49,402 nt of DNA, from assembly GCA_043793345.1 (NCBI GenBank), contig JAYVXF010000094.1:1-49402 (forward strand), in the 5' to 3' direction. The DNA comes from Betaproteobacteria bacterium. Lineage in GTDB: Bacteria > Pseudomonadota > Gammaproteobacteria > Burkholderiales > Usitatibacteraceae. The translations under genes were made by a program, and so were the position numbers. Of the stretch, positions 1-49,402 are shown one piece after another. Position 1 is the stretch's first letter. Each line of letters opens with the position of its first letter. Under the pieces are notes generated by a model. That model searched no databases, was not told where the DNA came from, and was given only the letters and a program-made list of their open reading frames with translations.

Positions 1-907
1 GTTTGTTAATAAACACCCTTAGCGTTGCCCGGAGGCTTCCTGACACTGCGAGAGTGGTGAGACAGAGCAATGCGGCAAAAACAAACGCAATTTGCAGTGT
101 TTCACCCCAGCCTCCACCGAAGACTCGCACCCAATAACCCGCGCTGGCAATCATCAACAGGCAAATTCCCGCGATGCTGACTGCAGTCGAGTGGAACACG
201 ATGCCCCGTGAGACATGCAAATCAATCGTCCAGGTCGTATTTCGTGCCGTCGCGACGGCAACAAAGAAAACGACAAATGCGTGGGCGACACCGCGTGCCG
301 CCCATATCCCGGAGTCAAGATGTTTGAACAACACAGCGTCGGCATACATGAAAAGATCAAAGGCAAACATGCCCGCAAGCCCAATCACGAGCGGTTTTAT
401 TGCCCAACGGCGGCTTTCCAGGGTACGCCGGTAAAGCTGTTCAGTTAACGCAAGTCCGAGAACTGAAATACCGAGCAGCACCAGGAAGACACCCATGGCT
501 CCACGTTCCTCGGGCGCAGCGCGCCACGGCAGATCCTCGGGCAAAATCGCCGCCGCAATTAGCAATGCTGCCGTAGCAACAAGACGCCACGGTCGCGATT
601 TTAATTCGCCCGTCGCGGCGCGCATATCAGGCCACTCGCCGAGCAATAGCAACAAAAAAGCGAGCCATGCGCCAATCCGGACGACGTCGAAAACGCGCGC
701 CACCCACCAGAACTCTGAGATCGAGAACGCGAGTGCCGCACAGACGAAACCAGCCCACAGGGCGCTTGCCACGGCAGCACCGAAAACCACGCCGGCCCGA
801 CGCCCACCGCGCCAGCTAAGTAAGAGTCGAGCGGTAAACGCGACGAAGATCAACGCCGCGAAGCCATAGCTCCATATTGTTGGGGCGTAAAGTAAAGAGT
901 TAGGCAA
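1..907 (-). CDS. prsK: PEP-CTERM-system sensor histidine kinase (PrsK-like), N-terminal membrane portion only; the CDS continues past the left window edge
   Basis: This minus-strand frame runs off the left edge, so it is absent from the supplied ORF track. My translation reads PNSLLYAPTIWSYGFAALIFVAFTARLLLSWRGGRRAGVVFGAAVASALWAGFV...GAMGVFLVLLGISVLGLALTEQLYRRTLESRRWAIKPLVIGLAGMFAFDLFMYADAVLF... It contains many hydrophobic spans, as I recall for the PrsK membrane half, and it lies next to xrtA. The kinase core is outside the window. After the in-frame stop at 944-946 the only start candidate is TTG at 907, with no clear SD, so the start is uncertain. Confidence 0.5.
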   Translation of the reverse strand, partial: MPNSLLYAPTIWSYGFAALIFVAFTARLLLSWRGGRRAGVVFGAAVASALWAGFVCAALAFSISEFWWVARVFDVVRIGAWLAFLLLLLGEWPDMRAATGELKSRPWRLVATAALLIAAAILPEDLPWRAAPEERGAMGVFLVLLGISVLGLALTEQLYRRTLESRRWAIKPLVIGLAGMFAFDLFMYADAVLFKHLDSGIWAARGVAHAFVVFFVAVATARNTTWTIDLHVSRGIVFHSTAVSIAGICLLMIASAGYWVRVFGGGWGETLQIAFVFAALLCLTTLAVSGSLRATLRVFINK

Positions 908-1059
908 GGGAAGCGGCGTGTCGTCTATTGACGTTTCCTGGTTTCACGACAACACCCCTCTCATTCTTTGGCGTGTCGCCAATATTGGAAACATCGATAA
1001 TTCGGGATTGCTTCATAGCAGCGAGCTGATTAATTTTTTGTCCGCTGCCACGCTGAATA

Positions 1060-2595
1060 TCATGGTTTAGACGTGCGAAGTAGCGCGTTCTCCAACTCTC
1101 CGCCCATGTCACGGGTGAATTCTTGCAGCAATTTTGAAGACCCGTCCGAGGACTCATTTGCGCTGGTATAAATTGCAACCCAGGCCGACCCGCCATGTAC
1201 GCCATGCAGGCGAGTGAGAAGTTGCTGAAATTTTGCATTAAAGTCACTTGCAGTAGATACCCCATTAATCCAATACCAGTGCCATGCAAGAACTCTACCC
1301 GTACGACCAAGTATTACGCCGGTTTTTGCTTCGAGAGGTAAACCTGATATTTCAGTCTGTACGATGCCTCGATCCGCCAGGTTCCAGCTCGACTTATCCC
1401 CGCCGGCTAGTTGGTTGGACACAGTTACCAGCTTGGATTCCCAGGTTTCATTTCGAAAGATGCCGACAAAAACACTGACCCGACGTCCGGCTTTTTCAAA
1501 AACCTGCACGCGGAGCAATGAAGGGTTACTGAGTTCCGGGGCCCATTCCAGTGTCGAATTTTCAACCGGCGACCAGCCAGCCTGCGGTGAGATATCTGCT
1601 ACTTCCATCGGGCCCGATATCGTCTGAAACTGCAACCGAGATTCGTACAGTGGCCAAACTGCCAATGTGAACGCAATCAGAACGGAAACAGCCAGGAGCC
1701 GGGGTACAGACGGCCCGCGCAAAGGGGACGAATTTGTGGCGACGCCATTGAGATCAAGTGAAATGTTGTCGCCTGCGGACGGCTCCGCATCGCGATAGCG
1801 CAGCCCAAACCAGCAAAAAAAGAATAGAAATACGGCGAACAGCAGCCAGCCAAAAGTGTAGTGATCCTCGCGAAGAAATCGATTATCACTATGGTGCGCG
1901 ACCATCATCGTCAGATAAACGCGGATCCAGTTACCCACTACGCCAATAACGGTCGCGCCCAAGATGAAAAAAACACGTTTCATCGTAGAACGATAAATTG
2001 TCCATGCGTAAAGTACGCCAAGCAAAAGGCAAGTACTTAGGAACGCTACCCCGCTGCAGGTATCGGCGACGGCCCACGTACCGCTGGGAAGGACAAAATA
2101 CGCTCCCTCGCGGTATATCGGAACGCCTGATGCTCGGATGCCCAACTCGGCGAACTTCGCAGTCCATTTCACCAAGGTAGGAACCAGTGGGCTCCAGATC
2201 GGAACCGCAAACATCAACACGAAAAATGGAAAAGCCATTGCGGCCAACCAGCGAAATCCAAGCAATGTCAGCACGGCCATTGGAACCATCGCGAGCACGG
2301 CAAGCTGCGTGAAAACGCGGGTGAAGACAAGCTGGCCCGCCAGCCAAATAAATCCCAATCCAATCAGCCCGAAGAATCCAAACAAGAAGGGACGAATCGG
2401 CAGTACGGCAAGTTTGGCGCGCAGATTCCAAATGAGCACCAAAACGACGAAGACGACGAGCGCACTGTGGGAAGAGTAATCTGTGATCCTCCCAAACCCC
2501 AGTAAATAAGCGGTAGTCGGCCAGTAAATGCACGCGACTGAAATGAAGATTGCGGCTACGCTAAGAGGCCCGATGACAAACGCGCGACCAGTCAT
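1060..2595 (-). CDS. xrtA: Exosortase A (XrtA/EpsH) fused to a C-terminal EpsI-family domain
   Basis: 511 aa with a polytopic N-terminal half. Exosortase signature residues are present: ADTCSGV (catalytic Cys), GNWIRVY (Arg) and AHHSDNRF...DHYTFGW (His). After a further TM segment, the C-terminal ~210 aa (WPLYESRL...WHWYWINGV...) resembles the periplasmic EpsI family. ATG start at 2595. Confidence 0.85.
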   Translation of the reverse strand: MTGRAFVIGPLSVAAIFISVACIYWPTTAYLLGFGRITDYSSHSALVVFVVLVLIWNLRAKLAVLPIRPFLFGFFGLIGLGFIWLAGQLVFTRVFTQLAVLAMVPMAVLTLLGFRWLAAMAFPFFVLMFAVPIWSPLVPTLVKWTAKFAELGIRASGVPIYREGAYFVLPSGTWAVADTCSGVAFLSTCLLLGVLYAWTIYRSTMKRVFFILGATVIGVVGNWIRVYLTMMVAHHSDNRFLREDHYTFGWLLFAVFLFFFCWFGLRYRDAEPSAGDNISLDLNGVATNSSPLRGPSVPRLLAVSVLIAFTLAVWPLYESRLQFQTISGPMEVADISPQAGWSPVENSTLEWAPELSNPSLLRVQVFEKAGRRVSVFVGIFRNETWESKLVTVSNQLAGGDKSSWNLADRGIVQTEISGLPLEAKTGVILGRTGRVLAWHWYWINGVSTASDFNAKFQQLLTRLHGVHGGSAWVAIYTSANESSDGSSKLLQEFTRDMGGELENALLRTSKP

Positions 2596-3080
2596 TCAGC
2601 ACCGTCAGGCAATATTTGTGCATCGCATTGCCACCCACAGGCAAAAGAGGCGTTGCGTGCGATCCAAAACAATATTTTCGCCCCAATGTGCATGCTATTT
2701 CCCCTTTCCCAAAGCACCATCGGTCAACAGCAAAATCCGCGTCATGGCCCTTAATTCTTCCGTTTCCCCGGCTCCCAAAGCCACGCAGCGTTACACTCTT
2801 AACTAATTGTACATGCTGCATAGGCTGACATAAGCGCCCATTGCTCATGGGGCCGACGAAACTGGAGCAGTCTTGTCCGTTCGAGGCCACTGGGCGACCC
2901 TGAGCCGTCAAATTCCCAAAGCGAATTCACGTACGCTCCAAAGCACTGTTTCTGAACCCGCTTCAATTTAGACGCGCTCGTTTGGTGAGTGGCAAGCAGG
3001 GAAGAAACACGAACAATTTTATGCAGGCGTATCCGTCGCACTTTCAGGAAGTTTCGTAGTAGACGCCGAATGCCACCTGT

Positions 3081-3108
3081 AAAAATAAATACCCCGCCAA
3101 GGCGGGGT
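3081..3108 (-). terminator. Rho-independent terminator downstream of the PEP-CTERM gene
   Basis: On the minus strand the sequence is ACCCCGCC-TTGG-CGGGGT followed by ATTTATTTTT. It lies about 40 nt after the stop codon at 3147-3149. Confidence 0.7.
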
Positions 3109-3146
3109 ATCGGTGTAGCGCTAGGGGAAAATCAACAGTGCGTTAA

Positions 3147-3824
3147 TTAAGCGAGTACAGACTTGCGCCGCACGAAGCCAAGACCAAGGAGTCCCAGTCC
3201 GAGTAGTCCCAGCGTTGTGGGTTCGGGCACGTTGGCGGGCGGATCCACTACGGTGACTACGCCAACAGTTGCGAAGCCGCCACCCTCGCCGGAGGTGATT
3301 GTGATGACATTGGCCAAATTGAACCCATTAGTGGTGTTTATAGTGCTGCTACCGCTGGCAGAAAACACCCCACCCGTAAATGACCCTAGGCTATTCAGGG
3401 CGATACCGTTAAGTAACGATCCGACAGTGACCGTGCCACTGGTAATCCCGCCCGTCGATGTGCGCGCGGCTAGATTGGTGCCAAAAGGGTTGATGAGGTT
3501 AGGGTCGGACAAAATAATTGTCAGCGTGCCGGCACCACGCGAGCTGAAATCGCTGGAGAGCAAATTGAGGAACGCAGGTTGACCCTCCGGGGCAGGCGAA
3601 TTCGAGATACCGGTGGTTACATTAGCGAACCAAGAGCCCAGACCGCCAGAGAAATGAACAATGCCGACGGTCGGATCGGTGTCGCCAATGCCGTTATCTT
3701 CAACGCTAATGGAGTTCTCCCCAGAACTCAACGTGAGAATCATGGTTGCATTTGCAAAAGTGGCACTGACCGACAAGACGCCGGTCGTCAAAATTGTCGT
3801 AATAATCTTCTTGATATTTTTCAT
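3147..3824 (-). CDS. PEP-CTERM sorting-domain protein (secreted Gly/Ser/Thr/Asn-rich exosortase substrate)
   Basis: 225 aa. The N-terminal signal peptide is MKNIKKIITTILTTGVLSVSATFANA. The C-terminus VPEPTTLGLLGLGLLGLGFVRRKSVLA is the canonical PEP motif followed by a TM helix and a basic cluster. Confidence 0.9.
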   Translation of the reverse strand: MKNIKKIITTILTTGVLSVSATFANATMILTLSSGENSISVEDNGIGDTDPTVGIVHFSGGLGSWFANVTTGISNSPAPEGQPAFLNLLSSDFSSRGAGTLTIILSDPNLINPFGTNLAARTSTGGITSGTVTVGSLLNGIALNSLGSFTGGVFSASGSSTINTTNGFNLANVITITSGEGGGFATVGVVTVVDPPANVPEPTTLGLLGLGLLGLGFVRRKSVLA

Positions 3825-3894
3825 ATGCGTTCCGAAAAAATAGCGGTCGGTTATTGTTGGTGAGTAAGTTATTTATACCTGCCGAGACTTAAGA

Positions 3895-3909
3895 GCAACT
3901 CGCATGCCA
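3895..3909 (-). promoter_or_regulatory. Sigma-54 (-24/-12) type promoter for the PEP-CTERM gene
   Basis: The minus strand reads TGGCAT-GCGAG-TTGC. This has the exact GG-N10-GC spacing of the TGGCAC-N5-TTGCW consensus and lies about 70 nt upstream of the ATG at 3824. It is consistent with PrsR/sigma-54 control as described for PEP-CTERM loci. Confidence 0.6.
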
Positions 3910-4089
3910 TCAGAAAAAAATACCTAACAAACAATGCATTAGAACTTAATGTGAAAGTCGGCCTTAGTTATAAAAGATAATGTGTAAAATTTTTTGACAG
4001 GCTTAGCGATGCGCCAACCGTCGGAACAGAATTCCCATTAGATAGGTGGACTCTTCCGTCGGTCATGCCACCGGTTTGAGCCGCTGGGT

Positions 4090-4450
4090 GGCTAAGTAAA
4101 CTTCACCAAGCGTCCTACCGTCAAGAGACGAGTGCGTACGGAAGCGATTGTAGCAATGCAGCAGGCGTCCGATGGACTGCAGGACAGGACTTGGCTGACA
4201 CTGTCGATACGCCTACAATTATTCCTTCGCGTACTTCCTTTGGCGGGATAGCGGATCGATGAATACATCGTCGAGCCAGCTCCCTTTCCATCCATGCAGG
4301 TCTGGACGCTTGCCGCCTTGAGAGCTTCCGTGAAGGCGGCGCTGGCGAAATGGCGGCCCTGATCGTCTTTCATGATCTTGGACTTGCCGTAGCGACGAAT
4401 GGCTCGACTGGGATTGTCTTTGCACGATTGCTCGGTGCAGTGGAAAGAGC
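4090..4450 (-). pseudogene. Decayed IS3-family transposase (OrfB/integrase C-terminal) remnant
   Basis: The minus-strand translation has to be pieced together across three frames and two stop codons. The pieces are KIMKDDQGRHFASAAFTEALKAASVQTCMDGKG / SWLDDVFIDPLSRQRKYAKE* / AYRQCQPSPVLQSIGRLLHCYNRFRTHSSLDGRTLGEVY. This tracks the IS3 OrfB tail pattern (DQG.QFTS..F...L....I..SMDGKG.WLDNVFIERLWRSLKYE..Y...Y.S...A...I..Y...YN..R.HSSLDG.TP.EVY). No N-terminal part or terminal inverted repeats were recognised. Confidence 0.7.
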
Positions 4451-4558
4451 AAGCGCAAGTTAGAATCAAAGTTGATTGATGCAAAATTTGATTTACTAAA
4501 CCAATATTTTTTTGGTTTTTTACATACGCTTCAATCACTTTACAAGAGCCTTTTCAAC

Positions 4559-6544
4559 ATGTGCGGCATCGCAGGAATTCTGACCAACTCTTCCAGTAAG
4601 CCGCCTGAGCGTGCCGAACTTTTTGCAATGATCGCGCGCCTGCATCATCGTGGTCCGGACGGAACCGGCATATTGATTGATGGCGCGATTGGACTCGCCC
4701 ACGCGCGCTTGAGCATCATCGATCTTGCGGGAGGCCAACAGCCGATTCACAACGAGGATCGGACGGTTCAAGTGGTGTTCAACGGCGAGATTTTTAATTA
4801 CCTTGAGCTGCGCAAGCGGCTAATCGAAAAAGGCCACCAGTTTTATACGCAGACCGACACGGAAGTCATCGTTCACCTGTATGAAGAACACGGCGAGCGA
4901 TTCGTTGATCACCTTAACGGCCAGTTCGCGATTGCGCTTTGGGATGCGCGGCGGCAGAGCTTGGTGCTCGCGCGCGACCGCACTGGGATCCGGCCGCTGT
5001 TCTACACCGAGGCCGCTGGGCGTTTCGTATTTGCCTCCGAAATAAAGGCGCTGTTTGCGTTGTCCGAGGTGCGTCGATGCATCGATTCCCAAGCACTGGT
5101 CGAGACCTGCACGTATTGGTCGCCCCTGGCTCCACGCACTGCGTTCGAGGGTGTGACATCGTTGCCGCCTGGTCACGTGATGGTTTTAACGGAGGGCGTG
5201 CGCAGCTTGCATCAATATTGGGACTGGACTTTTCCCGATGCTGAGCAGGGACGAAACAACGGCCTTAATCGTTCCGAAGCTGACTACGCGGCAGAGCTGC
5301 GCGAGCTTCTGATCGACGCGGTACGCCTGCAGCTGCGCGCGGATGTGCCGGTTGGCGCGTACTTGAGCGGCGGGCTGGATTCGTCCATCATCACCTCGAT
5401 CATTCGCAATTTCTCGGACACACCGCTGCGGACGTTTTCGCTAACGTTCGAAGACGCCGAATTTGACGAAAGCACACATCAAAAAGAATTGGTCGATTAT
5501 CTTGACACCGAACACACCTCGATACGCTGCACGCGAGCCGACATCGCGGCCGCTTTTCCGCGCACCGTATTGCACACTGAATCGACGATTGTTCGCACCG
5601 CACCCGCGCCACTCATGTTGCTGTCAGGCCACGTTCGTGAAGCAGGCTACAAGGTGGTGTTGACGGGCGAGGGAGCCGATGAAGTCTTCGGTGGCTACGA
5701 TTTATTCAAAGAAGCAAAGATACGTCGCTTCTGGGCGCGATCACCGGACTCAACCTCGCGGCCACGCATCCTTGAGCGTTTGTATCCGTATCTAAAAAAT
5801 TCTCCCGCCACTGGTCGCGCGTTCACGCAGGCATTTTTTCGCGATGGCATGGAGCATGTCGACGAGCCCTACTTCGCACACATTCCGCGCTGGACCACGA
5901 CTCGTCGCATCCACCAATTTTTTTCCCGCGAGGTGCGTGACGCTATTGGCGATTGGGATCCATACGGTGCAATTTTGGCGACGCTGCCGAGTGGCATAAA
6001 TCGCTGGAAACCGATGGCGCGTGATCAATATGTGGAGGCGCATACATTGATGACCGGCTATTTACTCTGCTCGCAAGGTGACCGCGTGGCAATGGCAAAT
6101 TCCATCGAAGGGCGCTTTCCGTTTCTTGACCATCGCCTGATCGAATTCGCCAACCAGCTTCCGCCACAACTTAAATTGCACGGCCTCACCGAAAAATACC
6201 TGCTCAAAAAATCAATGAAAGGACTGCTGCCTGAAACGGTGCGCACGCGCACCAAGCAGCCTTATCGTGCGCCCGACAGCCAAAGCTTTTTCAATGCTGG
6301 GGTTCCGGTGGATTACGTCGCCGAATTATTCAGCGCGCCGAAAATCTCATCCGCAGGATATTTTGAAGCTTCTGCCACGGCCAAATTATTCGAGAAGTGT
6401 CGCGCCGGTCGCGCCATTGGTTTCGCCGACAATATGGCATTCGTCGCGATCTTATCGACGATGTTGCTGCACGAACAATTCATCCTCGGGCACGACTTGA
6501 GTGCGGTGGGGCATGTATCTGCGCCGCGCTCGCTCTCAACCTGA
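4559..6544 (+). CDS. Asparagine-synthase-family glutamine amidotransferase (exosortase A locus-associated type)
   Basis: The start is reassigned to the ATG at 4559, giving MCGIAGIL, because class-II Ntn amidotransferases need Cys2. The track start at 4472 is a TTG 29 codons upstream. The PP-loop LSGGLDSSIITS is in the synthase domain. Product is 661 aa. Confidence 0.85.
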   Translation: MCGIAGILTNSSSKPPERAELFAMIARLHHRGPDGTGILIDGAIGLAHARLSIIDLAGGQQPIHNEDRTVQVVFNGEIFNYLELRKRLIEKGHQFYTQTDTEVIVHLYEEHGERFVDHLNGQFAIALWDARRQSLVLARDRTGIRPLFYTEAAGRFVFASEIKALFALSEVRRCIDSQALVETCTYWSPLAPRTAFEGVTSLPPGHVMVLTEGVRSLHQYWDWTFPDAEQGRNNGLNRSEADYAAELRELLIDAVRLQLRADVPVGAYLSGGLDSSIITSIIRNFSDTPLRTFSLTFEDAEFDESTHQKELVDYLDTEHTSIRCTRADIAAAFPRTVLHTESTIVRTAPAPLMLLSGHVREAGYKVVLTGEGADEVFGGYDLFKEAKIRRFWARSPDSTSRPRILERLYPYLKNSPATGRAFTQAFFRDGMEHVDEPYFAHIPRWTTTRRIHQFFSREVRDAIGDWDPYGAILATLPSGINRWKPMARDQYVEAHTLMTGYLLCSQGDRVAMANSIEGRFPFLDHRLIEFANQLPPQLKLHGLTEKYLLKKSMKGLLPETVRTRTKQPYRAPDSQSFFNAGVPVDYVAELFSAPKISSAGYFEASATAKLFEKCRAGRAIGFADNMAFVAILSTMLLHEQFILGHDLSAVGHVSAPRSLST

Positions 6545-6566
6545 GCACGCGAAGTAAGGAACCTGC

Positions 6567-8111
6567 ATGCTGCTCCACCATTTTTTTGACCAGACCACCG
6601 AACGCTTACCCGACAAAGCCGGACTGATTTGCGATGGCAAGCAATACACCTACGCGGAGCTCGACGCACGTATCGCACAACTGGCGACGATGCTGCGCCA
6701 GCGCGGCGTTAACCATGGTGACCGCGTGGCACTTTTTCTGGACAACAGTCTTGAAATGGTCGTGGGTGTCTTTGCTGCGCTGCGAATCGGTGCGGTGTTC
6801 ATGCCCGTCAACGCCCTGACCAAGCACGACAAACTCGCCTTCATACTTAACGACGCGCGCGCCAGTGCGCTGATTACGCATGAAGCTTTGCGTGGAATAT
6901 GGCAACACGCGCTTGGTGCCAATTCATCGATTCACACTTGCATTGTCGTTGGCGATGCCGCCGTTGAAATAGCCACCAGCACAAAGGCTGAGCGATGCGT
7001 GCCTTATCCGCCGCCATCTGCGCCGTTGCAAAACGCGGATCACGCCACGCAATTGATCGATCAGGATCTCGCCGCGATCATCTACACCTCCGGCTCGACC
7101 GGCCACCCAAAGGGCGTGATGCTCACGCATCTCAATATGGTTTCGGCGGTGCGCTCGGTGAGCGGCTATCTTGGCCTCGCACAAGCCGACGTGATTCTGT
7201 GTGCGCTGCCGCTGGCATTTGACTATGGGCTTTATCAGTTGCTGATGGCGTTCAAGGTGGGTGCCACGCTGGTACTTGAGCGCTCGTTTACGTTTCCAAT
7301 CAAAGTACTCGAGGCAATGGCTACGGAACGCGTGACCGTATTCCCTGGCGTGCCGACGATGTTCTCATTGCTGATGAATTTGAAGGGGCTGGAAAAATTT
7401 GATCTGGCGTCATTGCGCATGATTACTAATACAGCAGCGGCATTATCGGAGGAACACATTCGCCGTTTGCGCGCGCTTTTTCCGCAGGCAACATTGTTTT
7501 CGATGTACGGGCTGACCGAGTGTAAGCGCGTCACTTACCTGCCGCCCGAGCAGTTGGACATTCGACCCACCAGCGTCGGTCGCGGCATGCCAAACGAAGA
7601 GGTTTGGTTGGTTGACGATGTGGGCCAGCGCTTGCCCAACGGCAACACCGGTGAGCTCGTCATTCGCGGCTCAAACGTCATGCGCGGCTACTGGGAAAAT
7701 CCATCAGAGACCGCGAAGCGACTTAAAGCTGGCCCGAACCCGGGCGAAATGGTGCTTTATTCGGGCGATCTTTTTCGCACCGATGACGAGGGCTGGCTAT
7801 ACTTCGTGGCGCGTCGCGATGACATCATCAAGAGCCGCGGCGAGAAGGTCAGTCCGCGCGAAGTGGAGAACGCAATTTACAGCCTGGAGGGCGTATTGGA
7901 GGCGGTGGTGATTGGCGTTGCCGATGAATTATTGGGTGAGGCAATCAAGGCGTATGTCGTGCAGAAAGAAGGTTTCGCGCTCACCGAACGCGAGGTAATT
8001 CGACACTGCCTCGGACGACTGGAAAATTTTATGGCACCGAAATACGTGGAGTTTGTGTTGGAATTGCCGAAGACGGATACAGGTAAAATTAAACGGACGG
8101 GGCTCGTTTAA
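6567..8111 (+). CDS. AMP-forming acyl-CoA/acyl-carrier ligase (adenylate-forming superfamily; exosortase A-associated type)
   Basis: Adenylation core motifs are present: IYTSGSTGHPKGV, GELVIRG, YSGDLF, RRDDIIKSRGEKVSPREVE and PKTDTGKIKR. An AAGGA SD lies 6 nt before the ATG at 6567. Confidence 0.85.
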   Translation: MLLHHFFDQTTERLPDKAGLICDGKQYTYAELDARIAQLATMLRQRGVNHGDRVALFLDNSLEMVVGVFAALRIGAVFMPVNALTKHDKLAFILNDARASALITHEALRGIWQHALGANSSIHTCIVVGDAAVEIATSTKAERCVPYPPPSAPLQNADHATQLIDQDLAAIIYTSGSTGHPKGVMLTHLNMVSAVRSVSGYLGLAQADVILCALPLAFDYGLYQLLMAFKVGATLVLERSFTFPIKVLEAMATERVTVFPGVPTMFSLLMNLKGLEKFDLASLRMITNTAAALSEEHIRRLRALFPQATLFSMYGLTECKRVTYLPPEQLDIRPTSVGRGMPNEEVWLVDDVGQRLPNGNTGELVIRGSNVMRGYWENPSETAKRLKAGPNPGEMVLYSGDLFRTDDEGWLYFVARRDDIIKSRGEKVSPREVENAIYSLEGVLEAVVIGVADELLGEAIKAYVVQKEGFALTEREVIRHCLGRLENFMAPKYVEFVLELPKTDTGKIKRTGLV

Positions 8112-8142
8112 CCGGAGTCAGCAAGCCCGCTTTACAAGATGT

Positions 8143-8207
8143 AGACACAGCATTAGAGCGGCTTTCAGGGCATAAGTGCCCTGGAGTGCCCGCTAATGCT
8201 AGTGTTT
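8143..8207. repeat. Intergenic palindromic repeat, family A, copy 1
   Basis: AGACACAGCATTAGAGCGGCTTTCAGGGCATAAGTGCCCTGGAGTGCCCGCTAATGCTAGTGTTT. The outer arms are imperfectly complementary and the centre is a perfect CAGGGCA-TAAG-TGCCCTG stem. It shares the GCATT.G.GCGG head and the GCTAGTGTTT tail with the copy at 26801. Confidence 0.5.
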
Positions 8208-8246
8208 ACTAATTAATAATCTCCATTATTTTCGGCCTGGGAAATT

Positions 8247-8507
8247 ATGCAAGACATCAAGAATTTGGTTCGCAAGTTTCTTCTGGATAATTTTGTGATG
8301 GGCGGAAACATTGTCATCAATGACGATACTTCGTTTATGGCCGCCCACATACTCGACTCCACCGGATTCATTGAATTGATCCTTTTCATCGAAGAAACTT
8401 TCGACGTAAAAGTAGATGATGCCGAAATGCTGCCGGAAAATTTTGACAGTCTCATCAATATTGACGGCTATGTTGAACACAAGCGCGTCGCTGTTGCAAG
8501 CAGCTAG
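8247..8507 (+). CDS. Acyl carrier protein
   Basis: 86 aa and acidic, with the phosphopantetheine-attachment motif HILDSTGFIELILFIEETF. It lies directly downstream of the ligase. Confidence 0.75.
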   Translation: MQDIKNLVRKFLLDNFVMGGNIVINDDTSFMAAHILDSTGFIELILFIEETFDVKVDDAEMLPENFDSLINIDGYVEHKRVAVASS

Positions 8508-8535
8508 CCGACACAACGCCAACGCAACCGACGCA

Positions 8536-9525
8536 ATGAGCACGCCAACGCTGCACCCGGATATTCTCGCGTTGGACTGCGAAGCCGAAGCGAATCGCAT
8601 CGCACAGCGAATGCTTGAGATTGTCGGCAGCCAATTGCGCCGACGTGGCGTGATTATCGCGATCTCTGGCGGCGTCGACAGCGCGGTCTGCGCCGCACTC
8701 GCCGTTCGCGCGTTCGGCACTTCGAAGGTGTATGGATTGATGCTGCCCGAAACAGACTCTTCGTCCAACAGCTTGCGGCGCGGCAAACTGGTTGCTGAAC
8801 AATTCGCTATCCCGTTCAGCGTAGAGAATATCGCGCCGACTCTTGAGGCGCTTGGCTGTTATCGCTGGCGCGATGAGGCGATCCGCGCGGTGTTTCCCGA
8901 TTTCGGGCCGGATTGGAAAAGCAAAATTGCGATTGCAGGCGGTCGCGACGGTGCGTTCAATTATTTTAAATTGGTCGTGCAATCACCAACCGGTGAGCTG
9001 CATGAAAAGCGCCTGCCACCGCGCGAATATCTGCAAATCGTTGCCGCCACCAGTTTCAAACAGCGGGTGCGAAAGATGCTGGAATATTTCCACGCCGATC
9101 GACTCAATTACGCCGTCATCGGCACGCCCAACCGTCTGGAATACGATCAGGGATTCTTCGTTAAAAATGGCGATGGTGCGGCCGACCTGAAACCCATCGC
9201 CCATCTATACAAGACCCAGGTGTATGCATTGGCAAGGCATCTCTGCATTGCCGACGAGATCTGCAACGCTGCACCGACCACCGACACCTACAGTCTGCAA
9301 CAAGGCCAGGACGAATTTTATTTCGCGCTGGCCTATGACAAAATGGATATCGCGCTCTGGTCATTCAATCACAGCGTGCCCGAGGAAGAGCTGGCAGCCT
9401 TTCTGGGCATGCTGCCAAGCCACGCCGCGTTTATTTACAAAGACATCATCGCCAAACGCCACGCGACCCGCTACCTGCACGCCAGGCCGGTGTTGGTCGA
9501 GCCGGTGGCAGAGCTTCCTGTTTGA
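8536..9525 (+). CDS. NAD+ synthetase (NadE)-like PP-loop ATP pyrophosphatase paralogue
   Basis: PP-loop ISGGVDSAVCAALAV lies about 44 residues from the proposed ATG at 8536. NadE-like motifs IGTPNRLEYDQGFFVKNGDGAADLKPIAHLYKTQVYALARHL are present. The track start at 8416 would overlap the ACP by 92 nt, so I rejected it. There is no clear SD, so the start is moderately uncertain. Confidence 0.7.
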   Translation: MSTPTLHPDILALDCEAEANRIAQRMLEIVGSQLRRRGVIIAISGGVDSAVCAALAVRAFGTSKVYGLMLPETDSSSNSLRRGKLVAEQFAIPFSVENIAPTLEALGCYRWRDEAIRAVFPDFGPDWKSKIAIAGGRDGAFNYFKLVVQSPTGELHEKRLPPREYLQIVAATSFKQRVRKMLEYFHADRLNYAVIGTPNRLEYDQGFFVKNGDGAADLKPIAHLYKTQVYALARHLCIADEICNAAPTTDTYSLQQGQDEFYFALAYDKMDIALWSFNHSVPEEELAAFLGMLPSHAAFIYKDIIAKRHATRYLHARPVLVEPVAELPV

Positions 9526-9559
9526 TTTCATCAGCCGCTTGTCAAGGCTCCGACCAGAA

Positions 9560-11584
9560 ATGACCTCTGTTGCGAGCGGTGAAAATATTCATGAAAATTT
9601 GACGCCAGCAGCGTTGACACTTTTTCATCAATGCTTGAACGAGCTCTCGTCGGCGCTCAATGCCCTGCCTGATAAACCGGACGAAACACCGATCAGTACG
9701 CTTGCAGCACTTTGGCATACCGCAGCAGGTCGACCAATCTCGGCGAAGCGCGCGGTTGCAGACGCATTGCCCGAGTTGGATCAAGCTGCGATCACGAAAT
9801 TGGCTGCGCTCTTAACGGATCGCATCGCGGGCATCCCGCTGGCCTACCTCACCGGTCGGCAGCAATTCATGGGTGTGGAGCTTTTTGCCAGCGATGCAGC
9901 GCTTATTCCGCGTGAGGAGACCGAGTTGCTGGGCACTGCTGCGCTCACGCAATTGCGCGCGGTGGTGCGCGAGCAAGGCCATGCCACGGTGCTCGATGTT
10001 TGTACAGGATCGGGTAACCTTGCACTGGCGCTTGCGTGGCACGAGCCGCACGCGCGCGTCTGGGCGGCCGACCTTTCCGAGGACGCCATCGCGCTGGCGC
10101 GCCGCAATCTTGCCCACCTCGGTCTGGCCAGTCGCGTCGAGTTCCGTACTGGCGATCTATTGGCGCCATTTGATACGCCGGCGTTTCATGGAATTGTCGA
10201 CTTGCTGATTTGCAATCCGCCATACATATCAAGCGGAAAAGTCGACGGAATGCCCGGGGAAATTATAGGCCACGAGCCGCGACTGGCATTTGATGGCGGC
10301 GCGCTGGGAATTCGAATTTTATTGCGATTGATTTCTGAAGCGCCGCGCTTTTTGCGGCCCGGCGGCTGGCTTGCGTTTGAACTCGGGCTTGGACAGGGCC
10401 CGGGCATTCGCAAGCGGCTTGAACAGGGCGGTGGTTACGTTGATATTAATGAAGTCATCGACAGGAATGGTCAGATACGCGCTTTGATTGCGCGCCTGCC
10501 TCAGCCGAAAGGGCAGGCGCTAGTCGAGCAAAACAACGACAGCGGAAACGCCTATTCAGTCGTTGTCGCCAACGTAATGGCAGATGGAGAAAAAATTCGT
10601 TCGCTTTGGCGCACGGGTCTAAACGCTGCCACGTTGGGCGAGGCTAAATTTGATTGGTACTATCAGCGAAACCCGGATGGCGCGCCGGACGCATTGATGT
10701 TGCTCCACAGCGGCAATGCAGACGCCGTGGGTGTCGCCGCTGTGGGGCACCGCCGTATGCGATTTAACAACGTGATGTTGCTAACCGCCGTAACCGTGGA
10801 TTTTGTTGTACACCCGGAACATCGAACCCTGTTTCCCGCATTGTTACTGCAAAAGGAAGTGTGCAGGCGCGCGCTACAAATGCACCATGTGGTCTGGGGA
10901 TTGCCAAACCTCAATGCCACTGCGGTGTTTAGCCGCGCTGGCTATCAATTGGTTGGCCAGATGGTGCGTTACGCCCGCGTTTTGCGTTCCGCAGAGTATT
11001 TGGCACGCCACCTTTCCCCATGGACGAGCCGCGTGGCGGGCGCAATTGTTGATTGGATACTGTTGGGGATTCTCGCCTGGCGCAAACCAAGGGCACGCAG
11101 TTATCTCACCAAATGGCAGCAGCGCCCGGACGCCCGCTTCGACGATCTCTGGCAGCGAAGTGCTGCGCCCGACCAATTGATGGGTGTGCGCGATGAGCAG
11201 TATCTGACCTGGCGATTCGGCGACTACCTGCTTCGAGCCTATTCGTTTTTCACCCTTGCGTCCGCCGTGGATCAACGTCTTATCGGTTACGCGGTGTGCG
11301 AAATTGACCAGCAGTCGTTGCACGTCCGCGATTTTCTGATCGATCCCAATATAGCCGGGGCGGCGGCATATCTCTGGCACAGCTTGGTTCGGGAGGCGTA
11401 TCGAAAGGGTCTTGCGAGTCTTTCCGTTGAGTTTCATGGCGGTGAGCTTGTACAGGAAGAATTAAAAGACGCCGGGCTGACCGCGCGCCATCAAACGCCT
11501 CTGTATGCCGCACTCGCGGATAAGTCGCGGCCGCTGTTGCAAGGGCGGCACTGGTATCTTACCTGCGCGGACGTAGACGGCTAA
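9560..11584 (+). CDS. Fusion protein: HemK/PrmC-like SAM-dependent methyltransferase with a tandem GNAT/FemAB-like acyltransferase domain
   Basis: The N-terminal ~300 aa carry the SAM motif VLDVCTGSGNLALALA and motif IV LLICNPPYISSG (NPPY). The C-terminal ~360 aa contain two GNAT-like halves (GVAAVGHRRMRF...DFVVHPEHR...SRAGYQLVG and IGYAVCEIDQQSLHVRDFLIDP...REAYRKGLASLSVEF...LKDAGL). The start is moved to the ATG at 9560, because the track start at 9224 overlaps the NadE-like CDS in another frame. Confidence 0.7.
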   Translation: MTSVASGENIHENLTPAALTLFHQCLNELSSALNALPDKPDETPISTLAALWHTAAGRPISAKRAVADALPELDQAAITKLAALLTDRIAGIPLAYLTGRQQFMGVELFASDAALIPREETELLGTAALTQLRAVVREQGHATVLDVCTGSGNLALALAWHEPHARVWAADLSEDAIALARRNLAHLGLASRVEFRTGDLLAPFDTPAFHGIVDLLICNPPYISSGKVDGMPGEIIGHEPRLAFDGGALGIRILLRLISEAPRFLRPGGWLAFELGLGQGPGIRKRLEQGGGYVDINEVIDRNGQIRALIARLPQPKGQALVEQNNDSGNAYSVVVANVMADGEKIRSLWRTGLNAATLGEAKFDWYYQRNPDGAPDALMLLHSGNADAVGVAAVGHRRMRFNNVMLLTAVTVDFVVHPEHRTLFPALLLQKEVCRRALQMHHVVWGLPNLNATAVFSRAGYQLVGQMVRYARVLRSAEYLARHLSPWTSRVAGAIVDWILLGILAWRKPRARSYLTKWQQRPDARFDDLWQRSAAPDQLMGVRDEQYLTWRFGDYLLRAYSFFTLASAVDQRLIGYAVCEIDQQSLHVRDFLIDPNIAGAAAYLWHSLVREAYRKGLASLSVEFHGGELVQEELKDAGLTARHQTPLYAALADKSRPLLQGRHWYLTCADVDG

Positions 11585-11681
11585 TGCAGGCCTGTCCAAG
11601 TGAGGTGGCAAAAACCGATTTTCGTGTTTGGCGAGGTGCGAATTCGGTAGAACCAATTTGAAGAGCCCTTACGAAGGCCGG

Positions 11682-12806
11682 TTATGAGGGCTTTTTTTCG
11701 GTCGCATCAACCGGGGGCAAACGATCAATCAGTCGCACCAGAAGATCCAACGATGCGGAGTGACTGCGTTCGAGCCGCACCATGGTGCGTTCGAGCCGCA
11801 GCATGCTTTCCTCGACCCGAAGCCACCGTGCTATCGCATCACTGCGACTCAAGCCGAACGCGATTGAGTGCACGTCCTCGGCATCGTCGTAATCATGCCC
11901 TGCGGTAGCCGGGTAATGATTTCCGGCAAGTAAATTATCCGCGTTCGACAACGCGCCGATATGAGCAGCATGATGCGTCGAAGATCTTGGTGCGAGCGTC
12001 TCACTACTCATTTCTCCGGCGACTTCATGCACATCCTCACGTGTAAACACGCGTTTTTCGGCAAGAAATCCTGACAATAGCAAGCGGTCACAGACGGCAT
12101 TGATACGTCGTGGCACCCCGCCGCTGGCCGCAAAAATCGCCCCGAAAGCGTCGGGCTCAAATTGCGGCGAATCTTTCCACCCAACGCACGTCAGGCGATG
12201 CTCAACGTACCCGCGCGTTTCCTCTTCGTCCATCGGGCCGATATGGCATGCCGCGATGACCCGCTGACGTAACTGCTGCATTTGCGGGCTCTGCAGAATA
12301 TGTCGAAATTCCGGCTGGCCGATGAGGAAGCTTTGTAACAGTGCGTGCGTATCAAGCTGAAAATTCGACAGCATGCGCAATTCTTCAACCGCGCGCGGCG
12401 TAAGGTTTTGCGCTTCGTCGACCACCAAAAGGCATCGCTTGCCCTGTTTTGCAACTGACACCAGAAAAGCCTCAAGCGAGAGCAGCAAATTCGCTTTGTC
12501 GGTTTGTTTGGTTGGAATGCCGAACGCTGACGCGACCATCCTAAGCATATCGTCAGCGTCCAATTGTGTGCTCACCAGATTCGCGGCAACCACTTGCTCC
12601 GGATCCAGTTTGGCGAAGATATTGCGAACCAGCGTCGTCTTGCCGGCACCGACCTCACCGGTGATCACGATGAATCCCTCGTTTTGATGCAATCCATACT
12701 CGAGGTAGGCCATCGCGCGCCGGTGCTGGCGGCTGCCAAAATAAAATGATGGGTCAGGGTTAAGTTGAAAAGGCTTCTTGGTCAGCCCATAAAACGATTC
12801 GTACAT
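11682..12806 (-). CDS. ExeA/GspA-like AAA ATPase (PEP-CTERM system-associated ATPase type)
   Basis: The N-terminus MYESFYGLTKKPFQLNPDPSFYFGSRQHRRAMAYLEYGL is typical of the ExeA family. Walker A is GEVGAGKTT and Walker B is LLVVDEAQ. Confidence 0.85.
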   Translation of the reverse strand: MYESFYGLTKKPFQLNPDPSFYFGSRQHRRAMAYLEYGLHQNEGFIVITGEVGAGKTTLVRNIFAKLDPEQVVAANLVSTQLDADDMLRMVASAFGIPTKQTDKANLLLSLEAFLVSVAKQGKRCLLVVDEAQNLTPRAVEELRMLSNFQLDTHALLQSFLIGQPEFRHILQSPQMQQLRQRVIAACHIGPMDEEETRGYVEHRLTCVGWKDSPQFEPDAFGAIFAASGGVPRRINAVCDRLLLSGFLAEKRVFTREDVHEVAGEMSSETLAPRSSTHHAAHIGALSNADNLLAGNHYPATAGHDYDDAEDVHSIAFGLSRSDAIARWLRVEESMLRLERTMVRLERSHSASLDLLVRLIDRLPPVDATEKKPS

Positions 12807-12820
12807 TTGCGTGCTGCCTG

Positions 12821-14545
12821 TTAGTACCGAAGTGAAACCGACGCCAGAGCGGCATTTTCCCGGTAACTTGTGTTCAAGGAATTGTCGAGATGCACGCGCC
12901 GGGCACCGAAAGCGACATAGGTATTTTGTCCCACACGGGTTGAAAAAAGCAGGTTAAGCGAACGCTGCCTGGTATCCAACCCAGCGATGGACAAACCTTC
13001 GGTTCGTAACGATGTCGCGATCAACGATATCGATGATAGTGGGGACAGTCTGTGCGCCCAGTTTAAATTGAAGCCTTGTTGCAATATGTCGTTGCTCAAT
13101 GAAAAACTATCCGTTGCACCAATAGTTGAGCCAAATGCTCGCTGATTCCTTCGGGAAAATATCAAGGCAACGGTATTTTTTATTCCCACGAGTGCGACAG
13201 AAGCCTCTTCGCTTCGGCTGAGAATCGGTCGTCCGGTCGCAAAACCGCCGTTCAATGCCGAGCCCGCAGGGATGCCTGATTCCTCCAGCTTTTTACGCAC
13301 CGCCGCTTCGCGTGCAATCGGATCCGGAATCGCGGAGATCAAAAGATCAGATAACAAGCCAGCGGTAGAGCCTGAGCCGGTTGCCGTCAATTGACCGGGC
13401 AATGCGGTGACATCGCGGTTGCTGGTGAAGCTCCAAAGGGTAAGCGCGGTGCGATGTTTGAAAATAACGCTATGACCCTCGCCGAAAAAACGTTTTTCTT
13501 TCACCGCCGCAAACTGGGTACTTGCGCTCGGCGACCACTCCAGGCCAAAACCGGACGTACTGGCGCGATTTTTTTGTAAGCCCGCAAAATTGGTGGACTC
13601 GCTGCCAACGATTGCAGACACGTGTATCTGTGGATCAACTTCGTAAGACAGTGAGCCACGAATGCGCTCATCGAACGACTTGCCGACAACATTATTGCGG
13701 AATGTCAGCGCGTTCCCGTCGAGCGACCAGCCAAAACCGGAAATCGCACGGCCATTTTTTATGAAACCAGCCCATTGCCTGGCTATGGTATCTGGGAGTG
13801 CCGGGTCTTTCGAACGAATGTCAGCCGCAACAAACCTGAGCTGATAAGACGCGAGCTCGAGGAGCTTACCGTTGATACGTGGTGAAATTTGGGTGGTCGT
13901 TGTTTCAATTCTATTGCCATTTGGGCCAGTCGTGTCTGTCGCCCCGGCAATGCTGAAGGCAGAGCGGTTTTGTTGCGTAATGTTTGCGCTCGCGTCAACG
14001 AACAGCCAATTATCAATCGCCTCGACCACCGCATTGGAAGCCAGCAGACGTTGGGTATTGTTAAGCCGCGAATCACCAGAGTACCGAAAATCACGCAAAC
14101 GGTAATCCAGATAAATTTTTGACCGTACGCCTCTCTTTTCGATGCGAATTCCGGGAGTGGATTCTGTTACCCAGCTTTTCTTTGCGATTGCAGCCGGTAT
14201 CAGCGCGGCATTGTCGGTGTAGCTTTCGACCAGACTGATTTCAGGCGTGATGCGCCATGCAGTGACAGCCGCTACCGGTGCGGTGCTTGGCGGCGCGGCG
14301 GGCTCAGATTGGGCGACACTTCCTGTTGACATACAGGCGACCCCGCACGCAGTCGCCAGTGCCGCTACAACACAAACCAGGCTTGCTGGCGCGGTCCGCT
14401 GATCAAACGCGTTCTCACCGATCCGGCGGATACCTGCTGGGGTCAATGCTCGCCTCTTTGCGTCAGCGCCACAGCCATAGTCTGAAAATCGCTTCATCAA
14501 TGCGCTAATTGTAGCCGTAGCCATATCCGTACGCACCCTGCGCAA
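12821..14545 (-). CDS. Predicted outer-membrane beta-barrel protein of the PEP-CTERM locus
   Basis: A hydrophobic signal-like segment SLVCVVAALATACGVAC is followed by a long sequence of alternating-pattern beta-strand character, ending in an aromatic residue (SLRY). It sits between epsG and the ATPase, as in other XrtA loci. The start is uncertain: the ATG at 14545 overlaps epsG by 41 nt, and alternatives are 14524 and 14497 (MKRFSDYG). Confidence 0.6.
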   Translation of the reverse strand: MRRVRTDMATATISALMKRFSDYGCGADAKRRALTPAGIRRIGENAFDQRTAPASLVCVVAALATACGVACMSTGSVAQSEPAAPPSTAPVAAVTAWRITPEISLVESYTDNAALIPAAIAKKSWVTESTPGIRIEKRGVRSKIYLDYRLRDFRYSGDSRLNNTQRLLASNAVVEAIDNWLFVDASANITQQNRSAFSIAGATDTTGPNGNRIETTTTQISPRINGKLLELASYQLRFVAADIRSKDPALPDTIARQWAGFIKNGRAISGFGWSLDGNALTFRNNVVGKSFDERIRGSLSYEVDPQIHVSAIVGSESTNFAGLQKNRASTSGFGLEWSPSASTQFAAVKEKRFFGEGHSVIFKHRTALTLWSFTSNRDVTALPGQLTATGSGSTAGLLSDLLISAIPDPIAREAAVRKKLEESGIPAGSALNGGFATGRPILSRSEEASVALVGIKNTVALIFSRRNQRAFGSTIGATDSFSLSNDILQQGFNLNWAHRLSPLSSISLIATSLRTEGLSIAGLDTRQRSLNLLFSTRVGQNTYVAFGARRVHLDNSLNTSYRENAALASVSLRY

Positions 14546-15434
14546 CGGTGCGCGCCTGATTAAGCAATATCATCTTGACCGGGCACGTCTCGATCGTCGC
14601 CAACGCCCGTTTCACTTCGCTTTTAAGCGTCGCTTCCGCCTGTACAACGAACACGATTTGACCCATGTGCGTGGCTAATACGCGCGCTTCTGTGGTCACT
14701 AAAAGCGGCGGGGAATCGAACACCACGATTCGGTTGGGATAGCGCGTAGCCATCTCGTCCAGCAACCGATCCATTGCATCACTAGCCAATAATTCAGTTG
14801 CACGTGCGTGCTGCGTGCCGCTGGTAAGGATGGACAGTTTTTCAACGTTCGTCCTGATTAACGCGTGGTCAAGATCAAATGATTTGTCATGCAGCGCGTC
14901 GAGCAGGCCTTTGCCAGACGGCAATCCGAGTAGGCGCGGCAGTGACGGGCGAGCCACGTCAGCATCCACCAGCAAAACTGTCTGATCCAGCTCCATGGCA
15001 ATGCTCATCGCCAGATTGACCGCAGAAAAAGTCTTGCCCTCGCCGGGAACGGCGCTTGTCACCATGATCAAATTGCCATTTTTGATCGGCGTCGTCCCTT
15101 TGCCTGAAGCGTTGGCAATGAGTGGGCGTTTTACAATACGAAATTCGTCTGCGATGCGGGATCGGGGACTATCCGGCGTGACGAAACCGAGCTTCGCCAG
15201 CATCACAAGATCCAGTTCGACGCTGGCCGACACAGCAGTCCGCACCCCTGAATATTCGGCGACACCAACCGCCGCGATTGCCGCATCGACGTGTGAAGTC
15301 GCAGGAAAAACGGTGGCACCATTGGTATTTTGTGCGCTACTGCGGCTGGTATTTTGGCCGGGGTCGCCTGGAATATCGATGCCCGCGCGACGTAATTCTT
15401 CCAATCGCTTCGCTGCTTGCTCAATGACACTCAT
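14505..15434 (-). CDS. epsG: Exopolysaccharide tyrosine autokinase (BY-kinase catalytic subunit, EpsG type)
   Basis: Walker A is VPGEGKTFSAVN, Walker A' is VLLVDADVARP and Walker B is IVVFDSPPLL. The C-terminal Tyr cluster is GAYGYGYGYN. There is no TM segment. Confidence 0.85.
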   Translation of the reverse strand: MSVIEQAAKRLEELRRAGIDIPGDPGQNTSRSSAQNTNGATVFPATSHVDAAIAAVGVAEYSGVRTAVSASVELDLVMLAKLGFVTPDSPRSRIADEFRIVKRPLIANASGKGTTPIKNGNLIMVTSAVPGEGKTFSAVNLAMSIAMELDQTVLLVDADVARPSLPRLLGLPSGKGLLDALHDKSFDLDHALIRTNVEKLSILTSGTQHARATELLASDAMDRLLDEMATRYPNRIVVFDSPPLLVTTEARVLATHMGQIVFVVQAEATLKSEVKRALATIETCPVKMILLNQARTVAQGAYGYGYGYN

Positions 15435-15443
15435 TAACAGTCC

Positions 15444-16997
15444 TTAAACACTTCGCGAGGCGAAAAATATCAACGCCAGGAATCCCGCCACGTATGCGCC
15501 AAGTAGTGCGCCGACCCCACCGAGAAATCGGAATGCGCTGCGTCTCGCCGCACGCTTTTTTGGCTCGCTCAAGACCATTGAAATGATACCCAGAACTGGC
15601 AATTCCGTGGCTTCACCCAGCGATCTGACATCGTAGAACGCGGGGCGGAGCTCTCTTGCGGCAAAGGTGATTACCAATCCGCTAGCCAACGCAATCAACA
15701 GTGTCATTGGGAACAGCACGCTGCGATTGGGTGAAACCGGTTGCGGCGACACGCGAGGGGGATCAATCAGCCGGAAATCGGCAACACCTGCGACTGACTG
15801 CATATCACCGGACATACTCGCTTTTTCACGGGCTGAAATCAGATTTTCATAATTTTTCTTATTGACATCGTAATCGCGATTGAGTTGGACAAATTCGGCT
15901 TCAAGTTGCGGCACGCGTGACGCTGAAGATTTGAATTCGTTATAGCGTGATGAATATTCGTTTACGCGCGCGCGCAACGACGCAACCGTTGCCTCCGCCT
16001 GCGCGAGCGAAACTTTTAATTGTTCGGACGCGAGGGGTCCGCTTGCGAACGACTGAACGGGCAACGCGCGATCATTTTTGCGCGACAGCACCAATTGTCG
16101 CTTCTGCTCTTCCAGCTCTTTGATCGCTCTTTGGGTGCCAATGACATCCGGGTGGCTTTCCGTAAATTTCAGCAGCATGGTGTCGAGACTGCGTTTCAGG
16201 AAATCGATTCTTCCATCAATTTCGGTTGTACTTCCCCCCGCAACTGCGACCCCGGATGACGCGCTGGTCTCTTCACTCGACAAACCGCGTTTGAAAGCAT
16301 CGCGCGAGTTTTCCGCTTCGCGCAGCAATAGCTGGGCTTGATTCAGCTGCGTATTGGCGTCTGACATCCGCGCAAAAAAGCCTGCACCTTCACCGGGCGT
16401 CATGCCCAAATTGCGGATTTTAAATTCTTTCAAACGACTTTCGGCCTCTTGGAGCTTTTTTTCGTAGATGACGATTTGTTCGTCGACAAACTTTTTTGCC
16501 GTATCCGTGTCGCTGCTTTTGCCGCCTTGCCCGGATTCGATAAACATCGAGCTAAAACTCTGCACCGCCCGCTTTGCGCGCTCGGGCTGCACATCGCGAA
16601 AGGTCAGGGTGTACAGATTGTCTTTTACACTTCCGCTAATCGTGAGCAGTTTGGACACGCGATCCACAATGCCGTCGTAGTCGGCCTTGGATTTACTCCC
16701 CGCGTCAAGACCAACGGTTTGTACAAGCTTCTCGACGTTTGGTCGACTGATAACCACGCGACTTAACGCAGCGATCTGGTCTGTGTCGTTTTGCATGACG
16801 GTCATGCCCGTCATCAATGGTTTCAGGATCGACGCGGTATTGACATAAATACGCGCGGACGCCTCGTACTTGTCCGGAATCTGGAACACGATCGCCACAC
16901 CAATGGCACCGACTACCCATGCAGTGGCAAGTCCGAGCCAGCGGAAGTGCCACATTCCCCGCAGGGTTATTATCGACTGGCGAAGTATTTCATCCAT
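15444..16997 (-). CDS. epsF: Polysaccharide chain-length determinant / co-polymerase (PCP, EpsF type)
   Basis: The N-terminal TM is followed by the Wzz-like PDKYEA motif and a long coiled-coil periplasmic region. A proline-rich PPRVSPQPVSPNR motif precedes the C-terminal TM. Confidence 0.8.
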   Translation of the reverse strand: MDEILRQSIITLRGMWHFRWLGLATAWVVGAIGVAIVFQIPDKYEASARIYVNTASILKPLMTGMTVMQNDTDQIAALSRVVISRPNVEKLVQTVGLDAGSKSKADYDGIVDRVSKLLTISGSVKDNLYTLTFRDVQPERAKRAVQSFSSMFIESGQGGKSSDTDTAKKFVDEQIVIYEKKLQEAESRLKEFKIRNLGMTPGEGAGFFARMSDANTQLNQAQLLLREAENSRDAFKRGLSSEETSASSGVAVAGGSTTEIDGRIDFLKRSLDTMLLKFTESHPDVIGTQRAIKELEEQKRQLVLSRKNDRALPVQSFASGPLASEQLKVSLAQAEATVASLRARVNEYSSRYNEFKSSASRVPQLEAEFVQLNRDYDVNKKNYENLISAREKASMSGDMQSVAGVADFRLIDPPRVSPQPVSPNRSVLFPMTLLIALASGLVITFAARELRPAFYDVRSLGEATELPVLGIISMVLSEPKKRAARRSAFRFLGGVGALLGAYVAGFLALIFFASRSV

Positions 16998-17065
16998 CTA
17001 ACATCCGTTTGAAATTCGATGGCGGCGACCGCAAATTCATCGACGTTGTGACGCGCGAAAATAAC

Positions 17066-17683
17066 CTAAAACCAACTTTGCGGAATGATTAAAACGTCGC
17101 CCGGTCTCATCTCGACGTTGGCGGAAACGTCGCCACGTTTGATCAGGTCTTTGATACGAACCCGATACTGTTTGTTGCCATCCGCGGTTCGCAGCAACGT
17201 GGCACCATTGCCGTCAGCAAAATCGGTAATTCCACCGACGGCGATCATCACATCCAGCAGCGTCATTTTTTGCTTGTATGCAAGTGCCTGCGGTTTCGTT
17301 GCCTCGCCAACTACCCGAACCTGCTCGGCGTACTGACCGACGAAATTGGTCACGACGACGGTCACGACCGGATCGCGAATAACTTTCGACAGCGCCTTTT
17401 CGATGTCGCGTGCCAGAGTTGTCGCATCTTTTCCCAAGGCCGGTAAATCTTCGACCAGCGGGGCGGCAATTTTGCCATCGGGCCGCACCGGTACGACCAT
17501 CGACAACTCTGGATTTCGCCACACGACAATGCTGACCGTATCACCCGGACCGATGACGTATTTGTAATCCGGCGAAGCGGCAAGGGCAGGTGCTTGCGGG
17601 AGTGAGCTACAGCCGCCAACGATAACCATCACAGCCGATGCAATAACCAAACCAACGGCACGAGCCAACAGACGTGTTTGCAT
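17066..17683 (-). CDS. epsE: Polysaccharide export outer-membrane lipoprotein (Wza/Poly_export family, EpsE type)
   Basis: Lipobox VGGCSS, the Poly_export motif YVIGPGDTVSIVVW, and an SLBB-like C-terminus. A strong GGGAGGAAGT SD precedes the ATG. Confidence 0.85.
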   Translation of the reverse strand: MQTRLLARAVGLVIASAVMVIVGGCSSLPQAPALAASPDYKYVIGPGDTVSIVVWRNPELSMVVPVRPDGKIAAPLVEDLPALGKDATTLARDIEKALSKVIRDPVVTVVVTNFVGQYAEQVRVVGEATKPQALAYKQKMTLLDVMIAVGGITDFADGNGATLLRTADGNKQYRVRIKDLIKRGDVSANVEMRPGDVLIIPQSWF

Positions 17684-18006
17684 ACTTCCTCCCTGGTGAA
17701 TCGGTTCGAGTGCAACCGCGAATGCGTTGGATGATGTCGCGTTCCGGCGATTGCCAACAATGCCATATGTTACTATCTTTTCAATATCTTCTTGCTCATT
17801 TGTTGTGCAATGTCACGGCAATTTGCCGATTGTTTGGCGACCAAAACGAAGGCAGGAAAGAACAGCATTTTACAAATGCGAAGCGTAAAAATACCACAGC
17901 GAGCAGTGTTGCCCACGTTATCCTGTTGACGCGGCGCGCTCGCTGAATCAAATGTCATCGGCATCCATCGCCGATCAACTTAATCAAAGCCAGGCTCCAT
18001 CTTTAA

Positions 18007-19029
18007 ATGACCAGCACCATTCTCATCACCGGCGGTGCCGGCTACATCGGTTCCCATACCCTGATTGAGTTTCTTCGCGCAGGGCACGAGTTGGTGGTTG
18101 TCGATAACTTCAGCAACAGTAAGCGGGAAGCGCTGCGTCGGGTGGAGCGCATCAGTGGCAAGCCGGTAACGTTTTACCCACTGGACGTAAGAGATCGTGA
18201 GGGCTTGCAACGCATTTTCGGCCGCCATGCAATCACTGCGGTGATTCATTTCGCGGGGCTCAAGGCGGTCGGCGAATCGGTGGAAAAGCCGCTCGAGTAT
18301 TACGACAACAATGTCACCGGTAGTCTGGTATTGCTCGACGTGATGGCCGCCGCAAATGTCAGGACGATTGTATTTAGCTCGTCCGCGACCGTGTACGGCG
18401 ATCCACAATCGGTGCCGATCCGCGAGGACTTTCCATTGTCAGCGACCAATCCCTACGGCCGCAGCAAGCTGATGGTCGAAGAAATGCTGCGCGATCTATA
18501 TCGCGCCGATGATCGCTGGCGTATCGCTTTGCTGCGCTACTTTAATCCGGTCGGCGCCCATGCCAGCGGTCTCATCGGCGAAGACCCGAATGGCATTCCC
18601 AACAATCTCATGCCGATTGTCGCGCGCGTCGCCGTTGGCAGACTTCAGTCGCTCGCCGTTTACGGCAACGATTATCCGACTCGTGACGGCACCGGTGTGC
18701 GCGACTATATCCACGTGGTCGATCTGGCGCTTGGTCACCTCAAGGCGCTCGACGCGCTGCAGCGACGCGGCGGTTTGATCACGGTTAATCTGGGCACCGG
18801 CAACGGCTATTCGGTACTCGACGTGGTGCGCGCTTTTGAATCCGCCAGCGGTCGCGCGGTGGCATATCAGTTCGCGCCGCGCCGCAGTGGCGACATCGCC
18901 GCGTGCTACGCGGATCCGGCGCTGGCTCTCGAGTTGCTCGGCTGGCGCGCAGAACGCGGGCTCGACGAAATGTGCATTGATGCATGGCGCTGGCAAAGCG
19001 ATAATCCGAAAGGCTTTGAGCCCGCGTGA
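18007..19029 (+). CDS. galE: UDP-glucose 4-epimerase
   Basis: The Rossmann motif [13 protein letters not shown] and the catalytic NPYGRSK (YxxxK) are present. The 340-aa length is typical. Confidence 0.9.
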
Positions 19030-19175
19030 AGAGCAGAGTTGAGCAACCGTAGTCAGTGCGTTGTTGCCGTGATCGAAGACTTCACCACCCGCTTTGTTTA
19101 TAATTCACGCCTGATTTCACGGCGCGTCGAAACTCAGGAAGCATTTCCTTAACCCCATTTTTTTCAGGATCTACC

Positions 19176-20390
19176 ATGGCCAAAATCAAAGTCAAAAACC
19201 CGGTTGTTGAAATGGATGGCGATGAGATGACACGCATCATCTGGCAGATGATTCGTGAAAAACTTATTCTTCCTTACCTCGACATCGATCTCAAATACTT
19301 TGATTTGGGGATGGAGCACCGTGACGCGACCGACGACAAGGTGACCGTTGATTCCGCGATGGCAACGCTCAAATATGGTGTCGCCGTGAAATGCGCGACC
19401 ATCACGCCGGACGAAGCGCGGGTCAAGGAATTCAACCTGAAACAAATGTGGAAAAGCCCGAACGGGACCATCCGCAATATTCTCGACGGCACCATTTTCC
19501 GTGAGCCGATCATCTGTAAAAACGTGCCGCGTCTGGTCAGCCACTGGGATAAGCCGGTGGTGGTTGCCCGCCACGGTTTCGGCGATCAATATCGCGCCAC
19601 CGATTTTCAATTTCCGGGTGCCGGCACATTGACGATGAAATTTGTACCGGCCGACGGCAGTGCGCCGATTGAACGGGAAGTGTTCAAGGCGCCCGCCGCC
19701 GGTATCGCGCTGGCCATGTACAACCTCGACGCATCCATCCGCGGATTTGCCCGTGCGTGCTTTAACTACGGTCTGGATCGCAATTACGCGGTGTATCTCT
19801 CGACCAAAAACACCATCCTGAAAGTGTACGACGGCCGTTTCAAAAATCTCTTTCAGGAAATTTACGAAGCCGAATTTGCGGCCAGGTTTGACGCCGCCAA
19901 GCTTACCTACGAGCACCGCCTGATCGACGACATGGTCGCCTCCAATCTGAAATGGAGTGGCGGCTATTTGTGGGCCTGCAAAAACTATGACGGCGACGTG
20001 CAGTCCGACACGGTCGCACAAGGCTACGGCTCGCTGGGCCTGATGACGTCGGTGTTGATGTCGCCGGACGGCAAGACGGTCGAGGCCGAGGCCGCGCACG
20101 GCACCGTGACGCGCCACTACCGCATGCACCAGCAGGGCAAGCCGACGTCGACCAATCCGATCGCATCGATCTACGCCTGGACACGCGGGCTGATTTTTCG
20201 CGGCAAGATGGACGGCACGCCCGAGGTCGTCAAGTTTGCCGAGACGCTCGAAAAAATTTGTGTCGATGTGGTCGAGTCCGGCAAGATGACCAAGGATCTC
20301 GCCATCCTGATCAGTGCGGATCAGCCCTACCTCACCACCGAAGAATTCCTCGGTGCAGTGGATACCGAGCTGAAGCGCCGGATGCAATAG
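19176..20390 (+). CDS. icd: NADP-dependent isocitrate dehydrogenase (eukaryote-like homodimeric subfamily)
   Basis: The N-terminus [23 protein letters not shown] and the internal motif NYDGDVQSD are characteristic of the ~404-aa subfamily II IDH. Confidence 0.9.
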
Positions 20391-20404
20391 CCGCACACGG
20401 AGAC

Positions 20405-20472
20405 AAAACTCTGGCATTGGCGCGGCTTCTGGCACGAAAACGCCATGAGAGCCGCGCCAGCGCTAGAGTTTT
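20405..20472. repeat. Intergenic palindromic repeat, family A, copy 2; probably doubles as a bidirectional terminator hairpin
   Basis: AAAACTCTGGCATTGGCGCGGCTTCTGGCACGAAAACGCCATGAGAGCCGCGCCAGCGCTAGAGTTTT. The arms AAAACTCT..GGCGCGGCT and AGCCGCGCC..AGAGTTTT pair. It lies between the convergent icd and hydrolase genes. Confidence 0.55.
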
Positions 20473-20514
20473 GCTGGCTGGTGACAATAGCTCGCGCTGA
20501 ACAGCCGGCTTGCG

Positions 20515-21159
20515 TCAAGCCTGCTGTACCATCCATCGCCCGATAATGCGTTTCAAAATATGCAAACGCTGATGAAAAAAATGATCGGCGTCAGGCACCA
20601 CCACCACCGCGATGTCGCGTGACCTTGCCCAATTGAGCGAATCGATCAGCGCCACCGTCTCGTCCTTTTCGCCGTGAATCAGCAGTGTTGATTCTGGTGC
20701 CACGCCGCCGCTTTTCACGTTTTGCCAATGCGACATGCGCGAGAATCCCGGTGCAACCAAAATCATTTGTTCGCAGCGTAACTGCTCGCTCGCGGCCAGC
20801 GTGACCGCCGCGCCGAACGAGAATCCGCATAACCACAATGGCAAGCCCGGATGCGCGGCGCTGGCATGCGCGACCACGGTCAGCAAATCGGCTGTCTCGC
20901 CGCGCCCGTCGTCGTGCTCACCGTCGCTTTTTCCCACGCCGCGAAAATTGAATCGGTAGCTTGCAGCACCTGCGTCGAACACCGCGCGCGTAAGCGTCGT
21001 TGCGACCTTATTGTCCATGCTGCCGCCGAATAGTGGATGCGGATGCGCAACGACGGCAATGGCAATCGGCGCTCGCAGGTCGCTGACGTGCACCGCCACT
21101 TCGATTGCGCCAGCTGCGCCGTCAATTAAACTTTTCGCGACCGGGAATGGACTCGCCAT
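20515..21159 (-). CDS. Alpha/beta-fold hydrolase (small single-domain type)
   Basis: 214 aa with the nucleophile elbow CGFSFGA, the late acidic/His residues PDADHFF, and the HPHPLFGG motif. Confidence 0.7.
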   Translation of the reverse strand: MASPFPVAKSLIDGAAGAIEVAVHVSDLRAPIAIAVVAHPHPLFGGSMDNKVATTLTRAVFDAGAASYRFNFRGVGKSDGEHDDGRGETADLLTVVAHASAAHPGLPLWLCGFSFGAAVTLAASEQLRCEQMILVAPGFSRMSHWQNVKSGGVAPESTLLIHGEKDETVALIDSLNWARSRDIAVVVVPDADHFFHQRLHILKRIIGRWMVQQA

Positions 21160-21163
21160 GAAA

Positions 21164-21472
21164 TTAAATTTTCAGCCGCTCAACCACGCGGCCATGCTGA
21201 ATGTGTTCGGAAATGATTTCATCGATGTCGGTTTTATCGATGTAGGTATACCAGACATTGTCGGGATAAACGACCATCACCGGACCCTCCGCGCAACGAT
21301 CCATACAGCCGGCTAAGTTGATGCGCACCTTGCCCTCACCGTTCAGATTAAGTTTTTTGATGCGCTGTTTCGCGTAGTCACGAATGCCTTCCGCGTCATG
21401 CTGGTTGCAGCACTCGCGGCCATCGTCACGCTGATTGACACAGAAAAAAACGTGATGCTGGTAGTAGCTCAT
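21164..21472 (-). CDS. Thioredoxin-like [2Fe-2S] ferredoxin
   Basis: 102 aa. The Cys ligand pattern is FFCVNQRDDGRECC ... AGCMDRCAEGPVMVVYP. Confidence 0.75.
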   Translation of the reverse strand: MSYYQHHVFFCVNQRDDGRECCNQHDAEGIRDYAKQRIKKLNLNGEGKVRINLAGCMDRCAEGPVMVVYPDNVWYTYIDKTDIDEIISEHIQHGRVVERLKI

Positions 21473-21522
21473 GGTGATATTTTTTTGAAGGGAGGTAAAG
21501 GTTTAGTACGGTTCAATGCGGT

Positions 21523-22647
21523 TCAATGCGGCTCGCGATGGGTCACGAACAGCCAAGCCAGAAAAATCACGGTGACCAGCGGCCACGTCTCGTGCATCCA
21601 CCGCGTCAAGCTCGCAAAATTGACGAGCTGGCCGTGCGGCCAACTGAACAACCGCAGCGTTTCATCAAAAGCGCCGTAGATACTGGTGATTTTCGCCATC
21701 AAGCCGCCCGCGAAAACAAACAGCGTGGCACAGAATGCGCGCCAGCGGAAACTAAAGCGTGAGAAGTATGCCGCCAATATCAATCCCGATGTTAGCCCGA
21801 TCACGGTCGCAGGGGCCATCCAGTCGATCATCTGTGGCGCTTTCAACATCAGCGCCGCCATCGCCACCTTGATCACGAAACCGGCCGCGAGCAACAACAT
21901 GACGTTGAGCATCACCCCCCGGTTCGGTCGCATCAACAACGCCACAAACAGCGTGAATCCGCACACGTTGAGCGTGATACCGATCGCCTGGGGCAGTAAC
22001 ACCAATGGGTTGTACGGATGCGCATTCGCCGCGTCGAACGGGTTCGCTATGTGGCCGGCCTCGAAAAACGGAATCGCCGGATTGAGCTGCGCAAATATCC
22101 AGAAGCCAAGCAGAATCAGACCCCAGCCAGTCTCAACGGAGGACGAAAAATATCGATGCCGCCAATTCCGCCACGCGCCGATGAGCAGGCGGCCCGGTGT
22201 TGCCAGAACCAGCGCTGCGCCCGCCGCCGCGCCAGCCGAATTGGCCAACAAATCTACAAACGATGACACCCGACCCGGCAAAAATGCCTGTAAAGATTCA
22301 AAGCCAAAAGAAAGCGCAGCACTCGCCGCGACCGCAAGCGCCCAGATTTGCGCGCTATGCTTAATCCTGATTGCAGCGGCCTGACTTTGATCCCTGAACA
22401 CGGCGGCGAGCATCGCACCAAGCGGCGCGTAGGCCGCAATATTTAGCATGACATCGAATGCAATCACGTACTTCGGCCAGACCAAAAACGTGAACACTTC
22501 TGGCCAGCGCCAGCCGAAAAATGGATTGAGGCTTGCGTACGCCAACATCAGGGAGTAGGCCAGCAGCGCGCCACGGTCGGCACGCAGGATGCGCGTGCGG
22601 GTGGCGCTTAGCGACGGGTCTGGGCTGGTGGGCACGGTTGAAGACAT
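21523..22647 (-). CDS. VanZ-like polytopic membrane protein
   Basis: The N-terminal VanZ-type pattern is FGFESLQAFLPGRVSSFVDLLANSAGAAAGAAL, followed by a further ~200 aa of TM helices. Confidence 0.6.
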   Translation of the reverse strand: MSSTVPTSPDPSLSATRTRILRADRGALLAYSLMLAYASLNPFFGWRWPEVFTFLVWPKYVIAFDVMLNIAAYAPLGAMLAAVFRDQSQAAAIRIKHSAQIWALAVAASAALSFGFESLQAFLPGRVSSFVDLLANSAGAAAGAALVLATPGRLLIGAWRNWRHRYFSSSVETGWGLILLGFWIFAQLNPAIPFFEAGHIANPFDAANAHPYNPLVLLPQAIGITLNVCGFTLFVALLMRPNRGVMLNVMLLLAAGFVIKVAMAALMLKAPQMIDWMAPATVIGLTSGLILAAYFSRFSFRWRAFCATLFVFAGGLMAKITSIYGAFDETLRLFSWPHGQLVNFASLTRWMHETWPLVTVIFLAWLFVTHREPH

Positions 22648-22674
22648 CGGGACATATTTGAAGGAAAATTTGCC

Positions 22675-23196
22675 TCAGGAAATCTGCGCGAGTTCACTTG
22701 CATAGCGCGCCGCGTTGTCCACGTAGTGCTGCGCGATCCAGCGCACATGCGTGACTTCCTCATCACTTAGCTGCCGCACCACGCGCCCCGGCGAACCCAT
22801 CACCAGCGAGCGATCCGCAATCACTTTGCCTTCTGGAATCAGTGAATTTGCACCGATCAGGCAATCGCGACCGATCACGGCGCGGTTCAACACCACCGCC
22901 TTGATGCCGATCAGGGAGCCCTCCTTCACGGTGCAGCCGTGCAACATCGCCATGTGACCCACACTCACGCCTTTCTCCAGTGTGAGCGCAACCCCTTCAT
23001 CGGTGTGAAGCACCGAGCCATCCTGAATGTTCACGTTTTCGCCGATGGTGATGGTGTCGTTGTCGCCGCGAATCACCACGTTGAACCACACATTGGCATT
23101 TTTGCCGAGCACCACGTCGCCGATGACGGAGGCGTTGGGAGCGATGTAGTTGTTGCCGCGAAGGATGGGTTGTTTGTTGCCGAGGGCGTAGATCAT
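22675..23196 (-). CDS. Gamma-carbonic-anhydrase-like left-handed beta-helix protein (PaaY/YrdA family)
   Basis: Hexapeptide repeats run throughout. The start is set at the ATG at 23196 (MIYALGNKQPIL), giving the family-typical ~173 aa. The track start at 23256 adds 20 atypical residues. Confidence 0.8.
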   Translation of the reverse strand: MIYALGNKQPILRGNNYIAPNASVIGDVVLGKNANVWFNVVIRGDNDTITIGENVNIQDGSVLHTDEGVALTLEKGVSVGHMAMLHGCTVKEGSLIGIKAVVLNRAVIGRDCLIGANSLIPEGKVIADRSLVMGSPGRVVRQLSDEEVTHVRWIAQHYVDNAARYASELAQIS

Positions 23197-23347
23197 TTTT
23201 GGCTCACTGGATTTTGCGATTGAGGCGTATTGATTTGTTGCGCGGGTGCGCTCCACTTCGCCAGCTTAGGCGTGCGGATGGATTGATTGTAGCCAATTCA
23301 TGCGCGTCGGCGTGTGTGCAAGAGTCGTGTGCAGGTGCGCGCAAAGC

Positions 23348-23410
23348 GAAACTCCGCTCCCAGCTTGCCGTTTGGCGTGAAAATGGCTGGAGAGCCGCGC
23401 CGGTGCTAGA
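23348..23410. repeat. Intergenic repeat, family A, copy 3 (more diverged)
   Basis: TGGCGTGAAAATGGCTGGAGAGCCGCGCCGGTGCTAGA matches TGGCACGAAAACGCCATGAGAGCCGCGCCAGCGCTAGA of copy 2 at 30 of 38 positions by my count. It is preceded by GAAACTCC. Confidence 0.45.
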
Positions 23411-23481
23411 CCTCGGCGTAGGTTCTATAGTCTTTGCAAAATGTAGCGTGAAACGCATATGCGCCGCGATATCAATTTCCT

Positions 23482-23578
23482 GTCATTTCGAACCCGGCTT
23501 CATCGGGTGAGAAATCTGCTGTTGATGATGCAAGGCAAAAGCAGATTTCTCCCTTCGCACGAAATGACAATCTCTTGT
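23482..23578. repeat. 97-nt compound palindrome (two perfect stems of 9 and 12 bp)
   Basis: GTCATTTCG-(18 nt)-GAGAAATCTGCT-(19-nt loop)-AGCAGATTTCTC-(8 nt)-CGAAATGAC. It lies between the stop of the LytTR regulator gene and the gamma-CA gene start. No flanking U-run on either strand. Confidence 0.7.
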
Positions 23579-23654
23579 AGCGCGGGCTGGCGCAGCGCAA
23601 TCGGCGATCTGTGATTCAGCATCGCACGACGCCGCGAGCTTCAGAAGCCGTTGC

Positions 23655-24428
23655 TTACATCTGCTTAAACAAATGCGAAAACGGCCGGCTCACGGTTAGA
23701 TTTTCTTTGCGCCCTTTGACCTTCACCGTTGCCTGCCCGCGAAAGTCGCGCGACACCGCTTCAATGGCCGCCGCATTGACGATGGTTGAGCGGTGAATTT
23801 GCCAGAATTTTTCGGTGTCGATACCGTCGAGAATTTCCTTGATCGGCGTTTTGATCAAGGCATCGAATTCCCTGGTGGCGACCAATGTATATTTTTCATC
23901 AGACTGAAAAAACAGCACGTCTTCAATCGGAATCAAACGCAGGTTCGAGCCAATATTGGCTTTGATCCATTTCAGTTTTTCGTTGTGCGGAGTAAGCTTG
24001 GCGGAAAGATGCGCCAGCAGCGCGTCCAAATTTTGCGGCGGCGGCGCGGGCACGATGGATAAGCGCTCTTTGAGCCGCTCGACCGCCGCTTTGAGACGTT
24101 CGTCGCTGTAGGGTTTCAACACGTAATCGATGGCACCGGTCTCGAATGCTTCGACTGCGTACTGATCAAAGGCGGTGACGAACACCACGTGGCAGCGCAA
24201 TGCGCGATTGGCGCTAACACTTTTCGCCACTTCCACGCCGGTCATTTCCGGCATCTGGATATCGAGAAATGCGAGCTGCGGCTGATGTTCACTGATCGCT
24301 TCCAGCGCCGCTTCGCCGTCGCCTACGTCAGCGACAACGATGAGTTCCGGCCACAGTTTGGCGAGCTTGGATTTGAGTTGGGCGCGGAGGATGGGTTCAT
24401 CTTCGGCGATGATCGCTGTAATCGTCAT
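23655..24428 (-). CDS. LytTR-family response regulator (REC + LytTR DNA-binding domain)
   Basis: The REC domain has AIIAEDEPILR and the phospho-acceptor context AFLDIQMPEMTG. The C-terminal LytTR pattern is IPIEDVLFFQSDEKYTLV...FWQIHRSTIVN. Confidence 0.85.
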   Translation of the reverse strand: MTITAIIAEDEPILRAQLKSKLAKLWPELIVVADVGDGEAALEAISEHQPQLAFLDIQMPEMTGVEVAKSVSANRALRCHVVFVTAFDQYAVEAFETGAIDYVLKPYSDERLKAAVERLKERLSIVPAPPPQNLDALLAHLSAKLTPHNEKLKWIKANIGSNLRLIPIEDVLFFQSDEKYTLVATREFDALIKTPIKEILDGIDTEKFWQIHRSTIVNAAAIEAVSRDFRGQATVKVKGRKENLTVSRPFSHLFKQM

Positions 24429-24470
24429 GGTGGTTTTTTCTGCGTGGATAGCTTCGTTATTATGCCGCCA

Positions 24471-26603
24471 CTATTTCCCCGGCGCATCGGTGACGACCGG
24501 CTTGGCGCGTTTGCGCCACCAGAACCACCAGATCGCAAAACCCACCACCGCAAACGGTGCCATCGTCGGTGCCAACGAAATCAGAATCACCAGCGGAATA
24601 AATATCAGTAAGCCGGCAAACAAAAATCCCAGCCCATAAATCACCGCGACCACAATCGCTATCGCCAGTGCGGCCACGCCAAAGCCGATCAACAAGCCCA
24701 CCGAGCCCAGCGCCATGCCTTCCAAACCGCCGAGCTGCGATTGCCCCATATGCACCGGCAACCAGCCCGTATAAAGCGCGATCAGGCCGACCACCAGCAA
24801 CACCGCGAGCACGGCAATCAAACCGACAAATAGGGCCGAGAGAATTCTGGTCCACACGCTATGCGTTCTGGTGGCGGCACCCCACGCGCGGCTCCAGCCG
24901 GTCGTCACCGGCTCAGCGCGGAAATTGGCGCTTGCAGACATGGTCGGCGATGCGGCTTGTTGTGCGGCAAGCGTTGCGGGCAGCTCGATGGTCGCGACCA
25001 CACCTTGCGCATTATTTGATTCAATCGTGAAGCGCGCCTTGTCGCCATACAGCGCAAGCAAGCGCTCACGCAAATTGCTCAGTCCGACACCGCCACCGGT
25101 TTGGATCGGTGCGTCGGTCAAGCCTTTGCCCGTGTCTTTCACTTGCAAGCGGATGCGATCCCCGTCGGTCGTGAAAATGCGCGTGACGACGACGTCGATG
25201 CGGCCACCTTCGCGCAGCGGCTCGAGCCCGTGCTTGATGGCGTTTTCGACCAGCGAGGGCAGCATCATCGGCGGGAACGGTGCTGTCAACAAATCTTCCG
25301 GCACGTCGATGGCAAATTCCAGCCGCGCACCCATGCGCATTTTGAGAATATTCAGATACGCACGCACGCGCTCAATTTCCTGGCCGACCGTGGATGAGGT
25401 CTCGCGCATTTTCGGCAGCGATGCACGCAAATACTGAATAAGGTGACCGACCATTTGATTGGCCGCCGGCGGATCGACTTCGGTCAGCGCCTGCACATTG
25501 GCGAGCGTGTTGTATAAAAAATGCGGCTCCACTTGCGCCTGCAAAGCTTGCAGGCGCGCTTCGGTCACCTGCCGGTTCACGTTGCTGATTTCGGCTTCCT
25601 GTGTCTTCTTGTCGGCAAACGCCAGCGCGCGACGCGACCGGCCGATGTAGACCTTGGCGATCGTCAACATGACGAACAGCGGGATGAAGGTGAGAATCAG
25701 CGCGGAGCCCACGCCGATGCGCCACACGTCGCCCGCTACTTTCGCGTGAATATCGGCGCGGGTCTCAGGTGCGAGTGGCGCCAGCGGGATGACCGGTGGC
25801 AGGTGGAGGCCGTCCCTGTTGACCTCTACAGCCGAAGTTGCCGGCCGAGGCGCGGGCGCGACAATCGGCGCGGCGGGGGCAGTGATTTTCGGTGTCACGC
25901 CGTCGACATCGATTTTTATCGACAAGCCGGTGGTGTCCGCAGCCACTTTTCCCGATGCGTCTTTCCCGGCGGACGTATCGGTCGCCTTGTTACTGTTGGC
26001 GACGTCGCGGTCGCGCATCGCCTTGATCGATTTCAACGCGTCCCTGGCCGCTTTTTCGCGCTGTTTCGCGCCGCCGATCAGCTCGTCAAAGGACGCTGCC
26101 GTCGCCGTGGTATCGAAGCCCTTGTTGCGCAATTTGTCGAGCGCATCGCTGCGTGCCTCCTCGATGGTTTCACGCGCGTCGATCGCCGACTCGAGAGCGC
26201 TCTGGGCGACATCGCGCGCGGCCAGGCGCGCCGCCTCGGCTGCGTCGCCCGCCGCTGAACGCATCGCCTTGCCGACTTCAACCTGCGCGCTGGAGAGCTC
26301 TTTGCGCGCGCGGTCGATTTCGTTTAGCGCACGATCCATTTCCGCTCGACTGGACGGATCATTGGTGCGTTCCCTGAGGGTGCCGACGATGCCCTCGGCG
26401 AAATTGAGCGCGCTGTCACCAAACGCCAGATCGATCTCGCGCTTGATGGCGCGCTTTTCGTCAGGGGTGGCACCACTTTCAGACAGCCGCATTACGTGAA
26501 TCGGCGCGGTGAACAACACCAGCAGCATCAAGGTAGCGAAGCCAAAAATGGCGACCCCCCACCACGGGGTTTTGTGAATGAAATTGCCGAGCGCTTTAAA
26601 CAT
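24471..26603 (-). CDS. LytS/YehU-type sensor histidine kinase with a long helical extracytoplasmic region and a C-terminal multi-TM extension
   Basis: The phospho-acceptor box is VEPHFLYNTLANVQAL. The HATPase motifs are LVENAIKHGLEP, VKDTGKGL and GGVGLSNLRERL. It lies 42 nt upstream of the LytTR regulator gene. See the finding on its architecture. Confidence 0.8.
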   Translation of the reverse strand: MFKALGNFIHKTPWWGVAIFGFATLMLLVLFTAPIHVMRLSESGATPDEKRAIKREIDLAFGDSALNFAEGIVGTLRERTNDPSSRAEMDRALNEIDRARKELSSAQVEVGKAMRSAAGDAAEAARLAARDVAQSALESAIDARETIEEARSDALDKLRNKGFDTTATAASFDELIGGAKQREKAARDALKSIKAMRDRDVANSNKATDTSAGKDASGKVAADTTGLSIKIDVDGVTPKITAPAAPIVAPAPRPATSAVEVNRDGLHLPPVIPLAPLAPETRADIHAKVAGDVWRIGVGSALILTFIPLFVMLTIAKVYIGRSRRALAFADKKTQEAEISNVNRQVTEARLQALQAQVEPHFLYNTLANVQALTEVDPPAANQMVGHLIQYLRASLPKMRETSSTVGQEIERVRAYLNILKMRMGARLEFAIDVPEDLLTAPFPPMMLPSLVENAIKHGLEPLREGGRIDVVVTRIFTTDGDRIRLQVKDTGKGLTDAPIQTGGGVGLSNLRERLLALYGDKARFTIESNNAQGVVATIELPATLAAQQAASPTMSASANFRAEPVTTGWSRAWGAATRTHSVWTRILSALFVGLIAVLAVLLVVGLIALYTGWLPVHMGQSQLGGLEGMALGSVGLLIGFGVAALAIAIVVAVIYGLGFLFAGLLIFIPLVILISLAPTMAPFAVVGFAIWWFWWRKRAKPVVTDAPGK

Positions 26604-26800
26604 ATTCTGGATCAGGTTTGATGGCAGAGTTTACGGGATGAAGTGAGCATACGGCGGCCGCAACGCCTGCGCGATGGACATGGAGCGGATTGCAGAAGCT
26701 GCGGGACGAGTCGCAGGGAGGGCGGATGAAACCGGAGAAATTCGCACCAAGCTTACGGGGCGGTCTCGCGCAGGCGCGCGGATAACCCGCTAACGACAAG

Positions 26801-26870
26801 AAAACTCCAGCATTGGCGGGCGTCTCCGTGGCATTTCGCGCTTGAACGCCGCGCCTGTGCTAGTGTTTTT
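26801..26870. repeat. Intergenic palindromic repeat, family A, copy 4
   Basis: AAAACTCCAGCATTGGCGGGCG...CGCCGCGCCTGTGCTAGTGTTTTT. The head matches copy 2 at 16 of the first 18 nt, and the tail GCTAGTGTTT is identical to copy 1. Confidence 0.5.
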
Positions 26871-26974
26871 ACTTGCGATGGCACGTTCAATCTTTAACTG
26901 CAACACCAGCCAGCATTGTTGCGTAGACCGCATTTGGCGTACGCGAGCCGGAGATTTCGCGCGCGCGGTGTTGC

Positions 26975-27295
26975 TTACTTACCGGTGTTAACCGGCTTTT
27001 GTGTAGCCTTTGGCGATAGCGTCGAGTGGTCATTCGCCTGCCCCGCCATCGGCATCGCGCTGGCTTCCTGCGCTTGGCTCATGTCGGATTTGGCGGATGA
27101 CCTTGTTTGCGGGGTGTCGTTCGCAGTGCCGCCTGCTTCGACACCGATGACTTGCGAGCGTGGGTCGATGTCTGTTGATGTGGCGGTTGCCTTCGCCTTG
27201 ATTGGCGGGGCGGATTTTTCTGTACAACCGGCTAGTGCGAACATGGCGGTGAACGCGACGATTCCCGCCCAAGGTCTCGTCTGTAAATTATCCAT
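26975..27295 (-). CDS. Small low-complexity lipoprotein (hypothetical)
   Basis: The signal peptide with lipobox is AMFALAGCTE. An AGGAAA SD overlaps the stop of the upstream transglutaminase-like gene. The mature part is Ala/Thr/Ser/Lys/Gln-rich and I recognise no family. Confidence 0.5.
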   Translation of the reverse strand: MDNLQTRPWAGIVAFTAMFALAGCTEKSAPPIKAKATATSTDIDPRSQVIGVEAGGTANDTPQTRSSAKSDMSQAQEASAMPMAGQANDHSTLSPKATQKPVNTGK

Positions 27296-27307
27296 GGTGA
27301 TTTCCTG

Positions 27308-28306
27308 TCAGACCGTTTGTGCGGCGTGAAACGCAGCGACCGGCGCCGGCACCAGCCAAGGCTCCAGCATCGTCTGCGGCATGGGGTTTGGTTGCGCCAT
27401 CCCCTGGGCGGCTGGAACGGCTGGAGCAGCTACAAAATAAAGGCAGCCGGTCGCGGTCGAGATGGCCTTTTCCATGCTCGCCGCGGGTTGGATTTTCACA
27501 CCGTCGTTAGAGACCAGCTCAATTTTCACGATCGGTCGCGAGCATTGGACGTTGCCAAATAACGTTGCGAACGAAACATCGGCCGCGTCGCGCCCGGTGC
27601 CGATGCGAATCAGGCCCATCACCGGCGTCATGCCGGTTGGGTCAAACAAATACCAGCGCTGGCCGAGGAAGACTTCAGCATAGGCGTGAAAATCAGGCTG
27701 GCCGAAAATGGGATCAGCGCCGTAATCGACACCGGTGACATAACGCGCCGGAATGTTCAACGCGCGGCACATCGAAATCATCAAATGCGCGTAGTCGCGA
27801 CAGACCCCTGCGCGCGAATCAAACGTATCCATCGCACAGGTCAGGGCGTCGGATGCGCCGGGCTTAAATCTGACATGCTGCGTGACCCACTCGCAAATGG
27901 CGGCGACGCGCGCATAGCCGGGCGCGGCATTGCCAAACATTGCCATCGCGACGCCGCGCATTTTGTCAGAGGGGCAATAACGGCTCGGCAAAATATACGG
28001 AATCACTTCGGACGGCATGCTGCGCAGCGCACGCTCTTCAATCGTTGCCGGGTCTTCAATGACGTGATCGATTTCGACCGTGCCGCGATAGCGCACCGTC
28101 GACGTGCCACCGTCGCTATATAAACGGTTAATGCGATTGGCCGTAACCGGATCGGTGAAGGTATACGACGGCGTCGCACCTTCGACCACCAGCGACTCGT
28201 TGAGTACGCGCTGCGCACGGGTGCGTGCCGGGCAAATATTGAGCACAAAGTCAGTCTGGCTTTGTACGTTGTATTGCAGATCAAGCTGATAATCCATTCG
28301 AACCAT
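27308..28306 (-). CDS. Transglutaminase-like cysteine peptidase-fold protein (N-terminal bacterial transglutaminase-N region + core)
   Basis: The catalytic triad context is GVCRDYAHLMISMCRALNIPARYVTG (Cys), DFHAYAEVFL (His) and WYLFDPT (Asp). The start is set at the ATG at 28306 (MVRMDYQLDL), which is preceded by GGAGGAAAAA. Confidence 0.8.
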   Translation of the reverse strand: MVRMDYQLDLQYNVQSQTDFVLNICPARTRAQRVLNESLVVEGATPSYTFTDPVTANRINRLYSDGGTSTVRYRGTVEIDHVIEDPATIEERALRSMPSEVIPYILPSRYCPSDKMRGVAMAMFGNAAPGYARVAAICEWVTQHVRFKPGASDALTCAMDTFDSRAGVCRDYAHLMISMCRALNIPARYVTGVDYGADPIFGQPDFHAYAEVFLGQRWYLFDPTGMTPVMGLIRIGTGRDAADVSFATLFGNVQCSRPIVKIELVSNDGVKIQPAASMEKAISTATGCLYFVAAPAVPAAQGMAQPNPMPQTMLEPWLVPAPVAAFHAAQTV

Positions 28307-28387
28307 TTTTTCCTCCGGGTGTGCGAGTGACACTGGTAATGTGGGACGGTAAACAAGCCGCATAACCGTGGCCGGCGGTCGAGAGAT

Positions 28388-28594
28388 TTACGGGTGGATG
28401 TCGTCCGCGCTAAAGTCGGTATGCGGCAAAACTTCCTGGGCCACATAGGCGGCGACGGTGATGATCAAACCAAACAATGCAATGCCCGCAGCCATTTTTC
28501 CGAGTAGCGAATAAATGGGGATCGCATGCGTGGTGAAGCCGAGTAGTGCTGCGAAGAGCGTAATGCCGGCAAAAACGGCAACGAGTATTTTCAT
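28388..28594 (-). CDS. Hypothetical small two-TM membrane protein
   Basis: MKILVAVFAGITLFAALLGFTTHAIPIYSLLGKMAAGIALFGLIITVAAYV... has two hydrophobic helices. It has no convincing SD and no family recognised. The longer 95-aa track version has an implausible Arg/Cys-rich leader. Confidence 0.3.
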   Translation of the reverse strand: MKILVAVFAGITLFAALLGFTTHAIPIYSLLGKMAAGIALFGLIITVAAYVAQEVLPHTDFSADDIHP

Positions 28595-28988
28595 TTCAAT
28601 TTCGTTTCTGAAAAAGGTACTTTGCATTCGATAGCCGTATCTTATGCAGCGCCGCGTTTTCGCGTTATCGGACAACTATGGGACTTGATGTAGGACGCAT
28701 GCCGACGCAGCGCAATGGCGGTCGGTCGAATACGATCACGACTTCGGCGCGAAGCGCGAAATTTGTCATTGCGCACGACCACATTTCGGCACGCGTAAGC
28801 CCAGCGACTACGCGCAGAAGCGCAAACGTCCTACACGCGTGTAGGCGTACGCCGATTATCAGATCGGGCGACGCGCCGTAAGGTGTCGGTGTTGGTGGCG
28901 CGTCCTCAACCGCGCGGTGCCAAGCAACACGAAATTCAAACAGGGCAATGCAACAACCTTTATTTTTATCTCACTCAGGAGTATTTCC

Positions 28989-29306
28989 ATGAAACATTTC
29001 AAATCGCTTTTCACCATTATCCCTGCGCTCGTGCTGGCAACGTTGCTGGGCTGCGCCTCCACCGCGAAACACGAAGGCACCGGAGAATACGTTGACGACA
29101 CCGTCATCACGACCAAGGTAAAGGCGGCAGTTTTTAACGAGCCGACGCTGAAATCGGCTGAAATCAACGTTGAAACATTCAAAGGCGTTGTGCAGTTGAG
29201 CGGCTTTGTAAGCGATGCAGGTGACGTTCCAAAGGCCGGTGAAGTTGCACGCGCTGTCGGTGGCGTGAAATCGGTGAAGAACGACCTGCGTCTCAAAGGC
29301 AAGTAA
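28989..29306 (+). CDS. BON-domain lipoprotein (OsmY-like)
   Basis: An AGGAG SD lies 8 nt before the ATG at 28989. Lipobox LATLLGCAS. The BON pattern is DDTVITTKVKAAVFNEPTLKSAEINVETFKGVVQLSGFV...VGGVKSVKNDL. Confidence 0.8.
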   Translation: MKHFKSLFTIIPALVLATLLGCASTAKHEGTGEYVDDTVITTKVKAAVFNEPTLKSAEINVETFKGVVQLSGFVSDAGDVPKAGEVARAVGGVKSVKNDLRLKGK

Positions 29307-29337
29307 TCCAACCGATGACTTTTAAGGAGAGACCAAA

Positions 29338-29484
29338 ATGCTTGAAACAATTGCCGTTATCCTGATCATCCTCTGGTTACTGGGTTTGGTCTCGTCGTAC
29401 ACGATGGGCGGATTCATTCACATTTTGCTGGTGGTCGCAATCGTGGTCATCGTGGTGCGCCTCATTCAGGGTCGCCGCGTCTAA
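29338..29484 (+). CDS. Lmo0937-family small membrane protein (48 aa; below the ORF-track length cut-off)
   Basis: My translation is MLETIAVILIILWLLGLVSSYTMGGFIHILLVVAIVVIVVRLIQGRRV. The WLLGLV..YT.GGFIHILLV....V...RLIQGRR pattern is what I recall for this family. AAGGAGA SD. Confidence 0.7.
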   Translation: MLETIAVILIILWLLGLVSSYTMGGFIHILLVVAIVVIVVRLIQGRRV

Positions 29485-29540
29485 TTCCTGTCCGCCCGCG
29501 ATGCACAGCGTATTTTCAACGAAGTGACGGAGAAAGCGAA

Positions 29541-29753
29541 ATGAATGCAGTCAAAATGTTGGCAATCGCGCTGATCGTGGCGGGCGGTTTGGGACTTATT
29601 TATGGTGGCTTTTCTTATACCAAAAACACCACCGAGGCCAGGCTAGGTCCGATCGCACTCGTGGTCAAGGACACGCAAACCATCAATATCCCGATCTGGG
29701 CGGGCGTGGGTTCAATTCTGGCAGGAGTAATTTTGCTTTTTGTGCGCAAGTAG
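29541..29753 (+). CDS. Small two-TM membrane protein (possibly DUF3185-like)
   Basis: 70 aa, two TM helices flanking GGFSYTKNTTEARLGPIALVVKDTQTINIPIWAG. GGAGAA SD. The family name is from memory only. Confidence 0.55.
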   Translation: MNAVKMLAIALIVAGGLGLIYGGFSYTKNTTEARLGPIALVVKDTQTINIPIWAGVGSILAGVILLFVRK

Positions 29754-29997
29754 CAGGCGCAATATTCCTGTCGCGATTTGGCCATCGACTTCATTGCGGG
29801 CGAAGCAATGCAGCGCATTTGTTGCGGGATGTGGCGGCCTGCCAGTGCGGTAACATGTTAAAACTTCGCCCGTTGCGGCGGCTCCTGCAAAATCCGGCAG
29901 GTGCTCCGCACCGGCTACAGGCCGCCGATTCGTTTCGCTTTTTTTTGATTCATTTGGCGCGAGCAGCCTGTCGCGCGCTTCAACACTTTCCCTGCTC

Positions 29998-31395
29998 ATG
30001 CCACCTCGCCTGCTTGACTACCTGTACGACAAAATGCTTTCGCGGGTGGGCTTGGCGCTGCTGGCGCTCGCGCTGCTGATCAATATCGGTGCGCCGTTGG
30101 TGGTGAATTCGCAAGTCGCCAAGCTGGATCAGGCGCGCACGCTGACTCTGCAGTCCCGTAATGTGATGGCCGAAATTATCGCGGTGCAGTCGATGTTGTA
30201 TGAGTCCGAGAGCGCACAACGCGGCTTTTTGTACACCGACAAGCCGGGCTACCTCACGCCGCTGAATGAAAACGAAAATCAGATCACGGGGCGACTCGCC
30301 AAGCTGCGTGAAATGGTCGCGGATAATTTGCAGCAGCAGACGCTGGTCGATCATTTGCGGCAGATTGCACTGGAAAAATTGTCCGAGCTCACCAAGACCG
30401 TGGCCATCCAGCAAATGGGCCGAAAGGACGACGCGCGCGCCATCGTGTTAAGCGATCAGGGCAAAAAACTGATGGACGAATTCGACAAGGAAGTATCACG
30501 TTTTTTGGCGCGCGAAGACGTACAGCTTCAGGAGCGTCGGCAAAACTGGAGCGACATCCAGTTAACCATGCGCTGGGGTTTCGCGGCGATTTTCTTCGTT
30601 AATGCACTGCTGTTGCTGGCCGGTGCCGTGACCATCATGCGTGATCTGGCGAGAAAGCGGCTTACGCTGGTGCAACTTGATGAACGCGCCGCTGTGCTGG
30701 CCTCCGAGGTGGCGCTGCGCGCTGCTGAGCTGCGCGCGCTTAGCGCCTATCTGCTGCGCGTCCAGGAGGATGAGCGCCGCACCATCGCGCGCGAGCTCCA
30801 CGACGAACTGGGCGGCACGCTATCGGCGGTGAAAATGGATATCGTCATGGGGCGCGATGCCGCCGCCAAACGCAGCGACGAAAAATCGGTCGCCCGCCTC
30901 GCGCGGGCGCACGCGGCAATCGGTGGCGCGATCCAATTCACCCGTCGCATGATCGAGGATTTGCGGCCGACATTGCTCGACAATCTCGGCTTCGAGGCGG
31001 CGCTGCGTTCCATGACCGAGCAGTTTACCGAGCGGACCGGCTGCGCGTGCGTGATCTCGTTACCCGAAGGCGATCTCAACCTCACCCCGGCACAGTCGAC
31101 GACGCTCTATCGCATCTGCCAGGAAGCACTGACCAATGTAATGAAGTACGCGAAAGCCAGGCAAGTGACGATCAGTCTGACCCGCGATGAATCGCAATGG
31201 AAGCTGCTGCTCGCCGACGATGGCGTGGGGCTTACGGCGACCAAGCAACATCGTTCGATGTCGCATGGCCTGCTCGGCATGCGCGAGCGTCTGGTCGCGC
31301 TAGGCGGCACTTTTGATATTCGCGGGGACGCGGGTCAGGGTACCAAGCTCAACGCGACTTTCCCGTTGGTGGAGAGCGACCCTTCGCCCGAGTAG
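29998..31395 (+). CDS. Sensor histidine kinase: CHASE3-like periplasmic domain + HisKA_3 + HATPase
   Basis: The NarX/DegS-type H-box is ERRTIARELHDELGGTLSAVKMD. The N-box is CQEALTNVMKYAKA, G1 is ADDGVGL and G2 is HGLLGMRERLVALGG. About 190 aa between the two TMs have a CHASE3-like helical pattern. The start (M1 versus M13) is uncertain. Confidence 0.8.
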   Translation: MPPRLLDYLYDKMLSRVGLALLALALLINIGAPLVVNSQVAKLDQARTLTLQSRNVMAEIIAVQSMLYESESAQRGFLYTDKPGYLTPLNENENQITGRLAKLREMVADNLQQQTLVDHLRQIALEKLSELTKTVAIQQMGRKDDARAIVLSDQGKKLMDEFDKEVSRFLAREDVQLQERRQNWSDIQLTMRWGFAAIFFVNALLLLAGAVTIMRDLARKRLTLVQLDERAAVLASEVALRAAELRALSAYLLRVQEDERRTIARELHDELGGTLSAVKMDIVMGRDAAAKRSDEKSVARLARAHAAIGGAIQFTRRMIEDLRPTLLDNLGFEAALRSMTEQFTERTGCACVISLPEGDLNLTPAQSTTLYRICQEALTNVMKYAKARQVTISLTRDESQWKLLLADDGVGLTATKQHRSMSHGLLGMRERLVALGGTFDIRGDAGQGTKLNATFPLVESDPSPE

Positions 31396-31492
31396 CACAC
31401 ACCGGCGACGGCGCACGCGTCGGCAGCAGTCCTACATCAAATCAGAAGATTGTCCGATAACGCGTCCTGCTGGTGCGCCATAACATGTTCGC

Positions 31493-31729
31493 ATGGACTC
31501 GAACATCATCAAACCTAAAGAGCACTTCAAATATTTGGCGATCTGCACTGGCCTCATATTTGTTGGCGTCTCGATGCTCGTGTTCGCGTCAGGCGGCCTC
31601 ACTGCGCTGCTCGGCAAGCTGATCATTTCGGTTTCGGCAATCAGCTTGCTTGGCATCGCAGTTACTTGCCTGATGGATCAGTACTACAAGACGCAGGTTC
31701 TTCTCACCGAAGTTTTTCACTGGCATTGA
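31493..31729 (+). CDS. Hypothetical small membrane protein
   Basis: 78 aa with two hydrophobic helices. No SD and no family recognised. Coding status is uncertain. Confidence 0.3.
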   Translation: MDSNIIKPKEHFKYLAICTGLIFVGVSMLVFASGGLTALLGKLIISVSAISLLGIAVTCLMDQYYKTQVLLTEVFHWH

Positions 31730-31760
31730 ACAATTTCAACGCCACCAAGGAGTAATGAAC

Positions 31761-32195
31761 ATGAAACAACTCATCATTTCCGCAGCGATTGCATCAACAC
31801 TGCTGCTCGGCGCTTGCGCCACCCGCACCGATAGTCGTCCCGTCTATGTCGAGGATTCGGCACGGGTGCAATTTGGCTATGTGGAGAGCATCGCGTTTGT
31901 TGACGGTCAGGGTGGAAGCTCAGGGGGCGGCGCCATCATCGGCGGCATCATCGGCGGCGTTCTCGGTCATCAGGTCGGCAGTGGACGTGGCAACACGGCT
32001 GCCACCGTGGTCGGCGCGGCGGGCGGCGCGCTGGTCGGCAATGAGGTCGAAAAAAACCGCAATAGCGGTGAGCGGATTGAGCTTAAGGTGCGCCTCGATA
32101 GCGGTGCCCGGGTGACCTACACACAGGAAAACCCGCGCGAATTCAGCACCGGCGACCGGGTGCGCATCGAAGGTGGTCGCGTATTCCGCGGTTAA
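31761..32195 (+). CDS. Glycine-zipper outer-membrane lipoprotein (SlyB / 17-kDa surface antigen family)
   Basis: Lipobox LLLGACAT. The glycine zipper is GGGAIIGGIIGGVLGHQVGSGRGNTAATVVGAAGGALVGNEV. The start is set at the second ATG (31761), 8 nt after AGGAG; the first ATG (31755) is only 2 nt from the SD. Confidence 0.8.
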   Translation: MKQLIISAAIASTLLLGACATRTDSRPVYVEDSARVQFGYVESIAFVDGQGGSSGGGAIIGGIIGGVLGHQVGSGRGNTAATVVGAAGGALVGNEVEKNRNSGERIELKVRLDSGARVTYTQENPREFSTGDRVRIEGGRVFRG

Positions 32196-32314
32196 GCGCA
32201 GAAGCACGACCGGGTAGCAAGCAGTAAACATCGCGTGATCAACGCCGTGGCTATTGCATTCCATTGGGCAATCGCCCGTATTTCAAAACGTGCAAAAGGT
32301 AAAAGGAGTTGGTT

Positions 32315-32545
32315 ATGAACTGGGATCAAATCGAAGGTAACTGGACACAAATGAAGGGCAAAGTGAAAGAACAGTGGGGCAAGCTTACCGATGATCAGCT
32401 CGACGTGATCGCTGGCAAGCGCGACCAGCTCTCCGGAAAAATTCAGGAGCAGTACGGCTACACCAAAGAACGCGCCGAAGAAGAATTGGATAAGTGGACG
32501 AAACTCAACAACGGCTCTCATTCCGAACGTCCATCGAAGTATTGA
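32315..32545 (+). CDS. CsbD-family general stress protein
   Basis: MNWDQIEGNWTQMKGKVKEQWGKLTDDQLDVIAGKRDQLSGKIQEQYGYTKERAEEELDKW is the canonical CsbD pattern. An AAAGGAG SD lies 6 nt upstream of the ATG at 32315. Confidence 0.85.
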   Translation: MNWDQIEGNWTQMKGKVKEQWGKLTDDQLDVIAGKRDQLSGKIQEQYGYTKERAEEELDKWTKLNNGSHSERPSKY

Positions 32546-32662
32546 TGCAAGCGCAATCATCCCAAGTTCCAAATCGGACTCGGGATGACGCGCCAAACCC
32601 CGTCTGCCATCACGCAATATCAATCAAGCTGTTTGTATCGACTCACTCAATAAGGAATTCCC

Positions 32663-33205
32663 ATGAAAATGAAACCCATTCACGCCTTACTCGCGGCCGC
32701 ACTCTGCGCCAGCAGTTTTGCTGCAACCGCTGCAATCACCAAAGACCAACACAAGGCCGCGACGAAAGACGCGGAAATGACGTACAAGAGCGCGAAAGCG
32801 GCATGCAGCAGCTTGTCGGGTAACGCGAAAGACGTTTGCGTTGCGGAGGCTAACGTCGTCAAGGCGCAGGCAATTGCAAAAACCGATGGCGAATATAAAA
32901 CCACGGCCAAACAACAATACGACGGCAGGGAAGACGTGGCCAGCGCAGAATACGCCCTCGCTAAAGCCAAGTGCGGCTCAAAAGCGGGCAACGACAAAGA
33001 TGTCTGCATCAAAGAAGCCAAGGCCGTTGAAGTCCGCGCCAAAGCAGACGCCAAGGCTGGCAACAAAGTGAGCGAAGCGCGTACCGATGCCGCCGACGAA
33101 AAGCGCAAAGCGAACTATAAAGTTGCAACTGAGAAGTGCGATGCTTTTGCCGGCGACAGCAAGGACGTGTGCATGAAGGAAGCAAAAGCGCGTTTTAATA
33201 TGTAA
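32663..33205 (+). CDS. Secreted Lys/Ala-rich protein with three 2-Cys repeats (uncharacterised)
   Basis: It has a signal peptide. The motif Y.(S/L/V)A(K/T)..C.....G..KDVC..EA(K/N) occurs three times, at residues 41-63, 97-120 and 152-175. Confidence 0.7.
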   Translation: MKMKPIHALLAAALCASSFAATAAITKDQHKAATKDAEMTYKSAKAACSSLSGNAKDVCVAEANVVKAQAIAKTDGEYKTTAKQQYDGREDVASAEYALAKAKCGSKAGNDKDVCIKEAKAVEVRAKADAKAGNKVSEARTDAADEKRKANYKVATEKCDAFAGDSKDVCMKEAKARFNM

Positions 33206-33251
33206 GGCGGATGAATGTTCCCCTGTGAGGCCGTAACTGGCGTCACTTTCG

Positions 33252-33277
33252 ACGGGCTCTTGTGGCCCGTTTTTTTA
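33252..33277 (+). terminator. Rho-independent terminator after the Cys-repeat gene
   Basis: ACGGGC-TCTTGTG-GCCCGT followed by TTTTTTT. Confidence 0.65.
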
Positions 33278-33313
33278 TCCGGGATCTTTGCCGGCTTGCA
33301 CTGACCGACCATG

Positions 33314-33340
33314 AAAAAGCCGCGACAAGCGCGGCTTTTT
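33314..33340. terminator. Bidirectional hairpin terminator (serves the entericidin-like gene on the minus strand)
   Basis: AAAAAGCCGCG-ACAAG-CGCGGCTTTTT has an A-run before and a T-run after the GC stem. It lies 20 nt beyond the minus-strand stop at 33360-33362. Confidence 0.6.
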
Positions 33341-33359
33341 ATTTCATTGCGTAGAAAAA

Positions 33360-33500
33360 TTATTTGTTTTTCTGTGCGCTGTTTTCGATCTTTTCCCCGG
33401 TGCGCTCGATATCTTTACCTGCGCCTGCAATGGTGTTGCAGCCGGTGGTAAATACGGCGACACTGCACAGGGCAGCCAGCGTAAGGACAAGTTTCTTCAT
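33360..33500 (-). CDS. Entericidin A/B-family small lipoprotein (46 aa; below the ORF-track length cut-off)
   Basis: My translation is MKKLVLTLAALCSVAVFTTGCNTIAGAGKDIERTGEKIENSAQKNK. It has the lipobox TTGC followed by the entericidin-like pattern NT..G.G.D....G..I. GGAGAA SD. Confidence 0.75.
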   Translation of the reverse strand: MKKLVLTLAALCSVAVFTTGCNTIAGAGKDIERTGEKIENSAQKNK

Positions 33501-33778
33501 GTGGATTCTCCGACTTGGTTGTTGAATGAATAACAGTTCATATGGGTGGTTGACTTGCCGACTAATAATGCAACGACGCGCGCATTACCCCAATAAGCGC
33601 GGGTCGCAATCGTCTGTCGGACAAACGCTGACACGGCGTTGCGAAATCGTCATTGAGCCAACGGGTGGGAGCTGCCGTGCGCGTTGTCGGCGTATTCCTA
33701 CATCCATATCAGCGGCCTGCCCATGTCGAACCAGACCATGTTTACCGATAATTAAATGACGTTAAGTTAGGAGCGACC

Positions 33779-34294
33779 ATGAAAACTTACCTCCCAACCC
33801 GGTTCGCAATAGCGGTCATGACGTTCGGCGTCATGCTGTCGATCTCGGGCTGTGATAAATACACCGACTCGGGCAAAACCGTTGGGCAAAAGCTTGACGG
33901 TGCTATCGACAAAACCAATGCCAGTGTCGCTGCTGCTGGTGAAAAAATTGAACAGAAAGTGGATCAGGCGGGTGCTGCGGTCACCAGTGCCGGCGCAGCG
34001 ATTGCCAACACCACCGGCAATGCAGTCGATAAGGCGGGCGATGCCGTATTCGGCAAAGTGGATCAAGTCGGCATCATTGCCGGGGACTCCGCAATTACCG
34101 CGTCGATCAAAGCGGATTTGCTCAAAGACCCGGGCTTAAGCGCGCTAGGCATCGAGGTCAATACCGTCAAGGGCGAAGTAACGTTGAAAGGAGCAGTCTT
34201 GACCAACGCGCGCAAGCAGCGCGCCGAAGGCATTGCCAGTCACATCGTTGGCGTGACCAACGTGATCAATTTACTGTCGGTTGGTGGCACCTAA
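33779..34294 (+). CDS. BON-domain lipoprotein with an Ala/Gly/Lys-rich repetitive N-terminal region
   Basis: Lipobox MLSISGCDK. The C-terminal BON pattern is DSAITASIKADLLKDPGLSALGIEVNTVKGEVTLKGAV...IVGVTNVINLL. TAGGAG SD. Confidence 0.8.
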   Translation: MKTYLPTRFAIAVMTFGVMLSISGCDKYTDSGKTVGQKLDGAIDKTNASVAAAGEKIEQKVDQAGAAVTSAGAAIANTTGNAVDKAGDAVFGKVDQVGIIAGDSAITASIKADLLKDPGLSALGIEVNTVKGEVTLKGAVLTNARKQRAEGIASHIVGVTNVINLLSVGGT

Positions 34295-34373
34295 CGCTGC
34301 GACTCATGCTCCGAAACGCAGCATTGGCGCGGTTCTGCAGCCGATTGGCGTATTGAGTGGCCGTGTTATGCGC

Positions 34374-35567
34374 TCAGCAACGGGTGCCACCCCGAAGGCC
34401 GCGTTCGTAAAAACACAACTGGTCTCGTCCAGCGCGTTTGGCCTCATACAGCGCCAGATCTGCGCATTTCATGAGCGTCTCGCGCTCTCGCGCGTCCTGT
34501 GGAAACATGCTGATGCCGATGCTTGCCGTCACGCGCGATTGCTGTCCGCTTAAGCCGTAAGATTTGCCGACCACCTCGACGAGTTTTTTGCCAACCCGTG
34601 CGGCCGTTTCCTGATCCGAGACCTGTGGCACGACGATGAGAAATTCGTCGCCGCCAAGCCGCGCGACAAAATCAGAGTCCCGCAGCGCACCCTCGATGCG
34701 TGCAGCGACTTGTCGCAGCAGCGCGTCGCCAGCGTCGTGGCCTAAATTGTCGTTGATTGCCTTGAAGCCATCGAGGTCGAGCAACAGCAATGCGAACCCA
34801 CCAAGCGCTGCCTCCTGCTCGCCATCGGCGAGTTTTTTGTCTATGTGCTCCATGACTGCAGCACGATTGCAGAGGCCCGTGAGCGAATCGTGCATGGCCT
34901 GATGCGCGAACCGCGCCTGCGCCGCCCGCTGCGCGATGCTTAACCTGCGTACCGATGCGTATAAAAATATCAGGATGAATGCCGCCGTTGAGATGAGCGC
35001 AACGATCAAACGCCGCACCTTGTCCCCGTACGCCATCTGTTCTGCTTCCTGGGCATCCAGCTGCTTGCGGGCGCCGGCTAACAGCTCGTAGGTGACTTTG
35101 AGCAACTTTTCGCGGCTGCCATCGCTGTAATGCTTTTTCACCATATCGATGGCGGCCTGCTCACCATTCAAGCGGCGGGCGTCGACAATCTTGCGTGCGT
35201 CGGCGATGAAGGCATTGGCGCTCTGCTGAAGCTGGTCAAACCGATCATTCAAGTCGGGATGTTCCAGCCGGCGGGCAGCGAGGTAGCCAACCTCAGCTTC
35301 GATCTCAACCGCGCCCGCACGATATGGCGTGAGTTCGCTGTCTTTGCCGGTAATGATGTAATTTTGCTCGCTGTTGCCAATGGCAAAGGAATGAAAACGA
35401 ATCGCCTCCAGACTGGACACGGTACGCTGCATGCGCAGCGCCTTTTCGTTGCTGCTGATCAGATTTTCAGCCGAGACGACGGCGACGACCGATACCGCCG
35501 CAATCGCGACCACGGCAAATACCAGCGCCGCGAGCGCAACGCCATCAATGGTGGCTGTGAATTTCAC
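34374..35567 (-). CDS. Diguanylate cyclase (GGDEF) with an N-terminal CHASE3-like sensor domain
   Basis: HDSLTGLCNR, RLGGDEFLIV and the I-site-like RDSD are present. The N-terminal TM is followed by ~170 aa of helical periplasmic domain and a second TM. GTG start at 35567. Confidence 0.85.
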   Translation of the reverse strand: MKFTATIDGVALAALVFAVVAIAAVSVVAVVSAENLISSNEKALRMQRTVSSLEAIRFHSFAIGNSEQNYIITGKDSELTPYRAGAVEIEAEVGYLAARRLEHPDLNDRFDQLQQSANAFIADARKIVDARRLNGEQAAIDMVKKHYSDGSREKLLKVTYELLAGARKQLDAQEAEQMAYGDKVRRLIVALISTAAFILIFLYASVRRLSIAQRAAQARFAHQAMHDSLTGLCNRAAVMEHIDKKLADGEQEAALGGFALLLLDLDGFKAINDNLGHDAGDALLRQVAARIEGALRDSDFVARLGGDEFLIVVPQVSDQETAARVGKKLVEVVGKSYGLSGQQSRVTASIGISMFPQDARERETLMKCADLALYEAKRAGRDQLCFYERGLRGGTRC

Positions 35568-35592
35568 GTGATTCAGTCATCTATTTGGTTGT

Positions 35593-36879
35593 TCAACATT
35601 CGGCAAATGCCTCGCGTGCCGCGCTTGCCGTGGTGTTGATGTCGGCGGCGGTATGCGCTGCCGATACGAAGCCTGCCTCGAAGGCGGACGGTGCCAGGTA
35701 AATTCCACGATTCAACATGGCGTGAAAAAAACGGTTGAACCGCTGTTTGTCGCACTGCATCACTTCAGCGTAATTTTGCGGCGCGGTCGCGCGAAAAAAA
35801 AGCCCGAACATGCCACCGAGCGACGCGCCACTGAATGCGACACCCGCGTCGGCAGCGGCTGCAATCAAGCCATCGACAAGCGCTGACGTGGTTTGCGCGA
35901 GGGCGTCGAAAAAGCCTGGCGCTGCGACGAGCTCAAGCGTTTTCAATCCCGCAGCGACCGCGACCGGATTGCCAGACAACGTTCCCGCCTGATACACGCC
36001 ACCGAGTGGGGCGAGATGCGCCATGATATCGCGGCGTCCGCCGAAAGCGCCCACCGGCATGCCACCGCCAATGACCTTGCCCAGCGTGGTCAAATCGGGC
36101 GTGATGCCGAAGTGCCCTTGCGCGCCGCTTAAGCCGACACGAAAACCGGTCATGACTTCATCAAAAATCAGCACGGCATCATATTTTGTACAGAGACTTC
36201 GCAGCGTATCCATGTACGCCTGGCTCGGCACCACAAAATTCATATTGCCGGCCACCGGCTCGATGATGACGCAGGCAATTTCATTGCCCATTTTGCGGAA
36301 ACAATTTTCCGCGTCGTCGATGTCGTTGTAGTTGAGCACAATGGTGTGTGCCACCACTTCGGCGGGCACGCCGGCCGAGCTGGGATTACCGAAGGTGAGC
36401 GCGCCGGAGCCGGCCTTTACAAGTAGCGCATCGCCGTGGCCGTGGTAGCAGCCTTCAAATTTCACAATTTTATTGCGGCCCGTGAAGCCGCGTGCGAGAC
36501 GAATCGCACTCATGGTCGCTTCGGTGCCTGAGCTGGTCAGACGAACCTGCTCGATCGATGGCAACAACGCGCACAGCCGCTCGGCCATATGCAGCTCAGC
36601 CTCGGTCGGCGCGCCGAACGACATGCCCTTGGCCGCGCGTTCCTGTACGGCGCGTACCACCTCGGGGTGGGCGTGGCCAAGAATCGCCGGCCCCCATGAG
36701 CCGACGTAATCGATGAACTTGTTGCCGTCAACATCCCACAGGTGAGCGCCATGGCCCTCGCGGAAAAAAATCGGCGTGCCGCCCACCGCGCGAAAGGCGC
36801 GCACCGGCGAATTGACGCCGCCAGGAATGACGCGCTGGGATTTGTCAAACAGAATTTTGCTATTGGTGAAGTTCAGCAT
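35593..36879 (-). CDS. hemL: Glutamate-1-semialdehyde 2,1-aminomutase
   Basis: Motifs [12 protein letters not shown] and [10 protein letters not shown] are present, and the PLP-Lys context is [17 protein letters not shown]. The start is set at the ATG at 36879 (MLNFTNSK), giving 428 aa. It overlaps the thiE stop by 20 nt. Confidence 0.9.
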
Positions 36880-37519
36880 GGCTTTCAGGTTGAAAAAGAA
36901 AATCAAATTCGCGCGCCCGCTGCTCGATATCGTCGGCGTCAAACAGGGATGAAATCACCGCCACCGCATCAACGTTGGCCGCGATCAATTGCGGCGCATT
37001 GTCGACCGTGATACCGCCGATGGCCACGACGGGTATCTTGAATCGGCTCTTGGCCGCATGAATCAGGGATATGTCGGCTCTGATTGCATGCGGTTTGGTG
37101 AGTGACGAAAAAAAACTGCCGAACGCGATGTAATCCGCACCTGCCTCAACCGCCGCCGCCCCGCGGGACAGCTCGTTGTAGCAGGAGACGCCGATGATGA
37201 AAGGCCGATGCGGTAAGCGAGCCGCCCAGTTTTCGCGTATTCGCGGAATTGTATCGACTCCACCATCGTCTCGCCCCAGATGCACCCCGTCGGCATCGAC
37301 CGACAAGGCGAGCTCACTATCGTCGTTGACAATGAATGTTGTGCCGGTGGCGCGGGTGACCGCCCGCAGCGCCAGCGCCTGCGTTTTGGCAATATCCCTG
37401 GCGAGCCGCTTGGCGCGATATTGCACGACACTCGCGCCGCCGGCGATGGCACGGCTAACCTGCTCGATGAGTCGCGTCGAATCGGCTGTCTCCGGCGTAA
37501 TCGCGTACAGTCCACGCAT
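36860..37519 (-). CDS. thiE: Thiamine-phosphate synthase
   Basis: [10 protein letters not shown]..., [20 protein letters not shown] and VAIGGI are typical ThiE motifs. Confidence 0.9.
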
Positions 37520-37545
37520 GAAGTTGCTATCTGCTCGTCGCTGGT

Positions 37546-38427
37546 CTAATGGCGAACGCCGCCGGACTGGCGAATGTCGTTTGGATCGGTAGCCGGCATC
37601 GCGTCGTCGTCGTTTTCATCGTCCCGCGCCCAAAATAACCGGTCAGGCACAAACTGACCCATCCCCGGACGGAAGCCGAATTTGAGCGCTTGCCAGGTGT
37701 ATTCCTGCGCTTCCCGCGCCGCCTCGGAAATATCGAGGCCGCGCGCAATGGTGGCCGCCAATGCCGAGGCGAGCGTACACCCAGAGCCATGATAGCTGCC
37801 CGGCAAACGAGCCCAGACATCACTGCGCACAATACCTTTTTCGAAAAACATGGTGTTGATCACGTCAGCCGTCGATTCGTGGGTGCCGGTCACCAGCACG
37901 TACTCGCAGCCCATGCCGATAAGACGCATGGATAGCTTCTCGATGCCGATGCCATCTTCGTCGTCCTCTAATGCGAGCCGCCGTAGCTCCGGCGTATTTG
38001 GCGTAATCACGGTGCATTGCGGAATCAGTAGCTCCTTCATCGCGGCCAGCATATCTTCATTGGCAAATTCGTCGCCCCGGCCCGACGCCAGCACCGGATC
38101 GAGGATGAGCGGGATATCGGGATAATCAGATACGATTTCTGCAATCGCCTGAACATTTTCGGCGCTACCCATCACGCCAATTTTGAACGCGGCCACGGGA
38201 ATGTCTTCGAGTATGGCGCGCGCCTGATCGGCGACCCAATCCGCATCCACCGGCGAAATCGCCTCAACGCCCGACGTGTCCTGAACCGTGATCGCCGTAA
38301 TCACCGTTAACGGATGGCAACCCATGCTTGCCAGCGTCAGAATGTCGGCCTGAATGCCAGCGCCGCCGGACGGGTCGCTCGCCGCAAAGGATAAAACGGC
38401 TGGGGGGGCTTTGATGAAGTCGGGCAT
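37546..38427 (-). CDS. thiD: Hydroxymethylpyrimidine / phosphomethylpyrimidine kinase
   Basis: VLSFAASDPSGGAGIQADILT and the GTGCTLASA-type motif (HGSGCTLASALAA) are present. The start is set at the ATG at 38427 and the product is 293 aa. Confidence 0.9.
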   Translation of the reverse strand: MPDFIKAPPAVLSFAASDPSGGAGIQADILTLASMGCHPLTVITAITVQDTSGVEAISPVDADWVADQARAILEDIPVAAFKIGVMGSAENVQAIAEIVSDYPDIPLILDPVLASGRGDEFANEDMLAAMKELLIPQCTVITPNTPELRRLALEDDEDGIGIEKLSMRLIGMGCEYVLVTGTHESTADVINTMFFEKGIVRSDVWARLPGSYHGSGCTLASALAATIARGLDISEAAREAQEYTWQALKFGFRPGMGQFVPDRLFWARDDENDDDAMPATDPNDIRQSGGVRH

Positions 38428-38569
38428 GATTAATTGGCTTGACAGGATGACGAGCGGAAAACGCTTGAATGGCACACCGGCAGTGCAGCCGCTATCATGC
38501 ACACTTTTCGATGGATGGGGCTTACCGTTTGCTGAATGCCATCACTCATTGTAGCCTTGAAAGTAGAAT

Positions 38570-38758
38570 ATGGATGCACCGCTATCGCCTGCCAATAAAA
38601 CCTGGATGTGTCTCGTTTGCGGATTGATGTACGAAGAAGCGGTCGGTTGGCCGGACGACGGGATCCTGCCCGGCACGCGTTGGCAAGATGTGCCGATTAG
38701 CTGGTGCTGTCCTGAATGCGGTGCGCGCAAGGAGGACTTTGAAATGGTTGAGTTCTGA
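38570..38758 (+). CDS. Rubredoxin
   Basis: [12 protein letters not shown]...[18 protein letters not shown] carries the two CxxC knuckles and the conserved aromatic residues. Confidence 0.9.
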
Positions 38759-39015
38759 TTGCGGCGCCCATCCCCCGACATGCGCGGTGACGGTTGTTTA
38801 CAAAGGCATCGTCAAAACATGTGGCTCCTTATTGTTTCTTTCCTGAAATCGCGATAACCTTTCCGACTGTTGCAGATGTATATGTGAACGCAATCGATGC
38901 ACGGCAGCAGGACAATGGTCGCTTGCATATCGATGGCAGTTTGCGGGTACGATAGCGGTCGATTGAAAAATCTGCAGGTATTCAATTTAATGCGTCCGTT
39001 CAGAAAGACAGTCTC

Positions 39016-39426
39016 GTGAGCGAAGCAAAGCCGCTGTCCGGTGTGAGGGTCATGGTGATCGACGATTCAAATACGATTCGTCGATCCGCCGAGATTTTCC
39101 TGATGCAGGCGGGCTGCCAGGTGATCCTGGCCGAAAATGGTTTCGATTCGCTCGCCAAGATTGCCGATCATCATCCGGATCTTATTTTTGTCGATGTCAT
39201 GATGCCGCGACTGGACGGCTACCAAACCTGTGCGTTGATTAAAAAAAATGCAAAATTCAAGGTCACACCGGTAATCATGTTGTCGTCCAAGGACAGCCTG
39301 TTTGATCGCGCGCGCGGACGCATGGTCGGGTCTGACGAATATCTGACGAAGCCATTTTCAAAAGACAGTTTGCTGAAGACCGTGGCCGCACATTTGCCCG
39401 ATCGTCATCGCGGCAATGTACTTTAG
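39016..39426 (+). CDS. pilG: Twitching-motility CheY-like response regulator PilG
   Basis: VMVIDDSNTIRRSAEIFLMQAGCQVILAENGFDSLAKIADHHPDLIFVDVMMPRLDGYQTCALIKKNAKFKVTPVIMLSSKDSLFDRARGRMVGSDEYLTKPFSKDSLL is near-collinear with the Pseudomonas PilG sequence as I recall it. GTG start. Confidence 0.9.
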   Translation: MSEAKPLSGVRVMVIDDSNTIRRSAEIFLMQAGCQVILAENGFDSLAKIADHHPDLIFVDVMMPRLDGYQTCALIKKNAKFKVTPVIMLSSKDSLFDRARGRMVGSDEYLTKPFSKDSLLKTVAAHLPDRHRGNVL

Positions 39427-39484
39427 CGTCACAAATACAAATCCCAACATATCAACACATTGAATATTATTATTGGAGCAAATT

Positions 39485-39850
39485 ATGGCCGTCAAAAAAA
39501 TCCTCATCGTTGACGACTCCCCCACGGAACGCGCTTTTCTCGAGGCGTTACTGGTTAAATCAGGCTACGCCGTCGTTGTCGCCAACAGCGGCGAAGAGGG
39601 CGTTGAAAAAGCCAAAGCGGATTTGCCAGACCTCATCCTGATGGACGTCGTCATGCCCGGCCTCAATGGCTTTCAGGCAACCCGTGCGATTGCGCGCGAT
39701 GAAACGACCAAACATATTCCCGTCTTCATCTGTACCACGAAGGATCAGGAAACGGACAAGATCTGGGGCATGCGGCAGGGTGCCAAGGACTATCTGGTCA
39801 AGCCCGTGAGTGGGCCGGAATTGATTGCGAAAATCAAGGCGCTGGGTTGA
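39485..39850 (+). CDS. pilH: CheY-like response regulator PilH
   Basis: Single REC domain (ILIVDDSPTER, LILMDVVMPGLNGFQ, KP). The ATG at 39485 lies 6 nt after GGAG. It is positioned after pilG. Confidence 0.85.
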   Translation: MAVKKILIVDDSPTERAFLEALLVKSGYAVVVANSGEEGVEKAKADLPDLILMDVVMPGLNGFQATRAIARDETTKHIPVFICTTKDQETDKIWGMRQGAKDYLVKPVSGPELIAKIKALG

Positions 39851-39882
39851 GCGCCCGCCTTTTTTTCGGCGCGCGCTGACCC

Positions 39883-40419
39883 GTGGCAAGAAAGACCAGT
39901 CTCCGCGAGTTTCAACAAGGCGTGGCGCAGCGTTTGCGTGATGCTGCGTCTCGCAAAACGGTGCTATCAAGACTGGGGTTTCAGGTGGGCCAAGACAATT
40001 GGCTGGTCAACCTGTCGGACGTGTCCGAGGTCATTCCGGTTCCCAGCATTGTTGCCGTGCCGATGACGCTGCCCTGGTATCGCGGTGTTGCCAATATTCG
40101 CGGCAAGCTTTACTCAATCACCGATTTTGCGGCCTTCCAGGGTCAGCCGACGATTGGGCCTGGAATGGAGCACCGGGTTATTTTGGTGGCAGAAAAATTG
40201 ATCGAGGGATCGGGTTTTTTGGTGAGCCGGATGTTGGGCCTGCACAACCCCGCCTTATTCACCCCCGAAGTGCTCGATGCTGGTGCCGCCCAGCCATGGA
40301 TAAAAGGTGTTTATCGCGACGCAGTTGGCGCACGCTGGAGCGAATTGGATTTGTCGGGGTTGACGCATGACACGCGTTTTCTCGAAGCAGGAATCGTGAC
40401 TGCGGTAGTCGCCGCTTAG
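39883..40419 (+). CDS. pilI: CheW-like coupling protein PilI
   Basis: The CheW-like pattern is WLVNLSDVSEVIPVPSIVAVPMTLPWYRGVANIRGKLYSITDF...VILV. It sits between pilH and pilJ. GTG start. Confidence 0.8.
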   Translation: MARKTSLREFQQGVAQRLRDAASRKTVLSRLGFQVGQDNWLVNLSDVSEVIPVPSIVAVPMTLPWYRGVANIRGKLYSITDFAAFQGQPTIGPGMEHRVILVAEKLIEGSGFLVSRMLGLHNPALFTPEVLDAGAAQPWIKGVYRDAVGARWSELDLSGLTHDTRFLEAGIVTAVVAA

Positions 40420-40462
40420 CGGCGTTGGTAACGATCTCATATTGTAAGCAAGGGAGAAGCCC

Positions 40463-42778
40463 ATGGCACTCAAATTACCGTCCCTGTTGAATACGGACAA
40501 AAAAAAGACCGGCAGCGCGTCGGCCAAGCCAGCCACTGGCCGCAGGTTTTCGCTACCTTTTATTGATAAGCTGTTCGGACCCAGAAAAACACCGTTCGGC
40601 ACTCCGTCGATAGGGCTCGGCAAAAACTCCAAACCGAGTGCTGACCCCACCACCAATGCCGCCAATGCGGGTGCTGCCACGGCCACCGAAACGCGGAAAA
40701 TAACGGCGGATGTCGAAGCGGCCAAAGTCACCAAAACAGCCAAGAAAGCGAGTGGGCTAAAGCTGCCGATCATCGGCAATCGTCCGATCGAGCAGCAACT
40801 ACCGATTTTGCTCACCATCGCCGCAGTGTTCGGCGCGCTGACCATTGGCGCGATTTTTGTAGACGCAAGAAACCGCAGCAATATTTCCACCTACACCAAC
40901 ATTACCTCGCAGCTGCAGTTTCATACGCAGCGGCTGGCGAAATCGGCCGGCCTTTCGGCGCGCGGTGACCTGGCATCGTTTCCACAATTGCAGGATAGCC
41001 GCGATCAGTTTCAGATTTACCTGAACGTACTTAATGACGGCGGCGAGGCTTTCAACAACTCGGTTCCCAACGCGAAAATCAGCGAAGAGCTCACCTCACG
41101 CCTGAGTGAGCTGACAAAACGTTTCTCGGATGGCGCAAATTCGGCCACCGCTATTTTGGCGGCGAAAAATGACCTGTCCGAGCTGTCCCGTAACATCGCG
41201 CAGGTTCGCGCGGGCTCCGAAGAACTGGCCGAGCTGTCTCAAGATCTGACCGGTCTCATGCAACAGTCGGGCGCGCCGCCCGTACAAGTGCTGAAGGTTA
41301 ACCGTCTGACATTTCTCTCTGAGCGACTCGGCCGCGGATCGGCCGAAATTCTGGGTGGAGAAATCATCGATCCAACCGTTCCGTTCCTGATGGGTAAGGA
41401 CACCAACGATTTCCGCGAGCTGATTAAAGCGCTGGAGTCCGGTTCGGATGCGCTCGGCATCAGCGCGCTGCGTGACGGCGATGCGAAAGCCAAAGTTGCC
41501 AAACTGCGCGAATCTTTCAACCGGTTTGAAGAAAACATCAAGCCCATTCTTGGCAGCGTGCAAAAGCTGGTGTCGGCACGGCAGTCGGGCCGCGCGCTAC
41601 AGCAGGGCTCGGAGCAGCTTCTCGGCAACGTGGAGGAATTGCAAAAAGCACTCGCGGTGGAAAAGCAAAACCTGCCACTCATACTTGCCTTCATTTTTGG
41701 CGCGCTCGCGTTGATTTTTCTGGGGTTGATCGCAGCCCTGTTCCTGTCGGATGCGCGCAAGCGTGCGGCTGAATCCGAAGCCGAAAACAAGCGTAATCAG
41801 GAGGCTATCCTGCGCTTGCTTAACGAAATGGGCGATCTGGCGGACGGCGACTTGACCATACGCGCCAAGGTGACCGAGGACATTACCGGCGCGATCGCTG
41901 ACTCGATGAATTACACGATCGATGAACTGCGTGCGCTGGTGACCGGCGTGAACAACGCTTCTACTTCGGTGTCGGCAAAATCCCAGCAGGCGCAAGCGGT
42001 GTCGGTGCAATTGCTTGACGCGGCGGAAAAACAATCGAAAGAAATTCAGGAAACAACCCAGCAGGTGTTGGGTGTGGCGCAGACGCTGACCACGGTTTCG
42101 TCAAACGCCGAGGAATCTTCCCAGGTCGCGATGCGCTCACTCGCGGCTTCCGACAAAGGTCGACTCGCGGTGCAGAACTCGATCTCCGGCATGAACGACA
42201 TCCGCGAACAAATACAGGAAACCTCAAAACGCATCAAGCGGCTGGGCGAAAGCTCCCAGGAAATTGGCGAGATCGTGGAGCTGATTTCCGACATTACCGA
42301 GCAGACCAACGTACTCGCGCTGAATGCGGCCATTCAGGCGGCGTCAGCCGGAGAAGCGGGGCGCGGCTTCTCGGTGGTTGCCGAAGAGGTGCAGCGATTG
42401 GCTGAGCGCTCGGGCGAAGCGACCAAGCAGATCGGCGCGATCGTCAAGACCATTCAGGCCGACACGCAAGACGCGGTGGCCGCCATGGAAAAATCAACGA
42501 CTGGCGTGGTGGAGGGCGCGAAGCTCTCCGATGCAGCGGGTCAGGCGCTGAGCGAAATTGACACGGTGACCAAAAATCTCGCCAACCTCATTCAGCGCAT
42601 TTCCGCTGATACGCAGGCGCAGGCGGCGTCAGCCAACAAGGTCGCACGCAACATGCAGGACATTCTGGAGATCAATCGGCAAACCACCACGGGTACGCAA
42701 CAAACTGCTTCGTCGATTAAGGAATTGGCTGATGTGGCCTCCGATCTCAAGGCCTCGGTTTCCGGATTCAAGCTATAG
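40463..42778 (+). CDS. pilJ: Methyl-accepting chemotaxis protein PilJ
   Basis: The MCP signalling hairpin is [38 protein letters not shown]. It has two TMs with a large periplasmic domain, HAMP, and a ~115-aa Lys/Pro/Thr/Ala-rich cytoplasmic N-terminal extension. Confidence 0.9.
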
Positions 42779-42835
42779 CCGCCGGCCAAACCACACCGAT
42801 CCATGTCCCAACTGAAATCCTGTTCGCAATAAATA

Positions 42836-45800
42836 ATGGCGCTCAATCCGAAACCTGCGTTTGATATCGGCCCGCTCTCCTGGGTGAAGGCGGAGATTGA
42901 GCATTCGCTCACCGAGACGCGCACCCACCTTGAGGCCGTGAAGGCGAATCCCGGCGACGCCAAAGCGGCCAAATACGCGGCGACGCACTTGCATCAAGTG
43001 ACCGGGGCGCTGACCATGGTTGGCCTCGGTGCCGCGACACGATTCAATGAAGAAATTGAAAAGCTGGTGGGCAGTCTTGAGAGCGACCCGAATGCGCGCG
43101 CACAAGCGCCCCAACGCATTAATACTGCCCTGACCGCAACCGCCAGCCTGTCGGCATACCTCGACAGCTTGATGGCGGGCGACCCGGATCGTCCGATGCT
43201 GCTTGCGCGCGCCTACCTTGAGGTCAATAAAGCGCGCGGTGCCACGGACGCGGCCGAGATCGACCTGTTTTCGCCCGATTTATCGCTTAGCGTGGACGTG
43301 CCTGACAATACGGTGGCGCTGCCAAAATCGGAGATGCTCGCTGAGGCAATCAAGCAGCGGCGCGCAATGTATCAGTCAGGGCTGTTGCGGCTACTGCGCG
43401 ACAAGGATATGGTCGGCGGTGCCCGTGAAATGCGCAACGCGACGCTGGCGATTGAGGCGCTGCAAGTGACGTCGCCGACCGTATCGTTTTGGTATGCCGC
43501 GAGCGGATTCTTTGATGCCGTAGCTAACAATCCGGTCGAAGCCGGCACATTGGCCGTGCAATTGTTCGGCAAGATCGATCAGCAAATAAAGCTGCTGATC
43601 GAAGGCGTACAGAAAATTCCGGAAAAATTGTTCCGGGACATCCTGCTCGTCATCGGCAGATCAAACGCGAATACCGAGCGCTTGAAAAAAATCCGCGAAC
43701 TCTATCGACTCGATGAGCTGCTCGCCGTGCCCGTTGAACGCGGCGTTCTGGGTGCCGACGACACGCTGAAGGCGGTGATTCGCGGCCTGCGCGATCAGGT
43801 GCAGGAGCAAAAAGAAAACTGGCTCAAATTTGCCAGCGGGAACCACGCAGCGCTAGAGCAATTTGTGACGCAGAGTGAACCGTTTAACGCGGCGGCGCAA
43901 CAGCAGCCAAACAAGGATCTCGCCGACGTCGTGCAGACCATGGGTACCGTTGGTGCGCATTTACGCAAAACCGAAGTGCCCGCGAGCGAAGCGCAAGCTC
44001 TCGAAATGGCGACCGCGCTACTGTTCATCGAGTCTTCGCTGGAAAATTATTTTCACCAGTCCACCGACTTTGGCGCGCAAGCCCGCAACGTCGTTGCGCG
44101 CCTGAAAGGCGCAATGACTGGTGCAGCCTTGCCGCCTGCGGCAGCGGGCAGCTCGGCGCTGATGGACGACATGTCCAAGCGCGCGCAGGAACGCATGCTG
44201 ATGTTCCAGGTCGGTCAGGAAGTCCAGGTGAATCTGTCCACGATTGAAGGCTCACTCGACACCTTCTTCCGCGACCCGTCCAAACCGGCCGAGCTGACCA
44301 GCCTGGCACCAATGTTCTCCCAAGTGCAGGGCGCGCTGACGATTCTGGAATTGAATGAAGCGGCGGCACTCAATACACTTTTGAAGGAACGCGTTGCGCA
44401 ATTCGCCTCTGGCGCGATCACCAGCGTGGCCGACGATGCCGAAGCCGTCGCCGAAGGCGTTTCCGCCATGGGTTTGTACATTGCCGCGTTGCAGCAAGGT
44501 GTGTCACAGCCGCGCGAGGCGCTACTGCCCGCGTTGATCCGCTTCGGGCTTGCCGATAAAGCGGTAGAGCCTGACCGCAGCCTGATCAAGTCACCGGTGT
44601 CGGAAGCGGATGTCGATGTCGCCAAGCAAAAGGTACAGGAGCTTTACGCGGACTGGAAACAGCAACCCGAGCAGACTGCCTCGCGGGATCAGTTGCGCGA
44701 AGCGGTCAAGGAATTGAAGCTTGACGCGACACTGATTGCCGACAATGAATCGGCGCGACAAAGTGACGAAATGTTGAAGGCCATCGATCAGACGTTCGAT
44801 CCGAACAAGATCGGCGTTGCAGCACTCGCCGAGATGGCACCCGATAAACCGACTACCGCACCGACGGCGCAAACGGTGCAGTTGATCGACGCACCGGTCA
44901 CCGAAGTGGACTCGGAGTTACTGGAAATATTCCTCGAGGAAGCTGGCGAAGTGGTCGCAACCATCCGCGAAAACCTCGTTGTGCTGCGCGGCAAGGCTCA
45001 CGACAATGAAGCGCTCATCACCATCCGCCGCGGCTATCACACGCTCAAAGGTTCGGGCCGCATGGTCGGGCTTGCCAATTTGGGTGACGTCGCCTGGAAC
45101 TGCGAACAGGTATTCAATAAGTGGCTAAAAGACGAAAAGCCGGCGAGCGCGGGCTTGCTGGCGTTTGTTGAACACACCTCGAACGCATTCTCGGCGTGGG
45201 TCGATGCGCTGAAGACCAACAGTGGCGCGCATGTGGATGGCGCAGATATCGCCCGCATGGCTGAAGCGCTCAAGAATGGCGAAGCACTCACTGCGGAATC
45301 AGCGCCCGCGTTGGTGGTTGAAACAATCACGCCGCAAATCATCGAGACACCAGTAGTTGTCGCAGCGCCAATCGAGGCGTCGCTGCCGGCGTTGGTAGAA
45401 CCCTTCGTTTTCACTCCGCCATTTACCGTCCCCGAAACGACTGTCGTCGAGCCGGCCGACGTGCGGGTCGGCTCCATCGTGGTGCCGCACGCACTATTCA
45501 ATATCTATCGCGGCGAAGCCGGACAGCATATTGCCACGCTCGACAACGAAATGACGGCACTCGAAGCCAGGCCACAACAGCCGGTGTCGCACGAGTTCAT
45601 GCGCGCGGCGCACACCCTCAACAGTTCTTCGCGCACCACCAATTTCGACATGATCGCCGATGTTGCCGCCGCATTGGAAAAATGGGCGCAGGACGCCATC
45701 GAGTTGATGCCGCCGCTCGATTCGGGCCGCTTGAACGTGATGCGTCAGGCGGTTGACGCGCTAAGCAGCATGGTGATGGGTCTGCACACCCACGAGCTAC

Positions 45801-48595
45801 CTACGCGTCGCGACGACGTGGTGCGGGAGCTGAAGGATCTGCGCGAGGCGTTGAAATTGGCCAAGCGCGCTGAGAGCTCGGCAATCATGACACCGGTCGC
45901 CCCGGTATCAGCGGCAGCCACTGCGGCACCCGTGGTACCGACTGCGCCATCAGCCGTTCCTGCACCACCCATTGTCGAACCAGTATCGGCGCTTGAAACC
46001 ACGCCACCGCCATCGACAGCGCCGGCGAAAACCGCTGCCGAAACATCAACCTTCACGACCGCTGTGGTACTGGGAGCGGCGACGGCGGCGTCCGTTGCGG
46101 CGGCGGGCGCGGCCAGCGCGGCGGTGAAGTCGACCGTTGTCGCGAACCAGGAGCCAGCCTTTGAGTCAGGCAAAGAAAAGCGCCGCATCGAAGACGACGT
46201 TGACAACGAACTGCTGCCGATCTTTCTCCAGGAAGCCAAAGAAATTGTGCCGCAAGTCGGCGACTGTTTGCGGACATGGCGCGCGCGCCCGGCTGACCAT
46301 GCGCCGGTCATCGAGCTTTCACGTCACCTGCACACCTTGAAGGGTAGCGCGCGCATGGCAGGCCTAATGCGTCTGGGCGAGCTGGCCCACGTGATCGAAA
46401 CTGAAATGGTCGCGATGGACCATGATGCAACGCCTGCGAACGTGAAATTCGACGTCATCGACGAATACTTTGATCGCTTCACGAGCGCGCTTGACCGGGC
46501 GCTGACCGGCGAGCAGGGCGCGATTCTGCTCGACGTGCCGGTCACGGCTGTATTCGAGCACGCCAAAGACAAACCGGCCGCGATTGCCGTCATGGCGGCG
46601 GCCGCGCAAGCCGTGCGCGACGACGCCGCACCGGACGGCCGCGAGCGTCAATCGCTGTTGCGTGTGAACGCCGACATCATCGACCGGTTCGTGAACGAAG
46701 CGGGAGAATTGTCGATTGCGCGTTCGCGAATAGACCAGGAGATGCTGACGTTTAAGCAGTCGCTGATCGAGTTGACCGAAAATATTTCGCGCATGAAAGC
46801 GCAACTGCGCGAAGTCGAAATTCAATCCGAATCGCAAATACAGTCGCGCATCAAGGAAGCCGAAGAGCGCGGTGCCGCGTTTGATCCGCTCGAATTCGAC
46901 CGCTTCTCGCGCACGCAAGAATTGACGCGCTTCATGGCCGAAAGCCTGAACGACGTCATCACGCTGCAACTGTCGCTGCAAAAAAATATCGACGAAACCG
47001 AAGCCGCGCTGGTGCAACAGGCGCGCCTGAATCGCGATTTGCAGCAAGGGCTGATGGGCGTGCGACTGGTGCCGTTGGGCAATTTGCAGGATCGTTTTTA
47101 TCGTGTGGTACGACAGACCGCGAAAGAGATTCACAAAAAAGCCAACCTCGAATTCCGCGGCGTGCGCGTCGAGATTGATCGCTCCGTGCTGGAAAAAATC
47201 ACCCCGCCGTTCGAGCATCTGCTGCGTAACGCCGTGGCGCATGGACTCGAAATGCCGGCGGACCGGGTCAAAAAAGGCAAATCGGAAATCGGCGAAATTA
47301 CCATCGACGCGCAACAAGTCGGCAACGAGGTGGTGCTGACTTTATCGGACGACGGCGATGGTTTGAATTTCGCGCGCATTCGTGACATGGCGATTGCAAA
47401 AGGCCTGCTTGCAGCCGACGCTGAAATCAGTGAGGCACAACTCACGCAATTTATTTTTATGGCCGGCTTTTCGACCGCCACCGAAGTCACGCAGATCGCG
47501 GGCCGGGGCGTCGGCATGGACGTGGTGCGCAACGAAATCGTCTCGCTCGGCGGCCGCATCGACATCGCCTCCACCGCCGGTCGCGGCACTATTTTCACCA
47601 TCGCTCTGCCGCTGACGCTGGCCGTGACGCAAGCCGTCATGGTGGTGGTCGGCGACGTGCAGTATGCGATTCCGTCGGTGATGATCGAGCAAGTGCAGGA
47701 ATATAAAGGCAAGCGCTACGAGCCGCTGCTGGACATGAACGAGATCGACTGGAAGGGCAACAAATATCCGCTGCGCTCGATGGCGGCACTGCTCGGCGGC
47801 AAGCCCACCGTGTCGATCCAGCGCAAAGCCTCGGTGATTTTGGCCAAGAGCGGCCAACAACGCGCGGCAGTGCAGGTCGACCAGATCATCGGCAACCGCG
47901 AGATCGTGGTGAAATCCATCGGCCCGCAATTGGCGCGGCTGATCGGTGTGGCGGGTGCGACGGTGACCGGCTCGGGCCAGATTATTTTGATCATCAATCC
48001 GGTGCAATTGCACTTCCGCGAAACCGCGACGGTCAGCATCGAGACCGTGCAACGCGTCGAAAACAAATTCAGCGCCGTCAAAGACACCGCACGCGGCGTG
48101 GACGCTGGCGCAGAACTGGTGTCGCTGGAAGCCATCAAAGGCCCGTCGCTCGGCCAAGCCATCGCCGCCGCCGCACCCGCAGGCAACGCGCCGGTCGCGC
48201 CACTATTGATGCGCACCGTGCCCCTGGTAATGGTGGTCGATGATTCGCTCACGGTCAGAAAAATTACCAGCCGCATGCTCACCCGCGAGGGCTTCGAAGT
48301 CGCCGCCGCCAAAGACGGTGTCGATGCACTTCAGCAATTGCAGGACATCGAGCCCGACATCATCCTGCTCGACATCGAAATGCCGCGCATGGATGGGTTC
48401 GAGTTTGCACGCAACGTGCGCGCGGACGCGAAGACTAAAAATATTCCGATCATCATGATTACCTCGCGCACGGCCGACAAGCACCGCAATCGCGCGCTCG
48501 AACTCGGTGTCAACGAGTACATGGGCAAGCCCTATCAGGAAGAGCAATTGCTGGTGCTGATTCGACATTATACGAAGCAGCGGTCACGACACTAG
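42836..48595 (+). CDS. chpA: Hybrid CheA-type histidine kinase ChpA/PilL (multiple Hpt + kinase + CheW + REC)
   Basis: 1919 aa. The Hpt boxes are HLHQVTGALTMVGL, YHTLKGSGRMVGL, AHTLNSSSRTTNF and LHTLKGSARMAGL. The kinase core has LLRNAVAHGLE, DDGDGL and GRGVGMDVV. It also has a CheW-like domain and a C-terminal REC (VMVVDDS...LLDIEMPRMDG...KP). Confidence 0.9.
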   Translation: MALNPKPAFDIGPLSWVKAEIEHSLTETRTHLEAVKANPGDAKAAKYAATHLHQVTGALTMVGLGAATRFNEEIEKLVGSLESDPNARAQAPQRINTALTATASLSAYLDSLMAGDPDRPMLLARAYLEVNKARGATDAAEIDLFSPDLSLSVDVPDNTVALPKSEMLAEAIKQRRAMYQSGLLRLLRDKDMVGGAREMRNATLAIEALQVTSPTVSFWYAASGFFDAVANNPVEAGTLAVQLFGKIDQQIKLLIEGVQKIPEKLFRDILLVIGRSNANTERLKKIRELYRLDELLAVPVERGVLGADDTLKAVIRGLRDQVQEQKENWLKFASGNHAALEQFVTQSEPFNAAAQQQPNKDLADVVQTMGTVGAHLRKTEVPASEAQALEMATALLFIESSLENYFHQSTDFGAQARNVVARLKGAMTGAALPPAAAGSSALMDDMSKRAQERMLMFQVGQEVQVNLSTIEGSLDTFFRDPSKPAELTSLAPMFSQVQGALTILELNEAAALNTLLKERVAQFASGAITSVADDAEAVAEGVSAMGLYIAALQQGVSQPREALLPALIRFGLADKAVEPDRSLIKSPVSEADVDVAKQKVQELYADWKQQPEQTASRDQLREAVKELKLDATLIADNESARQSDEMLKAIDQTFDPNKIGVAALAEMAPDKPTTAPTAQTVQLIDAPVTEVDSELLEIFLEEAGEVVATIRENLVVLRGKAHDNEALITIRRGYHTLKGSGRMVGLANLGDVAWNCEQVFNKWLKDEKPASAGLLAFVEHTSNAFSAWVDALKTNSGAHVDGADIARMAEALKNGEALTAESAPALVVETITPQIIETPVVVAAPIEASLPALVEPFVFTPPFTVPETTVVEPADVRVGSIVVPHALFNIYRGEAGQHIATLDNEMTALEARPQQPVSHEFMRAAHTLNSSSRTTNFDMIADVAAALEKWAQDAIELMPPLDSGRLNVMRQAVDALSSMVMGLHTHELPTRRDDVVRELKDLREALKLAKRAESSAIMTPVAPVSAAATAAPVVPTAPSAVPAPPIVEPVSALETTPPPSTAPAKTAAETSTFTTAVVLGAATAASVAAAGAASAAVKSTVVANQEPAFESGKEKRRIEDDVDNELLPIFLQEAKEIVPQVGDCLRTWRARPADHAPVIELSRHLHTLKGSARMAGLMRLGELAHVIETEMVAMDHDATPANVKFDVIDEYFDRFTSALDRALTGEQGAILLDVPVTAVFEHAKDKPAAIAVMAAAAQAVRDDAAPDGRERQSLLRVNADIIDRFVNEAGELSIARSRIDQEMLTFKQSLIELTENISRMKAQLREVEIQSESQIQSRIKEAEERGAAFDPLEFDRFSRTQELTRFMAESLNDVITLQLSLQKNIDETEAALVQQARLNRDLQQGLMGVRLVPLGNLQDRFYRVVRQTAKEIHKKANLEFRGVRVEIDRSVLEKITPPFEHLLRNAVAHGLEMPADRVKKGKSEIGEITIDAQQVGNEVVLTLSDDGDGLNFARIRDMAIAKGLLAADAEISEAQLTQFIFMAGFSTATEVTQIAGRGVGMDVVRNEIVSLGGRIDIASTAGRGTIFTIALPLTLAVTQAVMVVVGDVQYAIPSVMIEQVQEYKGKRYEPLLDMNEIDWKGNKYPLRSMAALLGGKPTVSIQRKASVILAKSGQQRAAVQVDQIIGNREIVVKSIGPQLARLIGVAGATVTGSGQIILIINPVQLHFRETATVSIETVQRVENKFSAVKDTARGVDAGAELVSLEAIKGPSLGQAIAAAAPAGNAPVAPLLMRTVPLVMVVDDSLTVRKITSRMLTREGFEVAAAKDGVDALQQLQDIEPDIILLDIEMPRMDGFEFARNVRADAKTKNIPIIMITSRTADKHRNRALELGVNEYMGKPYQEEQLLVLIRHYTKQRSRH

Positions 48596-48744
48596 ACTGC
48601 GTAGCGCGGCTTTTCCCGCGAACTCGTACGGCGGGTCTTCAATCGCATCGCGACCTTGCGGGATTCGTGGTCTCGATAGTCGCCAACATCGAGGCGCTTG
48701 CGAGTTGAATCGGGCTCAGTTCGTTTACGTTTTCGTTCGCGTCG

Positions 48745-49402
48745 TTATCGGACCTGCCCCGCCGGAAGCATGAAGCTGAAAACCGTTCCTCGACCCGCCT
48801 CGCTCTCGACCGACATCGACGTTCCGTGCAGCGCCAGGATGCGCTTGGCGATCAAGAGGCCGAGTCCACCGTGGCCGCGCCCGGTGCTCTTGCGCAGCGG
48901 CGAGTCGCGTTCGAAAAGGCCTGGCAGGTGTTGTGCCGCAATGCCCGTTCCGGTGTCGGTTACCCTCACCTCGGCACCTCGTGCACCCGGCATCGCGTCC
49001 AGCCGGACCAGTCCGCCGCTTGGCGTGTGCCGGATCGCATTGTCGATCAGGTTGCTGATGACCCGTTCGATCAAGCCGATGTCACCCATCACGAACAGGC
49101 CGCGCTGACCGGCCGAGGCCAGCAGCCGCACCCCCTTGTCGCGTGCGCTCAGCGCGAATTTCTGGGCGATGTCCTGAACCAGCTCGGCCAGCGAGAAGAG
49201 TTCCGACTCGGGCAAGCTCTCCTCGCCTTCAAGCTGCGCGAGCTCGAATAGCTGTTGCGACAACCTGGCCACTCGGTGGCTCTGTCGGACCGCCACGTCG
49301 AGGTATTGCTGCCGGTCGGCGGGCGAAAGTTTCTCACCCATCCTGACCAAAGTTTCGAGATGGCTCTGCATCGAAGTCAGCGGCGTGCGCAGGTCGTGCG
49401 AG
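48745..49402 (-). CDS. Sensor histidine kinase, C-terminal part (HisKA + HATPase); the CDS continues past the right window edge
   Basis: The frame stays open to the edge. The last codons read SHDLRTPLTSMQSHLETL (H-box). The N-box is LIDNAIRHTP, G1 is TDTGTGI and G2 is GHGGLGLLIAKRI. The stop is at 48745. Confidence 0.8.
   Translation of the reverse strand, partial: SHDLRTPLTSMQSHLETLVRMGEKLSPADRQQYLDVAVRQSHRVARLSQQLFELAQLEGEESLPESELFSLAELVQDIAQKFALSARDKGVRLLASAGQRGLFVMGDIGLIERVISNLIDNAIRHTPSGGLVRLDAMPGARGAEVRVTDTGTGIAAQHLPGLFERDSPLRKSTGRGHGGLGLLIAKRILALHGTSMSVESEAGRGTVFSFMLPAGQVR

Follow-up and report, generated by a model that had tools for sequence, protein, structure and literature searches.

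A widespread, unnamed gene cassette in an exosortase A locus and its possible role in building an aspartate-like group on a carrier protein

Introduction

Several described systems bear on the enzymes discussed here. The adenylation enzyme VinN activates (methyl)aspartate at its beta-carboxyl and passes it to a free-standing acyl carrier protein (ACP), and the roles of its specificity residues have been assigned (PMC11253843, PMC7756342). SbzI is a known example of a GNAT whose donor is tethered to a carrier protein (PMC11685415). The anchor to which T9SS attaches its cargo is 2-N-seryl (or glycyl)-3-N-acetylglucuronamide, whose synthesis involves a CE4 deacetylase, the TIGR03019-like VimA and the AsnB-type WbpS; the authors who describe it suggested that exosortase A (XrtA) uses a sugar modified with an amino acid as its acceptor (PMC7468200).

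Here we examine a 49,402-nt stretch of betaproteobacterial DNA (contig JAYVXF010000094.1; hereafter, the window), in which an AsnB-type enzyme, a VinN-like ligase, a free-standing carrier and a GNAT-fold domain are encoded next to XrtA.

The locus

Five co-directional genes, g1 to g5, are separated by gaps of 22, 135, 28 and 34 nt, as the open reading frame (ORF) coordinates confirm. The first of these, g1 (4559..6544, + strand), encodes a 661-aa protein that combines a class-II glutamine amidotransferase with an asparagine-synthase-type PP-loop domain; its ORF opens at 4472, and the ATG at 4559 gives the start MCGIAG. It is followed by g2 (6567..8111, +), for a 514-aa stand-alone VinN-like adenylation enzyme, g3 (8247..8507, +), for an 86-aa free-standing carrier protein with Ser38 in ILDSTGF, and g4 (8536..9525, +), for a 329-aa NH3-type NAD-synthetase-like PP-loop ATPase. 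The last gene, g5, occupies the whole span 9560-11584 (+) and joins a HemK/PrmC-like SAM-dependent N-methyltransferase with the NPPY motif (9560..10534, +) to a tandem GNAT-fold acyltransferase domain (10535..11584, +).

On one side, these genes are flanked by an XrtA-EpsI fusion (1060..2595, - strand; TIGR03109, 214.7 bits against a cut-off of 208; TIGR02914 EpsI domain at residues 335-502) and by a PEP-CTERM protein, the XrtA substrate (3147..3824, -; TIGR02595 domain at residues 199-221, 27.9 bits, cut-off 16). On the other side lies an XrtA-type export operon (11682..17683, -) that encodes a TIGR03015 ATPase, a TIGR03016 outer-membrane protein, a TIGR03018 tyrosine autokinase, a TIGR03007 chain-length determinant and a TIGR03027 export protein, all five of which exceed the curated cut-offs in profile searches. 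The flanks, as well as every motif that the preliminary description quoted for g1 to g4, are as it gave them, and its statement that there is no glycosyltransferase among the five genes can be extended: none was found among the ORFs of at least 150 aa across the window. Genes for amino-sugar enzymes and deacetylases are likewise missing from the window, so that the window itself does not point to an acceptor.

A dedicated cassette with a four-gene core

Orthologs of g1 (44-80% identity) adjoin the other parts of the set in more than 70 loci, and the AsnB-like protein, the adenylation enzyme, the carrier and the NadE-like protein recur together, in shuffled gene order, in over 70 loci that span at least 10 phyla. 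A genome scan seeded with the methyltransferase yielded 89 loci, with all five parts in 44 and four parts in 13 more, from Gamma-, Beta- and Alphaproteobacteria, Bacteroidota, Ignavibacteriota, Chlorobiota, Verrucomicrobiota, Planctomycetota, Gemmatimonadota, Myxococcota, Chloroflexota and Desulfobacterota. In a scan of metagenomes that started from the NadE-like protein, the ACP and/or the ligase adjoins the NadE-like gene in 35 of the 39 loci of at least 6 kb, and 31 of these 35 include the AsnB-like gene as well. The HemK-like NPPY methyltransferase, a frequent fifth part, is present in most loci and missing from many cassettes, e.g. that of D. alkaliphilus; the tandem-GNAT domain, an accessory sixth part, adjoins the cassette or is fused within it in 7 of 46 genome and 4 of 18 metagenome loci. 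Hence the five-gene module of the preliminary description survives as a dedicated set, with its core reduced to four genes (g1 to g4 in the window) and with the methyltransferase and GNAT as accessories. The grouping exceeds chance, given that dozens of unrelated loci repeat the gene set, and g1 to g5 form a genuine operon-like unit.

That the module is dedicated rather than housekeeping is borne out by this cross-phylum synteny and by fusions between its parts: methyltransferase with NadE-like protein (P0058, P0063, P0064), ligase with methyltransferase (P0066), and methyltransferase with GNAT (P0067) or hexapeptide acyltransferase (P0068, P0070). It is further borne out by S. meliloti, where the pSymB operon asnB-ACP-ligase-nadE, which represents the four-gene core and carries the g4 ortholog, exists alongside the NAD synthase used in the curated model, the chromosomal smc00161 (nadE2). 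The core is also found in replicons of Sinorhizobium, Ensifer, Mesorhizobium, Shinella and Azospirillum. The module appears to be undescribed, as previously suggested: neither g1 nor g2 reaches the cut-off of its exosortase-A-associated model (TIGR03108, 458 bits against 817, and TIGR03098, 484 bits against 592, respectively), the methyltransferase/GNAT protein lacks an NCBIfam model, and a search for the cassette as a whole turned up neither an NCBIfam model nor a paper.

A possible pathway

The reading that we tentatively favor is that the cassette uses the carrier to assemble an aspartate-like group, amidated and N-methylated, which is then transferred to a sugar polymer of the cell surface; the product, the acceptor and the order of the reactions are what we infer from the following comparisons.

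The g2 protein consists of the AMP-binding and AMP-binding_C domains, with the motifs YTSGSTGHPKG (residue 173), GEKVSPREVE (425) and PKTDTGKIKR (501). At full length, its best PDB matches are NRPS A domains (LgrA, 1e-92), and for the core region the closest match is VinN (3WV4/3WVN, 5e-44). Residues D219/Y220/T289/K320/R321 align with D230/F231/S299/K330/R331 of VinN, with a loop of equal length, and are nearly invariant across 89 cassette ligases, as is the motif FDYGLYQ..NTA..MYGLTECKR, which S. meliloti and D. alkaliphilus share. Because g2 and the other cassette ligases keep the residues with which VinN holds aspartate by its amino group and its free carboxylate, g2 probably loads an Asp-like amino-dicarboxylate onto g3 via the side-chain carboxyl, judging from the alignment with one crystallized relative at approximately 35-40% identity; the substrate would be aspartate or a close analog. 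In a second type of cassette, which retains the AsnB-like and NadE-like genes, the ligase has no Asp235 equivalent (YSYGNSV..MYGQTEA[ST]R), so that the chemistry common to the cassettes would be independent of the amino group. The carrier g3, with LDSTGF at residue 36 and the phosphopantetheine attachment site at Ser38, matches PP-binding weakly; its NCBIfam matches are AmcB, Ols and DltC-type carriers, and the best PDB matches are the peptidyl carrier protein 2MY5, D-alanyl carrier proteins and aminoacyl carrier proteins. Of the acyl and aminoacyl options left open earlier, the latter is favored by the resemblance of the ligase to VinN and by the aminoacyl type of the carrier.

Two ATP-dependent nitrogen transfers would be catalyzed by g1, a glutamine-dependent enzyme of the AsnB type, and g4, an ammonia-type NadE-like enzyme, at least one of which would convert the free carboxylate of the tethered unit to a carboxamide. 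The g1 protein (MCGIAG with Cys2 at residue 1, SGGLDSS at 270) comprises the Pfam domains GATase_7 and Asn_synthase and matches TIGR01536 with 517 bits. In g4 (SGGVDS at residue 44, GDGAADLKP at 212; Pfam NAD_synthase; NF002048/PRK00876, 481 bits), the alignment with P. horikoshii NadE (2e18) falls into two pieces that flank an insertion at residues 106-174, a beta-sheet of about 70 residues, and the AF2 model (pLDDT 84) superimposes on 2e18 with a TM score of 0.84; a role as NAD synthetase is unlikely. That there are two amide-forming enzymes speaks against the scheme if the tethered acid has a single free carboxylate.

Residues 63-309 of g5 match PrmC/HemK (TIGR03534, 200.5 bits, cut-off 199.1; TIGR00536, 174 bits), with NPPY at residue 219; the domain also exists in stand-alone relatives of some 400 aa, with 55-62% identity, and an NRPS contains a 48-49%-identical methyltransferase domain directly after a PCP. 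HemK and PrmC methylate glutamine, and the methyltransferase half of g5 is proposed to perform the same chemistry on the new amide nitrogen, a proposal that the fusions to the NadE-like protein support. A gene for a SolA-like N-methyl-amino-acid oxidase follows one cassette (L001); this would sit better with an amine than with an amide as the methylated group. For the C-terminal 349 residues of g5, neither Pfam nor NCBIfam gives a match above threshold. Their AlphaFold (AF2) model (pLDDT 88, pTM 0.86) retrieves tandem-GNAT proteins in Foldseek (E 1e-13 to 1e-11, TM 0.55-0.66), including Eis-like 2hv2/2i00/3n7z, the clavulanate-pathway tandem GNAT 2wpx and N-myristoyltransferases, and stand-alone proteins of 371 aa with 47% identity exist. 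The original label, GNAT/FemAB-like, is upheld for the tandem GNAT; the resemblance to FemAB is confined to the level of the fold, without a sequence match. The tandem GNAT would transfer the finished group from the carrier to an amine on an exopolysaccharide (EPS) sugar precursor or repeat unit; its counterparts in other lineages would be hexapeptide, MBOAT or other acyltransferases.

Where the product might go

The genomic neighborhoods favor attachment to a polysaccharide. Recurrent neighbors include epimerase/dehydratases, initiating sugar transferases, UDP-sugar dehydrogenases, DegT aminotransferases, GT2s, MBOAT and hexapeptide transferases, and most copies of the cassette, those of Bacteroidota among them, reside in polysaccharide loci other than that of XrtA. 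Could the product be instead a free small molecule, an amide-rich osmolyte or signal akin to NAGGN or N-acyl amino acids, that is released from the carrier by a hydrolase and never joined to a polymer? The operons of S. meliloti pSymB and L001 stand alone, with no polysaccharide genes within 10 kb (chemotaxis genes adjoin the latter), the third-best NCBIfam match of g1 is the NAGGN amidotransferase TIGR03104 (357 bits), and in L092 the cassette is followed by two alpha/beta hydrolases that weakly resemble hydr1/hydr2_PEP. We nevertheless deem this unlikely, considering that sugar-nucleotide, glycosyltransferase and export genes surround most loci and that four kinds of acyltransferases (tandem GNAT, GNAT, hexapeptide, MBOAT) are fused or adjacent to the cassette, which makes transfer a likelier fate than hydrolysis.

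A special case of the favored reading, with the same chemistry and a specific purpose, is that the carrier-built aminoacyl group sits on a sugar and offers its free alpha-amine as the nucleophile to which XrtA couples the C-terminus newly created by cleavage of PEP-CTERM proteins. An aspartyl unit linked through its side chain would indeed present a free primary amine, the seryl-sugar anchor of T9SS would be a precedent by analogy (PMC7468200), and the position of the cassette in the window, between XrtA with its substrate and the export operon, is suggestive. This positional link is recurrent: the export operon lies directly upstream of the cassette in seven loci (L003, L100, L101, L121, L128, L137, L171), in the order export operon, TIGR03015 ATPase, in some cases TIGR03006 deacetylase (L003, L128), and cassette, and L008, L066 and L091 have XrtA itself close by. 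Many cassette hosts also belong to phyla that presumably possess C-terminal sorting systems. The module is, however, not specific to XrtA. XrtA-system markers occur within 10 kb in only 2 of 46 species-level genome loci and 6 of 18 metagenome loci, and to our knowledge Sinorhizobium, Ensifer, Mesorhizobium, Shinella and Azospirillum have no XrtA. This scarcity weakens the nucleophile proposal, in line with the preliminary description, which itself regarded the occurrence of homologous sets mainly outside XrtA genomes as evidence against it. Moreover, L008 has a canonical TIGR03019 FemAB gene beside the cassette, so that the latter is not a simple replacement for the former. A role as the XrtA acceptor is quite unlikely, and of the two destinations originally envisaged, decoration of EPS is the better supported.

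Decoration of a membrane lipid or lipid A, as in glycine addition by AlmEFG or aminolipid synthesis, is improbable. Ligase and carrier operate together in the DltA/DltC and AlmE/AlmF systems, which the cassette would resemble in its logic, g3 weakly matches the ornithine-lipid ACP model NF052616 (42.6 bits, cut-off 130), and MBOAT is the immediate neighbor in 8 loci; however, lipid A and lipid-synthesis genes do not recur near the cassette, where the recurrent neighbors are polysaccharide genes. Finally, that ordinary asnB, nadE and prmC landed by chance beside a fatty-acid ligase and an ACP is effectively refuted by the conserved synteny, the fusions (including that of g5 to GNAT), the insertion in g4, the lack of the methyltransferase in many cassettes and the chromosomal smc00161 of S. 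meliloti, even though g1, g4 and g5 exceed the NCBIfam cut-offs for asparagine synthase, the NAD(+) synthase subfamily and PrmC (the last by 1.4 bits) and public annotations carry these names.

Concluding remarks

The names asnB, nadE and prmC that annotation pipelines assign to these genes are mislabeling: g1 to g5 form one operon-like unit of a widespread, unnamed cassette. Should the favored reading, decoration of EPS with an aspartate-like group, be correct, the polymer decorated in this bacterium would be the one exported by the adjacent XrtA-type machinery.

The cassette and its flanks

Five genes follow one another on the forward strand of the window: g1 (4559-6544; the frame is open from 4472, and the ATG at 4559 gives the N-terminus MCGIAG), encoding an AsnB-like amidotransferase; g2 (6567-8111), an AMP-binding ligase; g3 (8247-8507), a carrier protein with a weak PP-binding match; g4 (8536-9525), a NAD_synthase (NadE-like) protein; and g5 (9560-11584), in which a HemK/PrmC-like half is joined to a tandem-GNAT half. 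The intergenic gaps are 22, 135, 28 and 34 nt, and no strong terminator-like sites were seen between the five genes on this strand. These positions agree with the preliminary description, every motif quoted there was found (and, additionally, NPPY at residue 219 of g5), and its family assignments were borne out by profile searches, with the exception of the FemAB-like label for the C-terminal half of g5. The flanks are also as described, with an XrtA-EpsI fusion (1060-2595) and a PEP-CTERM protein gene (3147-3824, starting at 3824) on the reverse strand at one side and, at the other, the XrtA-type export operon TIGR03015/03016/03018/03007/03027 (11682-17683, reverse strand), which is convergent with the cassette and followed by galE. 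The ORFs of at least 150 aa in the 49-kb window yielded no glycosyltransferase, deacetylase or FemAB protein.

Several features of the flanks deserve mention in their own right. About 70 nt upstream of position 3824, where the PEP-CTERM gene starts, there is a sigma-54-type -24/-12 element, TGGCATGCGAGTTGCT (3894-3909, reverse strand), that differs from TGGCAC-N5-TTGCW by one mismatch. Its presence is in keeping with reports of RpoN-dependent PEP-CTERM genes in floc-forming bacteria; a scan of the whole window for this motif gave 41 matches against 35 expected, that is, no enrichment. A strong terminator (3111-3088, reverse strand) is located downstream of the same gene. Between the PEP-CTERM gene and g1, a 148-aa ORF (4092-4538, reverse strand) with a sub-cut-off Pfam rve match (24.9 bits) is probably an insertion-sequence remnant at the border of the cassette; it is kept in L175, a 96%-identical relative that is collinear with positions 1241-20997 of the window. 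Decay of asnB and nadE in L175 was considered and rejected because the fragments result from two 100-N scaffold gaps. Farther along, 19164-20435 holds a nearly coextensive pair of ORFs on opposite strands, of which the forward one (19176-20390) belongs to the isocitrate/isopropylmalate dehydrogenase family (202 bits) and the longer reverse one, without matches, is probably spurious. Beyond galE, the reverse-strand segment 20515-23256 encodes an alpha/beta hydrolase (Hydrolase_4, with a weak hydr1_PEP match of 33 bits), a VanZ-like membrane protein and a hexapeptide-repeat protein of the gamma-carbonic-anhydrase/PaaY type. The chemosensory cluster at 39883-48595 (forward strand), which consists of CheW, a PilJ-type methyl-accepting protein of 771 aa and a ChpA-like multi-Hpt histidine kinase of 1919 aa with CheW and receiver domains, is unrelated to the cassette.

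The ligase and the carrier protein

Over its full length, g2 is more similar to the adenylation domain of the NRPS LgrA (1e-92) than to malonyl-CoA synthetase, the best acyl-CoA synthetase (2e-62), and its substrate-binding core is nearest to that of VinN (3WV4/3WVN, 5e-44). The substrate of VinN is (3-methyl)aspartate, which it adenylates at the beta-carboxyl and passes to VinL, a free-standing ACP. The amino group is bound by D230 and the alpha-carboxylate by S299, K330 and R331, on a beta13-beta14 loop that has one residue less than its counterpart in alpha-amino-acid A domains; the bulky F231 is also required (PMC11253843; PMC7756342). The residues D230, F231, S299, K330 and R331 correspond to D219, Y220, T289, K320 and R321 of g2, and the loop aligns without gaps. 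The pattern FDYGLYQ..NTA..MYGLTECKR is near-invariant across 89 cassette ligases and is also present in the genes of Sinorhizobium meliloti and Desulfurivibrio alkaliphilus. The free-standing carrier gene g3 starts 135 nt downstream of g2, and its product is closer to peptidyl, D-alanyl and aminoacyl carrier proteins than to fatty-acid ACPs. From the VinN-type residues together with the aminoacyl-type carrier, we infer that g2 would load an Asp-like amino-dicarboxylate via the side-chain carboxyl, leaving the amine and a carboxylate free.

The top-scoring model for g2 is TIGR03098, the exosortase A-associated acyl-CoA ligase, at 483.9 bits, below the cut-off of 592.35. The cassette ligases of an Ignavibacteriae MAG (locus L030, 8399-9928; 563 bits) and a Gemmatimonadaceae MAG (locus L042, 8360-9949; 504 bits), likewise under the cut-off of 592, carry FDYG..NTG..TEAFR, with the Asp and Arg retained and the Lys missing. 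This pattern suggests that the canonical exosortase-A-associated ligase could be amino-dicarboxylate-loading as well, which would fit its PLP-decarboxylase partner, by comparison with VinN and VinO.

A second type of cassette consists of AsnB-like, ACP, divergent ligase and NadE-like genes, with the methyltransferase absent (L115, L121, L128, L137, L142, L144, L153 and L158; for example, 6212-10990 in L128). Its ligase is about 35% identical and has YSYGNSV..MYGQTEA[ST]R, without the Asp235 equivalent and the Lys; therefore, the chemistry that the two types share would be independent of the amino group. Both ligase types are present in L153. The type 2 cassette frequently comes straight after an XrtA export operon and a TIGR03006 deacetylase; after the L128 copy come an ATP-grasp protein, another deacetylase, a GNAT and a DegT aminotransferase.

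Two amide-forming enzymes

The g1 protein combines GATase and Asn_synthase domains and scores higher with the general model TIGR01536 (517 bits) than with TIGR03108, the XrtA/PEP-CTERM amidotransferase (457.8 bits, cut-off 816.9). Because the Cys2 glutaminase nucleophile and the PP-loop are both kept, g1 appears to be a true amidotransferase. The g4 protein matches NF002048/PRK00876 (481 bits), has the PP-loop SGGVDS at residue 44, and adopts the fold of NH3-type NadE (Foldseek TM 0.84 relative to 2e18), from which it departs by an insertion of about 70 residues that forms a three-stranded sheet. It is unusually conserved, with 72-96% identity among the 120 best matches.

Could these simply be housekeeping enzymes? 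They do share folds and motifs with AsnB, NadE and PrmC (Cys2 glutaminase, PP-loops, NPPY), but they differ in belonging to a conserved carrier-protein cassette, in the fusions of its parts to one another and to acyltransferases, and in the beta-sheet insertion of g4. In S. meliloti, the NAD synthase of the curated core metabolic model is the chromosomal smc00161 (nadE2), not the g4 orthologue on pSymB; the refuting condition set in the preliminary description, a housekeeping role, therefore fails in this relative, where the nadE-like gene probably serves another purpose.

Why would two amide-forming enzymes always accompany one ligase and one carrier? One option, by analogy with WbpS, is that either g1 or g4 amidates the uronate of the acceptor sugar. 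Alternatively, g1 and g4 might act successively on one carbon, from carboxylate to amide to amidine or nitrile, a sequence for which there are precedents among PP-loop enzymes. A further option is that the cassette substrate is a tricarboxylate.

The methyltransferase and the tandem GNAT

Residues 63-309 of g5 are HemK/PrmC-like, exceeding the TIGR03534 cut-off of 199.1 by just 1.4 bits (200.5), and include NPPY at residue 219 within a class I methyltransferase core. The N-terminal substrate-binding domain of PrmC is not recognized (PrmC_N, 17 bits, cut-off 23.4); in its place, the g5 family has a conserved motif, LPDKPEET..ALW. Nor is g5 a stand-alone protein as housekeeping PrmC is, being fused to a GNAT, with relatives fused to NadE-like, ligase and acyltransferase domains. 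Some of its homologues are full-length fusions, with identities as low as 45%, and many are methyltransferases of about 400 aa that stand alone (55-62% identity); a third group has other fusions, namely methyltransferase::NAD_synthase (proteins P0058, P0063 and P0064), AMP-binding::methyltransferase (P0066), methyltransferase::GNAT (P0067) and methyltransferase::hexapeptide transferase (P0068 and P0070). Methyltransferases with NPPY, such as HemK/PrmC and the N6-adenine methyltransferases, act on amide or amidine-type nitrogens. The fusions with NadE-like domains suggest that the g5-type enzyme methylates the nitrogen put in by the NadE-like enzyme. Furthermore, in L009 (10001-11731), a PrmC/HemK-like domain, 48-49% identical to the N-terminal half of g5, comes directly after the PCP of an NRPS, an unusual methyltransferase type in such a setting that supports action on carrier-tethered substrates.

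Other contexts exist for this family. In L001 (GCA_044229235.1), the stop codon of the g5 orthologue overlaps the start codon of the next gene, for a SolA-like oxidase (11995-13170; PRK11259, 423 bits) of the N-methyl-L-tryptophan/N-methyl-amino-acid oxidase family, which hints that an N-methyl amine rather than an amide may be made or removed in that lineage. In Nocardioides sp. T5 (L048, 8573-10870), a close relative of the cassette methyltransferase forms the C-terminal portion of an ORF of 765 aa. No AsnB, ligase, ACP or NadE was detected within 10 kb of the methyltransferase in L017, L021, L025, L038, L048, L062, L073 and L078; the family therefore has other partners.

The C-terminal half of g5 (residues 326-674) gave no Pfam or NCBIfam match above threshold and no PDB sequence match; the sole Pfam match in this half, from the scan of full-length g5, was a sub-threshold one to Acetyltransf_1. 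The same region occurs as independent 371-aa proteins (47% identity). An AlphaFold (AF2) model built with 16 homologues (pLDDT 88, pTM 0.86) retrieved tandem GNATs with Foldseek (E 1e-13 to 1e-11, TM 0.55-0.66, 330-380 aligned columns), including the Eis-like 2hv2, 2i00 and 3n7z, the clavulanate-pathway tandem GNAT 2wpx, N-myristoyltransferases and Eis itself. The predicted structure is thus that of a tandem GNAT, two GNAT-fold lobes in one chain. The preliminary label, "tandem GNAT/FemAB-like", stands in its first part; membership of the FemAB family does not, there being no FemAB, Acetyltransf_6 or TIGR03019 sequence match, a BLASTP E value of 0.17 against a true TIGR03019 member (from L008, 341 bits) and no FemA or FemX description among the top 50 Foldseek matches.

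Distribution and genomic neighbourhood

A scan with the methyltransferase alignment over one genome per GTDB species found at least 590 relatives. In a tblastn census of 89 loci (L001-L089, the best 80 of that scan plus nine fetched earlier), all five parts were present in 44 and four parts in another 13, with shuffled gene order. The hosts include Gamma-, Beta- and Alphaproteobacteria (among them Rhodanobacter, Luteimonas, Mesorhizobium and Bradyrhizobium), Bacteroidota, Ignavibacteriota, Chlorobiota, Verrucomicrobiota, Planctomycetota, Gemmatimonadota, Myxococcota, Chloroflexota and Desulfobacterota. In a metagenome scan seeded with g4, the ACP and/or ligase adjoined the NadE-like gene in 35 of 39 loci of at least 6 kb, and 31 of those 35 also contained the AsnB-like gene; the methyltransferase was present in only 10 of 18 long metagenome loci, and the tandem GNAT in 7/46 species-level and 4/18 metagenome cassette loci. 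Thus, the cassette has a core of four genes, with the methyltransferase as a frequent fifth and the tandem GNAT as an accessory sixth part. Clustering of the ORFs of L001-L089 and the first 24 kb of the window revealed no sixth universal gene.

Cultured bacteria also carry the four-gene core. In the model rhizobium S. meliloti 1021 it occupies 10157-14963 of L173 (pSymB NC_003078, approximately 1446-1451 kb), near minCDE, and forms an operon whose genes bear the annotations asnB, acyl carrier protein, class I adenylate-forming enzyme and nadE, with 50, 40, 53 and 56% identity to g1-g4. L174 holds the core at 5157-9963. The methyltransferase homologue of S. meliloti, next to EPS-type genes, had looked like a lone gene in the methyltransferase-seeded view, which was revised when the NadE-seeded search found the core 12 kb away. 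Replicons of Ensifer, Shinella zoogloeoides, Azospirillum, Mesorhizobium, Rhizobium, Nitratireductor and Roseateles also carry the core. In D. alkaliphilus AHT2, the order is Hexapep-AsnB-ligase-ACP-NadE-Hexapep, with a deacetylase, XrtA-EpsI and PEP-CTERM genes adjoining and the methyltransferase absent. The cassette was not found at the DNA level in E. coli genomes; therefore, no O-antigen of established structure can be linked to it. Neither a paper on this gene combination nor an NCBIfam model for the cassette was found, broader literature searches yielding analogies only; with synteny conserved across phyla, the module indeed appears to be dedicated and undescribed.

The recurrent neighbours in the clustering of L001-L089 are epimerase/dehydratases (10 loci), initiating sugar transferases (9), UDP-sugar dehydrogenases (8), DegT aminotransferases (8) and GT2 enzymes, and the immediate ones are MBOAT proteins (8), SnoaL-like proteins (7) and hexapeptide transferases (3). 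Markers of the XrtA system lie within 10 kb in only 2/46 species-level and 6/18 metagenome loci, counts that are lower bounds given that the queries were window proteins. In several loci (L003, L100, L101, L121, L128, L137 and L171), the gene order is stereotyped and runs from the export protein through the chain-length determinant, the kinase and the outer-membrane protein to the TIGR03015 ATPase, in some cases the TIGR03006 deacetylase, and then the cassette. In L092, two alpha/beta hydrolases (11975-13752) directly follow a five-gene cassette and weakly resemble "hydrolase 1/2, exosortase A system-associated" (53 and 85 bits, sub-cut-off); that contig has no XrtA genes within 10 kb of the cassette.

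Comparison with known systems

One close comparison is with the exosortase-A gene set defined from genome context, which comprises the TIGR03098 ligase, TIGR03108 amidotransferase, TIGR03099 PLP decarboxylase, TIGR03100/03101 hydrolases, TIGR03019 FemAB and TIGR03006 deacetylase. TIGR03098 and TIGR03108 are the best specialised NCBIfam matches of g2 and g1, the cassette holds a comparable place beside the XrtA export operon, and some cassette ligases come near the TIGR03098 cut-off with the FDYG and Arg motifs kept (L030, 563 vs 592). However, g1 and g2 stay below the cut-offs (458 vs 817 and 484 vs 592), the partners are NadE-like and HemK-like methyltransferase/GNAT proteins instead of a decarboxylase and hydrolases, and most cassette copies do not lie close to XrtA. 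The idea that the cassette generally replaces the TIGR03019 FemAB was rejected, given that L008 carries both.

In VinN/VinL/VinO of vicenistatin biosynthesis and in BolO/BolC/BolN and BtrI/J/K, related systems for beta-amino-acid starter units, as in the cassette, a stand-alone adenylation enzyme with a pocket of the D230/F231/S299/K330/R331 type is paired with a free-standing carrier. The tethered aspartyl unit is modified next at its free alpha-carboxyl, as is predicted for the cassette. In VinN/VinL/VinO-type systems this step is a PLP-dependent decarboxylation, followed by a PKS or NRPS, whereas the cassette would probably proceed by ATP-dependent amidation (two enzymes), N-methylation and glycan transfer; the Vin genes belong to a polyketide cluster, the cassette to a polysaccharide-export setting.

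The Wbp/Vim pathway of Porphyromonas gingivalis and Tannerella forsythia, with the VimE deacetylase, the VimA aminoacyl transferase and the AsnB-type amidotransferase WbpS, puts an amino acid onto an amino sugar, as the cassette may do, and makes an amide by an AsnB-type enzyme, and a CE4 deacetylase adjoins several cassette loci. In the T9SS, the deacetylase, the TIGR03019-like VimA and WbpS yield 2-N-seryl-3-N-acetylglucuronamide, to which the C-termini of cargo proteins are joined (PMC7468200); a similar amino-acid-modified sugar for XrtA is a speculation of the same authors. Proteins sorted by their C-termini are thus anchored to surface glycan in that pathway, whereas for the cassette a tie to anchoring is a proposal. 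Unlike the cassette, Vim has a FemAB/TIGR03019-like enzyme and no carrier, ligase, NadE-like protein or methyltransferase.

As is proposed for the cassette, an adenylation enzyme and a small aminoacyl carrier donate to a cell-envelope acceptor in the Dlt (DltABCD) and AlmEFG systems; an MBOAT (the DltB family) is an immediate neighbour in 8 cassette loci, and g3 resembles D-alanyl carriers. In contrast, Dlt and Alm pass on the amino acid unmodified, without on-carrier amidation or methylation and without AsnB- or NadE-like partners, and the window cassette has a cytoplasmic tandem GNAT in place of the MBOAT. Neither an MBOAT nor a DltD-like gene turned up in the tested window ORFs, and MBOAT accompanies the cassette in some other lineages only. 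Neither a NadE-like enzyme nor a HemK-like methyltransferase belongs to any of the four systems compared so far, from the exosortase-A set to Dlt/Alm.

Finally, carrier-protein-dependent GNATs are represented by SbzI of the altemicidin pathway, reported to be a GNAT with a carrier-protein-tethered donor (PMC11685415), and by N-acyl amino acid synthases, which have been reported beside XrtA/PEP-CTERM systems. These share the GNAT fold with g5 and, as is proposed for g5, take the donor from a carrier protein; the C-terminal half of g5 differs in being a tandem GNAT without a Pfam model, with no sequence similarity to them in the tests run.

Proposed function

We propose that g2 would tether an Asp-like amino-dicarboxylate to g3 by its side-chain carboxyl, that the tethered unit would undergo ATP-dependent amidation by g1 and/or g4 and then amide N-methylation by g5, all on the carrier, and that the acyl group would be passed from the carrier to a glycan by the tandem GNAT of g5, a kind of step for which SbzI is a precedent. 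We rate the cassette among systems for carrier-protein-dependent tailoring of envelope polymers. The preliminary description offered two outcomes, decoration of the exopolysaccharide or supply of the nucleophile used by XrtA. Its recognition of a real, dedicated and apparently undescribed module is upheld, and of its two branches decoration is the better supported, the other being weakened by the distribution of the cassette, with XrtA-system markers nearby in only 2/46 and 6/18 loci.

The XrtA branch nevertheless stays alive as an attractive special case. A side-chain-linked aspartyl unit would have a free amine on offer, and such a unit (isoasparaginyl N-methylamide), built by the cassette on its carrier and transferred to a sugar of the exported polymer, might present its free alpha-amine as the XrtA nucleophile for cleaved PEP-CTERM proteins; we consider this unlikely. 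If it were so, the unit would be the XrtA counterpart, by analogy, of the seryl/glycyl linking sugar of the T9SS.

Implications

In at least 10 phyla, this gene set is now labelled asparagine synthase, NAD synthase and release-factor methyltransferase, in hosts as different as a model rhizobium (S. meliloti), a floc former (Shinella), a cultured bacterium (D. alkaliphilus) and MAGs from activated sludge. Such labels mask a dedicated pathway and pollute metabolic reconstructions with apparent paralogues of nadE and prmC. The canonical exosortase-A-associated set of ligase, ACP and decarboxylase could share a VinN/VinL/VinO-like logic. If the present proposal is true, the cassette would represent a new decoration of surface polysaccharides, in which an amino-dicarboxylate is amidated and amide-N-methylated on a carrier before transfer. 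The cassette also provides a concrete, testable candidate for the acceptor of exosortase A. With the four-gene core on pSymB of S. meliloti, both genetics and biochemistry are feasible at once.
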